Source: Nanobdellota archaeon (GTDB lineage Archaea > Nanobdellota > Nanobdellia > Pacearchaeales > GW2011-AR1). From it: a DNA stretch of 64,000 bases. Location of the stretch: NCBI GenBank assembly GCA_030647125.1, contig JAUSKC010000013.1, positions 2,249-66,248 of the forward strand, read 5' to 3'. This document shows, in pieces, positions 1 through 64,000 of the stretch; within the stretch, counting starts at the first letter, position 1; every line of letters starts with the position of its first letter. Made by a program: the position numbers and the translations under genes. The notes under the pieces were generated by a model that ran no database searches, had not been told where the DNA came from, and was given only the letters and a program-made list of their open reading frames with translations.

Positions 1-723
1 AAATTCGGCCGGTTCGATCCATACCAGCCAATTGCGCAGCAAATCGATCTTCCTCCAACTTTAATAAATCGTTTCGATATAATTTTTACTCTGCGTGACA
101 TTCCAGACGCATCAAAAGATGAAAGAATTGCTATGCATGTTTTGCGCGAGCACAAGTCCGATACAAAAACAACAGTTATTCCAGTGGAATTATTCAGAAA
201 ATACGTCGCGTATGCCAAGCAAAGAATAAAACCCGAACTTTCTGAAGAAGCAATTTTAGAATTAAAAAAATTTTATGTTGATTTAAGAAACGCGCCTGTT
301 TCATCAGAATCAGGAATGCGTCCAATTCCAATTTCAGCCCGTCAATTAAACGCTTTGATAAGAATGTCAGAAGCAATGGCAAAAATAAAGTTAAATAAAA
401 ACGTGTCGAAAGAAGACGCCAAAGTTTCTATAGAAATTATGAAATATTATCTTATGCAAGTTGGATACGATTACGAATCTAAGACATTCGACATAGACAG
501 ATTTACAACCTCGATGGCATCCTCTCAAAGGTCAAAGGTCTTTTTAGTGCGAGACATAATAACTTCATTGGAAGAAAAATTAGGAAAATTAATTCCGGTT
601 GAAGAAGTCGAAAATGCGCTTGATGGAAAAATGACAAAAGCCGAAATTGAAGAGGCATTAACAAAATTAAAATCATCTGGGGATGTCTTCAATCCGCGTA
701 GGGGCTACGTGCAGAAAACTTAA
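1..723 (+). CDS. mcm: MCM replicative helicase, C-terminal part (5' end outside window)
   Basis: Frame 1 is open from nt 1 (KFGRFDPYQPIAQQIDLPPTLINRFDIIFTLRDIP, the MCM AAA+ arginine-finger region). It runs into listed ORF 133..723 and ends at TAA 721-723. Confidence 0.85.
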   Translation, partial: KFGRFDPYQPIAQQIDLPPTLINRFDIIFTLRDIPDASKDERIAMHVLREHKSDTKTTVIPVELFRKYVAYAKQRIKPELSEEAILELKKFYVDLRNAPVSSESGMRPIPISARQLNALIRMSEAMAKIKLNKNVSKEDAKVSIEIMKYYLMQVGYDYESKTFDIDRFTTSMASSQRSKVFLVRDIITSLEEKLGKLIPVEEVENALDGKMTKAEIEEALTKLKSSGDVFNPRRGYVQKT

Positions 724-803
724 CCTCATAAAAACTTATAAATAAACTAAGTTTTTCCAAATTACAAAGGAAGTTGAATGTCAAGAAACCTTAGTGTCTT
801 ACA

Positions 804-1436
804 ATGGCAATAGAAACACAGCAATTCAAAAGAAACGTTGCATATAAATTCCGAATCGGAGATTTGCTAATTGGAAAACCTGTATTAGATGGAGAAAAAT
901 TCACCTTCTTGGAATTGGGAAACAAACAAATTGTAAGAGTAAATATCATTGGAAACATAGTAGACCGTTATGATTCTCAAGGCGAAAAGAAATACACTTT
1001 CTTAACTTTGGATGACGGTTCAGGACAAATTTCATTAAAAACATTTGGAGATGACATAGAAAAATTCAAAAACTTCACACAAGGCCTAACTGTTGCAATC
1101 ATTGGCGTCTTAAGATACTTCAACAATCAACTCTATATCTCTCCAGAAATAATAAAAGAACAAGACCCAAAATATTTACTCGTGAGAAAACTTGAACTAG
1201 AAAAAGAACGCTCTTCAAATTTCACACCTATGCAAAGAGAGCAAATAACCGCTGTAAGAGATAACATCTTGGATAAAATAAGAGATGCAGAAAACGCCGG
1301 AGGAATTGACAAAGAGGACTTGATAATGCAGCTCCGCAATTTCTCACCAGACATAATAAATCAAGAGATAAAAAAACTTCTTGAAGACGGAATTATATTC
1401 GAACCGCGCCCAGGTAAAGTTAGATGGTTGGGATAA
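804..1436 (+). CDS. OB-fold ssDNA-binding protein, RPA32/Stn1-like, with C-terminal winged helix
   Basis: OB pattern VRVNIIGNIV..YTFLTLDDGSGQISLKTF..VAIIGVLRYF, plus a C-terminal wH-like tail (LLEDGIIFEPRPGKVR). It lies directly downstream of mcm. Confidence 0.5.
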   Translation: MAIETQQFKRNVAYKFRIGDLLIGKPVLDGEKFTFLELGNKQIVRVNIIGNIVDRYDSQGEKKYTFLTLDDGSGQISLKTFGDDIEKFKNFTQGLTVAIIGVLRYFNNQLYISPEIIKEQDPKYLLVRKLELEKERSSNFTPMQREQITAVRDNILDKIRDAENAGGIDKEDLIMQLRNFSPDIINQEIKKLLEDGIIFEPRPGKVRWLG

Positions 1437-1437
1437 C

Positions 1438-1953
1438 TTAATTTCTTATATCAAAATCTTGATAATCTATTTTAACCGGCTTGCCATTTTGAAGGAGTTG
1501 AACAAGTTCCGCTCTTCCCGAATTTGTAACATCAACTTCAACAGTAATATTTTGTGTTGGAATCTCAGCGTTCCTCTCAAAGAAATATTGTTCAATCCCA
1601 TATTCAACATTAGCTCTGTTACCATAAATATATGTGACCTTGCCCTTGATAAAATCCCCTTGCGAGGGTCTGCTTTTTGAACTATCAACAAGTCTCCAAA
1701 TCCCCTCGGCATCTTCTTTTAATTTAACATAAACAGTATCCCCTGATTCAAGATTAGTTGAATTTAATATAGATATCTCATAATTTATCTGCATATATTG
1801 CCCCCTTAATGGATCAAAAGGATCAACAGGCCTCGTATCAAGAACAATCTTCTTTCCAGTAAGGTGCGGCCATTCATTGTATAATAAAAAAGAAACAACT
1901 ACTAAAAGAACGACAAGCGACACAATAATTACAGATATTAATTGTTTTTTCAT
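1438..1953 (-). CDS. GDYXXLXY-family membrane-anchored protein
   Basis: N-terminal TM helix followed by RPVDPFDPLRGQYMQINYEIS (family signature, here GQYMQINY). There is a 4-nt ATGA overlap with the upstream membrane gene. Confidence 0.6.
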   Translation of the reverse strand: MKKQLISVIIVSLVVLLVVVSFLLYNEWPHLTGKKIVLDTRPVDPFDPLRGQYMQINYEISILNSTNLESGDTVYVKLKEDAEGIWRLVDSSKSRPSQGDFIKGKVTYIYGNRANVEYGIEQYFFERNAEIPTQNITVEVDVTNSGRAELVQLLQNGKPVKIDYQDFDIRN

Positions 1954-3569
1954 ATTTCTTGTTGAGCCTCAATTATAAGATTTTTTCTCCATTTTGGAAT
2001 TAACCATGCTCCTAAAATTAATATCATTCCACCCAATATTGCCAGTATACTAAAAGCAAGATAACCTGAAAAATTCATCCAAAATCCAATATATCTAGAA
2101 ATAATTTCTAATATAAATGCTATTAATCCAAGATTAATTATCTTAGTTGAACCTACAAATTGGCCATACCATAAAATTAAGATAATAAATCCTATAAAAA
2201 ATACATTTATAATTAACCATAAAACCCAAACTCCAAAAGGCATTAAATTATCTTCTCCAATAATACTTCCTATATAACCTCCTGCACCCCAGCTACAACC
2301 AGTTTCACTTAAACAACTATCTTTTTGATTATTATGAGTTCTACAAGTATTGTATAAAGAGTCAGATGCAAGTTCTTTATATTCCCTTTCACATCTTCCT
2401 CCAATCAAAATACATTTCGCCCCAGAAGGAGCAGAATTACAAGAGGATTCATTTAAGTTATAACAATCAAATTCCTGACAATAGCCTGCATTAGGAACAT
2501 TTGCATTATTTTGAGATTGCCATTTACAGCCCAATGTTGAAAGAGCTGCATTACACAGAGATTCCGTATCATAATTATAACAATTTTGAATCTCACAATA
2601 ACCTACTCCATTATCTCGCACAATCCACCCACAATTAAGATCAGCAGGTGCGCTATTGCATTCAGCCAATTTTTCAAAATTGTAACACTGTGTAGGAGAA
2701 CATGCACCAATCGCGCCTGCTGCAGATTTAGTGAACAATGCAAGAATAAAAAGAAGTATAAACACTCCAATAAATATCAATATTTCCTTAACATTCAATT
2801 CTCTTTTGCTTGCAGCAAATAAAATGGAAAGAATAAAAATAGCATAAGAAATCACTATAAATAAAATTAAGAATAAAGAAAACGCGCTTGCATCAAATTC
2901 ATAAGCTCCTAAAAGAGGTTGTATGCTCTGAAAACTAAGAATATAAAAGATAACAAGGAAATAAAACACTGTCCAAAATCTATACAAATTTGCAAAAGGA
3001 TGTTTTATTGCTTTATGAAAGATATTCAACCCATATAATAAAAGCCCCATGGTTAAAAATATAAAAACAAAAATTATAACCATCGCACTACCATCACGAA
3101 TTGCGTCTTCAACAGTAACCATATACTGCATAATCAACCACGGAAAAAAAAGAACAATTCCACCAAGTAAATTTTCTGGGGAATTTAACACATAAGCAAT
3201 AAAAATTAAAAAAAACCAACAAAAAAGAAAAAGCCAGGTCACCCCTTGAAGAGTAACATTAGTTGAATAAATTTGAGCAATTAGAAAAACACTTAAAACA
3301 TACAGGCCGCCCCCAAGTAAAATTAAAGCTCTTGCAATATATTCATGCTCTTGTGTTCTGATTAAAACTCCAACAATAAAAGCAAGTAAAGTAGAAAAAA
3401 CTAAAATAGACACTTTAAGAAAATCTGGAATATCATGCCAATTGTAAGCAATAATCCACGCAACCCCAACGAGAACCAAAATAGCCCCAATAATCGAAAC
3501 TATATTCAAGAAGAAAGACCCTTTCTTATCATTCTTTATCCATGTCATAATAAAAATAAGTTTCTGCAC
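1950..3569 (-). CDS. Polytopic membrane protein, DUF2157-like, with a Cys-rich repeat loop
   Basis: Many hydrophobic helices and an N-terminal AWIIAYNWHDIPDF segment like DUF2157 partners of GDYXXLXY genes. Residues 290-426 are hydrophilic and contain 16 Cys. Confidence 0.55.
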   Translation of the reverse strand: MQKLIFIMTWIKNDKKGSFFLNIVSIIGAILVLVGVAWIIAYNWHDIPDFLKVSILVFSTLLAFIVGVLIRTQEHEYIARALILLGGGLYVLSVFLIAQIYSTNVTLQGVTWLFLFCWFFLIFIAYVLNSPENLLGGIVLFFPWLIMQYMVTVEDAIRDGSAMVIIFVFIFLTMGLLLYGLNIFHKAIKHPFANLYRFWTVFYFLVIFYILSFQSIQPLLGAYEFDASAFSLFLILFIVISYAIFILSILFAASKRELNVKEILIFIGVFILLFILALFTKSAAGAIGACSPTQCYNFEKLAECNSAPADLNCGWIVRDNGVGYCEIQNCYNYDTESLCNAALSTLGCKWQSQNNANVPNAGYCQEFDCYNLNESSCNSAPSGAKCILIGGRCEREYKELASDSLYNTCRTHNNQKDSCLSETGCSWGAGGYIGSIIGEDNLMPFGVWVLWLIINVFFIGFIILILWYGQFVGSTKIINLGLIAFILEIISRYIGFWMNFSGYLAFSILAILGGMILILGAWLIPKWRKNLIIEAQQEI

Positions 3570-3595
3570 TTTTTAAATTTGTTGAAAAATCAAAA

Positions 3596-3787
3596 CTATT
3601 CAAGATTGTGCCTTCTTTCGGCCTCTGCAATAATATCAATAAAAAGAGAAGAGAATAAACCAAATGCGCTGGCAAACAGACCAAAAACATCCAAAAAATC
3701 TACTTGTATTAATTGTAATGTAAGATAAATAAAAATAAAGAACTCAATAATCTTAGAAAATATCTTTAATCTGTCAATAGAAATCAT
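3596..3787 (-). CDS. small hypothetical membrane protein (63 aa)
   Basis: ORF only. It has a hydrophobic core and lies directly upstream of the DUF2157-like gene on the same strand. Confidence 0.35.
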   Translation of the reverse strand: MISIDRLKIFSKIIEFFIFIYLTLQLIQVDFLDVFGLFASAFGLFSSLFIDIIAEAERRHNLE

Positions 3788-3788
3788 T

Positions 3789-3893
3789 TTATAAAAGACT
3801 TCTAATTATTGCAAAGACCAGCAAAGCAAGAGCCAGAAACCCAATAATCCAAGCAACCCATTGCAAAACAGAAATCTTCTCTTTCTTTGGCAT
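3789..3893 (-). CDS. small hypothetical membrane protein (34 aa, not in ORF track)
   Basis: ATG 3891-3893 to TAA 3789-3791 gives MPKKEKISVLQWVAWIIGFLALALLVFAIIRSLL, a single TM helix. No clear SD sequence. Confidence 0.3.
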   Translation of the reverse strand: MPKKEKISVLQWVAWIIGFLALALLVFAIIRSLL

Positions 3894-4095
3894 AAACAAT
3901 AAAAGAGTTTGTTCTTTTTAAATTTGTCCTCTCTTACGCATTTTATCAAAATTCAATCTATAATAATTAGAAAAAATCAAAGCCGCAATTCCTGCATGAA
4001 TAAACTTTCATAGGAAAATCTAATCTCCCATTTTTAAAAGAATCAATAATTTTATTCATAAAAATTCAAAGAGAAATTAATATTTAATTTTATTG

Positions 4096-4395
4096 TTATT
4101 CTTGATATCTCTTCTTAACAGTTACTTCTTCTTTAAGAACACCTTCATAAGCCTTAGCCAATTGAACCGCCATGTCAAAATAAACAGGACTATAAACGCT
4201 TACTCTTGGATGAATTAAATTGCCAAAATGAATAATTGGAGATCTTTCCTGTCCTCTATACACTCCTATATAATCACTGGAATCTTGAGTTGTTAAAAAC
4301 CCATTACCCACAAGTTCCTTAGTAAGTTCAACTAAACGACTATAATTATCCCTTTCTTGAATATCTTCTTTTGTTAAACCTTCTATTTTAACCAT
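4096..4395 (-). CDS. hypothetical protein (99 aa)
   Basis: Clean ORF with ordinary composition. No motif recognised. Confidence 0.45.
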   Translation of the reverse strand: MVKIEGLTKEDIQERDNYSRLVELTKELVGNGFLTTQDSSDYIGVYRGQERSPIIHFGNLIHPRVSVYSPVYFDMAVQLAKAYEGVLKEEVTVKKRYQE

Positions 4396-4455
4396 CTATT
4401 TTTAATAAAATACTTATTTATAAAAATTTATATACTATCTCAAAAACAGATTATC

Positions 4456-4866
4456 ATGGAAAGCTACGAACAAATGCTCAATGACGCGTTCTCAAAAATA
4501 AAGCAGCCGCAAGGAACTGGCGAACGTTTTGAAATCCCTACAGCCGAAGGCCGATTTGAAGGGAAAAAAACAATCATAACAAATTTCGCGCAGTTAGTTG
4601 ATATTTTAAGAAGGCCAAAAGAACACTTTGCAAAATTTCTTTCAAAAGAAACAGCAACTCAAACGCAAATAGACGGAGACCGTCTAATATTAAACAACAA
4701 AGTCCCTTCTTCAAAGATAAATCAAAAAATTGAACAATACACAAAAGAGTTCGTTCTTTGCAATGAATGTGGAAAACCCGACACTGAATTAACAAAAGAA
4801 GACAGAATAACAATAAAACACTGTCTTGCATGCGGCGCAAAGCACCCCGTAAGATCAAAAATTTAA
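4456..4866 (+). CDS. eif2b: translation initiation factor aIF-2 beta subunit
   Basis: FAKFLSKETATQ..IDGDRLILNNK core and the C-terminal zinc ribbon VLCNECGKPDT...CLACGA. Confidence 0.9.
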   Translation: MESYEQMLNDAFSKIKQPQGTGERFEIPTAEGRFEGKKTIITNFAQLVDILRRPKEHFAKFLSKETATQTQIDGDRLILNNKVPSSKINQKIEQYTKEFVLCNECGKPDTELTKEDRITIKHCLACGAKHPVRSKI

Positions 4867-4969
4867 TTGCACAAACTAGTTTTCTCGCACAATAACCTTT
4901 AAATAAACACCTTTTCTACTAAAATTAGATTCATTGAATCCTAAGCAATAAAATAAAGAAGGAGGAAAA

Positions 4970-5110
4970 ATGGAAGCATACTGTGTTAAGTGTAAAGCAA
5001 AAAGAGAGATGAAAGACGGAAAAGAGTCAAAAACCGTTAAAGGCGTACGCATGATGAAAGGCAAGTGCCCTAAATGTGATACAACAATGTGCCGAATTCT
5101 CGGCAAGTAA
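4970..5110 (+). CDS. small zinc-ribbon protein (46 aa, DUF5679-like; not in ORF track)
   Basis: GGAGG at 4961-4965, then ATG 4970. The product is MEAYCVKCKAKREMKDGKESKTVKGVRMMKGKCPKCDTTMCRILGK (CxxC...CxxC), ending at TAA 5108-5110. Confidence 0.6.
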   Translation: MEAYCVKCKAKREMKDGKESKTVKGVRMMKGKCPKCDTTMCRILGK

Positions 5111-5181
5111 ACAATTTATTTTTATTTTTTACTATCTTTTTTAATCACAAAACTTAAAACCCCCAATCTTTTTCTCCAATT

Positions 5182-5481
5182 ATGATTTCAGTAAAAATTC
5201 ATAGATCTTACAGAGAGGTTGTTGCAATTGCCGATTCTGACTTAATTGGAAAAATCTTTGAAGAGGGAAACTTGCAGCTCAACGTCAAAGAAAATTTCTA
5301 CAAAGACAAAGAGCTTAATTTTGAAGAGGCAGTTGAGTTAATGATAGACCAAAAAAAAGAAGACGCAACTTTCAATATTATTGGGAAAAACGCAGTCAGC
5401 GCCGCGCTTGAAGCAGGAATCATATCTGAAGAAGGAATAAACGAAGTTCAGGACATTCCGTTCGCACTTGTACTTCTTTAA
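5182..5481 (+). CDS. DUF424-family archaeal protein
   Basis: MISVKIHRSYREVVAIADSDLIGKIFEEGNLQLNV matches the DUF424 N-terminal pattern, and the size is typical. Confidence 0.55.
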   Translation: MISVKIHRSYREVVAIADSDLIGKIFEEGNLQLNVKENFYKDKELNFEEAVELMIDQKKEDATFNIIGKNAVSAALEAGIISEEGINEVQDIPFALVLL

Positions 5482-5520
5482 TCTAAAAAAACTTATAAAC
5501 CATATTTAAATCCATTTATT

Positions 5521-5874
5521 ATGCCTGAAGAATTTAATGACGAAGAATCAGAAGAAAATTTAGAAAATAGTTCTGAAAACGGAGAAATAAAAATCCGAGT
5601 AAAGCTTCCAAGAGGGGAAGAAGTAATTGGAATTATAGAACAGCGTCTTGGAGGAAATAAAATGCTTGTTAATTGTCTTGATGGAAAAACTAGAAATTGT
5701 AGAGTTCCAGGCAGATTGAAAAGGCAATTGTGGTTAAGGCCTGGAGACGTCGTCATAATAGAACCTTGGGAACTAGACAAAGAAAAAGGCGATGTAATCT
5801 TCAAATACCGCCCCGGACAAGTCGACTGGCTCAGAAGAAAAGGATATTTGGAAGCAAAATCAAATGAATTTTGA
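5521..5874 (+). CDS. eif1a: translation initiation factor aIF-1A
   Basis: S1-like OB fold: GIIEQRLGGNKMLVNCLDGKTRNCRVPGRLKRQLWLRPGDVVII. Confidence 0.9.
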   Translation: MPEEFNDEESEENLENSSENGEIKIRVKLPRGEEVIGIIEQRLGGNKMLVNCLDGKTRNCRVPGRLKRQLWLRPGDVVIIEPWELDKEKGDVIFKYRPGQVDWLRRKGYLEAKSNEF

Positions 5875-5908
5875 TAAAACTTATAACCTTTAATTTATTC
5901 TAAATAAC

Positions 5909-6436
5909 ATGATAAAAATTATTGCAGAAAAACCAAAAAGAATTTTGCTCTTGGAAAAACAGCTTGAAAGCGAACTCAAAGTCAAGATTTCAAACAAAGG
6001 AAGAGAATTCTCATTAGACGGAACTCCTGAAAGAGAATATTTTGCAGAAAAAATTATTTTAGCAATTGACTTTGGTTTTGAACATTCAGACGCAATGCTT
6101 CTCAACGACGAAGATTTCCTTTTTGAAGTTTTAAACATAAAGGAATACACAAAAAAAGATAATTTGGAAAGAATAAGAGGAAGAATAATAGGAACAGAAA
6201 GAAAAACTCTTGATACTTTGGAACAACTTACAGATTGTTTTTTCCAATTAAGAAATAATCAAGTTGCAATTATAGGCCCATCAGAAAGAATAAAATACGC
6301 GGAAGAAGCAATAATAAATTTAGTCAAAGGAACAAAACAGGCAAATGTGTATGCCCGTTTGGAAAAACACAGGCCAGAGCCAATTCTTGACCTTGGCTTA
6401 AAAGAAAAATTCAAAAAAGCAAATAAAAACTTTTAA
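5909..6436 (+). CDS. KH-domain RNA-binding protein (Dim2/Pno1-like)
   Basis: Two KH-like modules (RIIGTERKTLDTLEQLT; VAIIGPSERIKYAEEAI). The position next to aIF-1A is the usual archaeal neighbourhood. Confidence 0.6.
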   Translation: MIKIIAEKPKRILLLEKQLESELKVKISNKGREFSLDGTPEREYFAEKIILAIDFGFEHSDAMLLNDEDFLFEVLNIKEYTKKDNLERIRGRIIGTERKTLDTLEQLTDCFFQLRNNQVAIIGPSERIKYAEEAIINLVKGTKQANVYARLEKHRPEPILDLGLKEKFKKANKNF

Positions 6437-6462
6437 ATATCAATTCTCCGCAGATTATTTAT

Positions 6463-6535
6463 GTCCCGGTAGCTCAGTCGGTAGAGCACATGACTGTTAA
6501 TCATGGGGTCGTAGGTTCGAGTCCTGCTCGGGACG
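6463..6535 (+). tRNA. tRNA-Asn (GTT)
   Basis: Cloverleaf read by hand: acceptor GTCCCGG/TCGGGAC, anticodon arm CATGA-CTGTTAA-TCATG, T-loop TTCGAGT. 73 nt, no encoded CCA. Confidence 0.9.
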
Positions 6536-6572
6536 TTTTATAATTATAGAGGATAATTCTAAAGTTGAGAAA

Positions 6573-7430
6573 TCAATTTAACATTTTGTTATATGCTTGA
6601 GCTGCTTCTGCTTGATCTTTTGGCGTTGAACCAGCCCCATTTGGAAACATCAAAGCCCTGCCAACATTAACAATTAACCGTTCTCTACTGAATTGTTTTT
6701 TCAAAAGATCAACTTCACCGCCCTGAGCTCCAACACCTGGAACAAGAATTAATCCATTGTAAATTCCAGAAACATTTTGTATTTCATAACCTTTAATATG
6801 ATTTTTATCACTTGGAGCGCCAATAACTAATCCATCAACTCCAGCAGCTTCTGATCTTTTAGCTATATCAACATATTTTCTTACGCAAAGTTTATCATCT
6901 ATAAGTTTTAAATCAACACCAGCTGGAATAGGATAACTAGCTTCAATCCAAGAATTTTTTTCCTTTTCAAACTCAGGATTACTCATAATGCACATACTAA
7001 TTAATCCCAAATCGCGTTTATGTGCTTGTAAAGCTGCTTCTTCTAAATTTCCAGCAAATGGAGAAAAAGTCACAGCATCATAAGCTTTATCTTGTGTAAA
7101 ACAAAAACCACTATCATTAGTTGAACCAATATCTCTTCTCTTAGAATCTTCAATAACAACTAATCCTTTCGAATGAGCTAAATAAACAATTTCACCCAAA
7201 GATTCAACATCATCTATTCCTTCCCAATAATTTGTATTTGGCTTCAAAGCCACACAAAAAGGAGCAACAGCTTCGATATACTTTAAAGCCCAATCTCTTT
7301 TATTCACTCCTTTAGGCAATACGTCCTTTCCTTCTCTCGACCCATATTCAGCAGGATCTAACCCCGCACATAAAATGCTTCCTCCTTCCTGAACTCTTTC
7401 GATATATTTTTGTTGAAAATTGTTTTCCAT
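6573..7430 (-). CDS. pyrF: orotidine-5'-phosphate decarboxylase, type 2
   Basis: ILCAGLDP and IEDSKRRDIGSTN motifs. The start was moved to the ATG at 7428-7430 (MENNFQQ), which removes the overlap with pyrE. Confidence 0.75.
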   Translation of the reverse strand: MENNFQQKYIERVQEGGSILCAGLDPAEYGSREGKDVLPKGVNKRDWALKYIEAVAPFCVALKPNTNYWEGIDDVESLGEIVYLAHSKGLVVIEDSKRRDIGSTNDSGFCFTQDKAYDAVTFSPFAGNLEEAALQAHKRDLGLISMCIMSNPEFEKEKNSWIEASYPIPAGVDLKLIDDKLCVRKYVDIAKRSEAAGVDGLVIGAPSDKNHIKGYEIQNVSGIYNGLILVPGVGAQGGEVDLLKKQFSRERLIVNVGRALMFPNGAGSTPKDQAEAAQAYNKMLN

Positions 7431-7431
7431 T

Positions 7432-8127
7432 TTAATTAAGTCCCAATCTCCTTTTAACTTCATTTGAACCATACCTACTTAAATAATCTTTAACTGAACC
7501 CAAATATTCTGATTTAGTTTCTTCTAAATATTCTAAAATATCAAAAATAGAGATATAAGAAAGAACAGGAACTCCTGTGCTTTTAGTGAACAATTCCGTC
7601 GCGCTCACCCCATCATTTACAGATTCGCATCTGTCTAATAAAATATAACACCCATCAATAGAAACATTATTCGCTGCCGCTTTAATTAATTCAACTGCCT
7701 CTTGTTTTGTTTCACCTGTAGTAAGAACATCTTCAGTAATTATCACATGGTCATTATCTTTAATACTTCCAACAACTTTTGCCGACAAGCCACCTTTTGT
7801 TCCTTCACCATGATCTTTCACTTCTTTTCTGTCATAAGCATATCTAACATTTCTCCCGTAACTCCACAAGGAAGAAGCTGCCGCGCTGGACAAAGTTATT
7901 CCTTTGTATGCCGGACCAAATATCAAGCTGAGTTCTCTAGGAGAATCGTGTCTCTGAATCATAGAAGCAAAAACATTTCCAATATAAGAAATGCTTTCTC
8001 CGTCATCATAATTTCCTGCATTAAAAAACATTGGGGATATCCGCCCGCTTTTCAAACGAAACTCACCAAATCTTAAAACATCTTTTCGAATAGAAAACTC
8101 AATAAACTCTTTTTTATAATCATCCAT
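7432..8127 (-). CDS. pyrE: orotate phosphoribosyltransferase
   Basis: FGEFRLKSGRISPMFFN and the PRPP-binding loop VIITEDVLTTGET. Confidence 0.85.
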   Translation of the reverse strand: MDDYKKEFIEFSIRKDVLRFGEFRLKSGRISPMFFNAGNYDDGESISYIGNVFASMIQRHDSPRELSLIFGPAYKGITLSSAAASSLWSYGRNVRYAYDRKEVKDHGEGTKGGLSAKVVGSIKDNDHVIITEDVLTTGETKQEAVELIKAAANNVSIDGCYILLDRCESVNDGVSATELFTKSTGVPVLSYISIFDILEYLEETKSEYLGSVKDYLSRYGSNEVKRRLGLN

Positions 8128-8212
8128 TATTCACAAAAAGAAAGTAATCGTTTATAAAAATTCTCGTTCTTAAAAACAAACATTTTTTAACCACTTTTAT
8201 CCAATAAATTTT

Positions 8213-8488
8213 ATGAAAAAACAATTTTTCACACTATCAAAATGGGTAATAGTTTCAACAGTGATTTTATTCATTTTAAATGTAATTCTCATACTTCAAC
8301 TTATTCCTGTTCTTGAGTCTCAAACATTAAATGCTAAAATAGTAAATGCAATAGTTTCACCACCAAATTTTATAATAGAAGATCTTTTAGGAATTAACAG
8401 CATTAAATTTTTTGATATTTTAACTTGGATACTTCAATTTATTTACGATTACATTCTAATCCTTATCATAAGATATATAATAAAATGA
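8213..8488 (+). CDS. hypothetical small membrane protein
   Basis: ORF with hydrophobic helices. ATGA overlap with the mnmA start. Confidence 0.4.
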   Translation: MKKQFFTLSKWVIVSTVILFILNVILILQLIPVLESQTLNAKIVNAIVSPPNFIIEDLLGINSIKFFDILTWILQFIYDYILILIIRYIIK

Positions 8489-9594
8489 AAACCAAAATAT
8501 TGCTGGCAATGTCCGGAGGTGTCGATTCCAGTGTTGCTGCACTTTTATTAAAAAAGCAGGGCTATGAGATAATAGGAGCGTTCATGAAAAATTGGTCTGA
8601 CACAAAAGATCCTTTGACCGGAGAATGTAACTGGAGAAGCGAGCGCACCCAAGCAATAAAAATTGCTTCAATTCTTAACATCCCACTAATAACTTTGGAC
8701 TTTGAAAAGCAATACAAGTCCCAAGTTGTAGATGAAATGTTCAAAAAATATAAATTAGGAATAACTCCAAATCCCGACGTGGACTGCAATAACAAAGTAA
8801 AGTTCCCTTTATTATGGAAAGCTGCAAAAAAATTAAATTGTGATTTAATCGCAACAGGCCATTATGCTTGTATAAAAGAAATAAAAAACAAAATAGAACT
8901 GCACAGAGCAAAAGATGAATCAAAAGACCAATCATATTTTATTTACCGGTTAAAGGAGTTCGATCTTTCACACACTTTATTCCCTATAGGTAACTATACA
9001 AAAAAGCAAATTCGTGAAATAGCAGAAAAAAACAAATTTCCTAATTACAATAAAAAATCAACCGTAGGAATTTGCTTCATTGGAAAAGTAAATCTTAAGA
9101 ACTTTTTGAAAAATAAAATTAAGCCAAAAAAAGGCAACATATTAAATCCTGAAGGAAGAATAATAGGAACTCACGACGGAATTTATTATTATACAATAGG
9201 GCAAAGAATCGGCCCGAGATTCGGAATTAATATCAACAAAGGAATTTACGACTCAAACCCGTCCCAAATGAGTCGTTGGTATGTCGCAAAAAAAGATGTA
9301 AAAACAAACACACTAACAGCCGCTCCGGAAGGGCATAAAATATTATTAAGAAGAAATATAATAATAAAAGATGCACACTGGATTAACAATGAATTATCAA
9401 AAACAAAATCTCATAAGGTCTTTTCAAGAATACGCCAAGTTGGAGAATTAATTCCTTCAATTTTGAAATACAATTCAAAATCTAAAAAATGGAATGTAAC
9501 TCTAAACAAAGCAATAACCGGAATCAGCGAAGGCCAGGCAGTAGTTCTTTACCAAAAAACAAAATGCATTGGCGGCGGAGTGATATCTTTTTGA
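8485..9594 (+). CDS. mnmA: tRNA-specific 2-thiouridylase MnmA (bacterial-type)
   Basis: PP-loop KILLAMSGGVDSSVAA. The start was set at ATG 8485 (MKTKILLAMSGG). Confidence 0.85.
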   Translation: MKTKILLAMSGGVDSSVAALLLKKQGYEIIGAFMKNWSDTKDPLTGECNWRSERTQAIKIASILNIPLITLDFEKQYKSQVVDEMFKKYKLGITPNPDVDCNNKVKFPLLWKAAKKLNCDLIATGHYACIKEIKNKIELHRAKDESKDQSYFIYRLKEFDLSHTLFPIGNYTKKQIREIAEKNKFPNYNKKSTVGICFIGKVNLKNFLKNKIKPKKGNILNPEGRIIGTHDGIYYYTIGQRIGPRFGININKGIYDSNPSQMSRWYVAKKDVKTNTLTAAPEGHKILLRRNIIIKDAHWINNELSKTKSHKVFSRIRQVGELIPSILKYNSKSKKWNVTLNKAITGISEGQAVVLYQKTKCIGGGVISF

Positions 9595-9632
9595 ATATAA
9601 AAAGTTAAATAATAAAGTTTTATACCAAATTA

Positions 9633-10235
9633 ATGAAAAATAAATTGGAAAGGTTTTGGCACTATTGGACTGACAAAATACATCTTTCGGATCACAAAGA
9701 AACACGATCATATCCCACATCTGGAGATGGTCACAGCTTCAGAGATAGTTATGAAACAGAAGAAATTATTACCCCTATTTACGGAACAAGATTAGGAACA
9801 CTAGTAACAGGGGTCATTACAACTGCCCTTTTTGCAGGATTAGGACTTCTCATTTATACTGGAATAAAAGATAAAAGATTACAAGAAAGATCATATGAAG
9901 AAAACAAATCACTCACAACAAAAGTATATTCAAAAGCTTGGGGGGATGATTACATCTTAAATGAAGAAGAAACGCGACAATTAATTAGGGACTTAAAAAT
10001 ACCTTATCCAGAAGAAAAACCGCTTAGCTATGCTAAAAAAAGTAAATGGAAACATTATTTTCCAAATGGAAGTTACCGTGAATTTGACCATATCACTACT
10101 CATACTCTTGAACTAGAACTTCACCCAACAACAAAAGGAGCTAACTGGGAAATCTCAAACATATTCCTTAAAGAAAATGAAAGAGGAGAAATAACTCATG
10201 AAGCACTTAAAAACTATATAAATAAAAATCAATAA
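9633..10235 (+). CDS. hypothetical protein with one central TM helix
   Basis: ORF only. TM segment LGTLVTGVITTALFAGLGLLIYTGI. Confidence 0.4.
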   Translation: MKNKLERFWHYWTDKIHLSDHKETRSYPTSGDGHSFRDSYETEEIITPIYGTRLGTLVTGVITTALFAGLGLLIYTGIKDKRLQERSYEENKSLTTKVYSKAWGDDYILNEEETRQLIRDLKIPYPEEKPLSYAKKSKWKHYFPNGSYREFDHITTHTLELELHPTTKGANWEISNIFLKENERGEITHEALKNYINKNQ

Positions 10236-10274
10236 ACTCAAAACATTTTTAATCTGATGTTTCTTATATAAATC

Positions 10275-10838
10275 ATGGAATTAAAAACAGCAATTCAAAA
10301 ACGGCACAGCACCCACAAATTCTCATCAAAAAAACCTGACTGGAGAGATATTATTGAATCACTTGACTATTCGCGTTTCGCACCGATGGCCGGAGACATT
10401 TATAATTTAAAATGGATATTAATAGAAGACAAAGAAAAAATCCAAAAGATTGCGAAAGCTGCGCAGCAAAATTTCATTGCAACCGCGCACTACCTTGTCG
10501 TCGCTTGTTCAGAACCAAAACTAACAGTTAATGCTTACGGTGAGAGAGGAGAAAAATACACTCGCCAGCAAGCCGGAGCGGCAATTCAAAATTTCCTTCT
10601 TGCGTTAGAAGAAAGAGGCCTGGCAACTTGTTGGATAGGACATTTCGTTGATAATCAAATTCAAAATATCCTTCACATTCCAGGAGACATAGAAATAGAA
10701 GCAGTCTTCCCTATCGGATACGAATATCCTGGCATTCACAGAAGAAAAAGAAAAATCGAACTTGACAGAATAACTTATTATCATAAGTGGAAAGAAGAAA
10801 AAATGAGGCGCCCTCCAGAGCCAAGAAGAAACGCGTAA
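10275..10838 (+). CDS. nitroreductase-family protein
   Basis: RHSTHKFSSKKP start motif and overall nitroreductase-fold pattern (QQAGAAIQNFLLALEERGLATCWIG). Confidence 0.7.
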   Translation: MELKTAIQKRHSTHKFSSKKPDWRDIIESLDYSRFAPMAGDIYNLKWILIEDKEKIQKIAKAAQQNFIATAHYLVVACSEPKLTVNAYGERGEKYTRQQAGAAIQNFLLALEERGLATCWIGHFVDNQIQNILHIPGDIEIEAVFPIGYEYPGIHRRKRKIELDRITYYHKWKEEKMRRPPEPRRNA

Positions 10839-10875
10839 TTCTAAAAATAACAATCTTCCAATATAAAATTCTAAA

Positions 10876-11172
10876 TTAATAATCAACTATTTCCGGGAAA
10901 AAATAAGCCAGTATAAAGAAAAACAAAATAAAAGAAACAATTGAAATAATAATTTTAAAAGTAAGCCCCATTTTTTTATTAACGTTATTCAGAATAAAAA
11001 AAACAACTATACTTAACATAAAAGAAATAAGAAGATGCGGCATCAAAAATCTTAATTCACTATCAAACACAGTTACATATCTACCTATAGGCCCCCAGCA
11101 ACCTGTGACTGCCTTCCCGCCCAGCGGGCATCCTTCATGAAGTTCAATGAAACTCATACAAAACCTAGGCAA
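10876..11172 (-). CDS. hypothetical membrane protein
   Basis: ORF only, with two C-terminal hydrophobic helices. True start uncertain (alternative ATG at 11155-11157). Confidence 0.35.
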   Translation of the reverse strand: MPRFCMSFIELHEGCPLGGKAVTGCWGPIGRYVTVFDSELRFLMPHLLISFMLSIVVFFILNNVNKKMGLTFKIIISIVSFILFFFILAYFFPEIVDY

Positions 11173-11249
11173 CTATAAATTATAAACATTACTAATAAAT
11201 TAAAAAAATAAAAAGCCGAGGAAAAACCTCGGCATTAAAATAACTATAA

Positions 11250-12344
11250 TTATCTCCAAACCTCTATTCCAAGGTCTGAAATTTCTTTCGCAGGTGCTTT
11301 ATGACCACCGCGCATGAAGTCATCTCTATCTCTACCTAAGACATAAGGTGACTTAACACCAGTCATAATAGTTATTACTCGAACTTTACCAGCAAACTCT
11401 TTACTGATTCTTGCTCCAATAATAACGTTAGCATCAGAGCTCAAACTTTCCGAAACAGTTCTACCAATAATGTCAAACTCTTCCAATTTCAAATCAGGTC
11501 CGCAAGTTATATGAATCAATGCTCCAGTCGCACCCTTATAATCCACGTCAAGTAGAGGATGTGTAAGTGCCTGTTTTACTGCTTCATCAACTTTATTAGA
11601 ACTTGAATCACTTTCACCAATGCCAATAACTGCAACTCCACCGTCTTTCATGATTGCAGAAACATCTGCGTAATCAAGATTAATCAACGAAGGCAATGTA
11701 ATCGTCTCAACAATACCTTTAATCATCGTCGAAACCAACTCGTTAGCAACAGCAAAAGCTTGTTCAATTGGCAATTGTCCAGCAATATCAACTAATCTAT
11801 TATTATCCAAAACAATACATGTGTCTGTAACTTCCCTTAATTCTTGAAGACCAAATTCAGCTTTGTCTATTCTAGCTTTTTCAGCTTCGAAAGGCATAGT
11901 CACAACACCAATAACAACAGCTCCTGTTTCTTTTGCAATTTGAGCTACAACCGGTGCACTTCCTGTACCAGTTCCGCCACCCATTCCTGCAAGAACGAAA
12001 ACCATATCAGCGCCGCCAACAGCTTTTTTTATTTCAACCAATGCTTCTTTAGCTGCTTCTCTTCCTTTTTGAGGAACACCACCAGCTCCTAAACCTCTTG
12101 TGAGTTCTTTACCGATAAGAATTTTATCGTCGGCTTTTGAAACACTCAAGTGCAAAGCATCAGTATTAGCTGCGTAAACAGTAGCTCCTTGAACTCCTTT
12201 ATTAAAAAGCCAAGTAGTCATGTTACATCCGCAACCACCGCAACCAACAACTTTAATGTTAGCTTTACCAGCTCTTAACTCGTCAAAGTTAATGCTGTGC
12301 GTAGCGCTATTTTGAACCGCTTCTTTTGCAAAATCTAATACCAT
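11250..12344 (-). CDS. ftsZ: cell division GTPase FtsZ
   Basis: Tubulin signature GMGGGTGTGSAPVVA, plus NTDALHL and GLGAGG. GGAGG SD upstream. Confidence 0.95.
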   Translation of the reverse strand: MVLDFAKEAVQNSATHSINFDELRAGKANIKVVGCGGCGCNMTTWLFNKGVQGATVYAANTDALHLSVSKADDKILIGKELTRGLGAGGVPQKGREAAKEALVEIKKAVGGADMVFVLAGMGGGTGTGSAPVVAQIAKETGAVVIGVVTMPFEAEKARIDKAEFGLQELREVTDTCIVLDNNRLVDIAGQLPIEQAFAVANELVSTMIKGIVETITLPSLINLDYADVSAIMKDGGVAVIGIGESDSSSNKVDEAVKQALTHPLLDVDYKGATGALIHITCGPDLKLEEFDIIGRTVSESLSSDANVIIGARISKEFAGKVRVITIMTGVKSPYVLGRDRDDFMRGGHKAPAKEISDLGIEVWR

Positions 12345-12621
12345 TCTTTTTTGTTTTACCTCCTTTCATCCATTTTGTTTATATAACTTCTACAAAGTTA
12401 TTTATTTTCATAGTCTAAAGTTTTTAAGCCTATTCGTGCTCGAAGATATAGTTTTTTCTCTCTATATCCAAAAGTTTAAATAGCTGACAAACTTCCAACT
12501 ATTAAGAAAAATACATAATCTCGATAGTTCATCTTTCCCCCGAATGATGAATTATCTTTTAAATTATAAGTTTTAACAAGTTGTTCTTTATATAGTTTAT
12601 GTTTAGAAAAAAAATTCTTAT

Positions 12622-13023
12622 TCAAACCTTAACCCTTTTTATTTCCTTAACCTTATCAAAATCAGAATCATCAGATATCATTGAATCACATCCATTTAAT
12701 ATTGCTGTAGCAGCATGAATAGCATCGCGCGGTTTTAATCCATATTTCTTAACTAATTCCTGCGCATAGCTAATAGTTTTTTTATTAACATCCAAAAAAA
12801 CCAAATTAGGAATAGATAAAAATTTCCTCCCTTCATCTATTGAATGCTCTTGCCCATAAAATTTTCTAATAACATGCACGATCTCATCCCAAGTCAAAAG
12901 GGAAGTGACTGCAGAAATTTTTTTATTAATAATCATTTTAATAAACCCTCGCGATTTGACAGAACGCGCATCTTTTTGGATAAGGGCGTGAACAAAGATA
13001 TTGCTATCAATATACTCGTTCAT
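12622..13023 (-). CDS. vapC: PIN-domain ribonuclease toxin (VapC-like)
   Basis: N-terminal YIDSNIF acidic motif, a C-terminal SDDSDF acidic cluster, and PIN-like size. Overlaps the upstream antitoxin gene. Confidence 0.7.
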   Translation of the reverse strand: MNEYIDSNIFVHALIQKDARSVKSRGFIKMIINKKISAVTSLLTWDEIVHVIRKFYGQEHSIDEGRKFLSIPNLVFLDVNKKTISYAQELVKKYGLKPRDAIHAATAILNGCDSMISDDSDFDKVKEIKRVKV

Positions 13024-13255
13024 ATTCTTCGTCTAAGATTTTCTTTAATTCTTTGGTCGTAAGTCTCTTCTTCAATTTAGGCAGGCTAAAAAGATCTTCG
13101 AGGAATTTCTCAGTATCTTCTTCCTTTTTTAAAAGAACTTCATTATCTCTAACTTCAAAAACTACCTTTTTCCCATTATTTATACCAAGCATATCCCTAA
13201 TATCTTTAGGAATAACAACCTGTCCTTTCTCTCCAACATCTCTTACAATTCTCAT
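13007..13255 (-). CDS. vapB: AbrB/SpoVT-type antitoxin (VapB-like)
   Basis: GQVVIPKDIRDMLGI swapped-hairpin motif. 17-nt overlap with the PIN gene. Confidence 0.7.
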   Translation of the reverse strand: MRIVRDVGEKGQVVIPKDIRDMLGINNGKKVVFEVRDNEVLLKKEEDTEKFLEDLFSLPKLKKRLTTKELKKILDEEYERVY

Positions 13256-13311
13256 AAGGTATTTAGTAGGAATTACTATTTAAACTTTTTCCTACCATTA
13301 ATTCCTACTTT

Positions 13312-13986
13312 CTAAATCTTCTTCAAAATTTTAACCTCAATTCCATTTTCTTCACAAATTTCTTTGAACTCTTCTGCATCAGATTCGGATCCAACAACAC
13401 TTCCATAATGCATTGGAATTGCTAAATTTGGTTTTATTATCGACGCTGCTTCCGCGGCCTCTTCAGCGCTCATAGTAAATCTCCCCCCAATAGGAAGCAA
13501 AGCAATAAATGTCTTGTCCGGCTGTTTATGCCCAGTAAGTTTCTGCATTTCCGGTATAACATCTGTATCACCGGCATGATAAATCACAACTCCATTTACT
13601 TTAACTAAATAACCCACCCAACCTTCTTCCTTAGGATGAAAACTTTTATCAACATTGTAAGCCGGAACTGTATAAATCCTAGTATCTCCAACTTCATATT
13701 CCTGCCCCGGCTCTACAATTTCAATTTTTATAGGAACATCAAAACGCATAATCTTGCTCTGGGCGTCAGCCGTACAAAAAACTCGCGTTCCTTCCTTAAC
13801 AATTTTATTTAAATCAACAATTGAACAATGATCTTGATGGCCGTGTGTAATCAAAATTATGTCTGCTTTTTCCATATCATCTTTTATATTAAAAGGATCT
13901 ATGTAAATTACTCTGGAATTTTTTATCAAAAACCCTGACTGCCCAAGCCACTCCAATTTTACCTCTCCAATTTCCATGTCCTCCAA
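13312..13986 (-). CDS. metallo-beta-lactamase-fold hydrolase (UPF0173-like)
   Basis: LITHGHQDHC metal-binding motif, size about 224 aa. Ends in TAG. Confidence 0.8.
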   Translation of the reverse strand: MEDMEIGEVKLEWLGQSGFLIKNSRVIYIDPFNIKDDMEKADIILITHGHQDHCSIVDLNKIVKEGTRVFCTADAQSKIMRFDVPIKIEIVEPGQEYEVGDTRIYTVPAYNVDKSFHPKEEGWVGYLVKVNGVVIYHAGDTDVIPEMQKLTGHKQPDKTFIALLPIGGRFTMSAEEAAEAASIIKPNLAIPMHYGSVVGSESDAEEFKEICEENGIEVKILKKI

Positions 13987-14065
13987 AAACCTCGAGTCCT
14001 TAAAAGGTTTATGAATAACAAGGGTTAGGATGGATTATTTCTATTAAAAATATTATAACGATTCC

Positions 14066-14100
14066 AAAAAGAGGTGATAATTATCGTTGAGGTGAGTGGA
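14066..14100 (+). promoter_or_regulatory. conserved intergenic motif AAAAAGAGGTGATAATTATC (copy 1)
   Basis: A 20-nt core identical to 26699..26718 and similar to 37677..37692. About 80 nt upstream of the next + strand gene. Confidence 0.4.
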
Positions 14101-14162
14101 TAGGAGAATTAATAAAAAGTTAAAAGGAATAACCTTAAAAAAGAAAATTTACTAAAACAAAA

Positions 14163-14528
14163 ATGGGAAAAGAAAAGTTCTGGGGGAAAACGGCATCTAT
14201 TGATCTTCATGGCTGCAATGATTTAATTAAAAATCCAGAAAAGATAAAGGAATTTGTAATTAAATTATGTAAAGAAATAGATATGGAACGTCACGGTGAC
14301 GTAATAATTGACAGATTTGGTGACGGTAAATTAGAAGGATGGTCGTGTTTGCAGTTTATAGAGACATCTTCAATAACTTGTCATTTTGACGAGCAAATGG
14401 GAGAAACAAACCGCGCTTTCATTGATATTTTTTCATGCAAGGACTTTGATGAAAACAAAGCAGTTCAATTCAGCAAGAGGTTCTTCGACGCAAAGAATTT
14501 CAAAATAAGATGTTTTATCAGGGATTAA
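14163..14528 (+). CDS. S-adenosylmethionine decarboxylase-like protein (SpeH family)
   Basis: IDLHGCN, FIETSSITCHFDE (compare ESHISIHTWPE) and DIFSCKDF (compare DVFTCG). The residue before the putative pyruvoyl Ser is Thr, not Glu. Confidence 0.5.
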   Translation: MGKEKFWGKTASIDLHGCNDLIKNPEKIKEFVIKLCKEIDMERHGDVIIDRFGDGKLEGWSCLQFIETSSITCHFDEQMGETNRAFIDIFSCKDFDENKAVQFSKRFFDAKNFKIRCFIRD

Positions 14529-15844
14529 ATCTTTTCAAACATCTCTGCAATCTTCAGCATCTTTTCATCTTCAAACTTATTGCACATAATTTGCATACCT
14601 ACAGGAATTCCTTTAATTTTCCCAGAAGGAATAGAAACAGCGCAACATCCTGCAAGATTAGCCGGAATAGTTAAAGCATCATAACTATACATTTCTTCAA
14701 CTGATATTCTTTCCCCAATTTTGTGAGGAAGTCGCGGCACCGTCGGCAAGATAATGCAATCAACACTTTCAAACGCTTTAGAAAATTCATCTCCAATAAT
14801 TTTCTTTACTTTTAATGCTGTATTATAATATCTTCCTTTATATTCCGCTTTGCTAATTTCCGAACCTCCAAGAACACGGCGCAAAACTTCAGGTCCAGCA
14901 GCTTCTTCAATCTTTTTTCCATAACGTCTTCCATCAAACTTACGTGTCCCTGAAAAAAATTCAACATAAACCAAAGGATAATACGTCTCAACAGCTAATT
15001 CAATATTTTTAATCTTAACTTTTTTAATTTCAAATCCATACTTTTTCCTTGCATCTTCAACTTTCTCATCAAATAATTTTCTTATCTCTGGTTCAACATT
15101 CAACCCGCTAATATCAAGAACCCCTACTTTAATTTTCTTGTTGGGGTGGGTGGTCGGGGAGTGGACGGAGGGATTGTTATCCATTATAGAATCCTTTTCA
15201 TCTTTTCCTTTAATTACTGAAAGCATTAAACCAGCGTCGGAAACGTCCGATGCCAAAGGCCCAATTTGATCCAAAGACATTGATAAATCAATTAACCCAT
15301 AACGTGAAACACTTCCATAAGAAGGCTTAAGTCCGACGACGCCGCAATGAGATGCAGGATTTCTAATTGAGCCGCCAGTATCACTTCCCAAAGATATATC
15401 AACAAATCCAGCAGCAACGGCAGCAGCGCTTCCCGAAGATGAACCCCCAGGAATTTTTCCGATAGCAGACGGATTTTGCACCGGTCCAAAAGCGGACGTC
15501 TCTCCAGAACCTCCGCTTGCAAACTCATCCATATTCAGCATTCCAATAATAAGCCCATCTTCTTTTTTTATTTTAGAAACAACAAAAGCGTCATACGGAG
15601 CAACATAATCCTCAAGAACTTTTGATGCGCATGAAATCTTCATCCCATGAACATTTATATTTGCCTTTATTCCAATAATTTTTCCTGCAAGTTTTCCGCC
15701 AACACCTTTTTTTATTCTTTCATCAATTCGCTTCGCTTCTTCAATTAATTCCTTTTCAGAACGCAACTCTAAAAATATATTTAACTTTTTATTTTCTTTT
15801 TTAATGAGTTCAAGTTTTTGCTGTAAGTTTTGTAACGTGCTCAT
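14525..15844 (-). CDS. gatA: Asp/Glu-tRNA amidotransferase subunit A
   Basis: Amidase signature GGSSSGSAAAVAAG and GSDTGGSIRNPAS. Confidence 0.9.
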   Translation of the reverse strand: MSTLQNLQQKLELIKKENKKLNIFLELRSEKELIEEAKRIDERIKKGVGGKLAGKIIGIKANINVHGMKISCASKVLEDYVAPYDAFVVSKIKKEDGLIIGMLNMDEFASGGSGETSAFGPVQNPSAIGKIPGGSSSGSAAAVAAGFVDISLGSDTGGSIRNPASHCGVVGLKPSYGSVSRYGLIDLSMSLDQIGPLASDVSDAGLMLSVIKGKDEKDSIMDNNPSVHSPTTHPNKKIKVGVLDISGLNVEPEIRKLFDEKVEDARKKYGFEIKKVKIKNIELAVETYYPLVYVEFFSGTRKFDGRRYGKKIEEAAGPEVLRRVLGGSEISKAEYKGRYYNTALKVKKIIGDEFSKAFESVDCIILPTVPRLPHKIGERISVEEMYSYDALTIPANLAGCCAVSIPSGKIKGIPVGMQIMCNKFEDEKMLKIAEMFEKI

Positions 15845-16245
15845 TTAATATCCCCCTTTTCTATTAAAAATTTTATATTGGGTGCAACTTTATATTTTCC
15901 TTTTTTAATTTCTCTTATATCAAGCCACTTAACTTCTTGCGTCGGAGGAATTGGTCTAACATCTTTTTTATTTAACAATTTAGCAAGATAATGTATAAGC
16001 AAGATAACCATCTTCTCTCCTGTTTGAGGATTTTTCCAAATAATCATTGGATTCAAAGGTCTAATTATTTCTATTTCAGCATTATTCTCTTCTTTAGTTT
16101 CTCTATGGCATGCCTCTTCTAAACTTTCAACCCCCTCTTCAACTGTTCCGCCAGGCAATTTATAAAAATCATCTTTATTATCTTTATTTACAAGTAACTT
16201 TCCCTCTTCTATTATCACAGGACCCGAAGCAATTATATATTTCAT
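15841..16245 (-). CDS. NUDIX hydrolase
   Basis: Nudix box GGTVEEGVESLEEACHRETKEENN. 4-nt overlaps with both neighbours. Confidence 0.8.
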   Translation of the reverse strand: MKYIIASGPVIIEEGKLLVNKDNKDDFYKLPGGTVEEGVESLEEACHRETKEENNAEIEIIRPLNPMIIWKNPQTGEKMVILLIHYLAKLLNKKDVRPIPPTQEVKWLDIREIKKGKYKVAPNIKFLIEKGDIK

Positions 16246-16475
16246 CTTACTCTTTTCTCAACCCCGTACAATCTTGTTAAATATTCTAATCCTATTTTAT
16301 ATTCTTCTGAACCAGAATCAAATCTTTTTTCTAATCTGGTTTTATGGTGTTTAAATCTAGCAACACGATCAGAACTTTCCCTCAAAAAATCCATTGAGGG
16401 GAAGAGTCTACTATCACAGAAATGATCTCTCAATCCTTCAGACATTCCCCTATAAAGCTCTTCTAATTCTACCAT
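16242..16475 (-). CDS. hypothetical protein (77 aa)
   Basis: ORF lying between the gatC-like and NUDIX genes in the same operon-like string. Confidence 0.4.
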   Translation of the reverse strand: MVELEELYRGMSEGLRDHFCDSRLFPSMDFLRESSDRVARFKHHKTRLEKRFDSGSEEYKIGLEYLTRLYGVEKRVR

Positions 16476-16732
16476 CCTTTCTTCTCCGCAATTATAAAGT
16501 CCTTATTTTTATTAGGCGCATTTGAAAACATAATTTCTCTGTCAATAGGAACTTTTTCAGCCGAACCTTCTTTTCTCTCGCCGTTTCCTCGTTCAATCAT
16601 AGGTTCTTCTACTCTATCAAGGCCTAATTTCTCCAATTTTGAAGAAAAAGAATCCATAATCTTCTTTGATTCTTTTTTTATCTGTTCTTTTTCAGGTTCA
16701 GAAACCTTCTTCCATAAAAACCCTTCAGTCAT
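16469..16732 (-). CDS. gatC: GatC-like amidotransferase subunit
   Basis: The C-terminal FSNAPNKNKDFIIAEK resembles the GatC tail (NAP..DGY..VP). Size 87 aa, same strand and cluster as gatA. Confidence 0.5.
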   Translation of the reverse strand: MTEGFLWKKVSEPEKEQIKKESKKIMDSFSSKLEKLGLDRVEEPMIERGNGERKEGSAEKVPIDREIMFSNAPNKNKDFIIAEKKGW

Positions 16733-16734
16733 AA

Positions 16735-17628
16735 TTAACCAATAAACCTCATACTTTTAATTTTTCCTATTCTATCATCAACTTCAACAATCGCCGCCTT
16801 TCCTTTTTCTCCATCTCCTGGATTGATAATAGGAACTCCATATAATTTTTTCATCCCTCTGTATTCATGCATATGTCCGCAAAAAACAGAAACAGGTTTA
16901 TATTTCTTAATCGCTTCTGAATAAAATCTGACACCAGCACTCTCTCTATCCATTGGATTATTTTTATCTTTAATTATATCAAAAATTCCTTTCGGTGGAT
17001 AATGAAAAACAAAAATCTTAGGCAGTTTTTTATCTGTCTTCTTTAGCAAACTAAAAAACTTTGTCCTCATTTTAAGATGTCTTTTATACCTTTTCATAAT
17101 ATCTTCACGTTCACTTTTAAATGTCTTTTTCTTAAAAAACGCATCAATATCCATATACCCGCCAAACCCAATAATATCAAAACCACCAAATTCTTTTTTA
17201 CCATAATTAATTATATTAACATTTTTCAATTTCTTCAGAAACAAGGCGTTCTTTTCTTTTCTTTTCTCTTTAAAATAAGGGGTGCTGTACCAATCATCAT
17301 CTGTATTGCCAAACACAATATAAGTTGGCTTATTTAACGAATCCAAAGTTTTCAAAACTTTCTTTGTCATTTCAAAATCTTTTTTTAATAAATATTTTAA
17401 CTTCTTCTTTCCAAAGAACTCTTCTGGAGAAATTCTTTCATCCCCTCGCTTTAATCGCCTGAACAAATCTAGGATATACGGCCGCCATTCGTTAATTCCC
17501 CCATAATCTCCAACACCAACAATTAAATCAAAATCTTCTTTTTCCAACTTACTTTTCAGCTTCGAAGGAAAAACTCCTTGAAAATCTCCACAAACCAAAA
17601 TCCTAACCATAAATAAAAAAGTTATCAC
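16735..17628 (-). CDS. calcineurin-like metallophosphoesterase
   Basis: ILVCGDFQG, GVGDYGG, VFGNTDDD and CGHMHE motifs. The listed start is GTG; an ATG alternative lies at 17608-17610. Confidence 0.7.
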   Translation of the reverse strand: MITFLFMVRILVCGDFQGVFPSKLKSKLEKEDFDLIVGVGDYGGINEWRPYILDLFRRLKRGDERISPEEFFGKKKLKYLLKKDFEMTKKVLKTLDSLNKPTYIVFGNTDDDWYSTPYFKEKRKEKNALFLKKLKNVNIINYGKKEFGGFDIIGFGGYMDIDAFFKKKTFKSEREDIMKRYKRHLKMRTKFFSLLKKTDKKLPKIFVFHYPPKGIFDIIKDKNNPMDRESAGVRFYSEAIKKYKPVSVFCGHMHEYRGMKKLYGVPIINPGDGEKGKAAIVEVDDRIGKIKSMRFIG

Positions 17629-17700
17629 AAACTTAAAAACCTAACTACTATCTAAAAACATTAAAAATTATTTAAAAAATAAAAATAAAAATAAATTTAT

Positions 17701-17802
17701 TTACCAATCTGCTTCGTCATCGCTTGAGTCATCTTCATCATCGTCATCTTCATCTTCATCTTCTGACTCATCAATCTTTTTGTCTTCTTCACTCTTAGGC
17801 AT
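17701..17802 (-). CDS. very acidic micro-protein (33 aa, not in ORF track)
   Basis: AGGAG 8 nt upstream of ATG 17800-17802. The product is MPKSEEDKKIDESEDEDEDDDDEDDSSDDEADW, ending at TAA. Confidence 0.35.
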   Translation of the reverse strand: MPKSEEDKKIDESEDEDEDDDDEDDSSDDEADW

Positions 17803-17891
17803 TTTACAACTCCTATTTTAATTAAAACCTACTAATCCAAATTGTTTTTAAACGTTTCTATAATCTTTTCAATAACAAAAACATTTAAGAA

Positions 17892-19280
17892 CTATTTCTT
17901 CGAACTCTTGGGCTTTGAATTCTTTTTCACAATCTCTATATGCGTTTCTTTCAGTTGAATCGGCTCAACTTCCGAAGGTGAACCGTCCATTGGATTTTGC
18001 GCGGCCTTATTTTTTGGAAATGCAATTACTTCTCTTATATCATTAAATCCTAACATCAATGCAACCAATCTGTCAAAACCTAAACCCATTCCGCCGTGAA
18101 CAGGCCCACCATATTCGTAAGCGTCAAGCAAAAAACCAAATTTCTTTCGTGCGGACTCTTTGCTCATCCCTATAATTTTCATAACTTTCTCTTGTAATTC
18201 AGGATTGTTAATTCGAATGCTTCCCGAACCAAGTTCAGTTCCATTAAGTACAAGGTCAAACAAATCCCCCAAAACTTTCCCTGGTTCTTTTTCTAAATAT
18301 TTTATATGTTCTTTTTTAGGCGAAGTGAAAATGTGATGTTCCGGCTCCCATTTTTTTTCATCTTTATTATAAGAAAACAATGGAAAATCAACAACCCAGC
18401 AAAATGCAAATTCTTTTGGATTGCTTTTGTCTTTTCTCAAGTCTGGCTTATCCGTTCCGTATTTTTTCTTTGCTTCTTCATGAGTTAGAATTTTAAAATC
18501 ACTAAGTTGAATTCCTAAAATCTTTTTAAAAATATGTTTATACAATCCCTCAACAAATCCTAAAATATCTTTCTGTTCAACAAAACTCATTTCCAAATCC
18601 ATTTGCGTATGTTCTGGCTGTCTGTCTGCCCTCAAATCTTCATCTCGCAAACAGCGCGCGAACTGATAATATTTGTCAAACCCCGCAATCATTAAAATTT
18701 GTTTATACAACTGCGGCGATTGAGGCAATGCATAAAACTTTCCTTCATTAACACGAGAAGGAACAATATAATCACGTGCGCCTTCCGGCGTCGGCTTAAC
18801 AAGCAAAGGCGTTTCAATTTCCAAGAAATCGTTCTCAATAAAATACTCTCTCGCTGCTTGAGCGACTTTAGCTCTGAATGCCAAATTTCTTTGCATCTCC
18901 GGCCTTCTTAAATCCAAGAAACGATATTTCATTCTTATATCATCCCCTGCAACTTCATTCTCATTAATTTTTATAGGTGGAACTTTCGCCTCGTTGATAA
19001 TCTCAATTTTCTCGGCAAAAACTTCAATTTCTCCCGTATGCAATTCCTTATTTTCAGTCCCTGGCTTTCTATTCTTAACTTCCCCAGAAACAGAAACAAC
19101 AAATTCATTCCTTAATCCGTGCTCACCCTTGAAAACAATCTGCATTTTCCCATACCTGTCACGCAAATCAATAAAACTAATTTTTCCATGCTCGCGAATA
19201 GTATCAACCCATCCACAAAGTTTAACTTTCTTCCCAACATCTTTTCGTGTCAGTTCTCCACAAGTATGCGTCCTTAACAT
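17892..19280 (-). CDS. aspS: aspartyl-tRNA synthetase, bacterial-type but lacking the GAD insertion
   Basis: MLRTHTCGEL start, class II motifs (FRDEDLRADRQPEHTQ-like; GGMGLGFDRL). YGTDKPDLR is followed after 12 aa by FCWVVDFPLF. Confidence 0.9.
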   Translation of the reverse strand: MLRTHTCGELTRKDVGKKVKLCGWVDTIREHGKISFIDLRDRYGKMQIVFKGEHGLRNEFVVSVSGEVKNRKPGTENKELHTGEIEVFAEKIEIINEAKVPPIKINENEVAGDDIRMKYRFLDLRRPEMQRNLAFRAKVAQAAREYFIENDFLEIETPLLVKPTPEGARDYIVPSRVNEGKFYALPQSPQLYKQILMIAGFDKYYQFARCLRDEDLRADRQPEHTQMDLEMSFVEQKDILGFVEGLYKHIFKKILGIQLSDFKILTHEEAKKKYGTDKPDLRKDKSNPKEFAFCWVVDFPLFSYNKDEKKWEPEHHIFTSPKKEHIKYLEKEPGKVLGDLFDLVLNGTELGSGSIRINNPELQEKVMKIIGMSKESARKKFGFLLDAYEYGGPVHGGMGLGFDRLVALMLGFNDIREVIAFPKNKAAQNPMDGSPSEVEPIQLKETHIEIVKKNSKPKSSKK

Positions 19281-19310
19281 AATAAATCAATAAACAAGTA
19301 ATTTATAAAT

Positions 19311-19529
19311 TTAATTAGAATCTAAAGAAGAATCAAGCCCTTTCTGTTTCATCCTTTGTTCCCTCATTAACTTTCGCCCGGCCTCAATATATCCCCTTGG
19401 AGTATAAAAAATAATTGTCTCAGTTTCCTGCCGTGGCAAACTTTCTCTTTCACCCTGTTTAACATTACTATAATCCTTTCTAAAAAGCCGCACAAATCTA
19501 CTTAAATAATCCATAAAAACAATAATCAT
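19311..19529 (-). CDS. hypothetical protein (72 aa)
   Basis: ORF only. Confidence 0.3.
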   Translation of the reverse strand: MIIVFMDYLSRFVRLFRKDYSNVKQGERESLPRQETETIIFYTPRGYIEAGRKLMREQRMKQKGLDSSLDSN

Positions 19530-19613
19530 TTATTATTCTTAAAGATTTATATTTATTTTAAAATAGATAATAAAAAACATAAAAAGATTTAAACATAAAA
19601 GTTCTACAAAGTT

Positions 19614-20006
19614 ATGGTATATAGTTTGGAACTTCTTTCTACAGCAGTAAATGAAGGTTATATGCCAGATATAGAGGGGTTAGCTAAAAAAATTGATGAA
19701 CCAAAATTATCTATAGTGGGTTTAGATGAAGTATTAAAATTCATAGCAAATTATGAACCAATGTGGCATGAGGTGGGCAATCAAGATCTTGAAAGACAAT
19801 TAGAAACATTCAAAGGAAAACAACCATTATATTTAGATAGTGAACATACTCAAAGAAATCCTAATTTAAATCATTCGGATTATTTGTTTGTGTTTAAAGA
19901 GTTCATGAAAACATGGGCAGCACGTAAAAACAAAGGATCTCCAGAAGAGAATTGGTATCAAATGCAGGAAGAATTGGCAGATCTAATTTTTGAGAGTTAT
20001 AGATAA
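19614..20006 (+). CDS. hypothetical protein (130 aa)
   Basis: ORF only, with ordinary soluble composition. Confidence 0.4.
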   Translation: MVYSLELLSTAVNEGYMPDIEGLAKKIDEPKLSIVGLDEVLKFIANYEPMWHEVGNQDLERQLETFKGKQPLYLDSEHTQRNPNLNHSDYLFVFKEFMKTWAARKNKGSPEENWYQMQEELADLIFESYR

Positions 20007-20010
20007 ATAA

Positions 20011-20169
20011 TTATTTCAATAACTTTTCAATAATCTGCATCGCATCTTTCCCAGAAATCTTGCCTTTAAACTCTTTCATCACCAAACCCATATAAGCATT
20101 AGCATTCAATCCTGGCTTGCTCTTTATTATCTTATGAATTTTCTCTTCAACATATTCAGTATTAATCTT
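20011..20169 (-). other. gatE: in-frame continuation of gatE after an internal TAG (52 codons, GatB/YqeY-type tail)
   Basis: Same frame as gatE. It reads KINTEYVEEKIHKIIKSKPGLNANAYMGLVMKEFKGKISGKDAMQIIEKLLK then TAA 20011-20013, with no start codon or SD of its own at its 5' end. Confidence 0.7.
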
Positions 20170-21519
20170 CTAAATTTTTAATGCATCCTCCAAACTTTCA
20201 CCAGAAACAATTTTCTCAAAAACATTCCGAACATCGCTTTCCTCAAGTTTCCCTTCTCTAACTTTCTCCAAGACATCAGAAATAACTTCTTTACCAAATT
20301 TCTTTTCAACATCGAACTCGTTTAAATTTTCCCTCACAGCAATTTCCGTCGGAAGAACAAGCAAAACCTTGGCAACAAAATTTGCATTAGGATAAATCTT
20401 CATCAACTCTCCAAACTCTTTAACTTGATTTCTCTTGAAAAGCAATTTAATCATTTCCTCATTAAGTCCTTCCCGTCTTAAGTCCTCTTCAATTTCCACT
20501 TTTAATTTAGGCAACGTCTTCTTTGCTTCATTAATCAAATCCCTATGTATCTTTAACAAAGGTAAATCCGTTTCAGGATACATACGAGCAGCCCCGGGCA
20601 TTGGCCTTAAAAATTCACTCGTTCCGTCTGGCAAAGCGCGTCGCACTTCAGAAACAACTTTCATTTTTCCAAGAATTAATCTTTCTTGTCTTTCAATTTC
20701 TTTGTTAACAGTAGTAATCATCATTGAAGGATCTTGAAAACCTTTTATTTCAATTCGTGCGCCTTTTGAAATAGAAACATTAACATCTTGTCTTATAGTT
20801 CCAATTCCTCTTTTAACTTTACACGAACGTAAAATCTCTCCAATTTTTAGCGCAGCTTCACGAACTTGCGCAGCACTTTTCAAATCCGGCGCGGTAGCAA
20901 TTTCAACTAAAGGAATTCCCAATCTATCTAACCTATAACGCACTTCTTTCTCATTTTCAAAGATCTTTCGCGCAGAGTCCTCTTCCAAACAAATTGTGTC
21001 AATTCTAACTTTTCCTTCAGACGTTTCAATATAACCATCACGAGCAATTAAAACCGTCCTTTGAAATCCGGAAGTGTTAGAACCATCAACAACTGTCTTT
21101 CTCATAATTTGTGTCAATGTCTGTATCTCACAATTCAAAAGCAAAGCAATTTGCAACGCAATTTTGAGCGCCTCTTCATTAATTTGATACGGCGGCTCTT
21201 CATCTAATTCAACCAGCGACGTCGTTCCAGAATGAACTTCATAAACAAACTCTTTATCTAAAGAAACTTGATAGAGTGCAGCTTCATCAACTTCACCAGA
21301 TTCTCCAGCAACGGCATGAAGTTTTCTCCTTACAAGATAATTCGGCTCATCACTTCTCAAAATGGAAGGCGCACGAGAAAATAATTTATGAGTGTCAAGT
21401 TGCTGATGAATTTCTAGCCCTGCTTTAAAACCGAGATTTTTATAATCGAGGTTTTTTGCTGAAAAATCTTTTGATTTTTCTTGCTTAAAACCTAATTTAG
21501 TATAATCTTCTTTATCCAT
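20170..21519 (-). CDS. gatE: Glu-tRNA(Gln) amidotransferase subunit E (as terminated by TAG 20170-20172)
   Basis: GFKAGLEIHQQLDT, LDRLGIPLVEIAT and GTIRQDVNVSI motifs of the GatB/E family. Adjacent to gatD. Confidence 0.85.
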   Translation of the reverse strand: MDKEDYTKLGFKQEKSKDFSAKNLDYKNLGFKAGLEIHQQLDTHKLFSRAPSILRSDEPNYLVRRKLHAVAGESGEVDEAALYQVSLDKEFVYEVHSGTTSLVELDEEPPYQINEEALKIALQIALLLNCEIQTLTQIMRKTVVDGSNTSGFQRTVLIARDGYIETSEGKVRIDTICLEEDSARKIFENEKEVRYRLDRLGIPLVEIATAPDLKSAAQVREAALKIGEILRSCKVKRGIGTIRQDVNVSISKGARIEIKGFQDPSMMITTVNKEIERQERLILGKMKVVSEVRRALPDGTSEFLRPMPGAARMYPETDLPLLKIHRDLINEAKKTLPKLKVEIEEDLRREGLNEEMIKLLFKRNQVKEFGELMKIYPNANFVAKVLLVLPTEIAVRENLNEFDVEKKFGKEVISDVLEKVREGKLEESDVRNVFEKIVSGESLEDALKI

Positions 21520-21550
21520 AATAAAAAGAAAATAAAAGAATTAATAAAAG

Positions 21551-22129
21551 TTACTTATGAGCATCTAACCCTAAATAAGTAACCAATCCGCCATTCTCTC
21601 CTCTAAAAAACTGTACATCATCAAAAAGTAAATGCATAGTAGATAATCCTAATCCTTGATTTTCAGGATAAGGTCGGGATTTATCAGAAAATTTATAAAA
21701 ACTTGTAATTAAAGGATAAGTCGATTGTCTAAACCTTAATATATACGGAACAAAGTCCTGATTAATTACTCCTCCTTCATCTCCAATAAGAAATAATGCA
21801 GAATCTTCAGAAATTTTGGAAGCAAGGAGAATTTTCTTAGTTTTATCTTTGTGATTTCCATGTTGGTATGCATTCCTTACAGCTTCATGAACTCCTGCAA
21901 GAATCTTTCGTGGAAATCTCTGATCTCTAAGCCCATCTCCAAATTGATAACTATGTGAATATAATCCTTTTTCAGAAGAGGGATAAAAAGATTTATCCTC
22001 AAAATCAGGTGAGATAACTATAGGTGGAATTTTAAGTTGTGATAAAATAACATCTTTAGTAAACATTTCTCTAACTAAAGAATTCCTAAAATCTAAATTC
22101 AAAAGTTCATTATCATGAATATGTCTCAT
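21551..22129 (-). CDS. GHKL/HATPase_c-like ATP-binding protein
   Basis: N-box HEAVRNAYQHGN, G1-like IGDEGGVI and G2-like NQGLGLSTM. No sensor or DHp domain is visible. Confidence 0.5.
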   Translation of the reverse strand: MRHIHDNELLNLDFRNSLVREMFTKDVILSQLKIPPIVISPDFEDKSFYPSSEKGLYSHSYQFGDGLRDQRFPRKILAGVHEAVRNAYQHGNHKDKTKKILLASKISEDSALFLIGDEGGVINQDFVPYILRFRQSTYPLITSFYKFSDKSRPYPENQGLGLSTMHLLFDDVQFFRGENGGLVTYLGLDAHK

Positions 22130-22218
22130 AATAAAATAACTATTTCACATCTTAAAAACCTTTCTAAAGTAACCCCTTATAAGTTACAACCAAACACGAA
22201 GAATCAAAGAATCAAAAA

Positions 22219-23502
22219 TCACCCTTCAAGCATTTTATTAAACTCATGAGCAAAGTTATGAAGCATTTTCTCTTTTACAACTTCTTTGCTTTTTGCCCAC
22301 TCACTATGCCCTAAAATCCATCCTAATTTTACCAAGGCCGCTTCACTCAACATGTCTTCAAGGTAAATTATTCCTGTCTCCAAAAGTTCTCTTCCATTAC
22401 TATATACTAAAGGATCAACTCGGCCGTTAATGCACTGTGATGTCGCACAAACCACAATTTTTTTCTGAACTTCTTTTAACTTTTTAGTCCATCCATGTCT
22501 TGCTCTTGATGTAGGCGCGTGACCAAGACCAGACATTTCAAGAACTAAGCCTTTGTAACCATTTTTAACATAATAATCTAGGACGTTGGCCTCTTGTCCA
22601 GGATAAATTTTCAAAAGCCCAACTTTCTCTTCAAATTTATTATCAACCTTAACTTTGCTATTATTTCTCCTATTAAAATTACTCATAATTTCAATTCCAT
22701 CTTGAGTAACTTTAGCAAATGGTTTCCCGTTAACAACTTTAAAGGCGTCCCTTCTTGAAGTATGCAACTTTCTTACTTTAGTTCCAGGCATAGCATAACA
22801 AAATTCATCACTTTCATTTGCATGTCCAACAAGCATAACTTCAGCAATCTCAGAAGTTGCAGCAACCGCAGCGCATACTAAATTTAAATTAGCGTCGCTG
22901 CTAGCACGATCAATTGACCTTTGTGAATAAGTTAATACAACTGGCTTGTTTAACTTCCCTAAGAAAAAACTCAAGGCCGCGGAAGTATAATGCAAAAAGT
23001 CAGTCCCGTGAGTAATAATAACTCCTTGAATATTTGTATCATTTAATAATTCAGAAACAACTTTAGCAATTTTTTGCCAGTCCTTGTAATCCATGTCTTC
23101 TGAGGCCTTCATAAACGGTCGCTCCAAACGAAGAACGTTCACTTTATCAAAGATTCCTGGATAATATTTAAATAAACTTTCAGGTGTGTCAAGCCAATCA
23201 ACTCCTCCTTTCTTCGGATTTAAGCGAGCTGCAATTGTTCCTCCAGTAATTACCATAGCAATATTTGGCTTTCCACTTGACTTTTTCAATTCAACTTTTT
23301 CTTCAGCATCGCGCGCTTTTTCAACAAGTTTAATCTCCAAAATTTCTTTTCTCGGAAAGCCAATATTATACCCATTTCCAAGCTTAAGCAAAACAATATT
23401 CTTGTCAGACTCGGGCGATTCAATCAAAGTCCCTTCATAAATTTCTTTAACGAAGTGAATTTCAACTTCGTCCCCTGCCTTAATTCCAGAATCAATTTTC
23501 AT
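22219..23502 (-). CDS. gatD: Glu-tRNA(Gln) amidotransferase subunit D
   Basis: Asparaginase-type AMVITGGTIAA and ITHGTD motifs. The start was set at ATG 23500-23502 (MKIDSGIKAGDEV); the listed ORF extends to 23538. Confidence 0.88.
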   Translation of the reverse strand: MKIDSGIKAGDEVEIHFVKEIYEGTLIESPESDKNIVLLKLGNGYNIGFPRKEILEIKLVEKARDAEEKVELKKSSGKPNIAMVITGGTIAARLNPKKGGVDWLDTPESLFKYYPGIFDKVNVLRLERPFMKASEDMDYKDWQKIAKVVSELLNDTNIQGVIITHGTDFLHYTSAALSFFLGKLNKPVVLTYSQRSIDRASSDANLNLVCAAVAATSEIAEVMLVGHANESDEFCYAMPGTKVRKLHTSRRDAFKVVNGKPFAKVTQDGIEIMSNFNRRNNSKVKVDNKFEEKVGLLKIYPGQEANVLDYYVKNGYKGLVLEMSGLGHAPTSRARHGWTKKLKEVQKKIVVCATSQCINGRVDPLVYSNGRELLETGIIYLEDMLSEAALVKLGWILGHSEWAKSKEVVKEKMLHNFAHEFNKMLEG

Positions 23503-23642
23503 ATCCAAAACAAAAATTCCAACTATAAAAAGTTTCATCTTTAATGTTTCTTCAATATTTCTTCAATGCCAAATCAGAATAGTTACTCCGTGTAAGTAAC
23601 TACAATAGAAACATTTATAAATGCCTAAAACGGGAAATAAAC

Positions 23643-23987
23643 ATGACAAACATAGGAAAAGGAATCACAGGTGGATTAGTATTAGCTTTGCTATCAGTTG
23701 GAACATTCTCTTTAGTAAAAGGAACTGAAATGGCTTCAGAAAGACAAGCAAGATCAGAATTAAGAGAAGTAATTGACACTCCAGAGGAAAGGGTAAGATT
23801 AGCAACAATGTTGGAAAATCAACCAGAAACATGGTATGTCTTAAACAAATTAAAAAAACAATATCCTTCTCTAAAAAATTCTGACCAGAATAGAATAGTT
23901 TACGAATTGGACCAATTAAGAAATTATGATTTAGGAAAAATGAATCAAGATGACTACAATGTTCATGTAGCTGCAAGAGATTTTTAA
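23643..23987 (+). CDS. hypothetical membrane-anchored protein (114 aa)
   Basis: ORF with an N-terminal TM helix (GITGGLVLALLSVGTFSLV). Confidence 0.4.
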   Translation: MTNIGKGITGGLVLALLSVGTFSLVKGTEMASERQARSELREVIDTPEERVRLATMLENQPETWYVLNKLKKQYPSLKNSDQNRIVYELDQLRNYDLGKMNQDDYNVHVAARDF

Positions 23988-24028
23988 TCCCTAAAAACCT
24001 TAATAAATCCTTTTTATCTTTCTAATTA

Positions 24029-25384
24029 ATGGTTAAGATTGGTTTGGAAATTCACGGTTATCTTGAAACAAAAGAAAAATTATTCTGTTCGTGTGTTGCC
24101 GAGCACGGAGCAAAATTCTCAAAACCAAATACAAACATATGTCCAATATGTACCGGACAACCCGGAAGCAAACCAATGTTACCAAACGCGGCAGCAATAG
24201 ACAAAGCAATTCAAATTGCATTAATTTTAAACTGCAAAATAAATGAAAAATTAATCTGGCAAAGAAAACATTACTCTTGGCCTGATCTGCCAAAAGGTTA
24301 TCAAAATACTTTATCCGGTCCTCATGCATTCCCTATAGGTATTAACGGAAAATTTGAAGGAATAAAAATTACTGAAGTTCATCTTGAAGAAGACCCTGCT
24401 GCTTGGAATCCAAAAACTGGAGAAATCGATTACAATCGTTCCGGCTCTCCATTAATAGAAATTGTTACAGAACCTGACTTCACATCCTCATCACAAGTTG
24501 TTGAATGGTTGATAACTCTAAAATCAACTTTGTCTTACATAAAAGCTTTGGACCGTTCTTCCGGACTAAAAGCAGATGTAAACGTTTCCATAAGCGGCGG
24601 AGCAAGAGTTGAAATAAAGAATGTAAATTCTATTTCAAACATAAAAACCGCTATAGAGCATGAACTCGCGCGTCAAGAACGTTCTCTTCCAAAAAAACAA
24701 GAAACACGCGCATTTAATGAGTTAGACAACACTACGACCCACATGCGTTTTAAAGAAGAAGCAGAGGATTATCGTTTCATTTCAGATCCCGACTTGCCTA
24801 TAATAAAAATAGATTCTAAAACAATAAAAAGAATAAAAGAAAATCTTCCAGAGACACCAAAAGAAAAATTAAACAAATTAATAAAAAAATACAAGATACC
24901 AAAGGACTCAACAGAGGTTTTGACAAAGAATTTGGACATGGTTGAATTATTTGAAATCGTCTCCTCCCGTATTTCACCACAACTGGCCTTAAATTGGATA
25001 ACCATAGAACTTCAAAGGGTTTTAAATTACAATAAGAAACTTTTGGATGAAGTTGAAATTATCCCCGAACATATTATAGAACTTTTAGAGTTAGTTCAAA
25101 CTAAGAAAATAACTGAATTAAAAGCAAAAGAAATCTTGAATAAGTTCGTCCCAAAATCCTTTTCACCACTTTCAGAAGCAACAAAAAACGCTACAATTTC
25201 AGATGAGAAAGAAATAGAAAAGATTGCATTAAAAGTAATTTCCGAAAACAAAAAAGCTGTTAATGATTACAAAGCAGGCGAAGAAAAAGCAATTAATTTC
25301 TTAATAGGCCAAGTCATGCGCATCTCAAACAAGCGCGCGGACTTTGCAACAGCAAAAAGAATTCTAGAAAAGAACTTAAAATAA
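24029..25384 (+). CDS. gatB: Asp/Glu-tRNA amidotransferase subunit B
   Basis: KIGLEIHGYL, CPICTGQPGSKP, DVNVSI and the C-terminal YqeY-type tail FLIGQVMRISNKRAD. Confidence 0.9.
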   Translation: MVKIGLEIHGYLETKEKLFCSCVAEHGAKFSKPNTNICPICTGQPGSKPMLPNAAAIDKAIQIALILNCKINEKLIWQRKHYSWPDLPKGYQNTLSGPHAFPIGINGKFEGIKITEVHLEEDPAAWNPKTGEIDYNRSGSPLIEIVTEPDFTSSSQVVEWLITLKSTLSYIKALDRSSGLKADVNVSISGGARVEIKNVNSISNIKTAIEHELARQERSLPKKQETRAFNELDNTTTHMRFKEEAEDYRFISDPDLPIIKIDSKTIKRIKENLPETPKEKLNKLIKKYKIPKDSTEVLTKNLDMVELFEIVSSRISPQLALNWITIELQRVLNYNKKLLDEVEIIPEHIIELLELVQTKKITELKAKEILNKFVPKSFSPLSEATKNATISDEKEIEKIALKVISENKKAVNDYKAGEEKAINFLIGQVMRISNKRADFATAKRILEKNLK

Positions 25385-26533
25385 TTAAACCAACTTTAAA
25401 ATATTCAATAATTCATAAACAACCCCCGAAACAAAAATCAATCCTATAATCCATAAAATTATAGAAGGAATTTTAAGTTCATACTCTGGTTTTCTATTCC
25501 CTTTTTTGCGCGCACGCGCAAACATTAGCAAAATCAAAATCCCAATAGAACCCCCGGAAATTACTCCTCCAATAGATAAAATCTTAATAAAAGAATCAAA
25601 TCCTATAAAATTCAAAAAGATAAAAAGAACCAAAGGCAAAAGTGTAACATAAAGCCACGACTTTTTCCAACTCTCTCCGTAATCCAATCCAAACATATCT
25701 TTCAAGGCCACAGACAAAGCAACATATGAAGTCCCCATAGTTACAATTCCAAGAAGAACAACAAACTTCCCTAATGAAAAAGTGGATATTTCACTTACAT
25801 CATTTCCATAAACTCCGACGATAACAAAAGAAAAGACTGTATAAACAATCATTGCAATAACCAAACCTAATATTAAAGATCTCTTTACTAATCTTTCACT
25901 GCCTTTCAAATGCCTTTCAACTTCAGGCATGGCAGTAAAACCAAGATAAGAAAAAAGAACAACCCCAAAAGGAACAAAAAAATTGTTAAAATAAATTGGC
26001 TTAAAATTATCAAAATCAACTCTCGGAAGATTAATCAAAGAAACTATCACAATCAATCCTAAAAATACTATTGAGCCATAATCCAAGAATTTTTTCATTT
26101 CCCTGACTCCATGAGAAATTATAAAAAACATAAAAACCCAAAGTCCTATTCCGAAAAACAAAACATACTTTACTTCCCCAAAGAAAAGAAAGCTTAATGA
26201 TTCGCTGACTCCAAAAAGATAAGCCAAAACCGCGGAATAAACTTCAAAAAGCAAAGCATAAAACATAAAGATTTTCCCTTTGCTTCCCAAATAAATGCTT
26301 GCATAGCCAGTAAGCTGATGCTCTCCTTTTGTTCTCAAAGAAACTTCACCAAGCATTAAAAACAAAAACAAAACCATTAAACCAACAAAAAGAATATAAA
26401 ACATTCCTATAGCAAAGCCAGATTTAACAATTACTGAAGGAATTCCAAGGAAACCTGCACCAATCACAGTTCCAATCATAATTGCTACCGCTGTAAATGT
26501 CTTTTTGAAATCACTCTTTTGTTCCATCTTCAT
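25385..26533 (-). CDS. amino-acid permease-like transporter
   Basis: About 11 hydrophobic helices and a TAVAIMIGTVIGAGFLGIP motif. The start was trimmed to ATG 26531-26533 because the listed N-terminus overlaps tRNA-Arg. Confidence 0.65.
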   Translation of the reverse strand: MKMEQKSDFKKTFTAVAIMIGTVIGAGFLGIPSVIVKSGFAIGMFYILFVGLMVLFLFLMLGEVSLRTKGEHQLTGYASIYLGSKGKIFMFYALLFEVYSAVLAYLFGVSESLSFLFFGEVKYVLFFGIGLWVFMFFIISHGVREMKKFLDYGSIVFLGLIVIVSLINLPRVDFDNFKPIYFNNFFVPFGVVLFSYLGFTAMPEVERHLKGSERLVKRSLILGLVIAMIVYTVFSFVIVGVYGNDVSEISTFSLGKFVVLLGIVTMGTSYVALSVALKDMFGLDYGESWKKSWLYVTLLPLVLFIFLNFIGFDSFIKILSIGGVISGGSIGILILLMFARARKKGNRKPEYELKIPSIILWIIGLIFVSGVVYELLNILKLV

Positions 26534-26535
26534 AA

Positions 26536-26607
26536 CGAGCCCGGGAGGAATCGAACCCCCATCATCAGGGCCGAAACCTGACATTCTATCCGTTAAACTA
26601 CGGGCCC
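26536..26607 (-). tRNA. tRNA-Arg (TCG)
   Basis: Reverse complement GGGCCCGTAGTTTAACGGATAGAATGTCAGGTTTCGGCCCTGATGATGGGGGTTCGATTCCTCCCGGGCTCG. Anticodon loop TTTCGGC. Confidence 0.8.
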
Positions 26608-26696
26608 TTGCAAAAACCAAAAATCTAAACTTTTTAATGTTTGAGGTTTAAGATATTAATAAAATAAACTTGGTCTTTGTAAATATTATCTTTAAT

Positions 26697-26730
26697 AAAA
26701 AAAGAGGTGATAATTATCATTGGGATGAAT
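26697..26730 (+). promoter_or_regulatory. conserved intergenic motif AAAAAGAGGTGATAATTATC (copy 2) with perfect palindrome TGATAATTATCA
   Basis: Core identical to 14066..14085. The 12-nt palindrome is at 26708..26719, about 90 nt upstream of the protease gene. Confidence 0.4.
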
Positions 26731-26807
26731 AATTGGGGAGTGGAAGGGGGGATAAGTAAAACAAAATTATTCACATAATTTTTATACCCATATTTCTTCA
26801 TTAATAA

Positions 26808-27665
26808 ATGGCCTTGAAAAAACATCACAAAATTCTTATTGGAAGTTTCACAACAATTGTAATTATCTTTATGATCGCTTCCGGAATTTTAATTTACATG
26901 CTTTACTCTGACTTAAACATTAAATATAATGAAATAAATCAGAATATTGAATCTTACCAATTATTAACAACATCCCAAATAAATGAGCTTACAAAAAATA
27001 TTCAGCAAACCCAGTTATCTGTCTCATCTATAAATCAAACTTTTAACAATCAAATTGATTTGTTAAGGGCCTCTACAAGTTCCGACTTTTCAAAAATAAT
27101 TGGAGAGGCAGTTAAATCAGTTGTAACAGTAAGAACAGACGTCGCTCAAGCGACAGGATTTATAATTGATGAAAGTGGCTATGTAGTTACAAATGCGCAC
27201 GTTCTCTCGGGAGGCCATCAACTAATGACTATTGACTACAATCAGCAAGAAAGAACCACAAGATTAATTGGTTACGATAAAGATTTGGACATTGCTTTGC
27301 TTAAACTTCCAAAAGGAGATTATGATTACTTAACTCTCGCCGATTCTGATCAAGTGGAAGTTGGACAAAAAGTTATTGCAATAGGAAATCCTTTGGGCTT
27401 GCAATTCTCTGTTTCAGAAGGAATTGTCTCAGCAGTAAATAGACAAGGTAGCAATGCCTTAGATGCATACATACAAACCGATGCCGCATTAAATCCTGGA
27501 AATTCAGGCGGTCCGCTAATTGACTCAAACGGTGAAGTCATAGGAATCAACAATTTTAAAATATCATCAGGAGAATCATTAGGTTTTTCATTAGAATCAA
27601 ACTACATAAAAGAAGCAGTAAATCGAATAGCGCAGCAACAATTAAATCAAACTTTAATTAACTAA
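26808..27665 (+). CDS. membrane-anchored trypsin-like serine protease (HtrA/DegP core, no PDZ)
   Basis: TNAHV, DLDIALLKL and GNSGGPL catalytic-triad motifs, with an N-terminal TM helix. Confidence 0.8.
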   Translation: MALKKHHKILIGSFTTIVIIFMIASGILIYMLYSDLNIKYNEINQNIESYQLLTTSQINELTKNIQQTQLSVSSINQTFNNQIDLLRASTSSDFSKIIGEAVKSVVTVRTDVAQATGFIIDESGYVVTNAHVLSGGHQLMTIDYNQQERTTRLIGYDKDLDIALLKLPKGDYDYLTLADSDQVEVGQKVIAIGNPLGLQFSVSEGIVSAVNRQGSNALDAYIQTDAALNPGNSGGPLIDSNGEVIGINNFKISSGESLGFSLESNYIKEAVNRIAQQQLNQTLIN

Positions 27666-27710
27666 AAATTTAAAAACCACATAATTCTAAAAACCAAATG
27701 GAGAGCAAAA

Positions 27711-28022
27711 TTGCTGGTCAAACAAGGCCTGATTATATTCCTTGTCGAATACGCGCGTTTATCTAGTTCTAGCTCAATAAAAGAAGCGATAGAATCAATA
27801 TTTTCAATTGCAGTGTATGATTATTTAGGAAGTCACGCCAACGAACTTGATGGAGAAAAATCGCGACTTGAAGCAATTGCACAAGAATTCTTAAAACTTG
27901 AAGAAAGAACAGAAACTAGGAAATTAATACTTGAAATAACTAAAGGAAAACATAAGAAATTATACCAAAAACTCAAACCCTTTTTACTTCCTTTGATATA
28001 CGAAGACAGAAATAAAGATTAA
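27711..28022 (+). CDS. hypothetical protein (TTG start)
   Basis: ORF only, with a non-ATG start. Confidence 0.3.
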   Translation: MLVKQGLIIFLVEYARLSSSSSIKEAIESIFSIAVYDYLGSHANELDGEKSRLEAIAQEFLKLEERTETRKLILEITKGKHKKLYQKLKPFLLPLIYEDRNKD

Positions 28023-28052
28023 TTTTAAATAAGAACAAAACATAGCAAGACA

Positions 28053-29474
28053 ATGAAAAAAGAAACACAAGGAATAACTGTAAAAAAAGAAAACCTTGTT
28101 GATTGGTATTCTGAAGTTGTTCAAAAAGCTGAGCTCGCTGATTACGCACCAATAAAGGGCTTCATGATTATAAGGCCAAATGCATATTCAATATGGCAAA
28201 ACATTCAAGATTATTTTAATAAAGTCTTAGAAAAAAAAGGAGTAAGAAATGCTTACTTTCCTCTTTTAATCCCAGAATCATTTTTTAAAAAAGAAGCAAA
28301 ACATGCAGAGGGTTTTAATCCAGAACTAGCTTACATTAAAAATACCGACGAAGGGGAGAAACTTGCCTTGCGCCCAACTTCTGAAACTATCATGTATGAT
28401 TCATATTCAAAATGGATTCGTTCCTGGAGAGACCTACCATTAAAAATTAATCAATGGTGTAACGTCATTCGCTGGGAAGTTAAACAAACAAAACCTTTCT
28501 TAAGAACTCGTGAATTCTTATGGCAGGAAGGACATTGTGTTTTTTCAACCGAAAACGAAGCGGAAGAAAATATGAATGAAATGGCTGAAGAATATAAAAA
28601 AATGGTAGAAGAAATTTTAGCAATTCCTGTTTTAATTGGTAAGAAATCTGAAGGAGAAAAATTTGCAGGGGCGCAAACAACAATGACAATAGAATCCTTA
28701 ATGCCCGACGGAAAGGCCTTGCAAATGGGCACCTCTCATAATTTAGGACAAAACTTTGCAAAGGCCTTCAATGTAAAATTCAAAGACCAAAATGAAAAAG
28801 AACAATACGGATGGCAAACATCATGGGGATTTTCAACCAGACTTATTGGCGCATTAACAATGGTGCATGGCGACGATAAAGGCCTTGTCCTGCCTCCAAA
28901 GATTGCACATAATAAATTAGTAATAATTCCAATACTATTCGACAAAACATCTGAAAAGGTCTTGAAGAAATCAAAAGAAATAGAAAAGAAACTAGCAAAA
29001 TTCAATCCAATAGCTGATTACAGAACTGATTACTCTCCTGGTTGGAAATATCATGAATGGGAAATGAAAGGAATTCCATTAAGAATAGAAATAGGCCCTA
29101 ATGACTTAGCAAAAAAACAAGTTGTTATAGTAAGACGCGATACAAATGAAAAGATCTCAGTTCCAGAAAAGAATATAGAAAAAGAAGTTCCAAAACTTCT
29201 TGATGAAATTCAGAAAAACTTATTTAACAAAGCAAAGAAATTCCTTGACTCAAGAATTGACAAGGCAGAAACATTAAAAGAGCTAAAAGAAAAAATTAAA
29301 TTAGGAAAAATAGTAAAGGCATATTTCATAGACGATGGCAAAACCGAAGATTACATAAAAGAAGCAACAGAAGGATCTACATCCCGTCTTATTGAATTTT
29401 CAAAAACAGCAGGAATATGCATTCACACCGGCCAAAAAACAAACACTATAGGTTATTTCTCAAAATCATATTAG
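28053..29474 (+). CDS. proS: prolyl-tRNA synthetase, archaeal/eukaryotic type
   Basis: WYSEVVQKAELADY, LRPTSET and the C-terminal ...YFSKSY ending in Tyr. Confidence 0.9.
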   Translation: MKKETQGITVKKENLVDWYSEVVQKAELADYAPIKGFMIIRPNAYSIWQNIQDYFNKVLEKKGVRNAYFPLLIPESFFKKEAKHAEGFNPELAYIKNTDEGEKLALRPTSETIMYDSYSKWIRSWRDLPLKINQWCNVIRWEVKQTKPFLRTREFLWQEGHCVFSTENEAEENMNEMAEEYKKMVEEILAIPVLIGKKSEGEKFAGAQTTMTIESLMPDGKALQMGTSHNLGQNFAKAFNVKFKDQNEKEQYGWQTSWGFSTRLIGALTMVHGDDKGLVLPPKIAHNKLVIIPILFDKTSEKVLKKSKEIEKKLAKFNPIADYRTDYSPGWKYHEWEMKGIPLRIEIGPNDLAKKQVVIVRRDTNEKISVPEKNIEKEVPKLLDEIQKNLFNKAKKFLDSRIDKAETLKELKEKIKLGKIVKAYFIDDGKTEDYIKEATEGSTSRLIEFSKTAGICIHTGQKTNTIGYFSKSY

Positions 29475-29498
29475 CACACAAAACCCTTTAACATAACA

Positions 29499-29517
29499 CT
29501 CGTTATTGAAATAACGA
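29499..29517. terminator. hairpin directly after proS
   Basis: CTCGTTAT-TGA-ATAACGAG, 8-bp arms, 25 nt past the proS stop. A terminator role is only a guess. Confidence 0.25.
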
Positions 29518-29919
29518 GGACGTTCCTCATTCAGCTAATCTTTACCGTGACCGTTCAAAGTCAAAACCAAGTCGTGCTCCATTCTAAGAGTCACTTCCAA
29601 AAGCCGGTTCAATTCTCTTTCAACAGCTGTTCTTTCTTGTGTTTCCATTTCTTCTTTTTCCATTTTCAGGTTTTTCCATATCCCTTGATGGAATAAAATT
29701 TCTCTGAATTAAGCTAGAATCTTTCCTCAACTTAATCCAGAATTTTATATCCGAACTAAATCAAGGTTGTTTTAATTTTAGGACAGACCAAGCTAAAGCC
29801 GACATACATATTCCATCTATGCGCCTTAAACTTAGCTTCCATAACAAGGATAAAACATTTCACTTTTTATACTTTTCCATAATTGATTAATTAGTATAGA
29901 GTAGTAAAAGAAATTTTCA

Positions 29920-30363
29920 CTAATTCAAACATTTAGGAAGTTTAACTTTATTTCTTTTCCTTCTTGTGATAAAACTATAAATTAAATCTGTAAAACATTC
30001 AACTTCTCCATCTTCCAAACTAACTCTTTTGAACCTTTTATTTGATTCTTCAACAGATTTTACTCTTTGTGAAAATCCTTTACTCAAATCTTTACCTGAA
30101 AAATAAGGTTTTTTATCTTTTTCAAAAGGAATAATCATCACTCTTCCTTCTAATGTTTCAATAACATCTCCCCTACCTAAACGAATTCCGTTATCATTAC
30201 TTATTATTACTGCAGCAAGATCGTAAATATTATACATAGAAAAAATTGTACCGTCCTCGCATTCAAAATAATAAGAATAAGGATGCCCATCTTCTTCATC
30301 GACAGGAAGTTTCTTATACAGAACGTAAGTGTCTCGTCTCACAAATGCCCAACAAAAAAACAC
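29920..30363 (-). CDS. hypothetical protein (147 aa)
   Basis: ORF only. No motif recognised. Confidence 0.4.
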   Translation of the reverse strand: MFFCWAFVRRDTYVLYKKLPVDEEDGHPYSYYFECEDGTIFSMYNIYDLAAVIISNDNGIRLGRGDVIETLEGRVMIIPFEKDKKPYFSGKDLSKGFSQRVKSVEESNKRFKRVSLEDGEVECFTDLIYSFITRRKRNKVKLPKCLN

Positions 30364-30393
30364 TATATATAGATTATTATAAAAAAGTAGATA

Positions 30394-31437
30394 TCAAATC
30401 CCTTTTTCAATTCTCTCTCTAAATAATTCTAAATCCTCCAAGCGCACTTTCGCCCCGACGGCATCTTCATGCCCTCCCCCAGTTGCGCCTTCTAATCCAT
30501 CAATCGCTTTAAGAATAACCTTCTTAACGTTTTTCCCTCGAACAGAAATATTTGCTTTAATTCCTGTAACATAAACAACAATAACTATTTTTTCTGGAAA
30601 CAAGTACATTAATTCATTTGACAAATCAGAACTTATGCTCAAATCCCCTCCATACTGGAAAAACAAAATCTTATTTTCTTTATTGTAAACCTCTTTTGCT
30701 TTTTCAATTAATTTTCTATAACGCACCTCAATTTGGTCGAACTTGCTATGCATAGAATAATTTTTATTATTTGATTCTAGAACATCTCCCGGACTTCGCG
30801 CTTTCATAAGATATTTTATCATTGAAACAACATTTGTCGTGCTGTCTTTCAAGCCAAAATTAAAAATTCGCGCAACTCTTCCAATTTCAGTGGTGTAAAA
30901 AACTTCAAAAGCATTTTTTGTCTTAACTCCCAATTCAGGGAAGTTCTTTAAAAAATCCTTGTAAAAGGAAGGCATATAACTGTCAGAAATGCACCCTACA
31001 ACCGCAATCCACAAGTCCTCTTTTCTTGTTTTTTTAACAACTTGCCAGCACAAAGCCGTCGTCGGTTCAGAACTCTTTTTCTTGTTCAAAACTGGATTAT
31101 AATAATGCACAAATTCAGGAACAACAGAATCAACATCATGATGATCAATCCACACAACAGGGATATTAACTTTTTCAACTTCATCAAAAAATTCCTTTGA
31201 CACAAGCGGCTTATCAAGAATAAAAATATAATCAGCTTTTAATTCCACAACTCTCCTAAAATAATCCTTAGACATTTCCGGGAACGAACGAACTGGAACT
31301 CCCTTGCCTCTTCCTAAAAACCTTTGCAGCAGCAAAAAAGCGCTTAGTCCATCCGCATCATTGTCAAAAAAGAAAACTGGATTTTGCGCTTTGGCCAAAT
31401 GCCCGTTAATTTCATCAACTTGTTTTTTCGTTAACAT
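30394..31437 (-). CDS. stand-alone DHH/DHHA1 phosphoesterase (NrnA/Pde2-like)
   Basis: FFFDNDADG (motif I), WIDHHD (DHH) and ATGGGHEDAVGA (DHHA1 GGGH). The start overlaps the disA stop as TAATG. Confidence 0.8.
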   Translation of the reverse strand: MLTKKQVDEINGHLAKAQNPVFFFDNDADGLSAFLLLQRFLGRGKGVPVRSFPEMSKDYFRRVVELKADYIFILDKPLVSKEFFDEVEKVNIPVVWIDHHDVDSVVPEFVHYYNPVLNKKKSSEPTTALCWQVVKKTRKEDLWIAVVGCISDSYMPSFYKDFLKNFPELGVKTKNAFEVFYTTEIGRVARIFNFGLKDSTTNVVSMIKYLMKARSPGDVLESNNKNYSMHSKFDQIEVRYRKLIEKAKEVYNKENKILFFQYGGDLSISSDLSNELMYLFPEKIVIVVYVTGIKANISVRGKNVKKVILKAIDGLEGATGGGHEDAVGAKVRLEDLELFRERIEKGI

Positions 31438-32540
31438 TATATCTTCTTACCAACCATAATCTTTTCTTTCAAGCTGTTAATCTCTTTATTGAAAAATTCA
31501 ACCATCTCTTCGCTTCCAAAGATTTCCAAAAGCTCGTCGTTATCAGCTGCTAGAGTTCTGTCAAGCGTTTTGAACTTTGAAATTAAAGCGGTTGTATATC
31601 GCTCAAGCAAATTTGTTCTCCCCAAGATTCTCAAGCCCGAAGGACTGACTGATTCGTCATGCAGCTCTTCAAAAAGCATTCGTGAAATATTATTACTCTC
31701 GAGCAGAAAATCAAAATTAAATTTATCTAAAGTATTCGCCTTATTATTCCATTCATTTCCAAAATAATCTTTTAAAAGAATTTCCTCCTCTTTTCCTAAA
31801 TTTCCTGTCAATTCTTTAAGTCGCATACTTACAATCATCCCTTCCTTTCCAAGTTCAATCAAATATCTTTTTACAATTTCAGAAATTCTTTTTATAATTT
31901 CAAGTCGCTGCAAAACATTCGAAACATCTTCTATAGTTACCAACCCATTAATTTCAAGAATGTTAAAATTAGACATTAAATCATTAAAAGTCTCCCTTTG
32001 TTTTTCCAGAATTTGCAACGTCTCAGCCGCTCTTCTTAAAATTTCAGAGCTGTGATCAAGTTCATATTTCATATCACTATAATACAAAGAAATTTTATTT
32101 TTTCTTTCAGAGACAGCAATTACAATTGTTTTTGCTTTCTTCGCGGTCCTTTCAGCCGCCTTATGCCGCGTTCCCGTCTCTCTCGTCGGAATGTCAACTC
32201 CAGGGAAAAGCAAGGTATTTCCAAATAAAATTCTTTTTCCGTCATTGCTTAAAATTATTGCCCCATCCATCTTGCACAATTCAACCAACTTTTGCGCGCT
32301 GAATTTTGAATTTATTTTAAAACCCCCATCTGCAAGATCAAGAACATTTCCATTGTCAAAGACAATCAGCGCACCCATTCTTGCTCTTAACAAATCATCC
32401 AACCCCGTCCTTAATGAAGTTCCTGGCGCGAACATCTTAAGCACGTCGACAAAGTCCTTTTCTTTTTCAAAATTCTTAAGAGGATTCTCTGTAACAACAA
32501 TCTCCTGCACCTCTTTAATATCAGAATTATTTTCTTCCAT
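31437..32540 (-). CDS. disA: DisA-type diadenylate cyclase (DNA integrity scanning protein)
   Basis: GALIVF, ELCKMDGAIILSNDGKRIL and TRETGTRHKAAERTAKKAKTIVIAVSERKNKISLY, nearly colinear with bacterial DisA. Size 367 aa. Confidence 0.85.
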   Translation of the reverse strand: MEENNSDIKEVQEIVVTENPLKNFEKEKDFVDVLKMFAPGTSLRTGLDDLLRARMGALIVFDNGNVLDLADGGFKINSKFSAQKLVELCKMDGAIILSNDGKRILFGNTLLFPGVDIPTRETGTRHKAAERTAKKAKTIVIAVSERKNKISLYYSDMKYELDHSSEILRRAAETLQILEKQRETFNDLMSNFNILEINGLVTIEDVSNVLQRLEIIKRISEIVKRYLIELGKEGMIVSMRLKELTGNLGKEEEILLKDYFGNEWNNKANTLDKFNFDFLLESNNISRMLFEELHDESVSPSGLRILGRTNLLERYTTALISKFKTLDRTLAADNDELLEIFGSEEMVEFFNKEINSLKEKIMVGKKI

Positions 32541-32615
32541 AATAAATTCAATAGTCCCTTATATTTAAATTTTATTAAACTTAAACCTTAAAAACGCATT
32601 CTAACTAAAAAAATC

Positions 32616-33617
32616 ATGGATTTGAAGAAAAAAATTGAAAATGCAAGAAAAGCCGTCTTCAAAAAAGCTGAGCAAGTACAAGGAGTCAAGATTCAAGGCC
32701 CGGATTTTAACAAAGAACTTTCAACAGAAGAAATTCTCAACTCTTACGAAGGAATAGGTTTCCAGGCATCAAATTTGGCGAAAGCAATAAAACTAGTTAA
32801 AAAAATGCGCGAAGAAAAAGCGACAATCTTTCTTGCGTACACTTCAGGGATGATAAGTTCAGGAATTAGGGATGTAATCCGTTACCTCGTGCAAAACAAG
32901 TTTGTCGACGTTCTTATAACAACCACTGGCGGTCTGGAAGAGGACTTGATAAAATGCTTAAAGCCGTTTGTCCTAGGAAAATTCGACGAGCCAGGAAAGA
33001 ATTTAAGAGAAAAAGGAGTTAACAGAATTGGAAATATCTTCGTGCCAAACGATCGTTATGTAATGTACGAGGATTGGATAAACCCCCAACTAAAAGAAAT
33101 TCTAAAAATGCAGAAATCAGGCGAAAACATAACTCCTTCAAAAATTGTCTCGTTTTTGGGAGAAAAGATAAACAATCCCGAATCGGTCTATTACTGGGCT
33201 GCAAAAAATAAAATTCCTGTCTTCATGCCTGCTCCTTTAGATGGTTCAACTGGAGACATGGTTTATTTCTTTAAGCAGTCAAATCCTGAATTCAAAATTG
33301 ACGTAACGGATGATTTAAAACAATTAATTGATATTGCAATAAACGCTGACAAAACAGGAATGATAATTTTAGGTGCAGGAGTAATAAAACACGCTGTCTG
33401 CAATGCAAACCTTTTCCGTGATGGAGCGGACTACGCTGTTTACATAAACGCCGCGCAAGAATTTGACGGCTCCGACTCGGGAGCAACTCCTGAAGAAGCG
33501 ATCTCATGGGGTAAAATCAAAGGCAACAAAGATAATTACGTAAAGATCTATTCAGATGCAACTCTTGTTTTTCCTTTAATTGTCGCATCAGCATTCAATA
33601 AGAGTAGTAAAAAATAA
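32616..33617 (+). CDS. dys: deoxyhypusine synthase
   Basis: GFQASNLAKAI, IFLAYTSGMISSG and VDVLITTTGGLEEDLIK motifs. Confidence 0.9.
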   Translation: MDLKKKIENARKAVFKKAEQVQGVKIQGPDFNKELSTEEILNSYEGIGFQASNLAKAIKLVKKMREEKATIFLAYTSGMISSGIRDVIRYLVQNKFVDVLITTTGGLEEDLIKCLKPFVLGKFDEPGKNLREKGVNRIGNIFVPNDRYVMYEDWINPQLKEILKMQKSGENITPSKIVSFLGEKINNPESVYYWAAKNKIPVFMPAPLDGSTGDMVYFFKQSNPEFKIDVTDDLKQLIDIAINADKTGMIILGAGVIKHAVCNANLFRDGADYAVYINAAQEFDGSDSGATPEEAISWGKIKGNKDNYVKIYSDATLVFPLIVASAFNKSSKK

Positions 33618-33671
33618 CCCATATTAAAGCAACAAAATCTTTTTAAACACAAATCAATCACTAGTTTTACA

Positions 33672-33872
33672 ATGAACAAATGGGCTGAAATACTAGTCGG
33701 ATTAATTCTGATTGCAGCAGCAATTCTCGTATGGGGATTCTCACCTCAATGGGGAAGCTTCTGGAATTTTGGAAACGCAGCATGGGAATTTTTCAAAGGA
33801 GGATTAATTTGGTTTGTAATCCTCATTGGACTTTTATTCCTTATGCTCGGAATTTCTGATTTAAAAGAATAA
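33672..33872 (+). CDS. small membrane protein (66 aa)
   Basis: Two hydrophobic helices. ORF only. Confidence 0.45.
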   Translation: MNKWAEILVGLILIAAAILVWGFSPQWGSFWNFGNAAWEFFKGGLIWFVILIGLLFLMLGISDLKE

Positions 33873-33907
33873 TTCTAAAAATCTAAAAAATAAAATAGAT
33901 AATCTTC

Positions 33908-34120
33908 TTACTGAAAAGTTCTTATCAAAACCCAAACTCCGCCAATTGCAATCAATAAATAAATTATTGCAGCAACCCAAGGCAATCCACTAAGAAACAA
34001 ACTTACCAAATCCCAACTATAATCAATTGCGCCAAAACTTTTCAAACCAACTAAACCCCAGTTTAAAGCGCCGACCGCGGCAAGAATCATTAAAGTTTTA
34101 TCTAACCAACCCATCTTCAC
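33908..34120 (-). CDS. DUF378-family small membrane protein
   Basis: AAVGALNWGLVGL motif typical of DUF378. Confidence 0.6.
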   Translation of the reverse strand: MKMGWLDKTLMILAAVGALNWGLVGLKSFGAIDYSWDLVSLFLSGLPWVAAIIYLLIAIGGVWVLIRTFQ

Positions 34121-34168
34121 ACTCCTAAATTAACTATAAATTAACAAAAATAAAAAAACCAAATTTGT

Positions 34169-34315
34169 TTACTCTGAACCAAATCCGCCAATTACCGCTA
34201 AAACACCACCAACCAAAGGTAGCCAGTAATGGTTATTAGCATCAGTTGCGACAAATTGACCAACAACAGCAACAATACCACCAACAACAGCAGTCCATTT
34301 TCCCCACGCAGCCAT
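34169..34315 (-). CDS. small Gly-rich membrane protein (48 aa, not in ORF track)
   Basis: GGAGG 9 nt upstream of ATG 34313-34315. The product is MAAWGKWTAVVGGIVAVVGQFVATDANNHYWLPLVGGVLAVIGGFGSE. Confidence 0.45.
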   Translation of the reverse strand: MAAWGKWTAVVGGIVAVVGQFVATDANNHYWLPLVGGVLAVIGGFGSE

Positions 34316-34377
34316 CTTATTTAACCTCCATTTTAATTTTATTAAAAATAATAAGAAAAACCCATATATAAATATAA

Positions 34378-34986
34378 CTAATTTCCAGCAATACTAATTA
34401 AAATTCCTTCAATTATCGCAGCGACAATCAAAAGAGGAATCACAATTAAAATAAAAACCCTTAATGAATTAACAAAATAATATTTCCAATCTTTGTCGTT
34501 TCTTTCGATAAAGAACAATCCAAGCCGCAAGCCAAGCCCAAATGAAATGAAAACTGCAGGCAATTCAAAAATTCCATGAGGAAAAAGCCGCCACAAACTA
34601 AAAATGCTTTCTTTTCCTATTACAATCTTCGACACAAATCCCAATAAATAACCATTAAACACCGTCGCTAAAAACGGAAACAATCCTAAAAGTGCCCCAA
34701 AAACAATTCCAAAGAAACTCGCCTGCAAATTATTCCAAAAGATAAATCCAATCAAATCAAGCCCTTTCAACCCTTCTGTTTTCGCAACAAGCTCTTTCAA
34801 AACATCCATAAGTTTCCCTTCAAGTCCAAAAGGCACCGGGAAGAACAATCCAATTAAAGAAAAAAGAAAAAACAGGATTACAATACTCCAAATATATTTT
34901 TGTGATTCTTTAATATAATTCCAAGAAAGTTTATATTGGCCTAATAAAGAAGTTTTTTTCTTTTTTAAGATTCTTTTATTTGCCAT
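34378..34986 (-). CDS. SpoIIM-like (DUF95) membrane protein
   Basis: NNLQASFFGIVFGALLG, NGYLLGFV and PHGIFELPAVFIS motifs. Confidence 0.65.
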   Translation of the reverse strand: MANKRILKKKKTSLLGQYKLSWNYIKESQKYIWSIVILFFLFSLIGLFFPVPFGLEGKLMDVLKELVAKTEGLKGLDLIGFIFWNNLQASFFGIVFGALLGLFPFLATVFNGYLLGFVSKIVIGKESIFSLWRLFPHGIFELPAVFISFGLGLRLGLFFIERNDKDWKYYFVNSLRVFILIVIPLLIVAAIIEGILISIAGN

Positions 34987-35070
34987 AAATTAATTTAGTA
35001 AAAATCATTTATTAATGTTGTTAATTAATATTATCAAATTCTAAAAAAGAGGGGATGATATATAAATTAT

Positions 35071-35757
35071 TTAACTAAACATTTTTGAAATATTCTTAAC
35101 TTTATTTGGATATTTGTTTCTTAAATAAATTCCGTAAATCAAACCAACAATTAAACCGCCGAAATGTGCTGTGTTTCCAATTGGAATTTGCTGTCCTCCG
35201 AAAGCAATCGGAGTAACTGAAATTAACCAAAGCAAAACCAAAAGCCCGGGCGCAGCATATTTCATTTTGACAGGAATCGGAATGAACATTACATAAACTG
35301 GAAGATCTGGAGTAATAAGAACTAACATCCCCACCAAAGCAAAAATTGCCCCTGACGCACCCACCGCATAAGCAGACATATCTGAAGTGAAAAACATTGA
35401 AGATAAAACAAAAAATAATCCAGCCAAAATTCCTGAAATCATATAAAACCAAAAGTATCTCTTTCTTCCTATAATTCTTTCAACTAAGCCGCCTATAAAA
35501 AATAACGAGATCATATTTGCAAACAAATGAAAAAAACCCCCGTGCATAAACATACTAGTCAAGAATGTCCAAAGATATTTTCCTTGCAGAATATTAGACG
35601 GACGAAGAGCAATGTAATCAATTGGAATCTTCCCTGTAAGAACTAAAACACTGAACAAACCAAAACAAAGAACGGTTACTAAAATTAAAATAGCGTTAAC
35701 ACTCAAAATAGAAAAAATATTTCTCTTTCGTTGTGGATAAATTTGATAAATAGCCAT
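35071..35757 (-). CDS. rhomboid intramembrane serine protease
   Basis: FMHGGFFHLFANM, GASGAIFAL (catalytic Ser) and AHFGGLIVG (catalytic His). Confidence 0.85.
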   Translation of the reverse strand: MAIYQIYPQRKRNIFSILSVNAILILVTVLCFGLFSVLVLTGKIPIDYIALRPSNILQGKYLWTFLTSMFMHGGFFHLFANMISLFFIGGLVERIIGRKRYFWFYMISGILAGLFFVLSSMFFTSDMSAYAVGASGAIFALVGMLVLITPDLPVYVMFIPIPVKMKYAAPGLLVLLWLISVTPIAFGGQQIPIGNTAHFGGLIVGLIYGIYLRNKYPNKVKNISKMFS

Positions 35758-35789
35758 ATTAATTATTACAAAAGAATAATTTTAAACCT

Positions 35790-36542
35790 TCACTTTTTTT
35801 TCTTTTTAATTTTACTAGTTTTCTTTGCCGATTTCTTTGAATTTTTCTTACTATTTTTCACTTGTTTTTTAGGAACTTTCTTTTCAATTTTCTTAGCTTT
35901 TTCCCGAATAGCATCTCTTTCAGCTTTCTTCTCCGCTTTTTTTACAGCCTTTTGTTTTTCTTCTTTTTTTACTTCTTTGTCCCTTTCCTTTCCCTTTTTT
36001 CCTTTTTCAATTTCAATTTCAACATCAATTCCTTTAAGTTCTTCCTTCAATTTTTCTTTTTTCCTTTCAAGATCTTTCAAAACTTTTGTATTGTCATGAA
36101 TAACAAGCAGCTTCCCACTTTCAGGACAGATAAAATTATAAGACAATGCTACTTCTTCAGTATATTCAACGCCGGTAATTTCAGAATAATAATACGTTTT
36201 GTTTTCCCTACTTTCAATTTGTCTGTCAATATTCTCTATTTTTCTTTGCATCATTCCTTTCAAAAATTCTAATGCTTTCAGAACTTCAATTCTCCAAAAG
36301 TAAGTATACCATCCTTTTTTCTTGTCCTTTTTTCTCATAGACGAAACAAGGCCATGTTCCGAAAGTTTATACAAAAGATTTCGCGTCTGATTTATTGTGA
36401 TATCAAGTTTTTTAGCAATTATAAATTCATTAACATGTTTCTTGCTGTCTAATAAATCTGCTATGGTCTCATACTGTTTTCCTATAACTGTCGCAACAAC
36501 TTCCTGGAGAATAATTTTTAACATTGTATTTTCAAAATTCAT
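35790..36542 (-). CDS. tfe: transcription factor E alpha (TFE) with degenerate zinc ribbon and Lys-rich tail
   Basis: wH segment EFIIAKKLDITINQTRNLLYKLSEHGLV...GWYTYFWRI. The ZR-equivalent region YYYSEITGVEYTEE..FICPESGKLL lacks 3 of the 4 Cys. Confidence 0.65.
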   Translation of the reverse strand: MNFENTMLKIILQEVVATVIGKQYETIADLLDSKKHVNEFIIAKKLDITINQTRNLLYKLSEHGLVSSMRKKDKKKGWYTYFWRIEVLKALEFLKGMMQRKIENIDRQIESRENKTYYYSEITGVEYTEEVALSYNFICPESGKLLVIHDNTKVLKDLERKKEKLKEELKGIDVEIEIEKGKKGKERDKEVKKEEKQKAVKKAEKKAERDAIREKAKKIEKKVPKKQVKNSKKNSKKSAKKTSKIKKKKK

Positions 36543-36633
36543 TAATATAAAAACTTTACTTTATACACTAAAAAAATAAAAGTTTAAAAACATATGTTCT
36601 GTATCATACATATTAAAAAGAGAGTTTTAAAAA

Positions 36634-37236
36634 ATGGGGTTATTCGGGAAAAAAGAATCTGAAAGGAACATAAACGAGGAGGACCAAGCTCCTTCCTTGC
36701 CACGCCTGCCAGAGCTGCCGTCACTACCCGATTTTCCAGACGACAATTACAATAAAGAACCGCTGCAGCAACTTCCTTCTTATCCTTCAAACGCAACCGC
36801 TGATGCTTTCTCTCAAAACGCGATCAAAGACGCCATTGAAGGGGAAGAAGAGGAATGGAATGCTTCAGGTAATTCTACCGAGTATAGTCACGAAGAAATG
36901 CCTGAAGCTTCAAAAAAAATGAAAACAAAGGAAATACCAATGGTAAAAGGATTTAGCAAAAAATCAACTTACCAAATACCAAAAGGATTCAGCGAGGCAG
37001 CAAGAAAAGTAAAGGAAATAGAACCAATATTTATTCGCTTGGATAAATTTGAGGACTCACTAAAAGTTTTTCATGATACTCATGAAAAAATAAATGAAAT
37101 AGAAAAAATGCTCCATGAAATAAAGGCCTTAAAAGAGGAAGAAGAAAAAGAAATTGAATATTGGGAACAGGAATTAATAAACACAAAATCCCAAATAGAA
37201 AAAATCAACGACGATTTGTTTTCTAAGGTCGAATAA
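36634..37236 (+). CDS. hypothetical Pro-rich / coiled-coil protein
   Basis: ORF with MGLFGKK start, an LPRLPELPSLPDFPDD stretch and a C-terminal heptad-rich region. Confidence 0.4.
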   Translation: MGLFGKKESERNINEEDQAPSLPRLPELPSLPDFPDDNYNKEPLQQLPSYPSNATADAFSQNAIKDAIEGEEEEWNASGNSTEYSHEEMPEASKKMKTKEIPMVKGFSKKSTYQIPKGFSEAARKVKEIEPIFIRLDKFEDSLKVFHDTHEKINEIEKMLHEIKALKEEEEKEIEYWEQELINTKSQIEKINDDLFSKVE

Positions 37237-37237
37237 A

Positions 37238-37630
37238 ATGTCAGAGCAAAATCCAATTTATGTAATGTTTGAATACGAAGAAGCACTAAATAAAAAAAAG
37301 AATTTTCTCTTAATCGAGCAAAATCTTCTAAAAATTGCATTAACAATAAAAAACTACAAACTCTTACGTCTAGAGGAATTAAAAACAAAAGCAAAAATGC
37401 AGAAAACTTTGAGAGAAGTTCTAACCAATCTAACAAAACTCACTAATGACTTGCCTAAGATAAAAACTCCAAATGTTCTAAAGCATCATTTTGAACAATA
37501 TGAATCTGTTGAAGAGCAAAAGATCTCACCAAGAGAAAAGATAAAGACATCAAAAGAAATTAATGAAGACGAAGATATTGAATCCCAGATTCGTGAAATT
37601 CAAAACAAGCTAAAGCAGTTGAGGATTTAG
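37238..37630 (+). CDS. hypothetical coiled-coil protein
   Basis: ORF starting 1 nt after the previous stop. Helical, charged composition. Confidence 0.4.
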   Translation: MSEQNPIYVMFEYEEALNKKKNFLLIEQNLLKIALTIKNYKLLRLEELKTKAKMQKTLREVLTNLTKLTNDLPKIKTPNVLKHHFEQYESVEEQKISPREKIKTSKEINEDEDIESQIREIQNKLKQLRI

Positions 37631-37760
37631 ATAATTCTTTTGAAAGTTGACAATTAATAAACATCAGCAATCAAACGAAAAAGAGGTGATAAAATACATT
37701 AGGAGGACTAAATTACAACCAAGACATTATTTTTATAAACTAAATACTCATTTCTAAATT

Positions 37761-39548
37761 ATGATAACTCGTCAAGAATTAATAAAGAAATATATTGAAT
37801 TTTTTAAGCATAAAGGGCATAAGCACATCCCTTCTGCATCGCTTATTCCTGAAAATGACCCTACAGTTTTATTCACAACAGCAGGAATGCACCCTTTAGT
37901 TCCTTTTCTTTTAGGACAATCACATCCTTTGGGAAAACGCCTTGTATCAGTTCAAAAATGTATCAGAACAGGCGACATTGAAGAAGTAGGGGACAAAGTT
38001 CATCACACTTTTTTTGAAATGTTGGGCAACTGGTCTTTAGGGGATTATTTTAAAGAAGACGCAATAAAATTCTCTTTCGAGTTCCTGACAAAAGAACTAA
38101 AAATTCCTTTAGAAAAATTAGCAGTAACTTGCTTTGTTGGAGATAAAAACGCAGGAAAAGATATTGAGTCCTCAAAAATCTGGAAATCTCTAGGAATCAA
38201 AGATGAAAGAATTGCTTTCTTGCCTAAAGAAAAAAATTGGTGGGGTCCCGCTGGCTTAACAGGCCCGTGTGGTCCTGATACAGAAATGTTTTATTGGAAG
38301 TCCAAAACAAAAAAAGTTCCAAAGGTCTTCAATCCTGAAGATGAAAATTGGGTTGAAATTTGGAATGATGTTTTTATGCAATACAACAAAAACAAATCCG
38401 GAAAGTACGAGCCATTAAAACAAAAAAATGTTGATACTGGAATGGGAGTTGAAAGAACTTTAACAATCTTAAATGAATTGGAAGACAATTATCAAAGTTC
38501 AATCTTCAAACCAATAATTTCTGAAATTGAAAAGATATCAAAAAAGAAATACAAATCATCAGATTCTGACGACGATAAGTCAATGAGAATTGTAGCAGAC
38601 CATATTAGAACAGCAACATTTATACTTGGAGAAGAAAAACACCTAACGCCTTCTAACACCGACCAAGGTTACGTTTTAAGAAGATTAATCCGAAGAGCAA
38701 TCCGTTTTGGAAGACAACTTGGCATAAAAGAAAATTTCACTTCACAAATTTCAAAAATAATAGTTCATGAATATACAGACTATCCAGAATTAGCAAGAAA
38801 TCACAAGTCAATAACTTCCGCACTTGATGAAGAAGAATTGCGTTTCCTTGAAACGCTTGAAAAAGGCCTAAAAAAGTTTAACCAATTTGTAGAGGAATTC
38901 AAAAAAATAATTCCCGGAAAAGAAGCTTTCTTATTATTTCAGTCATACGGATTTCCAATTGAAATGACTCAAGAACTAGCCGATGAAAAAGGAATTGAAG
39001 TCGACTTGGAAGAATATAATGAAGAATTCAAGAAACATCAAGATCTATCACGAACAATGTCCGCCGGCCGTTTCAAATCCGGACTTGCTGACGATTCAGA
39101 GGCAACTAAAAAACTTCACACTGCAACACACTTGCTAAATGAAGCGCTAAGACAAGTTCTAAAAGATAACAACATAAAACAGCGCGGTTCTAACATAACT
39201 CCAGAACGTTTGCGTTTTGACTTTAACTTTTCAAGAAAATTAACAGATGACGAACTAAAAAAAGTTGAGCAATGGGTAAATGACAAAATAAAAAAATCTC
39301 TTCCAGTAACAAGAGAAGAAATTCCTTTGACACAAGCAATGGCATCAGGAGCACAATCAGAATTCGGCTCAAAATATCCTGAACTAGTGTCTGTTTACAC
39401 AATAGGAAATCCAAAATCATTTATTTCAAAAGAAATCTGCACAGGCCCCCACGTTTCAAACACTTCAGAAATTGGGAATTTCAGAATAATAAAAGAAGAA
39501 TCCAGCGCAGCTGGAATCCGTCGTATCAAAGCAGTTATAAGTAATTAA
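37761..39548 (+). CDS. alaS: alanyl-tRNA synthetase, short form (catalytic plus editing domains, no C-Ala domain)
   Basis: FTTAGMHPLVPF, QKCIRTGDIEEVGD..HHTFFEMLGNWS and editing-site HTATHLL. 595 aa. Confidence 0.9.
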   Translation: MITRQELIKKYIEFFKHKGHKHIPSASLIPENDPTVLFTTAGMHPLVPFLLGQSHPLGKRLVSVQKCIRTGDIEEVGDKVHHTFFEMLGNWSLGDYFKEDAIKFSFEFLTKELKIPLEKLAVTCFVGDKNAGKDIESSKIWKSLGIKDERIAFLPKEKNWWGPAGLTGPCGPDTEMFYWKSKTKKVPKVFNPEDENWVEIWNDVFMQYNKNKSGKYEPLKQKNVDTGMGVERTLTILNELEDNYQSSIFKPIISEIEKISKKKYKSSDSDDDKSMRIVADHIRTATFILGEEKHLTPSNTDQGYVLRRLIRRAIRFGRQLGIKENFTSQISKIIVHEYTDYPELARNHKSITSALDEEELRFLETLEKGLKKFNQFVEEFKKIIPGKEAFLLFQSYGFPIEMTQELADEKGIEVDLEEYNEEFKKHQDLSRTMSAGRFKSGLADDSEATKKLHTATHLLNEALRQVLKDNNIKQRGSNITPERLRFDFNFSRKLTDDELKKVEQWVNDKIKKSLPVTREEIPLTQAMASGAQSEFGSKYPELVSVYTIGNPKSFISKEICTGPHVSNTSEIGNFRIIKEESSAAGIRRIKAVISN

Positions 39549-39553
39549 AATCT

Positions 39554-39997
39554 CTAAAGAGCAACTACAACTTCATTAAGATGATGACTATAATACTTTT
39601 GAGCTTCTTCTTCAGCTTGATCTAAAATAGCTCTAATCCATCCATTACTCTCTTCTTTATGTAGTTCTGCATAATTTCTAGCATACCATATATCAAACCG
39701 AGTTATTTGACCAGAATCATTATAACCTTCTTCAGCACTATCCAAATCAGAATAATTATTATAAATCATAAAACCACTAAGCCATATAGCTTGGTGCAAC
39801 ATTCTATGATGTAAACCAAGAGGAATAGCGGAATCAATTCTTCCAATTAAATTAGAATGATAAAATTCAACTTCATTTTTAGAAGCCCTAGGAGTATCCC
39901 TAATCTCTCCCATTATTTTCATAAATTCTCTTGTAATTTCAGAATTAACATTCATATTATAAAAAATCAAAGTTAAGAACTTAATAAATATTTGCAA
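39554..39997 (-). CDS. hypothetical protein (147 aa)
   Basis: ORF only. An alternative start lies at MNVNSE (39953-39955). Confidence 0.4.
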   Translation of the reverse strand: MQIFIKFLTLIFYNMNVNSEITREFMKIMGEIRDTPRASKNEVEFYHSNLIGRIDSAIPLGLHHRMLHQAIWLSGFMIYNNYSDLDSAEEGYNDSGQITRFDIWYARNYAELHKEESNGWIRAILDQAEEEAQKYYSHHLNEVVVAL

Positions 39998-40009
39998 TAT
40001 TCCTAAAAA

Positions 40010-43000
40010 TCATTCCAAATAAATCCCCGGCTTGCCCGGCTTAACTTTTTTGCTTTTTCCGTCCGGATCATATTTATCTTTATCATTAACAGCATAAACT
40101 TTTATATCAAGACCTGTTCGTTTTTTCAACTCATCAACGCTATCAACAAAATTCTTCTTTTCGTTAGGCAAAACATAAACCCAACATTTTGAAACTTCTT
40201 TTCCTTCCCGTTCTTTTATAATTTTAACAACGTGATTTATATCTTCAACAAGCTTTGCAACATCTTGCTCTTGCTTTTCCAAACTCTCATTAATCTTCGC
40301 TTCTTCAACTTTAGGCCATTCAGATGAAGAAATCAGACCAACACCTCCTATTTTCTCCCACATTTCTTCAGCTATGTGCGGGCAAAAAAGAGACAAAAGT
40401 TTCAAACCCTTTTCCAAAACTAATCTATCAGTTTCCAGAGGCAAAGAATTAAACAATTCCCTGACTTTTATAATTGCTAAGTTATATTTGAAATTTTCAA
40501 TCTGGTTCGTCATTTCTTTAATAATCTTATTCAATTTGCTTTCAATTTTAGCGTCTGATTTCTTAACAATCTTAACATTTTGAAAATAATCATAAACTTT
40601 ATTCAAGAATTTGAAGCTTCCAACAAGAACATTCTCATCCCAAAGAGTATCATTTTCAGGAGAAGCCAAACTCATTAAAGCCAAACGCAAAGAGTCCGCG
40701 CCATACTTCTTAATAATATCCAAAGGATTAATCACATTACCTAACGACTTTGACATCTTCTGCCCATCAGCGCCATGCAAAAGCCCTTGATTAAACAATT
40801 TAATAAACGGCTCATCAATTTCAGGAATCAAATCTAAATCCCTCAAGGCCTTTGTAAAAAAACGCGCGTAAATCAAATGCATCGTCGCATGTTCCGCGCC
40901 TCCAATATATTGATCAACAGGCATCCAGTATTTTACTTTATCAATTTCAAAAGGTTTTTTTGAATTTTCCGAGTCCAGATATCTCAAATAATACCAACTC
41001 GAATCAAAGAAAGTATCCATCGTGTCCGTCTCTCGTTTGGCTTTTCCATTACATGAAGGACATTTTACATTAATCCATTTTTCATTTGTTTTCAAAGGAT
41101 TTCCTTTTCCAAATTTAACTTTTTCAGGAAGAACAATAGGCAAGTCACTTTCTTTAATAGGAATAATTCCACACTTATCACAATAAACAACTGGAATAGG
41201 AGTTCCCCAATAACGCTGACGTGAAACCAACCAATCTCTTAATTTAAAATTAACAACCTTGCGTCCTAATTTTTTCTTTATTAAAAATTTAGTAATTTCT
41301 TCTTTAGCTTTTTCACTTTCCACTTCATCAAATTCATCCGAATTAATTAACCATCCTTCTCCAGTATAAGCTTTCGACTCTTTTGTAAAATCAATTTCTC
41401 CTTCCCTTGGCTGAATCACTGCCTTAATTTCAATATTGTATTTTCTTGCAAACAAATAATCCCTTTGGTCGTGAGCAGGCACAGCCATAACCATTCCACT
41501 CCCATAATCAGCGACGACAAAATTGCCGGCATAAACCGGAACTTTTTTATTATTTACAGGGTTTACAGCATAACTTCCTGTAAAGACACCTTCTTTGTCA
41601 AGTTCTTCAAGTTGTTTTTCAGAAACGCCTTTTAATTTTTTCAAGAATTTTTCTACTTCTTTCTTTTGTTTGTTAGAAACTAATTCCATAAGTCGCGGAT
41701 GCTGCGCTGAAACAACCATAAAAGTCACTCCGTAAATAGTATCTGGCCTTGTCGTAAATATAGACCACTTTTCATTTCCAATAATTTCATTTAAAAGTTC
41801 AGGAAATTCTCCTGTTCCCATATCATATATAGTATAATGCCCATGATTTTTTAATTCAATAATTTCGCCGCCCAAAGAATCATGAAAGATCTTAACGCTT
41901 TTCTTACCATCGGCTTCCTCATTATTTGCAGTAAAAATAATTACTTCACCAACTCTATCTTTAATTCCCAAGTCAATATTATAATCATAAAAATCTTTTG
42001 GAGCATTACCAGATTTAGCAATTTTCCAAGGTGCGACTAAAATTAGTTTTTTAATTTTCTTTTTAGTATCACCAAGCCATCTTACTAAAAATGCACAGCC
42101 GCAACTATGTCCAATTAAAACAGAATTCTCATCTATTTTATTTTTTTCGAATTCTTTCTTCCAATTATAATAATCAGCTTTCCAGGCCTCGGGCATTAAA
42201 GGAGAAAAAACCTTAATCTTTCTTTCCTCAAGTTTCTTTTTAATCCAAGGAATCCAATGTTTATCATAAGTTCTTTTTTCTTGAGAATACTCCGCTTTTT
42301 CAGCAGACGGACAACCATGAACAATCACAACATTAGAAAGTTTATTTGAATTTTCAATCTCAAACAAAATCTCCGTCCCTTCCGAACGTCCAATCCAATT
42401 CTTCTGCATCAACTTAATTCTTTCAGGCCAATATAACTTGTCAACCTTATCCAAAAGCTCGTCAGCATAATTTGTCGTTTTGATAAACCATTGTTCAAGT
42501 TGCTTGATTTCAACAGGTGTTTCAGGATGTCTCCAGCAACAACCACCATGAACTTGCTCATTCGCTAAAACCGTCTCACATTTACCACACCAATTAACCG
42601 GCGACTTTTTTCTATAAATTAAACCTTTTTCATAAAGTTTAAGAAAAAAATATTGATTCCATTTATAATATTCCGGCTTTGACGTCACAATCATTTTACT
42701 CCAATCGTAACTCAATCCTAACTTATGCTGTTGATTTACAAAATTTTTTATAGAATTTTCAGTGTACTTTCTAGGATGTTCCCCTGCTTTTATCGCCGCA
42801 TTTTCAGCAGGCAATCCAAAAGCATCGTAACCCATTGGATAAAGAACATTCATCCCTTGCATTCTCTTGAAGCGCGCATAAATATCCCCTATAGTATAAT
42901 TCAAAGCATGGCCCATATGCAGTCCAGCTGCCGATGGATACGGAAACATTTCAAGAACATAAAACTTCTTTTTCTTTTTCGTGCCTGCGGCGTCCGGGGA

Positions 43001-43072
43001 TACTTCAAAGACCTTCTTTTTTTCCCACTTACTCTGCCATTTTGTTTCTATCTTTTTAAAATCATAAACCAT
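40010..43072 (-). CDS. leuS: leucyl-tRNA synthetase, bacterial-type, with a nested alpha/beta-hydrolase domain
   Basis: HMGH (aa 52-55), WIGRSEG (aa 226-232), TTRPDT (aa 440-445), MAVPAHDQRD and KMSKS. 1020 aa. Confidence 0.9.
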   Translation of the reverse strand: MVYDFKKIETKWQSKWEKKKVFEVSPDAAGTKKKKKFYVLEMFPYPSAAGLHMGHALNYTIGDIYARFKRMQGMNVLYPMGYDAFGLPAENAAIKAGEHPRKYTENSIKNFVNQQHKLGLSYDWSKMIVTSKPEYYKWNQYFFLKLYEKGLIYRKKSPVNWCGKCETVLANEQVHGGCCWRHPETPVEIKQLEQWFIKTTNYADELLDKVDKLYWPERIKLMQKNWIGRSEGTEILFEIENSNKLSNVVIVHGCPSAEKAEYSQEKRTYDKHWIPWIKKKLEERKIKVFSPLMPEAWKADYYNWKKEFEKNKIDENSVLIGHSCGCAFLVRWLGDTKKKIKKLILVAPWKIAKSGNAPKDFYDYNIDLGIKDRVGEVIIFTANNEEADGKKSVKIFHDSLGGEIIELKNHGHYTIYDMGTGEFPELLNEIIGNEKWSIFTTRPDTIYGVTFMVVSAQHPRLMELVSNKQKKEVEKFLKKLKGVSEKQLEELDKEGVFTGSYAVNPVNNKKVPVYAGNFVVADYGSGMVMAVPAHDQRDYLFARKYNIEIKAVIQPREGEIDFTKESKAYTGEGWLINSDEFDEVESEKAKEEITKFLIKKKLGRKVVNFKLRDWLVSRQRYWGTPIPVVYCDKCGIIPIKESDLPIVLPEKVKFGKGNPLKTNEKWINVKCPSCNGKAKRETDTMDTFFDSSWYYLRYLDSENSKKPFEIDKVKYWMPVDQYIGGAEHATMHLIYARFFTKALRDLDLIPEIDEPFIKLFNQGLLHGADGQKMSKSLGNVINPLDIIKKYGADSLRLALMSLASPENDTLWDENVLVGSFKFLNKVYDYFQNVKIVKKSDAKIESKLNKIIKEMTNQIENFKYNLAIIKVRELFNSLPLETDRLVLEKGLKLLSLFCPHIAEEMWEKIGGVGLISSSEWPKVEEAKINESLEKQEQDVAKLVEDINHVVKIIKEREGKEVSKCWVYVLPNEKKNFVDSVDELKKRTGLDIKVYAVNDKDKYDPDGKSKKVKPGKPGIYLE
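41768..42340 (-). other. RBBP9/YdeN-type serine hydrolase domain inserted in LeuRS (aa ~245-435)
   Basis: VVIVHG..HWIPWIKKKL..VLIGHSCGC (GxSxG, Ser codon 42104-42106)..LILVAPW..NHGHY, colinear with B. subtilis YdeN as I recall it. Confidence 0.7.
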
Positions 43073-43146
43073 ATCAAAGCAAGAAAATCTTAATTTAAAT
43101 TACTTTCCAAAAGAACATTTAAATAACAAAATATACTATTACAACT

Positions 43147-43668
43147 ATGAACAAAATACACGCGCACCTTTCAGGAAACTCTGTGACTTCAAATTCATCA
43201 GACGCTTACACTTTGCAGCAAAAAAGTTCGTTTGGCGAGCGAGTTGAAAATAAAGTGCAATACTCCGCAGTCGAGGCCTTATATTTAGCAGAAAGAAATA
43301 AACTTGAAATATTCGACTCAAAAAATAAAAGTTTATCCATAGATCATTTGCAAAAAAGATTCCAGCAAATTGACAAGAAATTCAAATTAAAATATATTGT
43401 CTTCAAGGACTTACGAAATAAAGGTTACATTGTAAAAACTGCATTAAAATTTGGGGCGGAATTCCGTGTCTATCCAAAAGGAAGTTCTCCAGGCAAAACC
43501 CACTCAAAATGGATTGTTTTCACAGACCACGAATCAAAGAGCTTTAACTGGCATGAATTTTCTTCAAAAAATAGGGTTGCACACTCCACAAAAAAGAATC
43601 TCTTGCTTGCAATTGTTGATGAAGAATCAGATGTCACATATTATGAGATTAAATGGATTAAACCATAA
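43147..43668 (+). CDS. endA: tRNA-splicing endonuclease
   Basis: LRNKGYIVKTALKFGAEFRVYPKG, HSKWIV and RVAHSTKK (Tyr/His/Lys catalytic pattern). Confidence 0.85.
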   Translation: MNKIHAHLSGNSVTSNSSDAYTLQQKSSFGERVENKVQYSAVEALYLAERNKLEIFDSKNKSLSIDHLQKRFQQIDKKFKLKYIVFKDLRNKGYIVKTALKFGAEFRVYPKGSSPGKTHSKWIVFTDHESKSFNWHEFSSKNRVAHSTKKNLLLAIVDEESDVTYYEIKWIKP

Positions 43669-43747
43669 ACAACATTGAAAATGTTTTTGTCATCATAACA
43701 AGCTTTAAAACATCAAAGATGTTTTCGTCATCAGGAAAGCTTTATAA
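43668..43747 (+). repeat. two units of the TTTAAAA / AAAACA-hairpin / CGTCATCAGGAAA intergenic repeat
   Basis: Hairpins AACATT-GAA-AATGTT (43671-43685) and AAAACATC-AAA-GATGTTTT (43707-43725), then CGTCATCAGGAAAGC and TTTATAA 29 nt before ATG 43770. Confidence 0.6.
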
Positions 43748-43769
43748 TTATTCTATATCTTCCTAATTT

Positions 43770-44675
43770 ATGGGACGCGATGCAACACTGATAAAAGATA
43801 AAATAATGAGCACGCTAAAATACAGAGGTCCGTCTCTGCCCGTGCATATTGCAAACGCAACCGGCCAAAGCATGCTCTTCTCAGGAGCATTTCTTTCAGA
43901 ACTTCTCGCGGAAAAAAAGATAAAAATCTCAGACATGAAAGTAGGTTCATCGCCAATTTACTTTCTTGAAGGACAAGAGCCGCAGCTTGAAAATTTTACA
44001 AAATACTTGAAGGGCAAGGAAAGGGAGGCTTTTGAAATATTAAAAGAAAAAAAATTCCTTAGGGATAAAAATCTGTCACCAGTAATTCGTATAGCTCTCC
44101 GCTCAATAAAGGACTTTGCAGTCCCTCTAAAATACAATGAAGAAATTTATTGGAAATATTATACAATTCCAACTTCAACTTTCAGTCCTGATATTTTTGC
44201 GCCAGAAAGAATTCATATAAAACAACCTGAGGAAAAAATAGTAAAACAAGAAACTGAAGAAAAAGAGGTGATAACATCGTCAGAGGAGGAAAAAGAGGTA
44301 ATAATATTACCAGAAGAAAAACCTAAAATTCACAAAACAAAAAAGCAAGCAAAGAAAAAGAAAACAGCAAAACAAGATGACAAATTTTTTAACAAAGTGA
44401 AAGACTATTTATCAAGCAAATCAATTGAAATCATCGGAATGGAGGGAATGACAAAAAATGATTTGACTTTAAAAGTCAAGGCAAAAAATAAAGAGAAGTT
44501 ATTAATTGCTTATAACAAGAAAAAAATTAGTGAGACAGAAATAATTAGAGCTCATAAAAAAGCTGAAGAAGCCAGATTGCCTTATATTATCTTAACAATG
44601 GGAGAAACACCTAAGAAAACAATAAGTTTAATGGACGCTCTAAAAACATTGGAAACAATAGAAAAAATTGAATAA
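43770..44675 (+). CDS. hypothetical protein with an N-terminal winged-helix-like domain and acidic/Lys-rich linker
   Basis: ORF. The N-terminal RGPSLPVHIANATG..KVGSSPIYFL looks wHTH-like. No firm family assignment. Confidence 0.4.
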   Translation: MGRDATLIKDKIMSTLKYRGPSLPVHIANATGQSMLFSGAFLSELLAEKKIKISDMKVGSSPIYFLEGQEPQLENFTKYLKGKEREAFEILKEKKFLRDKNLSPVIRIALRSIKDFAVPLKYNEEIYWKYYTIPTSTFSPDIFAPERIHIKQPEEKIVKQETEEKEVITSSEEEKEVIILPEEKPKIHKTKKQAKKKKTAKQDDKFFNKVKDYLSSKSIEIIGMEGMTKNDLTLKVKAKNKEKLLIAYNKKKISETEIIRAHKKAEEARLPYIILTMGETPKKTISLMDALKTLETIEKIE

Positions 44676-44711
44676 CCAAAGGTTTTTAAGGGAAAGTCAC
44701 AATTCAAAAAT

Positions 44712-44921
44712 ATGGGAAAGATTAAAGGAAAAATGGTAAAAAGAGCCTCAGAACAATTTATAAAATTAGGCGTGCCTTTTACATATGAATTTGAATTCAA
44801 TAAAAAAGTTCTTGGAAATGAAATGCCATCAAAAAAAATTCGTAATCAAACTGCTGGCTATCTTGCACGATTAAAAAAGATGGAATCAAAAAAGAAGGTA
44901 AAAATAGAAAAAATATTGTAA
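44712..44921 (+). CDS. rps17e: ribosomal protein S17e
   Basis: MGKIKGKMVKRASEQFI...NKKVL...SKKIRNQTAGYL matches the eS17 pattern. Confidence 0.8.
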   Translation: MGKIKGKMVKRASEQFIKLGVPFTYEFEFNKKVLGNEMPSKKIRNQTAGYLARLKKMESKKKVKIEKIL

Positions 44922-45118
44922 AATAATTCTATCATAAACTATTTAAACTTCAACTGCATAAGAAACTTATGAAAAGCTTTGATAAATCTGTTTTAGGCAT
45001 GATTTTATCTGAGCTAGTGGTCTCGTACTAATTGTGCGGGGCTATAAATTCTAAAATTTTATGGATTTTCAGCCCTTTTGCTTAAGACGTGACCGCCGCA
45101 AACTATAAGGAGGAAAAA

Positions 45119-45331
45119 ATGAAAGAATACAACCTAGAAACGTACAAAACTTTTTACGTCCCATCAAAAGATGGAAATGGAAGAACACAACCCTATTCCG
45201 AAGCTGAAAATGATTGGAAAGTAATGATGGACAAACAGGAAGAAGCATTAAGAAGTTTTAACATAATAGAAGCTAGAATGCCAGAAAAACCGAGACCGGC
45301 ACTAGAAAGAACAATAACGGAAAGAGAATAA
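45119..45331 (+). CDS. hypothetical protein (70 aa)
   Basis: AAGGAGG at 45107-45113 precedes ATG 45119. The listed ORF begins earlier at a GTG. Confidence 0.4.
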   Translation: MKEYNLETYKTFYVPSKDGNGRTQPYSEAENDWKVMMDKQEEALRSFNIIEARMPEKPRPALERTITERE

Positions 45332-45556
45332 TTATTTTTTATTTAATTTATCTATTTTCTTTTCTATTCTTTTTATATCATTGCTCATTTCTTCTAAAAG
45401 TTTTCTTCTTTTTCTATTGAAATATAAAGTAGCTATTTCTGCAATTATAAAAAATAGAATAACAACACCTACTGCTTGCAGAAACAAAACCACATTTCCC
45501 AAACTGATAATTAAATCAGGCAAATCTGCAGGTACGTTACTAATTTCAACAACCAT
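45332..45556 (-). CDS. hypothetical membrane-anchored coiled-coil protein (74 aa)
   Basis: ORF with one TM helix and a charged C-terminal helix. Confidence 0.4.
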   Translation of the reverse strand: MVVEISNVPADLPDLIISLGNVVLFLQAVGVVILFFIIAEIATLYFNRKRRKLLEEMSNDIKRIEKKIDKLNKK

Positions 45557-45603
45557 ATATAAAAATAGGGTGGATATTATTTAAACCTAACCACTAACCT
45601 CAA

Positions 45604-45748
45604 ACCTTTAAAACAACTTGTTTGTTTTCGTCTTCCTTATTTCCTTAAAACAATTTATTGTTTTCGTCAGTCAGGAAACCTTTAAAACAACTTGTTTGTT
45701 TTCGTCATCCAGAAAACCTTTTAAATATTGTTTCTCGTTTCATTTGTT
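45604..45748 (+). repeat. tandem array (about 74-nt period, four sub-units) of the TTTAAAA/hairpin/CGTCA repeat
   Basis: 45604-45632 and 45678-45706 are identical 29-mers (ACCTTTAAAACAACTTGTTTGTTTTCGTC). Sub-units at 45645 and 45716 are degenerate copies. Confidence 0.75.
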
Positions 45749-45750
45749 AT

Positions 45751-45765
45751 GGCTCTGTAGCTCAG
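45751..45765 (+). repeat. orphan duplicate of the tRNA-Met 5' end
   Basis: GGCTCTGTAGCTCAG is identical to 45800-45814. Including the preceding AT (45749-45750), the 17-mer repeats at 45798-45814. Confidence 0.8.
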
Positions 45766-45799
45766 AGGAAAACCCTCGTTCGCTACATCGCTAAACAAT

Positions 45800-45871
45800 G
45801 GCTCTGTAGCTCAGCGGTAGAGCGCGGCTCTCATAAGGCCGAGGCCGGGAGGTCAGCACTCCTCAGAGCCA
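45800..45871 (+). tRNA. tRNA-Met (CAT) with a non-canonical T-loop
   Basis: Acceptor GGCTCTG/CAGAGCC and anticodon loop CTCATAA. The T-arm GGGAG-GTCAGCA-CTCCT has G54/G58 instead of T54/A58. Confidence 0.7.
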
Positions 45872-46225
45872 TTATTTATTAACAAAAATCCTAAACCCAT
45901 CATCTTCCTTCCTCGGCAAGATATGAAAATGCACATGATTAACTTCTTGTCCACCTGCCTTAAAATTATTAGAAACAACATTAAAACCTTCACATTTCAA
46001 TTCCTTACCAAGTTTAGCGTAAGTATTCTTAACACAATCAATTAATTCTGTTCCTAACGACGACGGCATATCAAGAACATTTTTAAAATGCTTTTTTGAA
46101 ATAACTAAAGAATGGCCCTCCACCTTTGGATGAGCATCTTTTATCGAAAAGAAATTTTCATTTTCATAAATTCGTGGAACACGAACTTCACCAAAAGCAA
46201 TCTTACAAAATATACAATCATCCAT
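45872..46225 (-). CDS. HIT-family (histidine triad) hydrolase
   Basis: CIFCKI N-terminus and NHVHFHILPR triad. The start was set at ATG 46223-46225 (MDDCIFCKI). Confidence 0.8.
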   Translation of the reverse strand: MDDCIFCKIAFGEVRVPRIYENENFFSIKDAHPKVEGHSLVISKKHFKNVLDMPSSLGTELIDCVKNTYAKLGKELKCEGFNVVSNNFKAGGQEVNHVHFHILPRKEDDGFRIFVNK

Positions 46226-46483
46226 AAAAAACAAAGAAACTAGAAATATAAAAACCTTATCATAAAAAACCACAAAACAATAAAAAAAATAAAAAACAAT
46301 TTAAAGAGTTTATCTCTTTTTCTTTTTAGCTGCCTTTTTCTTTGCCATATTTTAAATCACCTCTTTTTTTACTAATAAAATTAATGATTGTTCATTTATA
46401 AAATTTATCTTTTACAAAAATTTCACAAGATTATAAAAAAGATTAGAAATAAAATCACCGTCGGTAAAATAAAACAACACAAT

Positions 46484-48370
46484 TTAAACCAATTTCCCAG
46501 AATCTTCAAACTCCTTTTCTCCATCAATTAACTGTCTTAACACATTTTTCAAATCTTTTATCTTTACTCTTATTTGTTTTGTAGTATCACGCTCGCGAAT
46601 AGTAACATCTTGTTGTTTTGTTGAATCCTCGTCGATAGTTATGCAATATGGAGTCCCAGCCTCATCATTTCGAGCGTATCTCCTTCCAATGCTACCACTT
46701 TTATCATAAATAACATTCCACTCTTTTCTCAAATCTTCCAAGATTTCGCGGCAAATATCTTCATATTCATCTTTTTTTATTATAGGAAATATTGCGGCCT
46801 TAACTGGTGCCAACCTTGGATTTAATTTTAAAATAACATTCTGCCTTTTCTCGTCGGGAGAATAAGCGCTAAACATAAAAACCAAAAACGCCCTTTCAAA
46901 TCCCAATGATGGTTCACATACTACTTGAGGCAAAATCTTCTTACCGGTTTTCTCGTCCAGAATGTGTAAATCCTTTCCAGAGAATTTTTCATGTTGAGAC
47001 AAATCAAAATTCCCCCTATCTGCAAAGCCTAAAAGTTCTTTCCACCCGAAAGGAAATTCATATTCTAAATCCCATGTGTCTTGAGAATAATGCGCTTTCT
47101 CTTCCGAAACATGCTGCCTTATTCTGAATTTATCTTTATTTGCGCCAAGAGAAATAAACCACAAATATTCATTTGCTATCCAATAAGCATGCCATTTGTT
47201 TTTTATAACATGTGATTCAAGCGCCTCTTTTAATTTCATTTTCCTCGCGTCCTCATTCCCCTTTTGCATCTCCGAAGAATAAATCATAATTTCCACATCA
47301 GGAATTTTATAAGGGCATTCATCTTCAGGATTTACAAAATACTCAATTTCCATTTGTTCAAATTCCCTACATCTAAATAAAAAATCTCTCGGGGCAATTT
47401 CATTTCTAAAAGCCTTTCCTTGCTGCGCAATTCCACACGGAAGTTTCAATCGTGCATTGTCAAAAACAAGTTTGAAATCAGCAAATATCAACTGCGCAGT
47501 TTCCGGCCTCAAATATGCCTTTACAGAATCTTCAACAACAGGGCCAACTTGCGTCGTGAACATCGGATTAAATTCTCCTTTAATTTCATAATTAGAATTA
47601 TTTTCATATTTCTTCACTTCGTATTTATCAACTTTAAACTTCTCCTTTGTTTTTTTATTTACAACTGCGACATCAACAAAACTTGCAACATGCCCACTCG
47701 CTTCCCAAACTTTCGGGTTCGTCACAATCGCTCCGTCAATTCCCACAATATCATCCCGTTGATAAACATGATATTTCCACCATTCATTTTTCAAGTTCTT
47801 TTTCATTTCAGCCCCAAGAACTCCAAAATCCCAAAATCCAGACAGACCCCCATAAATCTCCCCAGAAGGATAAACAAATCCTTTTCTTTTACAAAATGCA
47901 GCCATTTCATCAACTGATATTTCAGAACTATTTTTTACCTTGTTATTTCCTATAAGATTATTTCTTGGTTTATAATTTATAAGAAATTCCTTACCTAAAT
48001 CTGTAAGAAAGTAACCACCATCTCTATTATCTTTTTTAATATAATTTTTATCAGCCAACTTATTTAATATTAAACTAACTTCAGATTTATCGAGAGATAA
48101 TTCTTTACCAATAAATTCTGGATAACCTATATGATCATCACACATATAAACTATCTTATATGCAATTTCCTCATCGATTATAATATCTTTATCTTCTATT
48201 TTTGTTTTCTTGTTAACCATATTTTCAAATTTCCGTTTGGCTTCTTCCTTGTTTTTGCCCAGGTACGCGACGTTTTTAGATTTAACTTTTTCCCCTTCTC
48301 TTACTGACTCGCGCATATAATAATATTCCCCGCCGTTGATTTTCTTCCGGACTATGTAAGCCATAAACAA
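46484..48370 (-). CDS. glyS: glycyl-tRNA synthetase (alpha2 type) with an approximately 150-aa N-terminal extension
   Basis: The core starts at SVDEMAAFCKRKGFVYPSGEIYGGLSGFWDFG, with class II motifs downstream. The extension contains YYYMRESVREGEKVKSKNVAYLG and a wHTH-like segment. Confidence 0.9.
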   Translation of the reverse strand: MFMAYIVRKKINGGEYYYMRESVREGEKVKSKNVAYLGKNKEEAKRKFENMVNKKTKIEDKDIIIDEEIAYKIVYMCDDHIGYPEFIGKELSLDKSEVSLILNKLADKNYIKKDNRDGGYFLTDLGKEFLINYKPRNNLIGNNKVKNSSEISVDEMAAFCKRKGFVYPSGEIYGGLSGFWDFGVLGAEMKKNLKNEWWKYHVYQRDDIVGIDGAIVTNPKVWEASGHVASFVDVAVVNKKTKEKFKVDKYEVKKYENNSNYEIKGEFNPMFTTQVGPVVEDSVKAYLRPETAQLIFADFKLVFDNARLKLPCGIAQQGKAFRNEIAPRDFLFRCREFEQMEIEYFVNPEDECPYKIPDVEIMIYSSEMQKGNEDARKMKLKEALESHVIKNKWHAYWIANEYLWFISLGANKDKFRIRQHVSEEKAHYSQDTWDLEYEFPFGWKELLGFADRGNFDLSQHEKFSGKDLHILDEKTGKKILPQVVCEPSLGFERAFLVFMFSAYSPDEKRQNVILKLNPRLAPVKAAIFPIIKKDEYEDICREILEDLRKEWNVIYDKSGSIGRRYARNDEAGTPYCITIDEDSTKQQDVTIRERDTTKQIRVKIKDLKNVLRQLIDGEKEFEDSGKLV

Positions 48371-48435
48371 AACACGAAAAACTATTTTAAAGATTTATGC
48401 AAATATTTAAAACCGCAAAAAGATAATAACTAAAC

Positions 48436-48657
48436 ATGGGATTCCTTGATTCAATAGAAAAAACAGTCAACACAGTAACAAGAACTACAAATGTTGTAGA
48501 TAGAGGAACCGCGCAAGCAAAAAAGGTCAAAGGTATGGCCTCAAGTGCAGCAAAGGCTTTAGCCAAAAAATGCAAAATTTGTAAAGCTGAACTAAAATCA
48601 GATTTGGAAAAGCAAAAAGGTATTTGTTCTAACTGCGCATTAAAGAATATGAAATGA
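48436..48657 (+). CDS. small CxxC...CxxC protein (73 aa)
   Basis: ORF with KCKICKAEL...GICSNCAL. It competes with antisense ORF 48387..48683; the + strand product looks more protein-like. Confidence 0.4.
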   Translation: MGFLDSIEKTVNTVTRTTNVVDRGTAQAKKVKGMASSAAKALAKKCKICKAELKSDLEKQKGICSNCALKNMK

Positions 48658-48664
48658 TTATTAA

Positions 48665-48982
48665 TTACTCTTTCTTTTCCCAACGATTATCATCACGGCC
48701 GTAACATTTATCCATCTTCCTTTTCCAGAACTCATCTAAATTAATTTTATGATAATTAGCCATACAAATCATCGCAAAGATAACATCACAAATTTCCTCT
48801 CCTACATCTGCAGTATCTTTATCTGACTTTTTGATTCTCGGGCCATACCTATTATTTATCTCTCTTGAAAGCTCACCCAGTTCTTCAGCTGCTTGCGCAA
48901 TAATTGCTAAAGGAGGATAATACCCAATCTTATACTGACTGACCCATTTATCAACATCTTTTTGAATATCTTCTAGCGACAT
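48665..48982 (-). CDS. MazG-like nucleotide pyrophosphohydrolase
   Basis: AAEELGELSREI and EEICDVIF metal-binding EExxE/D-type helices. Size 105 aa. Confidence 0.7.
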   Translation of the reverse strand: MSLEDIQKDVDKWVSQYKIGYYPPLAIIAQAAEELGELSREINNRYGPRIKKSDKDTADVGEEICDVIFAMICMANYHKINLDEFWKRKMDKCYGRDDNRWEKKE

Positions 48983-49035
48983 AAAAACAAAAAGCAGAAA
49001 TGGTTTTTATTAATTGTTATTATCAATTATATTAA

Positions 49036-49449
49036 TTATTCTCCAATAATCTTAATCAAAACTCTTTTTTTCCTTTGCCCGTCAAACTCCCCATAGAAAA
49101 TCTGTTCCCACGGCCCGAAATCCAATTTTCCTTTTGTAATCGCGCACGTAACTTCCCTTCCCATAACCGTTCTCCATAAATGCGAATAAGCATTATTTTC
49201 TCCAGTTAAATTATGATTATACTTTCCGTCGACAGGCGCAAGCTTTTCAAGCCATTCTATAAAATCTTTTTTTAATCCTTTTTCTTCATCGTTTATAAAA
49301 ACCGACGACGTTATATGCATTGTATTAACAAGAACAATTCCTTCGCTTATTCCTGAGCTCCAAATCGCTTCCTGAACTTCCGCAGTTATATTGACAAACT
49401 CGTGCTTCTTCTTAGTTTCTAAAGTAAGGTAGCGAGTGTATGATCTCAT
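49036..49449 (-). CDS. YjbQ/UPF0047-family protein
   Basis: [31 protein letters not shown] and [13 protein letters not shown] motifs. Confidence 0.8.
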
Positions 49450-49450
49450 A

Positions 49451-49523
49451 AGCGTAGACCCGGAATTGAACCGGGGGATATTCGGGCTGCAACCGAACGC
49501 GTTAACCTCTTCGCCATCTACGC
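49451..49523 (-). tRNA. tRNA-Cys (GCA)
   Basis: Reverse complement GCGTAGATGGCGAAGAGGTTAACGCGTTCGGTTGCAGCCCGAATATCCCCCGGTTCAATTCCGGGTCTACGCT. Anticodon loop TTGCAGC. Confidence 0.85.
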
Positions 49524-49615
49524 ATTTATGATTTTCCTAAATCCAACTCTTATTTAAAGATATTGATGAACTTAATAGAAACATTTTAAATAGATATTTT
49601 TAATTGATATTCTAT

Positions 49616-49666
49616 GCCCTGATTCGGCCAAGCATGGACGAAGCAGGGTGAACGAATGAAATTCGT
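49616..49666 (+). promoter_or_regulatory. two-hairpin structured element immediately 5' of tRNA-Arg(TCT)
   Basis: Hairpin A (49616-49649) is GCCCTG-a-TTCG-g-CCA[AGCA]TGG-a-CGAA-g-CAGGGT. Hairpin B (49652-49666) is ACGAAT-GAA-ATTCGT. A TATA-like TTTTAAATAG lies about 25 nt upstream. Confidence 0.5.
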
Positions 49667-49668
49667 AA

Positions 49669-49743
<75 letters not shown>

Positions 49744-49751
49744 TACTTAAA

Positions 49752-50651
49752 TCAAACCTTAACTTCCATTAAATCTCGCGCAAGCTCAGAATTTTTAAAT
49801 TTCTTTCGCGCTTCTTCCAGAATAATTTTTGGGTTATTATAACGAGGACTCAAGTGAGTCAAATAAACTTTCCCGACTTGCGCCTTCTTGGCAATTTCTG
49901 CAACTTGCGAAGCAGTCATATGCTTTTTTTCTTCAGCATGATCTTTCAATTCATCAGAAAAACTCGTTTCAATAATTAGGACGTCCGCCTCTTTAACAAA
50001 TGGAACAATTTTTGCATTTATCTTTGTATCCATAACTATAGAAACTTTCTTTCCTTTTTCCAAGTAGGTTAGCTCCTTGAATTTTAACTTCTTCCCGTCA
50101 ACGAGAGCATCTTTTCCTTCTTTTAATTTTTGCAAATGCGGCCCGGCCATAATTTTTAATTTTCCTAATTTATTCTTATCAATCCTTCTTTGCCCTTTCA
50201 AAACAAAATTGTATGCATTGCAAGGCGGCCCGTGCTCCATCCTTCTTGACTCTATGAAAAATTCTTTTTCATCAAGTGCAACACCATCTTTAACTTCATG
50301 AATTTCAAGGTCTATATTCTCAGCAAAAACAAAAACCTCAAACATTTTTTTAATAAAATTCTTAGTTCCTTCCGGTCCGTAAATTTCTAATTTTTTATTA
50401 TACCCAGACGAAGCCAATGTTTGTATCAAACCAGGCAAACCGAGAACATGATCTCCATGCCAATGACTTATGAAAATTTTATCAACCTTCCCTGGATTCA
50501 AATTAGCATATCTAAATTGTCTTTGTGTTCCCTCGCCGCAATCAAATAAAAACCCGTTTCCATCATACTCCAAAAACGTCGCAGGGGTATTTCTTGCTTT
50601 CGATGGAATAGAACTTCCCGTACCCAAGAATATTAATTTAATTTCTTTCAT
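49752..50651 (-). CDS. rnz: ribonuclease Z
   Basis: FLGTGSSIPS, FDCGEGTQRQ and ISHWHGDHVLGLPGL motifs. Confidence 0.9.
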   Translation of the reverse strand: MKEIKLIFLGTGSSIPSKARNTPATFLEYDGNGFLFDCGEGTQRQFRYANLNPGKVDKIFISHWHGDHVLGLPGLIQTLASSGYNKKLEIYGPEGTKNFIKKMFEVFVFAENIDLEIHEVKDGVALDEKEFFIESRRMEHGPPCNAYNFVLKGQRRIDKNKLGKLKIMAGPHLQKLKEGKDALVDGKKLKFKELTYLEKGKKVSIVMDTKINAKIVPFVKEADVLIIETSFSDELKDHAEEKKHMTASQVAEIAKKAQVGKVYLTHLSPRYNNPKIILEEARKKFKNSELARDLMEVKV

Positions 50652-50750
50652 AATTTATAGAAAGAAAATCTATTTTTATAACTTCCCAAAGTTCCGACTA
50701 TCATCAACACGCTAAGAAACATACCCTAGCGAAATAAATGGGAAAAAAGC

Positions 50751-51002
50751 TTACTCTTTCTTTAAAGAAGTTGAAGCGGGGGAAATAAAAATTATCGTGT
50801 CTCCTCTCAAAAAAGTCAGACCGACGCTTCTTTTTATTTCATTGTTTTGCATTTCTTTCGTATTATCCAACACCAAGTTGATGTGGATATCAAAAGCCAA
50901 CAAAGTTCCAACGAACTGCTTGTCGCCTTTCAAATGCACTAAAACTTCTTTACCTTTAGAGTTGTTAAGCAAATCCAAAGGTCTTTCGATTCCGTTAACC
51001 AT
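50751..51002 (-). CDS. Sm-like (LSm/SmAP) protein
   Basis: Sm1/Sm2 pattern: VLVHLKGDKQFVGTLLAFDIHINLVLDN ... FLRGDTIIFISP. Confidence 0.8.
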   Translation of the reverse strand: MVNGIERPLDLLNNSKGKEVLVHLKGDKQFVGTLLAFDIHINLVLDNTKEMQNNEIKRSVGLTFLRGDTIIFISPASTSLKKE

Positions 51003-51135
51003 AAAGTTGAATTATTTATTTTGTTTTTAAACATTTTGGTCCAAAATAAACCAAAACTTATTTAAACCAACCCTAGCATAAAATCTTACACGAAGTGGGT
51101 TGCAGGATTCATAAAAACCCGTTGGTGATTTTTAC

Positions 51136-51504
51136 ATGACAACACGAAAAGGAAGAAAAATCTCTGGAGGAAAGTACATCCAAAACAGAAAGAAGAAGAA
51201 ATACGAGCTAAAAGGTCAAAAGATAAATGTTAAACTTGGCGACGATAAAAGGAAAAATTATAGAACAATGGGTGGAAATCAAAAAACAAAATTGCTGAGA
51301 GCAAAAACAATTAACGTAAAGGTCTCTGAAAAGCAAATTAAGAAAGCTGAGATTCAGAATGTTCTTGAAACACCTTCAAACAGATTCCTTGCCCGTCAAA
51401 ATATTCTTACAAAAGGTACCATAGTTCTGACAAACCTTGGAAAGGTAAGAATAACAAACCGCCCGACGCAAGACGGTGTTCTTAATGGAACAATAATTTC
51501 ATAA
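51136..51504 (+). CDS. rps8e: ribosomal protein S8e
   Basis: GRKISGGKY...RKKKKYELKG...GGNQKTKLLRAKTINV...RQNILTKGTIV pattern of eS8. Confidence 0.85.
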   Translation: MTTRKGRKISGGKYIQNRKKKKYELKGQKINVKLGDDKRKNYRTMGGNQKTKLLRAKTINVKVSEKQIKKAEIQNVLETPSNRFLARQNILTKGTIVLTNLGKVRITNRPTQDGVLNGTIIS

Positions 51505-51529
51505 GTAATTCTAAAGGTTTATAAACACG

Positions 51530-51547
51530 TATATACATATGTATATA
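51530..51547. promoter_or_regulatory. perfect 18-bp AT-rich palindrome abutting the next start codon
   Basis: TATATACATATGTATATA. Its last base is the A of ATG 51547. Confidence 0.4.
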
Positions 51548-51789
51548 TGAGAAAAACAAATAATACTAAAAAGGCAAATAAAAGAATTGAAATAACTAAA
51601 AAAGAAATAAAGATAAATCTGGAAAAATTGCATAAAGATGTTGAAAAAGCATACGATACAATGAGAAAAATTCTTCCTGAAGCAATACTAAAAAACCAGG
51701 AAGTTAGGCCTTTTGGAAACGCAGCGCATATAATTCTGCCGAAAGAATATATAAACAAAAAAGTAACAGTTATAGTTAAGAAGGACTAA
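51547..51789 (+). CDS. DUF2080-like small protein
   Basis: The C-terminal VRPFGNAAHIILPKEYINKKVTVIV resembles the DUF2080 (AbrB-like) motif. Confidence 0.5.
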   Translation: MRKTNNTKKANKRIEITKKEIKINLEKLHKDVEKAYDTMRKILPEAILKNQEVRPFGNAAHIILPKEYINKKVTVIVKKD

Positions 51790-51851
51790 AATTTCTATAG
51801 AAACCTTTTTAAACCCAACTCCTTTATAAATTTTACGGAAATATATCTAAA

Positions 51852-52784
51852 ATGGCCTTCGTCAAAAAATGTCCTGAATGTGGAAGCATAAATTTAACAC
51901 ACGATTCTCATTTGGGAGAAATTGTCTGTAACGATTGTGGTTTTGTCGTCGAAGATCAAATGGTTGACACAGGTATTGACTTATCTGGAAAATTTGATAA
52001 ATCCGAGAAAAAAGGCCGTTCAGGAGCCCCAATTTCTATGCAAAAATTTGACAAGGGACTGACAACCAATGTCGGAGAAATTTCAGACATTTATCGTTTG
52101 GAACCAGGCCAAACAAGAAAATTCTTGCGTCTTAAGAAATGGCAAGAACGTGTCTCAACTTCTATTGAAAGAAATCTTCGTCTTGCAATGGCTGAATTAA
52201 GAGTCATCGCTTCTTATCTAAACTTACCTAATGTTGTGCGAGACGAAGCAGCAAGAATTTATAATTATGTTCTTCAAAGAGGGCTTGTCCGAGGACGTTC
52301 TATGGAATCAGTAATTGCAGCTTGCTTGTACGCTGCCTGCCGTTCTTATAACATCCCAAGAACTTTGGATGAAATGGCAACTGCATCCGACGTCGAAAGA
52401 AAAGAAATAGGCCGAACTTACAGATTTATAATAAGAAAATTAGGGATAACTGTAAAACAATCCTCTCCAAAGGACTACATCTCACGTTTTTCATCTGTCC
52501 TTAAACTTTCTCCAAAAACACAAAACGATGCATTAAAGGTCTTGAGGGACGCTGAAGAAGTTGAACTTACTTCAGGACGTGGCCCTGCAGGAATAGCAGC
52601 TGCAGCTTTATACGTTGCTGCATTAATGAACGATGAAAAGAAAACACAAAGAGAAGTTGCCGACATTGCAGGAATAACTGAAGTTACAATTCGTAACAGA
52701 TACAAAGAATTAATTGAGCGCTTAAAACTTGAAGATAAAATAAAGCAAAAAGAACGCGAGTTAGAAACAAAGAAAAAGAAATAA
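51852..52784 (+). CDS. tfb: transcription initiation factor TFB (TFIIB)
   Basis: N-terminal zinc ribbon CPECGS...CNDCG, B-reader, two cyclin repeats and a helix-turn-helix QREVADIAGITEVTIRNRYKEL. Confidence 0.95.
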   Translation: MAFVKKCPECGSINLTHDSHLGEIVCNDCGFVVEDQMVDTGIDLSGKFDKSEKKGRSGAPISMQKFDKGLTTNVGEISDIYRLEPGQTRKFLRLKKWQERVSTSIERNLRLAMAELRVIASYLNLPNVVRDEAARIYNYVLQRGLVRGRSMESVIAACLYAACRSYNIPRTLDEMATASDVERKEIGRTYRFIIRKLGITVKQSSPKDYISRFSSVLKLSPKTQNDALKVLRDAEEVELTSGRGPAGIAAAALYVAALMNDEKKTQREVADIAGITEVTIRNRYKELIERLKLEDKIKQKERELETKKKK

Positions 52785-52827
52785 CACTAAGTTTTTATAC
52801 TTCTTAAAAGAATTAAATTTAATCTTT

Positions 52828-52907
52828 GCGGCATTCAACGGAGGCAATTAAAAAATGCCGCTGAACAGTGCTTTGAGGAAGTTCGAAAGAAACCAGTGGG
52901 TGTCTTT
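52828..52907 (+). promoter_or_regulatory. hairpin with conserved loop plus 42-nt conserved extension (module copy 1)
   Basis: Stem GCGGCATT/AATGCCGC (52828-35 / 52854-61), loop CAACGGAGGCAATTAAAA. Extension 52866-52907 matches 62993-63034 at 40 of 42 positions. Confidence 0.65.
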
Positions 52908-52910
52908 CAT

Positions 52911-52994
52911 GCGGGTGTGCCGGAGCGGTCAAACGGGCTGGATTTAGGCTCCAGTAGCTTAGTGCTTGCGCAGGTTCGATTCCTGTCATCCGCA
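52911..52994 (+). tRNA. tRNA-Leu (TAG)
   Basis: Acceptor GCGGGTG/CATCCGC, anticodon arm CTGGA-TTTAGGC-TCCAG, long variable arm, T-loop TTCGATT. 84 nt. Confidence 0.85.
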
Positions 52995-53059
52995 CTTGTT
53001 TTAACTAATTAATGACTACAGTAATAAACTTTATAAATAAAGAATGAGATAGAAAACAA

Positions 53060-54382
53060 ATGATATTCAAAAGAAAAACCAAAACAAGAAATTATTTTTT
53101 CCCAAAAAAAATGAGTGGCATAAAAAAAGCAGCTATAGGGGCATTGGCTCTTGGAGCAACAGGATTAGGATTATGGATTTATAGTATAAATTCAGATTTC
53201 GAAAAACATTTCGGAAACCATCAAAGCATACAAAGAATAGATTACTCTTCACAAATTCCCTCTTCTCTTAAAGGATTAAATTTTCCTCAAAAATACGACG
53301 CATTAACTTCACACTCACAAGAAAAAACAACATCACACTCTCTTGAACAAAAAGTTGCACTAGCAAAACCAACTCCAACTTATACTCCAATACCAGAGCC
53401 AACAACAACGCCTAAGACAGAACCAACTCTTAAATATATTATATTAAAAACAGCAAATAAAAGCCTTACATCACCTTCAATACCTCCAGTAGTTTTACCG
53501 ACGCCAAAACCGACAGTAACTCCTACTCCAACACCAATGGCAACTCCTATTCCAACTTATACTCCCACTCCTAGAGCTACACCAACGCCAAGTCTTACAC
53601 CAATTCCAACACCAACGCCAACACCTATTCCTTCAAAAGAAAAAACAAATGGGCCTTCAATTTACACAGTTGCCCTAGCAAATATTGCAGCGGTAAAGGA
53701 ATTAGCACAAAGAGGAAATGAAAGAGTAAAAGAAACATTCTCTTATCTAGGAAAAAAACTAAAAGAAACAGAAGATAACAGGTATAACATAAACAGAAAA
53801 GACATAAGATTATCTACTGAAACAACAAATAGTGTTATTGTAGGAGAACCTAACAGAGTAATGGGAACTCCTTATTTCTATCAATCTATAGGAGAAAATG
53901 GAGTTTCAGTCAATGGAAAGAAAGTTGAAAAAGGATTAGAATTTTTAGCAAGAGAATATGATGAAAATCTTGAAATAATTAGAAATGGGAAAGATATTGA
54001 CTTTGATAGTCCAAGGAAACTTGTTTACGTTCCAATATCAAAAGATGAAAAGGGAATTTGGCATGTCGATTATGACTCTCAATTAGAAGAACATGATATT
54101 TATACTGCAAGACCAATAACTGATAAAGATGTAAAAGATTTTATAGTAATTCCAAAACACGAAAATGATTTGTTAACAGATAAAGATGCAAAGCCAAAAG
54201 AAAAATCATTTTATCTATTTGCAAACGGAACAAGAATTAGCATTCCTGAAATAAAAAGCCCGTCGGGAAATGATTACATCCCACAACATATCTTAATTCC
54301 TAAACCTGCAAAAGAGGTCTATCAGCCAGCAACAGGAAAAATAGGAAAAAGAGGAAATGTCTACATTCCTGTATTACAATAA
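53060..54382 (+). CDS. membrane-anchored surface protein with Pro/Thr-rich linker
   Basis: N-terminal TM helix (AAIGALALGATGLGLWIYSI), PT-rich tract at aa ~103-193 (nt 53366-53640), and a C-terminal roughly 245-aa globular part of unknown family. Confidence 0.6.
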   Translation: MIFKRKTKTRNYFFPKKMSGIKKAAIGALALGATGLGLWIYSINSDFEKHFGNHQSIQRIDYSSQIPSSLKGLNFPQKYDALTSHSQEKTTSHSLEQKVALAKPTPTYTPIPEPTTTPKTEPTLKYIILKTANKSLTSPSIPPVVLPTPKPTVTPTPTPMATPIPTYTPTPRATPTPSLTPIPTPTPTPIPSKEKTNGPSIYTVALANIAAVKELAQRGNERVKETFSYLGKKLKETEDNRYNINRKDIRLSTETTNSVIVGEPNRVMGTPYFYQSIGENGVSVNGKKVEKGLEFLAREYDENLEIIRNGKDIDFDSPRKLVYVPISKDEKGIWHVDYDSQLEEHDIYTARPITDKDVKDFIVIPKHENDLLTDKDAKPKEKSFYLFANGTRISIPEIKSPSGNDYIPQHILIPKPAKEVYQPATGKIGKRGNVYIPVLQ

Positions 54383-54390
54383 CTAAGCCA

Positions 54391-57300
54391 CTAAACTATT
54401 TGGGTAACCGAATTCGTTGCACTAGAACTATACTCATTATAATACTTAATAACATTAGGGACATGAGTACTTTTTGCACGGATTAACTTTTCTTCCTTAA
54501 CCTTCCCATTTAAATTTTGTACACATTGATCATAATTAATAAAAGTTCCACCAACTTTACAATTACTAACAACAACAGAAGGACCGACATTGTAAGCTAA
54601 AGCCAAAATTCTTGGATTAGTTATTTGATAATTACTCCTTAAACAAGAAACATAACAAGTTCCAACTAAAATATTTCTCCTGTTAGCAATTCCATTAATA
54701 TCAGTCGTACTAGCAAATTGTGAAAGCAATTGCGCTCTGCTCGTAGACAAAGTAGAATAACCTATATTACTCAAATCAGCCGAACATGAAGGAACACAAA
54801 TCCCATCGATAGAATGAGTATTAAGATTAACAAAATCACTTAACATGCCATCTTCTTTTGCAGGAGTCAACTGCATTAAACCGATATCAGGAGTGCTTGC
54901 TGGATTCCAATCACTCTCTTGTGTTATTAAGGCCCTCACAAAATTTGCATTAACATTATATTTACCAGTTACTTCAATAACATAACTTGTCAAAGCGCTT
55001 TCAACATCACTATTGCTCGTAGAAATACGAACATTCTGACTATCAGAACTTAAAACATCATAATTTAAATTAATGCTATCAAAACTTGAAGTAGTTGCAG
55101 TTACTCCTCCACTAGTTCCTGTTTCAGTCGTCGTTCCGCTCGTCTGCGAATTAACAATCATATCAACAACTCCAAGCAAATCAGAATTTGTAACACTTGA
55201 ACTAAAAGTATTAGAAGTAACAGGAATATCTTTCAAATTCTCCCCATCATCAACTTTCCAGACCCCATCATAATAAAAATGATAACTTGTTGAACCGGAA
55301 GTCGCGCTAAAATAAAAGTCCCCTATGCCCAAACTTTGCGAACTTACAATTATATTTGCAATAGATTGTTTATTTTCATTAGTTAAACCAACAAAAGGAT
55401 CAGAAAATGTTCCACTTCCCGTAGTCGACACACCGCCGCCAACTTGATTTGTACTTAGTATGGTCTGTTGTGAAATAGCTTTATTATTTTCATCCTCAAA
55501 ATCCTGCGTCGCCAAAATTCCATAAGCTACTGCTCTCAAGAACAATATCTGTACCTTATTTGTATCCAACAACGATTGAGAAATTAAATTCTCAGTAATG
55601 TAACTTATTTTTTCAGCCGGACTCATTGCATTAATTTTATTCAATTCCATGTTTATATCAAATGAACTCGTCTGACCCAAAGCATTTATAACACTCGAAG
55701 ATAAACCTTGCAATGTATCGTTCTCAATTCCTATTCCTTTAATTGCTTGCTTAACGCTTTGCGTATCAATATAACAATTTAATCCTGCCGTCCCGCAACT
55801 TCCAACTTGAACCCAACGAGCATTTGCCCCTCCATCCAAAGGATCAGTTCCTTTTCCTGGGCTTGAAGTAGAACACACACGAACAATTCCTTGATTGTAC
55901 AATTGCGGATTCAAAACTTGATTCGCGCCTTCTTGAACATTTGGCTGAACTAAACTATAAACACTCGGCGTTCCTGAAACACACTCTTGTTCAGTTTTTA
56001 CTGTCTGCGTCGCTTGCTCTTTCAAATACTGATCATTCAAATAATTCAAAGCAAATGAAGTTGTAACTTTTTGGAAGCCGCAATCATCTTTTCCGTTGAC
56101 AGAAATACACATCTGTTGATATCCTGTCGGAGCAAGAATATCTTTTGTTTCTGATGCCGAGCCGCCACGTTTAATATAACCAGAATCAACAACTAAAAGT
56201 TGATTTGTCTGGTAATAAGAGCTTCCAACTGGCGCCTTCAAGTAAACTTGGAAATAAGCACCTTGATCATTTCCAGAATAAATATGATAAAAGACCTTAT
56301 ACTGCGAAGTTGAAGGCACTGTAGCCGTTGTGTAAGGAATTTCGCTGAACCATCCTTGATATTGATTTGGTGAATCAGGAGCAAGCAAGTTATCTAAGAA
56401 TTTTCCACTATTAGGGTAATTTGCCGACGCGAACGCCTTACAAACTGTGCTTCCAACTTCATTTGTCGACCTAGCTTGGAACGCCTTATACGATTGAGCT
56501 CCATAATAATTAACCATATAATCAATTGAATTCTGCGCATTTGTCCAAGCACTTTGAATTCCTAAATATTCTCCACCGCCATGCGACGTCTTTCCTGAAA
56601 CAACTTCCAAAAGTTTCGGAACTAAAAGATTTGCAACTGGAATTGATTGTCTCCACAAAAATTCACACATATAAATACTATTAATCTCGTCACAAATTCC
56701 AACAGTTCTCCCAGTATCTAAATTATCTTGCAAACACATTTGATAATCTTTCATTACAGAAATTAAATCATCAACTCCTGCTTTAACTCCAGTTAAACAA
56801 ATAGGAACTTTAACTTCCGGGAAATTAGGCAAGCAAAGAGCGACACTTCCTATAATTCCGGATTGAATAACATTATCAACATGGTACGAACCACCTAAAT
56901 CACATCTTGAAGATGGACAAATTACCGGGTCGCAAACATTAAATAATAAATTACAATTTGCAGGACTCATGAAATCAGTGCATTCAATATCCGGAACATT
57001 TGTAGCTGGATTTCCAACTTTAATTGTCTGTCCGTTAATAACAACTTGAGTTACTCCTGCCTTGTATTGTCTGCTAGCTTGAGTAATTGCATTTATCGCT
57101 TGCCTTACTAAACTTTGAGTTTGCCCTTCAGTAAGCCCTGGGAAAGATCCGTAAATCGCTCCAGTTCCAGGATTAAATTCTGTGCAAGTGTCATCGCCAA
57201 ATCCTGAATCAGCTTGTGCTCTCCCATTAGCACCAACATTACAAAGCAAGAAACTTGCAGGAGCTCCTGATTGATCATACGTCGCTGTAGCTCCTCCAAC

Positions 57301-60300
57301 ACCAGCAATGTTAGCCAAAGCGCCAGGCAAAGTCTGTTTAGTATAAGTATACCACCCATTGCTCAAATCAAATGGAACTTGTGCAGGCATTCCTTTGTAA
57401 GGTGCTGTTTCAAAATACTTTACTTGTGCATCAATAAATTTATTATTATAACTTGAACTATCATACTTTACAAAAACAGGATATCTTGATTTCACAAGCT
57501 TAGTATTTTCATCGCTTGCAGCTCCGCCAGCTAAATCATAAACATTATCTGGAACATAATTTCCATTCCCAGCATCCTTCAAACTGACAATATATTCTCC
57601 ACTACTTACAATGGCTCCTGCAACAGGCGTTCCAGAAATTATTCCATAACTATTCGCTCCTGCAACTGCTCCATTATAAACTCCTGGCTTCAAATCTTTA
57701 TCCACAAAAACATTAAAGTTAAGTCCGTTTATTCCTTTGCCCGCAGCTTCACTTACACTATTTGTTATCTTTGTATATGTCTCGCTTCGTGTCTGAATTG
57801 TTTTTAACGTCGAATACAAATTCGCTTTGGCAATTTGTTCTAATTCAGGACTAGGATTGTTTGCCAAAACCGCATTCCACGTCGATATATCTCGAGCTTC
57901 GCTTAACTGAACTTGCCCATCACTATACCCTTTTTGTGTAAAAACACTTTTTACTTCGGCAACATCAATATTATTATTTTGATTATTAGGATCTGTAATA
58001 ACTGCAGGCAAACCACTTGCAATTTGTTGTAATTGTGTTCCTGCATTGCTGTCAGTTACAGGATTTTTACTATACTCTGTAATAATTTGGCTTAATTTAT
58101 CAACATCAGTATTTATCTCGTCATTATTTTCAAGCAGACACGTGCTTACACTAGAATATTTTTTCTGGCTGAATAATTGTTGACATTTAGAATTCCATCC
58201 TCCAGGCCCAGTCATCACGTTTTGTCTAGCAATTGCTTTTCCTCCAGTATTGCTTATGAAATTTGAAACTGTCAAGAAAGCCCCCGTCGTCAAACACGCT
58301 GCCTTAAACCCTGTAACAACTGTTCCAAGATTCTTAGAAATTCCTTCCCATTTGGCAATGCTTTGATTCAAATTATTAATTTTAGATTGAATCTGATCCG
58401 GCGCAAGTTGAATTGCCCGCTTTTCAATTCCAAGTTTAAAACTAAAATTCGCTTGTGAATTAACATTATTTATTTCAGGAATTAAAGATACCTTTGCAAC
58501 TTTATGCAGATTAATTCCTGTTAAAATAATTGTTTTATCCCCAACAGCAACGGCTTTGTTCTTTTGAAGAATAAGATTCTGATTAGACGCAAATCCTGCT
58601 TTATCATCTTTTATAGTTGAAACAGCCTTAACACTTACAGTCGCCGTATTATCATCTAAATTAACTAACTGAATAAATTCGCCGCTGGAAGAATCTTCAT
58701 GCTTTTGTTCCTTTCCAAGTTGCACACTTTCACTCCCAAACAATATATTCGCGCTGTAATCATTCGGCGACGGCTCAACAACATCATTTAATCCAATTGT
58801 CGTAGCAACTCCATTAATCAATAATGTTTTTGAACTTGCTGCCCCATTTGACAAAGCTAAAGTGTCTCCGCACTGATTTTGAACTTGAACTAATAAAGGC
58901 GATGTTGAATAAAGTTGCACGAAACGTCCGCAAAGTTCAGTTGCTTTAGAATATTCATGAACTCCAAATGCAAGTTTTATTGCAGCAAACAAAGAACTCT
59001 CTCCATAAGTTACTCCTCCATTATTTACACTTCCATAAGAACTGACTATTCTATTATAATCACTCAATGCCTTAAAAAAATTGCTTCCTTGCTTATTGCT
59101 GAAATCAAATTTATTAACTCCAGTAGAATATCCCACAACTTTTAAATCACTTCCAAAAACACTCGTCGATAATTTAATCTTTGGATCAACTGTCTGCGCC
59201 GCTCCAAAAGGAACAACTTCTCCTCCCAATATACTAAAAGAAGAAATATCTCCTGCTCTAAATTTAGAATTAATTGTATTTGTAATTGTGCTTAAAGTTG
59301 AGGCCTCTAAATTTGAATTTGTTGTCTCATAAAGATAAACATACAAATCACCTGTGTTCATAGAATCAAGATTTGGTTTTCCACTAGCATCCTTTGAATA
59401 AGAACCAGTATAAACTAAATATGCATTCTGGCCATTTATAGAATGAACTAACTCGCCAACATTCTTCACAATAGGATTGCCCCCTACATCAAGTTTCACC
59501 GACGGACTTGTTATCAAATCAAAACTCTGACTTCCACTATCAGTTGTACATCTTACACTTACTCTCTTATTCAACCCTTGTTTTAGGACATTATAGGCCT
59601 GGCATCTATTTTCTGCAAAACTTTGTCCTTCTGACAAATCAAATACATTTCCATTGATTTCTACTTTTGCAATTGTGCCCGGATTTTGTATATCATCTAA
59701 ATGAACTCTCATATAAGCATTACAATAAAATCCTGGAATTGCAATCTGGCCAGAACTTGCTCCCTTTTGCAAAGTCACACTATAAGTTCTTTGTGTCTTA
59801 TCAGCATAAACAGAAATTGTCGCGTCGTTATTTGTAACATCATTCACTCTCAAATATCCTCTCCCATTCCAAAATCCATACCCAACAAAATTATTATTCC
59901 AATCACTTTCACTTAAAACCGGAAGAACGTATTGTGATTGACCTATGCCAAACGCTTTTTGAATATCATAACGAATCGTCGCTGTCAAGTTTCCTTCGAC
60001 AAAATCTGGCATTGCAGATTCATTTTGTTGTTGTTTCAAAACAATAACTGCATAACCAACATTGCTCAAAACAGGAGAATTTAATAAAGTCCCGCTTGAA
60101 TACGACAAAGCAGCCCTTGCAGGATAAAATCCTATTCCTGAAATAGCAGCCGGCCTTTGTGTTCCTGAAGAAAAACCAATATCCATATGCTCAATTGCCT
60201 TAACGTCAATTAATGGATTTATTTTAGTTGCAACTATCGGACAAAAAACAGGAACATTTTCTTCTTCTAGCAAATCGCTTCTTACCACCATTGGTGTACA

Positions 60301-60510
60301 TCCAAGTGGAGCAATCTGCAAAATAAAATCAGCCCCATTAGCATCACACCTTATATTTGAATACTGCCCGACATTTAATCCTTGAGAATTCAAATAATTA
60401 AAAGCATCCGGCTGAGAATACTGAACATAAGAGCTTGTATAACCAGAAACAAAATTAAATAATAAAATCCCATATAAAAAAATTGTTAAAAAGATAAATT
60501 TTTTATTCAT
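54391..60510 (-). CDS. giant secreted Cys-rich protein (2039 aa) with C-terminal lytic transglycosylase (SLT) domain
   Basis: Sec-type signal MNKKFIFLTIFLYGILLFNFVSG. Uninterrupted 6.1-kb ORF. The C-terminus carries ITQESDW (Glu codon 54916-54918), IGLMQL and LALAYNVGP, which are SLT motifs I-III. Confidence 0.85.
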   Translation of the reverse strand: MNKKFIFLTIFLYGILLFNFVSGYTSSYVQYSQPDAFNYLNSQGLNVGQYSNIRCDANGADFILQIAPLGCTPMVVRSDLLEEENVPVFCPIVATKINPLIDVKAIEHMDIGFSSGTQRPAAISGIGFYPARAALSYSSGTLLNSPVLSNVGYAVIVLKQQQNESAMPDFVEGNLTATIRYDIQKAFGIGQSQYVLPVLSESDWNNNFVGYGFWNGRGYLRVNDVTNNDATISVYADKTQRTYSVTLQKGASSGQIAIPGFYCNAYMRVHLDDIQNPGTIAKVEINGNVFDLSEGQSFAENRCQAYNVLKQGLNKRVSVRCTTDSGSQSFDLITSPSVKLDVGGNPIVKNVGELVHSINGQNAYLVYTGSYSKDASGKPNLDSMNTGDLYVYLYETTNSNLEASTLSTITNTINSKFRAGDISSFSILGGEVVPFGAAQTVDPKIKLSTSVFGSDLKVVGYSTGVNKFDFSNKQGSNFFKALSDYNRIVSSYGSVNNGGVTYGESSLFAAIKLAFGVHEYSKATELCGRFVQLYSTSPLLVQVQNQCGDTLALSNGAASSKTLLINGVATTIGLNDVVEPSPNDYSANILFGSESVQLGKEQKHEDSSSGEFIQLVNLDDNTATVSVKAVSTIKDDKAGFASNQNLILQKNKAVAVGDKTIILTGINLHKVAKVSLIPEINNVNSQANFSFKLGIEKRAIQLAPDQIQSKINNLNQSIAKWEGISKNLGTVVTGFKAACLTTGAFLTVSNFISNTGGKAIARQNVMTGPGGWNSKCQQLFSQKKYSSVSTCLLENNDEINTDVDKLSQIITEYSKNPVTDSNAGTQLQQIASGLPAVITDPNNQNNNIDVAEVKSVFTQKGYSDGQVQLSEARDISTWNAVLANNPSPELEQIAKANLYSTLKTIQTRSETYTKITNSVSEAAGKGINGLNFNVFVDKDLKPGVYNGAVAGANSYGIISGTPVAGAIVSSGEYIVSLKDAGNGNYVPDNVYDLAGGAASDENTKLVKSRYPVFVKYDSSSYNNKFIDAQVKYFETAPYKGMPAQVPFDLSNGWYTYTKQTLPGALANIAGVGGATATYDQSGAPASFLLCNVGANGRAQADSGFGDDTCTEFNPGTGAIYGSFPGLTEGQTQSLVRQAINAITQASRQYKAGVTQVVINGQTIKVGNPATNVPDIECTDFMSPANCNLLFNVCDPVICPSSRCDLGGSYHVDNVIQSGIIGSVALCLPNFPEVKVPICLTGVKAGVDDLISVMKDYQMCLQDNLDTGRTVGICDEINSIYMCEFLWRQSIPVANLLVPKLLEVVSGKTSHGGGEYLGIQSAWTNAQNSIDYMVNYYGAQSYKAFQARSTNEVGSTVCKAFASANYPNSGKFLDNLLAPDSPNQYQGWFSEIPYTTATVPSTSQYKVFYHIYSGNDQGAYFQVYLKAPVGSSYYQTNQLLVVDSGYIKRGGSASETKDILAPTGYQQMCISVNGKDDCGFQKVTTSFALNYLNDQYLKEQATQTVKTEQECVSGTPSVYSLVQPNVQEGANQVLNPQLYNQGIVRVCSTSSPGKGTDPLDGGANARWVQVGSCGTAGLNCYIDTQSVKQAIKGIGIENDTLQGLSSSVINALGQTSSFDINMELNKINAMSPAEKISYITENLISQSLLDTNKVQILFLRAVAYGILATQDFEDENNKAISQQTILSTNQVGGGVSTTGSGTFSDPFVGLTNENKQSIANIIVSSQSLGIGDFYFSATSGSTSYHFYYDGVWKVDDGENLKDIPVTSNTFSSSVTNSDLLGVVDMIVNSQTSGTTTETGTSGGVTATTSSFDSINLNYDVLSSDSQNVRISTSNSDVESALTSYVIEVTGKYNVNANFVRALITQESDWNPASTPDIGLMQLTPAKEDGMLSDFVNLNTHSIDGICVPSCSADLSNIGYSTLSTSRAQLLSQFASTTDINGIANRRNILVGTCYVSCLRSNYQITNPRILALAYNVGPSVVVSNCKVGGTFINYDQCVQNLNGKVKEEKLIRAKSTHVPNVIKYYNEYSSSATNSVTQIV

Positions 60511-62387
60511 TGAAACTCAACCCCCAATCCATTGTTATCATATAAAATATAATTTTCTTGTAACCGCTCAATGCTATTTGGTACAGGAAGTGAACTTGCA
60601 CTTATAACAATTTTATCTGAGTCCTGCAATTCAGATTGTGAAACGTAATAATCTTGCTTTCCTCCTCCAGATAAAACATTCGTTAAACTTTGCTCCGGAT
60701 AATTGATATCAAAACATTTTTCTTGTGTAAATCCAAACAAGCCTCCAACTCCCGACGCTGGAACATCAACACACTGCTGCTGCGTGCTTTCAGGAATAGA
60801 CATGCTTGAATTTTGATAAATAACCACTTGAATATTATACTGCCCTTCACTCAACTCAACACTGTTCTGTCTAGGGAAAACTGCAGTCACTGCACTTCCA
60901 TTTTCTTTATTGAAAGAAATAATTGCATCTCCTCCATAATCCTTTCCATCAACTTTTAATTCCAAATTCTTGCTATACAACTTGCTTAAAACAATATCAA
61001 CTTGGCCTGATTGTGCCTGCGTTACCACATACGTTCCATCTTCATAACCATCGGTCTGCGCAACAACTTTTCCATTAACACATTGAGGAATCTTTCCGTC
61101 CAAATGCCCCCCTTTTGTCTGTCCTATATCACATTGAGTTCCAAAACATTCGAACGAAACATTTGCATCAACCTTATTCAAATTGCTATCATAAACATTT
61201 ACTCCAACATTTGAGTTTGCATACTCGCACAACGAAGTGTCCGTCCCTACTGCTACCGCCCCTACTAAAGATTTCCGAGGATGATTTCCTTGAATTACAA
61301 CTGCAATAGGAAACTGGAAAATAGCGCCGGTAGGATCGTCATAAATCTGAACTAAGACAGGATATTTAACATCATAAACAAAATGGTACGGAACATAACA
61401 AAAGCCCAAAGCCCCCAAACCTTGTTGATTTCCAACCGGATCCGCTTGAAGAACATTCCCATTAGAAGGACTAACTTCGTAAACATGAGGCCAATTCTTA
61501 GACGTTAAGAATTTAACATTTGTATTCGTTCCCAAATCCTCAACAAAATACTGATCTTTCTTACTATTCAAACTATAATCTCCTCCCTTAACTTTAATTG
61601 CTACAATGTTCGCATCAAGTCCGTTTCCTAAATTTTCTAAGACGTCCTCTGCAATCCATGTTTTAGGTGCGCACTGAATTTCAACTCCATCTACCGGAGC
61701 ATAAAGTCTCAAAATATCCAAAGTTCTATTTTCTAAAAATAAATATTTCTGCTCATTGTTATAGACCTTTAATGCATCCGAATACATACTTCCAATGTTT
61801 GAATTAATTGAAATTTTATGGTTTCTTACAAGAACACTTTCATTCCCTTTTCTAATCACTAAATCCATTACCATATCAATTTGAACTTTGCTATCAGAAA
61901 TACTAACATCCGCTTTGGGCTTAGACATATTAATAACCAAACCATCACTATAAAATTCAGAAAAATCACAACTTCTAGCTCGTGCTTCAATAAATTTTGA
62001 TAAATCATTTTCCATACTTGTCATTGAAGGAACTTGTTGTTTCTCAACTCCATTACCTGAAACGTAATACCAATAAGGAATAGGGTTGCCAAGAAAATCC
62101 AACTGCGATGAAAAAGGCGAGAAGCGTGAGCCCGGATAAAATTGAGGCATATAAATATAACCGCCTTGACTTCCAAGAACATTAATTCCTGTCTTCAAAT
62201 CATTTTGCAAACAATTTTGGAAATTAGTGTAGGCAGGTTGCAAATCAGAAGGAATATTGTTGTTACTTACATCAGCAAAAAAAACAAAATACGCTATTAC
62301 GCCAGCAACAATAACTATTCCAAGAATAATAAATATTGTCGCCTGCGCCCTGTTATTTCTAGCAAAATCTCTCCCCTTTTCGAACAT
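60507..62387 (-). CDS. 626-aa surface protein with class III (type IV pilin-like) signal peptide
   Basis: The N-terminus ...ARNNRAQATIFIILGIVIVAGVIAYFVFF fits the [KR][GA]|Q + hydrophobic pattern. The remainder is beta-rich and Cys-containing. ATGA overlap with the giant gene. Confidence 0.75.
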   Translation of the reverse strand: MFEKGRDFARNNRAQATIFIILGIVIVAGVIAYFVFFADVSNNNIPSDLQPAYTNFQNCLQNDLKTGINVLGSQGGYIYMPQFYPGSRFSPFSSQLDFLGNPIPYWYYVSGNGVEKQQVPSMTSMENDLSKFIEARARSCDFSEFYSDGLVINMSKPKADVSISDSKVQIDMVMDLVIRKGNESVLVRNHKISINSNIGSMYSDALKVYNNEQKYLFLENRTLDILRLYAPVDGVEIQCAPKTWIAEDVLENLGNGLDANIVAIKVKGGDYSLNSKKDQYFVEDLGTNTNVKFLTSKNWPHVYEVSPSNGNVLQADPVGNQQGLGALGFCYVPYHFVYDVKYPVLVQIYDDPTGAIFQFPIAVVIQGNHPRKSLVGAVAVGTDTSLCEYANSNVGVNVYDSNLNKVDANVSFECFGTQCDIGQTKGGHLDGKIPQCVNGKVVAQTDGYEDGTYVVTQAQSGQVDIVLSKLYSKNLELKVDGKDYGGDAIISFNKENGSAVTAVFPRQNSVELSEGQYNIQVVIYQNSSMSIPESTQQQCVDVPASGVGGLFGFTQEKCFDINYPEQSLTNVLSGGGKQDYYVSQSELQDSDKIVISASSLPVPNSIERLQENYILYDNNGLGVEFQ

Positions 62388-62428
62388 AATTAAAATATGA
62401 AAATTACTTATATAAACATTATGATAAA

Positions 62429-62500
62429 TGGCCCTGCGCGGAATTGAACCGCGGTCTCATCCACGTCAAGGATGCGTCTTAGCCGTTGGACTACAAGGCC
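62429..62500 (-). tRNA. tRNA-Val (GAC)
   Basis: Reverse complement GGCCTTGTAGTCCAACGGCTAAGACGCATCCTTGACGTGGATGAGACCGCGGTTCAATTCCGCGCAGGGCCA. Anticodon loop TTGACGT. Confidence 0.85.
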
Positions 62501-62594
62501 ATAAAATTAATTATAAAAACAATTCATAAATCTTTCTTTTATCATTAAAGATTTTACCAATTAACTTTAAAAACCCATCCCATCTATTAAAAAA

Positions 62595-62912
62595 ATGAAA
62601 CTACCGAAACAAGTAATGCGTTTCAATCCATACTTAAGAAAGAGAACTTTGCATAAAATAAAGATAGTTAGCACAGGAAATAAAAGAGGAACTTTAACAC
62701 GTGGTTCGATTAATCGTGCAAAATTAAGGGGCCTTGGAAGAGGGATAGGAAATAAAGGAAAATGGGGTTCAAAACCTGCTGTCTCTAAATTCAAAAGAAA
62801 AGCAAAGACAACAAAAACAATGAACATAATGTATACTTGTATTGAATCTGGAAAATCACACTATAGAAAATCAAGGAGAAATCAAAGAACTGGTAAAATC
62901 CAGCAAGAATAA
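62595..62912 (+). CDS. very basic 105-aa protein, weakly ribosomal-protein-L34e-like at its N-terminus
   Basis: TATA-like TTTAAAAA about 25 nt upstream of the ATG. PYLRKRTLHKIKIVSTGN loosely parallels RYRSRSLRRVYRKTPGG of eL34, but the Cys ligands are absent. Competing antisense ORFs exist. Confidence 0.35.
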   Translation: MKLPKQVMRFNPYLRKRTLHKIKIVSTGNKRGTLTRGSINRAKLRGLGRGIGNKGKWGSKPAVSKFKRKAKTTKTMNIMYTCIESGKSHYRKSRRNQRTGKIQQE

Positions 62913-62958
62913 AGATGAAAAATCAAATTCAATTAAATAAAGTTGGTAGTAGAAACTT

Positions 62959-63034
62959 GCGATTTCACCAGAGGCAATTAGAAATCGCCGTTCAGTGCTT
63001 TGAGGAAGTTCAAAAGAAACCAGCGGGTGTCTTT
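62959..63034 (+). promoter_or_regulatory. hairpin with conserved loop plus 42-nt conserved extension (module copy 2)
   Basis: Stem GCGATTT/AAATCGC (62959-65 / 62982-88), loop CACCAGAGGCAATTAG. The extension ends 3 nt before ATG 63038 of rps3ae. Confidence 0.65.
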
Positions 63035-63037
63035 TAA

Positions 63038-63574
63038 ATGGCTCAAGCAAAAAAGAAAAAAAAGTTTTTTGAAGTTGAAATTCCTTTGATAGGCAAAGTA
63101 ACACAGCTTCTCGCTTATGAAATGTCTGAATTAAACGGACGAATAATTAATTATGACTTAACCAGACAACTGCGTGGAAAAAGCATGGTCTTGCAATTAA
63201 AAGTTTCCGCAGACGATAAAAAAGCAACAACAACTCCAACAAAAGCGCAAGTTCTACCATACTTTTTAAGAAGGATGATGAGAAAAGGAACAAATTACAT
63301 TGAGGACTCATTTTCAACTAATACCTCCGACGCTAAAGTAACAATAAAGCCATTCTTAATAACAAGAAGAAAGGTCTCACGGGCTGTAAGAAAAGCTCTT
63401 AGAGAAAAAGCCCGAGCAGAATTAATAAGCTATTCTCAAGCACATTCCTCTGAAGAAATATTTAAAGACCTTTTATCAAACAAAATTCAAAAGGAATTGT
63501 CTTTGGTTTTAAAAAAGATTTATCCTTTGTCTCTTTGCGAAATAAGGGTTTTCAAGATAGAAAAAGCGGAATAA
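63038..63574 (+). CDS. rps3ae: ribosomal protein S3Ae (eS1)
   Basis: KKKKKFFEVEIPLIG...LNGRIINYDLTRQLRGKSMVLQLKV pattern of eS1. Confidence 0.85.
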   Translation: MAQAKKKKKFFEVEIPLIGKVTQLLAYEMSELNGRIINYDLTRQLRGKSMVLQLKVSADDKKATTTPTKAQVLPYFLRRMMRKGTNYIEDSFSTNTSDAKVTIKPFLITRRKVSRAVRKALREKARAELISYSQAHSSEEIFKDLLSNKIQKELSLVLKKIYPLSLCEIRVFKIEKAE

Positions 63575-63618
63575 AAACTCTTTTAAACCATTTAATTCTA
63601 AAACAAATATATCAAGAT

Positions 63619-63649
63619 GAGTTTCCAACGGAGGCAATGAAAGAAACTC
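63619..63649 (+). promoter_or_regulatory. hairpin with conserved loop (copy 3, no extension)
   Basis: Stem GAGTTTC/GAAACTC (63619-25 / 63643-49), loop CAACGGAGGCAATGAAA. 45 nt after the rps3ae stop and 47 nt before tRNA-Thr. Confidence 0.6.
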
Positions 63650-63695
63650 TTTCCGCGCCAAAAAGGAAAATCGAAAAAAATCTTGGTTGTTTTCA

Positions 63696-63767
63696 GCCTG
63701 CATAGCTCAGTGATAGAGCAACGCACTTGTAATGCGTAGGTCGGGGGTTTAAATCCCTCTGCAGGCT
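63696..63767 (+). tRNA. tRNA-Thr (TGT)
   Basis: Acceptor GCCTGCA/TGCAGGC, anticodon arm ACGCA-CTTGTAA-TGCGT, T-loop TTTAAAT. Confidence 0.85.
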
Positions 63768-63812
63768 TTGAACGAAGTGAGAAGCATGTAGTTAGCCAAA
63801 ACTTGTTTTGTG

Positions 63813-63828
63813 CCTCTGCAGGCTTTGA
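63813..63828 (+). repeat. orphan duplicate of the tRNA-Thr 3' end
   Basis: CCTCTGCAGGCTTTGA is identical to 63756-63771 (last 12 nt of the tRNA plus 4 nt of trailer), 57 nt downstream. Confidence 0.8.
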
Positions 63829-63857
63829 GTTTTTGAAAAAAACAATCTTCAAGAAAA

Positions 63858-63974
63858 CTACTTCACCTTAACTCTATGCTCTTCTAAACATTCATAACAC
63901 ACCCAATTCAAATAAAAAGAATCGTATTTTTTTGGCGTACCGCACTTGTCACAGAAGATTTCATCCTTATCCAT
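63858..63974 (-). CDS. small zinc-ribbon protein (38 aa, not in ORF track)
   Basis: ATG 63972-63974 to TAG 63858-63860 gives MDKDEIFCDKCGTPKKYDSFYLNWVCYECLEEHRVKVK (CxxC...CxxC). Confidence 0.35.
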   Translation of the reverse strand: MDKDEIFCDKCGTPKKYDSFYLNWVCYECLEEHRVKVK

Positions 63975-64000
63975 AATAGTCAACTTACAAACAGATTAAG

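Follow-up and report, generated by a model that had tools for sequence, protein, structure and literature searches.

In the 64-kb stretch of DPANN archaeal DNA analyzed here (referred to as the window), the gene encoding GatE, subunit E of the Glu-tRNA(Gln) amidotransferase GatDE, was found to be interrupted by an in-frame TAG, and comparison with homologous proteins identifies the 52 codons beyond this stop as the true end of GatE. As deduced from the alignment with the closest relatives, the lesion is one G-to-T transversion at the first position of the Glu codon GAG. The short-form DPANN gatE thus carries either an assembly error or a nonsense lesion of the ordinary single-base kind, both of which belong to a known category. 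The TAG site is not a recoding signal, gatE is not deliberately split, and nothing in the feature points to a novel genetic code or an undescribed mechanism of recoding. We infer a real, young nonsense allele with normal termination at the TAG, a proposal in which belief and doubt are about equally balanced. The coordinates of the features discussed are summarized in Table 1.

Table 1. Coordinates of gatE, its interrupted tail and further genes of the window.
Feature	Position	Strand	Evidence
gatE as annotated	20170..21519	-	ORF list; 449 codons, then premature TAG
In-frame TAG	20170..20172	-	Corresponds to Glu-450 of the joined protein; GAG in closest relatives
52 sense codons of the GatE YqeY-like tail, last three helices	20014..20169	-	Pfam on tail alone, orthologues
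TAA, ancestral gatE stop	20011..20013	-	Aligned with TAA of contigs L001 and L002
gatD, GatE partner, intact	22219..23538	-	Pfam GatD_N, Asparaginase, Asparaginase_C; NCBIfam GatD equivalog, 420.6 bits
gatB (GatCAB subunit B), intact YqeY tail	24029..25384	+	Pfam GatB_N and GatB_Yqey; NCBIfam GatB, 443.5 bits
Amidase-family gene, probable gatA	14525..15844	-	Pfam Amidase, 401 bits
aspS, TAG-terminated control	17892..19280	-	L001, L003 and L014 orthologues have their TAG at this position as well

The gatE ORF starts with ATG at position 21519 and ends with ...SLEDALKI, followed by the TAG (20172..20170). In the same frame, the sequence continues as KINTEYVEEKIHKIIKSKPGLNANAYMGLVMKEFKGKISGKDAMQIIEKLLK, comprising 52 codons, before TAA is reached at 20013..20011. 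Both the gatE coordinates and the tail peptide given in the preceding sequence-only reading were exact, as judged by the ORF list and the translation. The annotated portion encodes the GatB_N cradle (catalytic) domain and the helical domain, but only the first half of the YqeY-like tail. An open extension of at least 52 codons after the stop was observed for 10 of the 60 ORFs of the window (G+C content of 34%), and the chance of 52 open codons was estimated from the stop-codon frequency at approximately 0.04. The extension alone is therefore unremarkable in this window, and the case for the gatE tail rests on homology. Within the tail, in-frame starts first occur at codon 21 (TTG) and codon 27 (ATG); since no start precedes codon 21, the whole tail cannot be made independently, in agreement with the earlier claim that it lacks a start at its 5' end.

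Profile searches assigned both parts of the frame to the same protein. The Pfam domain GatB_N (PF02934) was detected in gatE with 189 bits at residues 32-329, and the tail alone matched positions 108-148 of the 148 positions of the Pfam GatB_Yqey profile (E 3.5e-4) as well as the Pfam YqeY family. In the joined protein, the GatB_Yqey match spans the TAG (residues 369-501, profile positions 3-148). Furthermore, the joined protein scored above the cutoffs of the two GatE equivalog models, with 497.7 bits versus 456 for NCBIfam NF003107 and 443 bits versus 319.6 for TIGR00134, whereas the GatB models reached at most 166 bits and stayed under their cutoffs. Alignment of the joined protein to 2D6F_C (M. 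thermautotrophicus GatE) covered residues 1-260 with an E-value of 1e-74, and the alignment of the tail reached residue 611, covering the region of the GXXAXGX motif. Compared with the tail of the closest orthologue, 45 of 52 residues are identical. An uninterrupted C-terminal YqeY-like domain is absent in the window gatE (TAG at codon 450) and present in all 52 aligned orthologues. The assignment of the downstream frame to the conserved GatB/GatE YqeY-type tail is thus borne out by Pfam and the orthologue alignment. The likeness to the tail of the window's own GatB, which had been offered in its support, is in the correct register (NAYMGLVMKEF... versus NFLIGQVMRIS..., 10 of 29 identical) but weak when taken alone (E 0.11).

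Like other archaeal GatE proteins (subunit of GatDE; PDB 2D6F, 1ZQ1), the window protein possesses the cradle, the helical domain and the YqeY-like tail, and gatD is located nearby, two genes upstream of gatE. In contrast to canonical archaeal GatE, the window protein and its DPANN orthologues lack the AspRS-like insertion, and the tail is cut by TAG in the window genome only. The window GatE and all DPANN orthologues of approximately 480 aa represent a short form without this insertion domain: matches to the GatE models and to 2D6F_C fall in two stretches, skipping the AspRS-like insertion (approximately residues 261-386 of 2D6F_C). Modelling cited in PMC2330236 suggests that docking of ND-AspRS is prevented by the AspRS-like domain of GatE. 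Moreover, the window GatE and the orthologues P0001 and P0010 feature an N-terminal extension of approximately 20 residues (window 21424-21519 (-), GatE residues 1-32), which resembles a duplicated true N-terminus (DYTKLGFK... and then DYKNLGFKAG); in the AlphaFold2 model of P0001, the pLDDT values of residues 1-21 are below 50.

Homologues of GatE number in the thousands, the best 120 of which are 474-549 aa in length, and the best homologues originate from MAGs named Nanoarchaeota, Pacearchaeota or Woesearchaeota (DPANN archaea). GatE was found to be continuous through the site in 19 of 19 and then in 52 of 52 aligned orthologues (474-501 aa); the residue under the TAG is Glu in 14 of the 19, the remaining sequences having Asp or Lys. 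The closest relative, P0001 (501 aa, 92% identity), is encoded on the Hainich groundwater contigs L001 and L002. In the DNA alignment, the window TAG corresponds to GAG in L001, L002 and L003, the last being the GTDB representative 'Nanoarchaeota archaeon H32-bin101_1', a 93% relative with E at this position. No indel is located nearby, and the next relative, L014, has GAT at the site. As GAG is present in the closest relatives where the window has TAG, the difference amounts to one G-to-T change. The sequence-only reading had proposed to look in related genomes for a sense codon at this position, which is what they contain (GAG in the nearest two, GAT in the next), and for orthologues ending at the TAG; none of them do, and the downstream frame is conserved.

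The consequences of a stop at this position were considered on an AlphaFold2 model of P0001 (mean pLDDT 86.7). Residue E449 of P0001, equivalent to the TAG site, is predicted to lie in a loop (447-452), which is preceded by a short helix (442-446) and followed by three C-terminal helices (453-466, 472-483 and 489-500). According to this model, termination at the TAG would remove these three helices, with which the tail contacts the tRNA. The YqeY-like tail of GatB and GatE was placed at the tRNA D-loop, and C-terminal deletion of GatB abolishes tRNA binding (PMC2811023, PMC2330236). Because loss of the GatB tail has this effect, the 449-aa GatE would, by analogy, probably be inactive or badly impaired in Glu-tRNA(Gln) transamidation. 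Archaea generally need GatDE for Gln-tRNA(Gln), as restated in PMC3655853 and PMC2943598, so that strong selection against a disabling allele would be expected; this speaks for an error or for a functional bypass.

Selection on the tail was evaluated by means of dN/dS values (Nei-Gojobori) for the window versus L001. For the body of the gene (449 codons), dN/dS was 0.10 at a dS of 0.50, and for the tail it was 0.067, based on 17 synonymous and 10 non-synonymous differences. In a binomial comparison, neutrality of the tail over the entire window branch was rejected (p = 2e-4), and so was neutrality for at least 40% of the branch (p < 0.05), while fractions of up to 30% were compatible with the data. 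Furthermore, the window retains the common residue in each of the 14 tail columns that do not vary among 19 orthologues. Polarisation by an outgroup placed five tail changes on the window branch (two synonymous and three non-synonymous), which are too few to use. Judged by these comparisons, the tail is a sequence that was under purifying selection until recently, and its low dN/dS together with the retained invariant residues point to a young lesion. Such preservation of the tail would be expected alike from a young mutation, from an error and from continued translation. The one-base change and the undecayed tail support the earlier alternative of a very recent nonsense mutation or a sequencing error.

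For the favoured reading, the following course is proposed. A single G-to-T substitution would have converted GAG to TAG in the loop before the last three helices of the GatE tail, and the change would be real in the sampled population and very young. The TAG would be read as a normal stop, so that the main product would be a 449-residue GatE devoid of the tRNA-elbow helix bundle, and only unprogrammed near-cognate read-through could yield traces of full-length GatE. Within the syntenic stretch of approximately 20 kb, no gene other than gatE is broken or differs in length from its orthologues, and the assembly therefore looks clean. Isolated in-frame stops with low dN/dS are reported to be widespread in prokaryotes (PMC7918605). 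The isolated nonsense codons described by Belinky et al. 2021 (PMC7918605), which comprise young pseudogenes, polymorphisms or annotation artefacts, share with the window a single stop in an otherwise intact conserved gene, flanking dN/dS values well below 1 and a stop one base away from the ancestral sense codon. In contrast to those cases, the window stop occurs in one MAG only and in no relative; since it is unconserved, there is no evolutionary evidence of tolerance or read-through. Against a real allele, GatDE is expected to be essential, which favours an error or a bypass, and a single assembly carries the TAG.

Instead of a real allele, the TAG may represent a consensus error or a minor variant captured in the MAG, in which case the real gatE would carry GAG and encode an intact 502-residue GatE; this explanation is a serious possibility that nevertheless stops short of being probable. 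The deviation from the ancestral GAG by one base, the tail without any decay and the expected essentiality of gatE are all in line with it. The change also lengthened a T run (ATT-GAG to ATT-TAG) in an A/T-rich low-complexity stretch. Furthermore, the TAG-bearing sequence is known from one assembly only, namely the NCBI source MAG (MDO8467654.1). Searches of the contig index, the JGI metagenomes, the GTDB representatives and the protein collection revealed no further assembly of the population. The contig index has no entry for the exact 449-aa product, the JGI metagenomes lack the junction DNA pattern, a search with a conserved 35-mer retrieved the Hainich relative alone, the GTDB representatives contain only a 93% relative, and a junction-only protein search yielded nothing above 69% identity. 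A 449-aa member of the cluster of P0001 was considered as an independent copy and rejected, as it is the window's own protein. On the other hand, substitution errors in a consensus are uncommon, which counts against this explanation, and gene lengths match those of the orthologues elsewhere in the syntenic 20 kb. In L020, a Hainich groundwater contig with a coverage of 3, gatE likewise carries a stray in-frame stop, which is a different one and lies near the contig end (positions 1-378 (+); ...SGV*FVFPKDIA...); low-coverage assemblies of these organisms thus do contain stray stops.

Efficient or programmed read-through of the TAG, by which full-length GatE would be made in useful amounts, is improbable. 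Decoding would then fall to a suppressor tRNA, to a tRNA of the Pyl type or to a near-cognate one such as Gln-tRNA(CUG). The perfect preservation of the tail at low dN/dS and the presumed essentiality of gatE would agree with read-through, and in-frame stops under purifying selection were interpreted in this way for prokaryotes (PMC7918605). However, a young lesion explains the preservation equally well, and the TAG is not conserved, with GAG present in the sister genomes and GAT in the outgroup. Screening of the 64-kb window by means of ARAGORN and Rfam revealed eight ordinary tRNAs, none of them with a CUA anticodon, and nothing further in Rfam; pyl genes were likewise absent among the window proteins (Pfam). 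The RNA 3' of the TAG has a minimum free energy of -14 kcal/mol versus a shuffle mean of -17.8 (z +1.38). It folds less well than its shuffles, the fold is not shared with L001, and no stimulatory structure was detected at this place. Archaeal read-through contexts are poorly defined, and context alone is no guide. Moreover, TAG terminates conserved genes of the window at their orthologous ends, as detailed below. The read-through option raised in the sequence-only reading was thus pursued for suppressor or Pyl tRNAs, TAG conservation and RNA structure, with negative outcomes for all three within the 64-kb window and the relatives. Pyrrolysine-type UAG decoding resembles the present case in the in-frame UAG inside a conserved archaeal gene, but the window UAG is unconserved, acts as a normal terminator elsewhere and is not followed by a structure, and tRNA-Pyl and the pyl genes are absent from the window. 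Low-level near-cognate read-through of the gatE TAG is possible. That the TAG is fixed and GatE nevertheless functional, either by near-cognate read-through only or because the short-form GatE tolerates the loss of three helices, is very unlikely.

A true split gene, whose tail would be translated separately and joined non-covalently as in Nanoarchaeum equitans, is hardly credible for the window. A precedent exists in the same broad group of small-genome archaea: for N. equitans (NEQ 245-396) and Nst1, the same protein is recognised as split, being encoded in two pieces (PMC3655853, Table 1). In N. equitans, the pieces bear non-adjacent gene numbers, whereas those of the window are contiguous and in frame, with exactly one codon, the stop, between them. 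Presumably, each GatE piece of N. equitans has its own start codon, which the second piece in the window lacks; initiation at the internal TTG or ATG would give only 32 or 26 residues, respectively, with the first of the three helices lost. In addition, gatE is unsplit in the nearest relatives. Recurrent tail splitting, as might be suggested by short database entries covering the GatE tail only, was rejected, as these entries are fragments located at contig ends.

The usage of TAG as a terminator was examined for 60 non-overlapping ORFs of at least 90 aa, which end in TAA (39), TGA (12) or TAG (9). For aspS, the orthologues share both the position and the TAG (Table 1). The TAG of proS is located at the orthologous end, where L014 has TGA, and the ProRS C-terminus (...SKSY) coincides with the last position of the ProRS-C_1 profile. 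Likewise, the MBL hydrolase gene has its TAG at the orthologous end, where L014 features TAA. The gatE gene is the only one whose syntenic orthologues run on, by 53 codons. In a six-frame scan treating each stop in turn as sense, reading TAG as sense joined no other conserved protein in the window. Two TGA-separated pairs, namely LeuRS and a 147-aa ORF as well as the DHH phosphoesterase and a 147-aa ORF, were inspected as interrupted genes and rejected, each consisting of a complete gene and an unrelated ORF. On the basis of these gene ends, TAG is a real terminator in this lineage, which upholds the earlier statement that it terminates normally and that reassignment is unlikely. Genome-wide reassignment of TAG to a sense codon, for which the gatE site alone speaks, deserves practically no credence and is refuted for the window by the gene-end comparison, given the nine TAG-terminated ORFs, the aspS, proS and MBL hydrolase ends and the absence of any other joined protein.

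The gene content of the window is archaeal, including MCM, aIF2-beta, TFB, TFE, S8e, S3Ae, tRNA-splicing endonuclease and deoxyhypusine synthase. Between gatD and gatE, different genomes harbor different genes: in the window (21551-22129 (-)), it encodes a 192-aa HATPase_c_2-like protein, and in the relatives, the interval harbors genes for Fic-domain proteins (L001 9189-9962; L014 8966-9964). An additional gene for a 130-aa protein without Pfam match (19614-20006 (+)) converges on the gatE end and is absent in the relatives. Among the aminoacyl-tRNA synthetases, LeuRS (1020 aa, 40010-43072 (-)) contains a serine-hydrolase or alpha/beta-hydrolase domain (PF06821, E 1.2e-12, residues 270-426), which follows the first part of the catalytic core (11-227), precedes the CP1 editing domain (433-597) and is an unusual domain insertion for such an enzyme. 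AlaRS (37761-39548 (+), 595 aa) consists of the catalytic domain and a tRNA_SAD domain ending at residue 589 and appears to be devoid of the usual C-terminal region. Furthermore, a DisA-type diadenylate cyclase gene (31437-32540 (-); DAC and DisA-linker) is directly followed by a DHH/DHHA1 phosphoesterase gene (30394-31437 (-)); in this DPANN archaeon, the two look like a pair of genes for the synthesis and breakdown of c-di-AMP. A 2039-aa protein (54391-62387 (-) region) showed a weak SLT (lytic transglycosylase) match near its C-terminus only, and its gene overlaps by 4 bases with that of a 626-aa protein without Pfam match; both look like giant proteins of no assigned function.

The main value of the finding is an annotation correction. 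The 449-aa product is 100% identical to the NCBI entry MDO8467654.1, the record of the window's own source, which is annotated as a normal, intact GatE without any pseudogene or interrupted-gene flag. This entry is a truncated or interrupted gene without the last 52 residues of the tRNA-binding tail, and metabolic reconstructions of the source genome should flag gatE. If the TAG is real, the organism would represent a natural knock-down of the GatDE tail in the presence of gatB, which belongs to a paralogous amidotransferase, and an amidase-family gatA candidate. As a natural experiment of modest scale, it would bear on the ability of archaeal GatCAB, or of read-through, to compensate for GatDE. 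If functional GatE were obtained by near-cognate read-through only, the expression of an essential translation enzyme would be low and coupled to itself, as Gln-tRNA(CUG), an example of such a near-cognate tRNA, is itself a product of GatDE. If, instead, loss of the last three tail helices were tolerated, tRNA recognition by the short form would differ from that of canonical GatDE.

Follow-up and report, generated by a model that had tools for sequence, protein, structure and literature searches.

Organisation of the disA-DHH locus

We identified a pair of adjacent genes on the minus strand of the window, by which we mean the whole 64-kb stretch of DNA analysed. The upstream gene encodes a DisA-type diadenylate cyclase and the downstream gene a protein with DHH and DHHA1 domains. 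The features of the locus are as follows.

30394-31437, minus strand: DHH/DHHA1 phosphoesterase gene; 347 aa, RecJ clade, here the founding example of a discrete DPANN family of ~345-aa proteins
30397-30669, minus strand: DHHA1 substrate-binding domain, aa 257-347 (Pfam PF02272, 2.8e-07; 31.4 bits, cut-off 25.9)
30691-30759, minus strand: long inter-domain helix, aa 227-249, joining DHH to DHHA1 (AlphaFold model, mean pLDDT 93.8)
30763-31437, minus strand: DHH catalytic domain, aa 1 to ~225, with motifs I-IV; aligned with archaeal RecJ structures at their DxD and DHH motifs
31435-31439, minus strand: TAATG stop/start overlap of disA and the DHH gene (sequence reading)
31437-32540, minus strand: disA gene; 367 aa, DisA-type diadenylate cyclase of an archaeal clade
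31440-31658, minus strand: C-terminal five-helix domain of DisA, aa ~295-367, colinear with the bacterial DisA helix-hairpin-helix (HhH) domain, hairpin signatures absent
31674-32060, minus strand: DisA-linker helical domain, aa 161-289 (Pfam PF10635, 7.8e-30)
32073-32408, minus strand: DAC (diadenylate cyclase) domain, aa 45-156 (Pfam PF02457, 2.5e-24)
32541-32615, no strand: intergenic region between the divergent disA and deoxyhypusine synthase genes, 75 nt, AT-rich (sequence reading)

Both open reading frames lie where an earlier note on this DNA had placed them, and we add their strand, which was absent from that note. The overlap described there was borne out by direct reading of the sequence: CATTA at 31435-31439 on the plus strand corresponds to a minus-strand TAATG, with one base common to the TAA stop codon of disA and the ATG of the DHH gene. 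The motifs quoted earlier were likewise all found: DisA has MDGAIIL, TGTRHKAAERTAK and VIAVSERKNKISLY, and the DHH protein has DNDADG, DHH and GGGH. The domain assignments of both proteins lie well outside what chance would give. The two genes are co-directional and almost certainly co-transcribed. A TATA-like element, TTTAAATATAA, lies on the minus strand (plus-strand positions 32559-32569), 19-29 nt 5' of the disA ATG, and judging from its sequence and position probably serves as the promoter from which disA and the DHH gene are transcribed as one leaderless message.

The pair is flanked by the divergent deoxyhypusine synthase gene on one side, and by an orphan ORF of 147 aa, with ProRS beyond it, on the other; no RadA/Sms gene is adjacent to it, as had been noted before. 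We considered the 147-aa ORF (29920-30363), 3' of the DHH gene, as a third operon member and rejected it, as it had no family match and no homologue in 160 related loci. Archaeal genes in the window include those for MCM lid/winged helix, TFE, tRNA-intron endonuclease, deoxyhypusine synthase and archaeal-type ProRS (all by Pfam), and S3Ae, and the archaeal host assumed earlier is upheld as a Pacearchaeota-like member of the DPANN. Bacterial contamination or mis-binning of DisA was excluded, both by the flanking archaeal markers and by the recurrence of the arrangement in 40 GTDB archaeal species genomes.

A bacterial-type DisA with intact cyclase motifs

As first proposed from the sequence, the product of the upstream gene (367 aa) is a true DisA, colinear with the bacterial protein. 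It scored 333.4 bits against the NCBIfam DisA equivalog NF010009 (cut-off 201), covering positions 4-354 of the 357 in the profile, and matched T. maritima DisA (TM0200, PDB 3c1y) over its full length (E 8e-58). Its homologues at 60-98% identity numbered over 100, and several carried a Pacearchaeota or Nanoarchaeota label. The protein has the same three-domain order as bacterial DisA (T. maritima TM0200 and B. subtilis), of DAC, helical linker and C-terminal helical domain, and a DGA plus TGTRH core is common to both.

The DAC catalytic motifs are intact, with DGA formed by D92-G93-A94 and TGTRHK containing R125-H126-K127. D92, G93, R125, H126 and K127 were invariant in 30 archaeal DisA homologues, and thus the degenerate DAC residues that the earlier note had raised as a ground for doubt are not seen. 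The sampled archaeal clade has RHK where bacterial-type DisA has mostly RHR, a conservative change of R to K. Via the conserved DGA and RHK motifs, DisA would probably condense two ATP into c-di-AMP. The DisA-linker domain matched all 30 archaeal homologues, and its model contains long helices at residues 166-197, 203-245 and 248-272, with block-mean pLDDT mostly of 79-95 and a minimum near residue 165.

The C-terminal domain departs from its bacterial counterpart. Bacterial DisA binds DNA through helix-hairpin-helix signatures. We found no Pfam HHH match in the query DisA, and HHH or HHH_2 matched only one of the 30 archaeal homologues (a weak HHH_2 match), against 10/10 bacterial-type controls. 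In a consensus comparison, the bacterial 'KIPRLP...GIGEVRA' corresponds to 'KTNLLE...F..E' in the archaeal clade, in which the 'PRLP' and 'GIG' hairpin signatures are gone, and the signatures were absent from the archaeal DisA sequences examined, two distant lineages included. The helical fold itself is kept in the predicted model, with five helices, the expected size and pLDDT above 90. The loss of the HhH hairpins makes DNA control of the cyclase doubtful, and suggests that the archaeal-clade enzyme is controlled otherwise than bacterial DisA. Archaeal DisA differs further in its setting, with no radA upstream, an adjoining RecJ-clade DHH gene, and a DPANN host.

Horizontal acquisition of this gene had also been proposed. 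A bacterial ancestry is plausible, with 37-44% identity to bacterial DisA, but the acquisition is old, given the deeply conserved syntenic block in which the gene lies and its divergence to 45-67% identity within the archaeal clade. The archaeal cyclases characterised to date are DacZ, the type named in the earlier note, and CdaZ (PMC6741144, PMC10249747), and archaeal c-di-AMP signalling has been studied so far only for these cyclases, in Euryarchaeota. A bacterial-type DisA in a large DPANN clade would extend the messenger to ultrasmall, probably symbiotic archaea. Archaeal DisA is already annotated by pipelines, and we found no discussion of it in the literature searched; searches on DisA or RecJ in Pacearchaeota, Woesearchaeota and DPANN returned nothing relevant, while Galperin's 2023 survey of cyclase architectures (PMC10127676) may mention it.

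We looked for c-di-AMP receptors (RCK_C and PstA/DarA, as the earlier note had suggested, and also CBS) among ~37 proteins of the window, and for a ydaO riboswitch, likewise suggested there, in the window with Rfam, and found none. A 2023 review gives both the enzymes that degrade c-di-AMP in archaea and the proteins that bind it as unknown, and proposes DHH/DHHA1 proteins as candidates for the former (PMC10249747).

The DHH/DHHA1 protein belongs to the RecJ clade

The DHH protein consists solely of a DHH domain, a linker helix and a DHHA1 domain. Its DHH domain scored 27.6 bits in Pfam, slightly below the cut-off of 28.1, and carries motifs I (D25-N-D27-x-D29-G), II (D75), III (D98-H99-H100) and IV (D152); motif I reads 'FDNDxDG' and motif IV 'GCISD'. 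The DHHA1 domain carries S298-x-R300-G and G321-G322-H323. The DHH-motif and GGGH residues were invariant in 30 homologues, and the catalytic and DHHA1 residues were at least 97% conserved in 102 sequences, DisA-positive and DisA-negative alike. Members of the ~345-aa family occur in at least 418 species genomes.

The RecJ core typically contains a long connecting helix. The DHH protein is ~100 aa shorter than the archaeal RecJ structures (347 aa against 431-470 aa), and lacks the accessory domains of RecJ-clade proteins, namely the OB fold of bacterial RecJ, the CMG-interacting insertion of GAN/Cdc45, and the S1/OB/zinc-finger elements of HAN.

The protein is a member of the RecJ clade and not of the NrnA/GdpP clade. 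The NCBIfam recJ and RecJ_archaeal HMMs matched 30/30 family members, and NrnA-type models 0/30. The scores of the query against the curated equivalogs (49.6 bits for recJ TIGR00644, cut-off 396.9; 33.7 bits for RecJ_archaeal NF053576, cut-off 360) are far under their cut-offs, and thus the affinity holds at the clade level only. A search of the PDB with the family profile placed Mth RecJ-Cdc45 and PfuRecJ best, with RecJ proteins at 6e-7 to 3e-3; the sole NrnA-type match was DhhP (9r7o), at 0.04 and in the GGGH region alone. Foldseek gave 4e-17 for RecJ-Cdc45 against 1e-10 to 1e-8 for NrnA/Pde2. Structurally, the protein is closest to HAN, RecJ-Cdc45 and RecJ, and not to known c-di-AMP/pApA phosphodiesterases.

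The best profile and structure matches were RecJ-clade nucleases of archaea and bacteria, namely M. thermautotrophicus RecJ-Cdc45 (7bhi), the DHH domain of P. furiosus HAN (5yh1), the RecJ core of T. thermophilus (1ir6), RecJ2 of M. jannaschii (7ykv) and GAN (5ghr). Motifs I-IV, a 'D-x-D-x-DG' motif I, GGGH and a long inter-domain helix are common to these nucleases and the DHH protein. The stand-alone DHH/DHHA1 phosphodiesterases and nanoRNases, of ~310-340 aa and in some cases from DisA-carrying genomes, resemble it in size, in the two-domain superfamily fold, and in having DHH and GGGH; we compared S. aureus Pde2/NrnA (8iu7), B. burgdorferi DhhP (9r7o) and T. maritima TM1595 (5o1u), and also mycobacterial NrnA (4ls9), D. 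radiodurans RecJ-like (8ioo) and GdpP (5xsi). The earlier note had placed the protein in the size class of Pde2/NrnA, and had named a grouping with GAN/RecJ in place of the nanoRNase/PDE enzymes as what would speak against its reading; a grouping with RecJ is the one recovered, by HMMs, by the profile search and by two structure searches.

Replicative RecJ orthologues are found in an S15/S3Ae/Pcc1 neighbourhood (PMC3307487). This context was not seen for the DHH family in 160 loci, where deoxyhypusine synthase or DisA, and ProRS, adjoin. In the window, S3Ae lies ~31 kb from the DHH gene and no DHH gene adjoins it, and a scan of all 147 ORFs with the family HMM and motifs revealed no second DHH/RecJ gene. 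The 1.6 kb beyond the S3Ae at the window end, available on a contig encoding an identical protein (L161), likewise contained no RecJ.

The uncharacterised family may turn out to be a minimal archaeal nuclease of the RecJ/Cdc45 type or, unexpectedly, a phosphodiesterase. In our preferred model the protein is a compact phosphoesterase of the two-metal kind, from the RecJ/Cdc45/HAN branch within the DHH superfamily, in which D25, D27, D75, H99, H100 and D152 would coordinate metals, and R300 and the DHHA1 GGGH would bind substrate. Such an enzyme would most likely trim single-stranded DNA or RNA ends in replication, repair or RNA turnover.

Retention of the DHH gene in the absence of DisA

We investigated the distribution of the two genes across related genomes. 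Of 34 archaeal DisA genes with an identity of at least 45%, 32 have this DHH gene next downstream. Conversely, DisA lies upstream in 40 of 75 informative GTDB DHH loci, and the other 35 (47%) have no DisA within 5 kb, a limit that leaves room for DisA or another cyclase elsewhere in those genomes. A dedicated module would require each gene to be present only with the other, which is not the case here (DisA to DHH, 32/34; DHH to DisA, 40/75). The DisA-less loci fall at eight or more separate places in the DHH tree, and the identity of their DHH proteins to the query is 59-65% in DisA-positive and DisA-negative sets alike. A search for residues that distinguish DHH proteins of the two sets gave nothing convincing, the top distribution difference being 0.57, at variable surface-type positions. 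The earlier note had described a compact pair for making and breaking c-di-AMP; in these 35 related species genomes, an intact and equally conserved DHH gene is kept with no DisA within 5 kb. The placement of the enzyme in the RecJ branch, together with its retention in DisA-less relatives, leaves that reading unsupported.

The spacing of the genes was similarly informative. In 23 of 60 related loci, disA and the DHH gene lie -1 to 30 nt apart, and a further 23 have a gap of 31-100 nt. In DisA-less relatives, an unrelated upstream gene ends close to the DHH start in 24/36 loci, at a distance of -20 to +38 nt, and the DHH gene adjoins deoxyhypusine synthase equally tightly. A stop/start overlap is therefore not special in compact genomes of this kind. 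Gene order is also conserved across the surrounding block (TFE, rhomboid, SpoIIM, ProRS); this conservation, and the tight junction of the DHH gene with deoxyhypusine synthase where DisA is missing, make adjacency weak evidence for a common function. More generally, in compact and strongly syntenic genomes, stop/start overlaps and conserved adjacency do not alone indicate a common pathway.

We asked whether the DisA-DHH linkage outlasts neighbouring linkages, which would point to selection, and found this argument weakened, as TFE, rhomboid and SpoIIM are upstream even in deep-branching loci, with ProRS retained in some. In deeper-branching loci, an archaeal repair-associated Nre gene or a DNA ligase lies directly upstream of DisA, and the archaeal DisA genes that are more distant (L128, L158) lack a DHH gene beside them.

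The bacterial radA-disA operon likewise joins DisA to a DNA-metabolism protein, in an arrangement kept across a large clade. There the partner is an upstream RadA/Sms helicase, whereas here it is a downstream RecJ-clade phosphoesterase, which survives without DisA in about half of genomes.

Where this clade has DisA, it is nearly always found beside the DHH gene. This runs against the reading that we favour below, and turnover of c-di-AMP or pApA by the DHH enzyme would lead one to expect the same.

Function of the DisA-DHH pair

We consider, with a probability of roughly 0.55, that DisA is optional here, was acquired anciently and shares a transcript with the gene for a core RecJ-clade phosphoesterase, and that the two do not form a dedicated module for making and breaking c-di-AMP. 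Under this model, a transcription unit of two genes, in a DPANN archaeon resembling Pacearchaeota, would combine a constant core gene of the lineage, encoding the DHH protein, with an accessory DisA, an old acquisition inserted just upstream. DisA would then have been vertically inherited and repeatedly lost. Gene structure, family assignments, motif conservation and the synteny statistics are direct results here, and we infer from them both enzymatic activities, co-transcription and the order of gain and loss. A core DHH gene with an accessory DisA is what argues against a dedicated module.

It is doubtful that the DHH/DHHA1 protein is instead, as the earlier note proposed, a c-di-AMP and/or pApA phosphodiesterase that balances DisA, perhaps with a housekeeping nanoRNase role. 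The dual role would account for the persistence of the DHH gene after loss of DisA, and nanoRNase activity and pApA hydrolysis are joined in bacterial NrnA/Pde2 (PMC11229311, PMC9779919). The operon arrangement with short or overlapping junctions, the DHH gene downstream of nearly every archaeal DisA at 45% identity or more, and the intact DHH and GGGH motifs are consistent with this reading, as is the proposal that DHH/DHHA1 proteins degrade c-di-AMP in archaea (PMC10249747). However, the candidates so proposed are NrnA-like proteins of arCOG01566, another branch of the superfamily, and HMMs, the profile search and both structure searches place the present protein with RecJ and not NrnA/GdpP. 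Bona fide RecJ is reported to have no c-di-AMP activity, in contrast to the NrnA-like DrRecJ-like (PMC11229311), and in the literature searched we found no report of c-di-AMP/pApA phosphodiesterase activity in RecJ-clade proteins. Conservation of the DHH protein is not relaxed in the 47% of loci that lack DisA, and the block-wide gene order and equally tight junction with deoxyhypusine synthase also weigh against this reading. A phosphodiesterase role is possible but unsupported.

More speculatively, an archaeal DisA without an HhH DNA sensor of its own might act via its RecJ-like neighbour, either in a checkpoint where DNA ends are read by the nuclease on behalf of the cyclase or with the neighbour as a recruited phosphodiesterase. 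We regard this as rather unlikely. If true, the first version would represent a new archaeal c-di-AMP checkpoint for replication stress or DNA damage, and the second would make a RecJ-branch enzyme the first archaeal c-di-AMP/pApA phosphodiesterase.

Less probable still is a physical or regulatory module for DNA damage and replication stress, an archaeal counterpart of DisA-RadA, in which the nuclease would replace the nucleic-acid contact of the degenerate HhH domain and the c-di-AMP output would report stalled forks or resected ends. Repair partners regulate bacterial DisA at branched DNA (PMC8645862, PMC8227628), and the loss of HhH signatures, even in two distant lineages, the structural proximity of the DHH protein to the repair and replication nucleases HAN, RecJ-Cdc45 and RecJ, and the Nre and ligase genes upstream of DisA in deeper-branching loci would all fit. 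Nonetheless, the Nre and ligase adjacency may be mere block synteny, no residue signature separates the DHH proteins of DisA-positive and DisA-negative genomes, and the more distant archaeal DisA genes have no DHH neighbour.

Finally, retention of the DHH gene without DisA and the strong conservation of the surrounding gene order would also fit a small-molecule phosphatase unrelated to DisA and adjacent to it by inherited gene order, such as a pAp phosphatase like MtPAPP (Methanothermococcus thermolithotrophicus, DHH family, 8a8k), but this is very unlikely, as both the D-x-D-x-DG form of motif I and the long helix of the linker resemble RecJ, and our profile searches recovered RecJ proteins and no sequence relationship to MtPAPP. 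The authors of the MtPAPP study report that, beyond the DHH motif, no similarity to other DHH proteins could be detected in its sequence, whereas the DHH family studied here has sequence similarity to RecJ. The MtPAPP gene also lies in a sulfate-assimilation cluster (PMC10322725), a genomic context unlike that of the DHH gene.

A disA-like gene overlapping a DHH/DHHA1 gene

We identified two adjacent open reading frames in an ORF listing of the window:

31437-32540, minus strand, disA-like ORF of 367 aa
30394-31437, minus strand, DHH/DHHA1 ORF of 347 aa

Plus-strand positions 31435-31439 read CATTA, hence TAATG on the coding strand, with the TAA stop of disA and the ATG of the DHH gene overlapping by one base. 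The adjacency and the TAATG overlap described in an earlier note on this DNA were borne out by the ORF listing and by direct reading of the sequence, and all the motifs it quoted are present; the strand, which is minus for both genes, is the sole correction to its observation.

The 367-aa protein matched the Pfam DAC (2.5e-24) and DisA-linker (7.8e-30) domains, scored 333 bits against the NCBIfam DisA equivalog (cut-off 201), and was colinear with T. maritima DisA (3c1y) across its full length (E 8e-58). Across 30 aligned archaeal homologues, D92-G93 (DGA motif), T122-G123 and R125-H126-K127 were invariant, indicating that the DAC catalytic residues are not degenerate; all 30 carry RHK instead of the classical RHR. 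This DisA very probably functions as a diadenylate cyclase; it would be of bacterial ancestry, acquired early in this DPANN clade and inherited vertically with frequent loss. The NCBI and JGI pipelines already annotate these proteins as DisA or diadenylate cyclase, and the literature searched, the Galperin 2023 survey not among it, yielded no papers on DisA in DPANN archaea or on the DHH family. New in this DisA clade are its altered C-terminal domain and the conserved gene beside it.

The 347-aa protein matched Pfam DHHA1 above the cut-off (31.4 bits) and DHH slightly under it (27.6 bits, cut-off 28.1). Between its gene and ProRS sits a 147-aa ORF (29920-30363, minus) with no Pfam or NCBIfam match and no tblastn match in 160 related loci, which in most cases have about 400 nt or another small ORF there; the 147-aa ORF is confined to this lineage or else no gene.

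The C-terminal domain of archaeal DisA

We compared the C-termini of 73 archaeal DisA with those of 36 DisA sequences without a DHH neighbour, nearly all of them bacterial-type and at least two (from the related loci L128 and L158) distant archaeal DisA. Where the bacterial consensus reads KIPRLP...LDEV.GIGEVRA, comprising two helix-hairpin-helix (HhH) hairpins, the archaeal clade has KTNLLE...F..E, with both the proline and the G-I-G hairpin absent, the one clear derived feature of this comparison. Pfam HHH or HHH_2 matched all 10 bacterial-type controls and only 1 of 30 archaeal DisA, weakly (E 0.004), with no match to either in the query DisA, for which an AlphaFold model predicts five C-terminal helices (pLDDT >90). 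Sequence and model together indicate that the C-terminal domain has been kept and its DNA-backbone-binding signature lost. Because the HhH signatures are lost, regulation of archaeal DisA by DNA would be doubtful.

The distant DisA genes (L128:4866-6083 and L158:4986-6071; 37-40% identity) have a likewise degenerate C-terminus and no DHH neighbour, the L128 copy also being longer by about 90 aa at its N-terminus. Both adjoin RFC small- and large-subunit genes, recognised from sequence, and are considered archaeal for this reason. The degenerate HhH C-terminus common to both suggests a single archaeal DisA clade, broader than the DHH-linked one.

Placement of the DHH protein within its superfamily

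Thirty members of the DHH family aligned with 70% identity per column, with D25, D27 and D29 (motif FFFDNDxDG), D75, D98-H99-H100, D152, R300 and G321-G322-H323 invariant. The NCBIfam models recJ (best 5e-21) and RecJ_archaeal matched all 30 members and RecJ_Meth 17 of them, while NrnA-type models matched none; the RecJ scores of the DHH protein lie far under the curated cut-offs, so that the affinity holds at clade level only. Searched against PDB sequences, the family profile matched M. thermautotrophicus RecJ-Cdc45 (6e-7), P. furiosus RecJ (3e-5) and S. aureus RecJ (3e-3), and the NrnA-type DhhP only at 0.04 and within the GGGH region. Foldseek searches with the DHH model (pLDDT 93.8) returned RecJ-Cdc45, bacterial RecJ, MjRecJ2, GAN and PfuRecJ at 4e-17 to 1e-14, and NrnA/Pde2 and DrRecJ-like at 1e-10 to 1e-8. 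A second structure comparison, listed per structure, served as the fourth test.

Table. Figures of the second structure comparison (fourth test) for the DHH protein
HAN DHH domain: 27.3
RecJ-Cdc45: 27.2
T. thermophilus RecJ core: 25.9
MjRecJ2: 25.2
TM1595: 16.6
Pde2: 16.3
DhhP: 16.2
GdpP: 12.2
Mycobacterial NrnA: 11.9
DrRecJ-like: 10.9

Within the DHH superfamily, these four independent tests, on sequences and predicted structure, assign the DHH protein to the RecJ branch and not to the NrnA/GdpP branch, where the stand-alone phosphodiesterases known for c-di-AMP and pApA belong. A placement on the RecJ side is the outcome that the earlier note itself named as counting against its reading. The Pde2/NrnA-type phosphodiesterase partner, the claim that made the locus attractive, lacks support. 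Archaeal RecJ, GAN and HAN structures are about 100 aa longer, with extra domains that the DHH protein lacks, and an exhaustive profile search found 248 clusters (50% identity) at E <=1e-30, nearly all of 335-360 aa, indicating that the DHH family is discrete.

The DHH protein would be a core two-metal RecJ-clade phosphoesterase, most likely degrading single-stranded DNA or RNA as an exonuclease, by analogy with archaeal HAN, GAN and RecJ1/2, which are characterised as such (PMC6158738, PMC5615345). A second role as a c-di-AMP or pApA phosphodiesterase is attractive, since the enzyme degrading c-di-AMP in archaea is unknown (PMC10249747), but unlikely given the RecJ-clade assignment and the finding that bona fide RecJ leaves c-di-AMP uncut (PMC11229311). 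For archaeal c-di-AMP biology, the locus supplies a specific candidate on which an open question can be put to the test.

Distribution of the pair across genomes

When the DHH family was used to scan GTDB species genomes, 418 genomes had a relative, and the best 80 loci were fetched. Of 75 informative loci, 40 have a same-strand DisA gene directly upstream of DHH and 35 have none within 5 kb. Among the 37 loci that gave no DisA match, 21 have deoxyhypusine synthase and seven a PLP-decarboxylase-like gene as the same-strand gene upstream of DHH. In the converse scan, starting from archaeal DisA in metagenomes, a DHH gene lay downstream in 32/34 loci with DisA identity to the query of >=45%, 3/22 at 40-45%, and 0/14 below 40% (nearly all bacterial-type). 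In this clade DisA, where present, is almost always directly upstream of the DHH gene, and the DHH gene does not require DisA. L084, one of two exceptions among the archaeal loci at >=45%, has a DisA gene (L084:124-1227, 61% identical) behind which come a 100-aa membrane-like ORF and then ProRS, with no DHH gene between them; its DHH gene has apparently been lost or moved elsewhere.

When 102 DHH proteins were placed on a neighbour-joining tree, DisA-less loci occurred at at least eight separate places amid DisA-positive ones, the pattern expected of an ancestral disA-DHH arrangement with repeated DisA loss. Identity to the query (59-65%) is alike in both sets, catalytic residues are >=97% conserved across all 102 sequences, and no position separating the sets was found among them.

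The disA-DHH gap is <=100 nt in 46/60 loci; in 24/36 DisA-less loci, the distance from the end of the upstream gene, which is unrelated, to the start of DHH is -20 to +38 nt, indicating that overlaps are generic in these genomes. A wider order (TFE, rhomboid, SpoIIM, deoxyhypusine synthase or Nre, DisA, DHH, ProRS) is also conserved, partly even in deep-branching loci. These two controls limit inference from adjacency.

We favour, at a probability of roughly 0.55, that disA and the DHH gene are co-transcribed yet form no dedicated make-and-break pair. The dedicated pair envisaged by the earlier note is disfavoured by the retention of the DHH gene without DisA and by the RecJ-clade placement. 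Rather improbable is a module in which DisA and the nuclease sense damage together, as an analogue of DisA-RadA; the HhH loss and the Nre and DNA ligase genes adjoining DisA in deeper lineages hint at it. A role of the DHH protein as a small-molecule phosphatase with no link to DisA is very improbable.

The Nre gene (Pfam Nre_N and Nre_C, 6e-80), archaeal and repair-associated, is upstream of DisA in L105, L107, L109-L112 and L019, and in deeper-branching loci takes the slot held elsewhere by deoxyhypusine synthase; the divergent neighbour in L117 is an ATP-dependent DNA ligase. Deoxyhypusine synthase is co-directional with disA and DHH in most related loci and divergent from disA in the window (32616-33617, plus) and in L018, L066 and L100, where the synthase is 67-71% identical; this points to a local inversion within this sublineage.

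Genomic surroundings

The window is archaeal, with Pfam matches to MCM lid and winged helix, TFE, tRNA-intron endonuclease, deoxyhypusine synthase and archaeal-type ProRS, and S3Ae also confirmed; the MAGs in which close homologues of DisA and the DHH protein occur carry the labels Pacearchaeota, Woesearchaeota or Nanoarchaeota. Within the 64 kb of the window, neither a c-di-AMP receptor domain nor a ydaO riboswitch was found. The window starts within an MCM gene (133-723, plus; AAA-lid and archaeal winged helix), followed by a possibly RPA-like OB-fold protein (804-1436, plus), so that some 30 kb separate these replication genes from the RecJ-like gene and they do not adjoin it.

Polyamine and hypusine genes recur near the locus clade-wide: S-adenosylmethionine decarboxylase (here 14163-14528, plus), deoxyhypusine synthase, and a PLP-dependent decarboxylase-like gene, assigned by sequence appearance, directly upstream of DHH in L002, L040, L041, L053, L070, L076 and L078. 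A 192-aa protein (21551-22129, minus) has a histidine-kinase-like ATPase domain of the anti-sigma-factor kinase type (HATPase_c_2), a bacterial-type signalling domain unusual in a reduced archaeon; its neighbours, judged by N-terminal sequence appearance, look like GatD/GatE/GatB-type amidotransferase genes. A 411-aa TTG-start ORF (25385-26620, minus) runs over a tRNA gene (26536-26607, minus) at its 5' end, and the true start of this amino-acid permease (Trp_Tyr_perm/AA_permease_2) is probably the internal MKMEQKS. Finally, a 2039-aa ORF with a hydrophobic N-terminal segment (54391-60510, minus) overlaps by 4 nt a 626-aa ORF (60507-62387, minus) without a match in a Pfam search; both may be giant surface proteins, as reported in Pacearchaeota and Woesearchaeota (PMC8204110).

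What the first reader, a model, noticed from the sequence alone, without database searches (positions are those of the whole stretch)
41768..42340. Complete serine-hydrolase domain (RBBP9/YdeN type) nested inside leucyl-tRNA synthetase at the CP1 editing-domain junction
In bacterial-type LeuRS only a couple of dozen residues separate WIGRSEG from the TTRPDT strand that opens the CP1 editing domain. Here about 190 residues intervene (aa ~245-435) with no stop or frameshift at either junction. They read as a full small alpha/beta hydrolase colinear with YdeN/RBBP9 proteins:
- VVIVHG...HWIPWIKKKLEERKIKV (compare IIHG...HWFPWLKKRL)
- the nucleophile elbow G-H-S-C-G (Ser323, nt 42104-42106)
- LILVAPW
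- a C-terminal NHGHY histidine

The acidic triad member is not obvious: NNEEADG lies where YdeN has DD. Placing an esterase-type active site next to the hydrolytic editing site of an aaRS suggests an extra proofreading or deacylation activity, or a moonlighting function. I know of no described LeuRS with this architecture.
Basis: partly seen in the sequence, partly recalled or inferred. Interest (0 to 1): 0.85.

Follow-up and report, generated by a model that had tools for sequence, protein, structure and literature searches.

The report
Serine hydrolase nested inside leucyl-tRNA synthetase
A complete, apparently active RBBP9/YdeN-type serine hydrolase sits in frame inside the editing domain of an archaeal (DPANN) leucyl-tRNA synthetase; this is one case of a widespread but patchy architecture for which I found no published description, and its function is untested.

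Summary
ORF 40010-43072 (-) is a 1020-aa bacterial-type LeuRS. About 192 extra residues (aa 241-432) sit in the turn of the first CP1 beta-hairpin, 5-8 residues before TTRPDT. The insert passes Pfam Ser_hydrolase (53 bits, cut-off 22), models as an independent alpha/beta domain (pLDDT 85), and matches RBBP9 and YdeN structures (TM 0.77-0.83). The "missing" acid is Glu385, so the triad is Ser323-Glu385-His412 and is kept in about 97-99% of nested copies. The LeuRS catalytic and editing motifs are intact.

It is not a one-off or an assembly artefact. 88 of the 120 nearest LeuRS clusters (Nano-, Woese- and Pacearchaeota) carry this hydrolase at the same site. A second CP1 loop carries NUDIX, the hydrolase or unknown domains. 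The closest relative (89% nt identity, syntenic) lacks exactly 576 nt.

Free-standing copies (57-70% identical) lie directly beside leuS in five species, two genes from an archaeal-type leuS, and downstream of an IleRS. A ValRS carries nested copies. But the domain is also nested in UvrB, Der and a glycosyltransferase.

The best reading is an auxiliary aminoacyl-(thio)ester hydrolase coupled to class Ia synthetases. A passenger in a permissive loop remains a serious rival. I found no publication describing this architecture.

The parts
40010..43072 (-). leuS ORF, 1020 aa, bacterial-type leucyl-tRNA synthetase carrying the nested domain
   Evidence: ORF; TIGR00396, 905 bits; 722 bits to T. thermophilus LeuRS 1h3n; identical protein P0121 from an NCBI Nanoarchaeota MAG
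42908..42919 (-). HMGH (HIGH) signature, aa 52-55
   Evidence: translation; H52, G54 and H55 invariant in 85 LeuRS
42353..42388 (-). First strand of the CP1 entry hairpin, aa 229-240 ([12 protein letters not shown])
   Evidence: AF2 full-length model has strand 229-240; aligns to Tt LeuRS up to residue 239
42332..42352 (-). N-side linker, aa 241-247 (NSNKLSN)
   Evidence: variable in length among nested copies
41780..42331 (-). Nested RBBP9/YdeN-type serine hydrolase domain, aa 248-431. It corresponds to a whole free-standing ORF minus its start and stop codons.
   Evidence: PF06821, 53 bits; 58-70% identity to the best-scoring free-standing proteins; AF2 pLDDT 85, pTM 0.85; Foldseek TM 0.77-0.83 to RBBP9 (7oex, 2qs9, 9fcr) and YdeN (1uxo)
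42314..42319 (-). His252-Gly253, the HG motif after strand 1 (the usual oxyanion-hole position in alpha/beta hydrolases)
   Evidence: H and G invariant in 114 family members
42104..42106 (-). Ser323 codon, nucleophile in G-H-S-C-G
   Evidence: aligns to RBBP9 Ser75; conserved in 89/91 nested and 120/120 free copies
41918..41920 (-). Glu385 codon, catalytic acid
   Evidence: aligns to RBBP9 Asp138; E in 120/120 free copies, D or E in 88/91 nested copies
41837..41839 (-). His412 codon, catalytic histidine (NHGHY)
   Evidence: aligns to RBBP9 His165; conserved in 90/91 nested and 120/120 free copies
41768..41779 (-). C-side linker, aa 432-435 (GNEK); its last residues correspond to the original hairpin turn
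   Evidence: the spacing FPELL to TTRPDT is 12 aa in 44 of 59 nested LeuRS
41282..41767 (-). Remainder of the CP1 editing domain, aa 436-597, with the T-rich peptide TTRPDT (aa 440-445, nt 41738-41755) and the editing Asp535 (nt 41468-41470)
   Evidence: PF13603 at aa 433-597; T440, T441, R442, D444, T445 and D535 invariant in 85 LeuRS with or without the insert
40745..40759 (-). KMSKS signature, aa 772-776
   Evidence: M773, S774, K775 and S776 invariant

Best explanation
Shown: the window encodes a functional-looking bacterial-type LeuRS of a DPANN archaeon (Nanoarchaeota MAG). A whole small serine hydrolase of the RBBP9/YdeN family (PF06821) is nested in frame in the turn of the first CP1 beta-hairpin. 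It models as its own alpha/beta domain on short tethers and keeps a Ser323-Glu385-His412 triad. The aminoacylation motifs (HMGH, KMSKS) and the CP1 editing motifs (TTRPDT, Asp535) are untouched. It is one example of a widespread but patchy architecture in Nano-, Woese- and Pacearchaeota LeuRS. The same hydrolase subfamily also occurs as a gene abutting leuS or ileS, and nested in a second CP1 loop and in a ValRS.

Inferred: the domain is an active acyl hydrolase working on alpha-aminoacyl esters, thioesters or amides. It adds an auxiliary quality-control or 'house-cleaning' activity to class Ia synthetases rather than replacing CP1 editing. Candidate substrates are mis-acylated tRNA-Leu presented at CP1, or reactive aminoacyl by-products of editing such as homocysteine thiolactone or released non-cognate aminoacyl esters or adenylates. 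Nesting or operon coupling keeps it stoichiometric with, and next to, the enzyme that produces the substrate.
For: Structure and activity:
- Pfam hit above cut-off.
- Independent fold in both the isolated and the full-length models.
- Foldseek TM 0.77-0.83 to RBBP9 and YdeN.
- Triad aligned residue by residue to RBBP9 S75/D138/H165 and conserved in about 97-99% of 91 nested copies, which argues for continued selection for catalysis.
- LeuRS motifs invariant whether or not the insert is present.

Not an artefact:
- 88 of 120 nearest LeuRS clusters, from JGI, ENA, NCBI and Logan assemblies, carry the hydrolase at the same site.
- Uninterrupted ORFs in species-representative genomes L011, L012, L014, L016 and L049.

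Coupling to class Ia synthetases:
- The free-standing hydrolase gene overlaps or abuts leuS on the same strand in L017, L021, L022, L070 (downstream) and L049 (upstream).
- It lies two genes from an archaeal-type leuS in L041 and 16 nt downstream of an IleRS in L062.
- It is nested in ValRS P0300.
- 6 of 72 free-standing loci have a leuS within the flank, against about 0.6 expected by my rough estimate (8 genes per flank, 1000 genes per genome).
- Among multidomain hosts in the best 150 cluster representatives, 10 are class I synthetases (nine LeuRS or LeuRS-like fragments and one ValRS) against 3 other nested hosts.

Chemistry of the family:
- RBBP9 forms acyl-enzymes with Leu/Ile, Met, Phe, Tyr and Trp and requires a free alpha-amine (PMC8866121).
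- RBBP9 activates valacyclovir, an L-valyl ester of a nucleoside analogue (Shenoy 2020, cited in PMC7730578).
- The other valacyclovirase, BPHL (also a serine hydrolase), is an efficient homocysteine thiolactonase (PMC4198189).

Partner domains NUDIX and Ham1 are classic house-cleaning enzymes. They occur both fused to this hydrolase and nested in LeuRS.
Against: - No activity or substrate has been tested.
- The same hydrolase is nested in UvrB (P0288), Der/EngA (P0314) and a GT2 glycosyltransferase (P0245).
- Free-standing copies also sit between RtcB and Archease, between ABC transporter genes, or alone. Association with synthetases is therefore enriched but not obligatory.
- The RBBP9 residue that binds the alpha-amine (Glu108) has no conserved counterpart; that loop is variable.
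- The closest relative does without the insert, so it is dispensable for LeuRS function.
- I could not obtain model coordinates, so whether Ser323 faces the CP1 pocket or the tRNA path is unknown.
- Enrichment statistics are inflated by shared ancestry of some loci.
Confidence: 0.5

Rival explanations
1. Passenger in a permissive loop. The hydrolase does a general housekeeping job unrelated to LeuRS (generic esterase or aminopeptidase). It is nested only because the surface loops of CP1 tolerate compact domains whose two ends lie close together, and because small DPANN/CPR genomes favour piggy-backing on an essential, constitutively expressed gene.
For: - The same domain is nested in UvrB, Der/EngA and a GT2 glycosyltransferase.
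- The same two LeuRS loops also hold NUDIX, Ham1, tandem hydrolases and several unknown 100-130-aa domains.
- A CPR IleRS holds a nested histidine phosphatase.
- Free copies occur in unrelated gene contexts.
- Nested and free copies are equally conserved (58-70% identity), suggesting one function regardless of context.
- The nearest relative lacks the insert.
Against: - Repeated tight adjacency of the free gene to leuS (both the bacterial and the archaeal type) and to ileS is hard to explain by loop permissiveness.
- Class I synthetases dominate among nested hosts.
- The C-side tether length is almost fixed, at 12 aa in 44 of 59.
Confidence: 0.33
2. Selfish or laterally spreading cassette. The hydrolase ORF persists and spreads by recombination between leuS alleles. 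Sitting inside an essential gene protects it from loss, because only a precise deletion is viable, much as for inteins.
For: - Presence or absence at site A needs 13-19 changes on bootstrapped LeuRS core trees, and site B needs 16-18.
- Free and nested copies interleave in the hydrolase tree, with 7-19 switches.
- Insert and core distances are uncorrelated (Spearman -0.04).
- An 89%-identical syntenic leuS lacks exactly 576 nt.
- A free copy and a nested copy in adjacent genes of L049 are only 41% identical, implying separate acquisitions.
Against: - No terminal inverted repeats, target duplications or junction-spanning complementarity.
- No nuclease, Hint or transposase domain.
- No compositional anomaly: GC3 is 0.20, which is within the range of the gene and of the window.
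- The catalytic triad is under clear conservation, so the domain is useful to the cell.
- The trees are neighbour-joining only, and the core phylogeny is nearly star-like.
- This reading is compatible with, not exclusive of, the two functional readings.
Confidence: 0.12
3. Artefact or removable element: an assembly chimera, an intein, or an RNA (bulge-helix-bulge) intron that is spliced out, so that the mature LeuRS lacks the domain.
For: Only one assembly holds this exact protein, and it is not in the contig index. The tRNA-splicing endonuclease gene lies next to leuS. Some free copies sit between RtcB and Archease.
Against: - Dozens of independent assemblies give the same in-frame architecture.
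- The frame is kept at both junctions in all 88 site-A carriers, which an intron would not need.
- The insert is colinear end to end with a free-standing enzyme, and there is no Hint domain hit.
- The N-side junction reads SN|VV, without the Cys/Ser/Thr that starts an intein.
- No complementarity between the junctions.
Confidence: 0.02

Closest known systems
RBBP9 / YdeN serine hydrolases (Pfam PF06821; PDB 2qs9, 7oex, 9fcr, 1uxo)
   Same: Same fold (TM 0.77-0.83) and size (about 190 aa). Same order of catalytic elements: HG, G-H-S-x-G, an acid after strand 7, and a C-terminal G-H.
   Different: Only about 20% identical. The acid is Glu, not Asp. It has a family-specific conserved segment, HGCPS...E...RTYDKHW, that models with low confidence. 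Cysteines flank the nucleophile. The RBBP9 alpha-amine ligand Glu108 is not conserved. Here the domain is nested in another enzyme.
ProRS INS editing domain and its free-standing relatives YbaK/ProXp (my own knowledge of the family)
   Same: A hydrolytic module that occurs inserted in a synthetase in some lineages and as a separate gene in others.
   Different: No sequence or fold relationship. INS/YbaK are proven aminoacyl-tRNA deacylases, whereas nothing is proven here. This hydrolase also occurs nested in non-synthetase hosts.
Canonical bacterial LeuRS with CP1 editing domain (T. thermophilus 1h3n, E. coli 4aq7)
   Same: Full-length homology (722 and 617 bits). HIGH, KMSKS, the T-rich peptide and the editing Asp are all present.
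   Different: 192 extra residues in the first CP1 hairpin turn. The region of Tt residues 577-626 (leucine-specific domain) is not matched. The host is an archaeon.
BPHL (valacyclovirase / homocysteine thiolactonase)
   Same: A serine hydrolase acting on alpha-amino-acid esters and thioesters. It is an analogy for the proposed chemistry.
   Different: No detected homology beyond the general hydrolase class. The substrate link is an inference only.
NCBIfam NF040702, 'isoleucine--tRNA ligase, N-acetyltransferase domain-containing'
   Same: A class Ia synthetase carrying an extra small-molecule-modifying enzyme domain. It appears only as a weak partial hit.
   Different: A different synthetase and a different added domain. 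I did not examine it.

Membership tests
Bacterial-type leucyl-tRNA synthetase (TIGR00396) | Whole-protein HMM score above the curated cut-off | tested here: met
   905 bits against a cut-off of 548, in two stretches split by the insert
Bacterial-type leucyl-tRNA synthetase (TIGR00396) | Class I signatures HIGH and KMSKS | tested here: met
   HMGH at aa 52-55 and KMSKS at aa 772-776
Bacterial-type leucyl-tRNA synthetase (TIGR00396) | CP1 editing site: T-rich peptide and conserved Asp | tested here: met
   TTRPDT at aa 440-445 and AHD with Asp535, invariant in 85 relatives
Bacterial-type leucyl-tRNA synthetase (TIGR00396) | Leucylation and editing activity | not testable with these tools
   Requires biochemistry
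Ser_hydrolase PF06821 (RBBP9/YdeN) | HMM score above the gathering threshold | tested here: met
   53 bits for the insert alone and 48.6 bits in context, against a cut-off of 22
Ser_hydrolase PF06821 (RBBP9/YdeN) | Small flavodoxin-like alpha/beta hydrolase fold | tested here: met
   AF2 pLDDT 85; Foldseek top hits are RBBP9 and YdeN, TM 0.77-0.83, E about 1e-10
Ser_hydrolase PF06821 (RBBP9/YdeN) | Ser-acid-His triad at the canonical positions | tested here: met
   Ser323, Glu385 and His412 align to RBBP9 S75, D138 and H165. The acid is Glu instead of Asp.
Ser_hydrolase PF06821 (RBBP9/YdeN) | Hydrolase activity | not testable with these tools
   Fluorophosphonate labelling and substrate assays are needed
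RBBP9-type aminopeptidase specificity | Residues that hold the free alpha-amine (Glu108, Tyr99, Ser76 in RBBP9) | tested here: inconclusive
   Tyr99 corresponds to the invariant Trp349. Ser76 corresponds to Cys324. The Glu108 position falls in a variable loop with no conserved acid in nested copies.
Known aminoacyl-tRNA trans-editing families (YbaK/INS, AlaX, DTD) | Sequence homology to one of these families | tested here: not met
   The Pfam scan of the insert lists only alpha/beta hydrolase families and DUF3530
Intein | Hint domain, nucleophile at the N-junction, His-Asn plus Cys/Ser/Thr at the C-junction | tested here: not met
   No Hint hit. The N-side junction reads SN|VV and the downstream extein begins with W. 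The insert is colinear with a free enzyme.
Transposon-like or intron-like insertion | Terminal inverted or direct repeats, or helix-forming complementarity between the junctions | tested here: not met
   No repeat pair at the junctions
Anti-phage defence or phage protein families | Match to PADLOC or PHROGs models | tested here: not met
   No PADLOC hit. Two free-standing relatives (not the window insert) give only a weak generic esterase PHROG hit, E about 1e-3.

The most novel reading that the evidence does not exclude
Class Ia synthetases (LeuRS, IleRS, ValRS) of DPANN archaea and CPR bacteria carry an unrecognised, modular set of auxiliary hydrolases: this serine hydrolase, NUDIX, Ham1 and a histidine phosphatase. 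These are nested in or next to the CP1 editing domain, or encoded in the same operon. Together they would act as an extra quality-control layer. The serine hydrolase would deacylate mis-charged tRNA, or destroy reactive aminoacyl by-products of editing such as homocysteine thiolactone, at the site where they arise.
Probability: 0.25. Interest if true: 0.9.

Novelty: new variant of a known kind. Interest (0 to 1): 0.7.

Why it matters
Synthetase fidelity is thought to rest on the synthetic site, the CP1-type editing site and a few known free-standing deacylases. A catalytically intact serine hydrolase wired into CP1 would be a candidate new fidelity or damage-control module, and one in organisms with minimal genomes, where every retained domain is informative. 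The wiring recurs: the hydrolase is nested in, or encoded next to, LeuRS, IleRS and ValRS. Even if it is only a passenger, the finding has value. It identifies two CP1 surface loops that accept whole enzymes (hydrolase, NUDIX, Ham1, unknown folds). It also identifies a small enzyme that nests in several essential proteins. Both are useful for protein engineering and for understanding how domain insertions arise. The hypothesis can be tested directly with one recombinant protein and three mutants.

Tried and rejected
- Assembly chimera: rejected. Many independent assemblies show the same in-frame architecture. The exact window protein has only one source, and the contig index does not hold it, so no read-level check was possible.
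- Intein, transposon or BHB-intron: no Hint domain, no splice-junction residues, no terminal repeats and no junction complementarity.
- Compositional sign of recent foreign origin: GC3 is 0.20 in the insert against 0.31 in the rest of the gene. But equally low 195-codon windows occur elsewhere in leuS, and 13% of windows in other ORFs are as low, so this is not informative.
- Defence-system or phage origin: no PADLOC hit and only a weak generic PHROG hit.
- A single conserved gene neighbourhood for the free-standing hydrolase: not found. The largest neighbour cluster is class I synthetases (10 of 72 loci). RtcB/Archease occurs in 4 closely related loci and NUDIX in 4. Most neighbours are singletons.
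- Orientation of the hydrolase active site relative to the CP1 pocket: not obtainable, because the structure tool returns no coordinates.
- Literature: six searches for the architecture found nothing (one search was a syntax error).
- Oddity of the tools: the first protein search with the insert alone listed no LeuRS, not even the identical P0121. The nested copies appeared only when the whole LeuRS was the query.
- Recent duplication from an adjacent gene as the origin of nesting: the adjacent free copy and the nested copy in L049 are only 41% identical.
Full report
**What is in the window.** The finding lies in a single ORF on the minus strand, 40010-43072, of 1020 aa.
- It scores 905 bits against the bacterial-type LeuRS model TIGR00396 (cut-off 548) and 722 bits against T. 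thermophilus LeuRS.
- Pfam splits it into the class I catalytic domain (aa 11-227), a Ser_hydrolase PF06821 match (aa 270-426; 48.6 bits in context, 53 bits alone, cut-off 22), and the LeuRS editing domain, which resumes at aa 433 at profile position 20.
- An identical protein is in NCBI from a Nanoarchaeota MAG contig of 85 kb (P0121).
- The neighbours fit a DPANN archaeon of about 33% GC: an archaeal tRNA-splicing endonuclease, TFIIE-alpha, AlaRS and eight tRNAs.

**Exact position.** Insert-less relatives have 17 residues between WIGRS and TTRPDT, for example [28 protein letters not shown]. The window has 209.
- Window aa 4-242 align to T. thermophilus residues 5-239, and aa 437-765 to residues 244-577.
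- The full-length AlphaFold2 model (pLDDT 88.2, pTM 0.77) has strands 229-240 and 434-440 flanking the extra domain.
- So the domain sits in the turn of the first CP1 hairpin, 5-8 residues upstream of the threonine-rich peptide. From my own knowledge of LeuRS structures, that peptide lines the editing pocket.
- By strand geometry the anchor point is roughly 20-25 A from that pocket. This is an inference, because the tool returns no coordinates.

**Is it a real hydrolase?** Yes, as far as sequence and modelling can say.
- The insert alone models with pLDDT 85 and pTM 0.85. Its best structural matches are RBBP9 (7oex, 2qs9, 9fcr; TM 0.78-0.83) and B. subtilis YdeN (1uxo; TM 0.77-0.79).
- A profile of 114 family members aligns to RBBP9 so that Ser323 = Ser75, Glu385 = Asp138, His412 = His165 and Trp349 = Tyr99.
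It is invariant in 120 free-standing homologues and is Asp or Glu in 88 of 91 nested copies.
- The Ser is kept in 89 of 91 nested copies and the His in 90 of 91.
- The LeuRS side is equally intact. HMGH, KMSKS, TTRPDT and the editing Asp535 are invariant in 85 LeuRS with or without the insert.
- The hydrolase therefore does not replace a decayed editing site.

**It is a widespread, patchy architecture.** Of the 120 LeuRS clusters most similar to the window protein, 89 carry a large insert at this hairpin (site A).
- 88 of the 89 inserts are this hydrolase. One of them is a tandem pair (P0185). The remaining insert is a Ham1 domain (P0209).
- 31 clusters have nothing at site A.
- A second hot spot (site B) is the loop between the AHD motif and AYTxxGxLxNS. 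In 19 clusters it carries NUDIX, the same hydrolase (P0148, P0157) or 100-130-aa domains with no Pfam match.
- Named sources are Nanoarchaeota, Woesearchaeota and Pacearchaeota MAGs. One CPR-like bacterial LeuRS has the hydrolase at site B (L052).
- The closest relative, P0122, is 90% identical in protein and 88.7% in DNA. It was assembled three times from groundwater and is syntenic with the window. It lacks exactly 576 nt.
- On bootstrapped neighbour-joining trees of the LeuRS core, presence or absence needs 13-19 changes at site A and 16-18 at site B.
- Insert and core distances are uncorrelated among 89 nested proteins (Spearman -0.04). The core tree is nearly star-like, however, so this is weak evidence.
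- The junctions carry no terminal repeats or complementarity, and composition is unremarkable.

**The same hydrolase as a separate gene.** The insert is 58-70% identical to free-standing proteins of about 190 aa in Patescibacteria (CPR) and DPANN genomes.
- The nested segment corresponds to the complete free ORF minus its start and stop codons.
- Nested and free copies interleave in a neighbour-joining tree, with 7-19 state changes over bootstraps.
- In species-representative genomes, the free gene overlaps or abuts leuS on the same strand in L017, L021, L022 and L070 (downstream; ATGA or TAAAATG junctions) and in L049 (upstream).
- In L049 the leuS also has a nested copy, only 41% identical to the free copy next to it.
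- In L041 the free gene lies two genes from an archaeal-type leuS. In L062 it follows an IleRS by 16 nt.
- P0300 is a ValRS fragment with two nested copies.
- Six of 72 free-standing loci have a leuS within about 4 kb. Chance would give about 0.6 on my rough assumption of 8 genes per flank and 1000 genes per genome. Some of these loci share ancestry.
- Other contexts exist. The gene sits between RtcB and Archease (L004-L007), next to or fused with NUDIX, fused with Ham1 or YdjC, between two ABC-transporter genes, or alone.
- The domain is also nested in UvrB (P0288), between the two GTPase domains of Der/EngA (P0314), and in a GT2 glycosyltransferase (P0245).

**Mechanism.**
- Shown: a complete, conserved catalytic apparatus on an independently modelled domain; short tethers, with the C-side spacing fixed at 12 residues in 44 of 59 nested LeuRS; an intact LeuRS; and statistical linkage of this hydrolase subfamily with LeuRS, IleRS and ValRS.
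- Inferred: the substrate class.
  - The only well-characterised family member, RBBP9, forms acyl-enzymes with Leu/Ile, Met and aromatic amino acids and needs a free alpha-amine (PMC8866121).
  - RBBP9 also activates valacyclovir, a valyl ester of a nucleoside analogue (reference 5 in PMC7730578).
  - The other valacyclovirase, BPHL, is an efficient homocysteine thiolactonase (PMC4198189).
  - From my own knowledge (Jakubowski's work), MetRS, LeuRS and IleRS generate homocysteine thiolactone when they edit homocysteine.
- I therefore favour an auxiliary aminoacyl-(thio)ester hydrolase that works beside CP1, either on mis-acylated tRNA-Leu or on reactive aminoacyl by-products. NUDIX and Ham1 would be fellow house-cleaning modules.
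- I put this at about 0.5.
- The main rival (about 0.33) is that CP1 loops are simply permissive and the hydrolase is a passenger with an unrelated job. This is what the UvrB, Der and GT2 hosts suggest.
- Lateral, recombination-driven spread explains the patchiness and can coexist with either reading.

**Comparison with what is known, and novelty.**
- The host is a member of bacterial-type LeuRS, and the insert is a member of PF06821. All defining features I could test were met, with Glu replacing Asp.
- It is not related to the known trans-editing families, to inteins, or to transposon-like insertions.
- The closest analogy in distribution is the ProRS INS domain and its free YbaK/ProXp relatives. 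That is a resemblance in pattern only.
- Searches of the held literature found no description of a LeuRS with a nested serine hydrolase, NUDIX or Ham1 domain. NCBI names the window protein only 'class I tRNA ligase family protein'.
- I rate it a new variant of a known kind, with interest 0.7. The architecture is real, common in a major archaeal radiation, surprising for synthetase specialists and directly testable. Its function remains inferred.

Noticed in passing
L062:341-3976 (+), CPR Candidatus Yanofskybacteria: An IleRS of 1211 aa (TIGR00392, 855 bits) carries a nested dPGM-like histidine-phosphatase domain at aa 516-681. The free-standing serine hydrolase gene follows 16 nt downstream. 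This is another class Ia synthetase with a nested hydrolase of a different fold.
   Followed up: partly
P0288, P0314, P0245 (database proteins, no locus): The same hydrolase domain is nested in UvrB (between aa 407 and about 600), between the two GTPase domains of Der/EngA, and inside a GT2 glycosyltransferase. It seems unusually prone to nesting in essential proteins.
   Followed up: partly
LeuRS site B (equivalent to window aa ~553-572, nt ~41357-41416); proteins P0140, P0214, P0147, P0216, P0125, P0166: A second CP1 loop carries inserts of 100-130 aa with no Pfam match in several DPANN LeuRS, besides NUDIX (P0127, P0138, P0151, L070) and the hydrolase (P0148, P0157, L052). The window itself has no insert there.
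   Followed up: partly
P0209 and P0185 (LeuRS relatives): At the same hairpin as in the window, P0209 carries a Ham1/ITPase-like domain instead of the hydrolase. P0185 carries two hydrolase domains in tandem.
   Followed up: partly
L004:3695-6983 and L006:3686-6980: The free-standing hydrolase is wedged between RtcB and Archease with overlapping start and stop codons. In L004 a LAGLIDADG gene precedes RtcB. In L006 a nucleotidyltransferase gene overlaps the start of the hydrolase gene.
   Followed up: no
L084 (332-aa ORF), L026 and L027 (427- and 418-aa ORFs): The hydrolase is fused behind an N-terminal region that I read, by eye only, as containing an R-x4-H (HEPN-like) motif (L084). In L026 and L027 it follows what looks, again by eye, like a signal/Pro-rich/transmembrane/coiled-coil region. 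These ORF starts are my own calls and may be over-extended.
   Followed up: no
window 41780-42331 (-), aa 254-271, and Cys254, Cys324, Cys326: The segment CPS...E...RTYDKHW is nearly invariant in the free-standing family yet models with pLDDT below 50-60, so it may be a lid or a substrate loop. Three conserved cysteines flank the oxyanion-hole motif and the nucleophile in free copies, but nested copies often have Ser, Ala or Gly there.
   Followed up: no
window 40010-43072 (-), C-terminus; L041:1105-3819: The bacterial-type LeuRS ends with ...VNDKDKYDPDGKSKKVKPGKPGIYLE. An archaeal-type LeuRS in a Woesearchaeota genome (L041) ends with almost the same tail. The window LeuRS also lacks a match to T. 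thermophilus residues 577-626, the leucine-specific domain.
   Followed up: no
window 54391-60510 (-) and 60507-62387 (-): A 2039-aa ORF has only a weak SLT transglycosylase match near its C-terminus. It overlaps a 626-aa ORF with no Pfam match.
   Followed up: no
window 37761-39548 (+) and 46484-48370 (-): The AlaRS is short (595 aa) and ends with the tRNA_SAD domain match (aa 543-589). A 628-aa class II synthetase has a good anticodon-domain match but only a weak core match.
   Followed up: no
search behaviour: The word-indexed protein search with the insert alone returned no LeuRS. It missed even the 100% identical P0121. The nested copies surfaced only with the full-length query. This looks like a tool property rather than biology, but it means nested domains can be missed by domain-only queries.
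   Followed up: no
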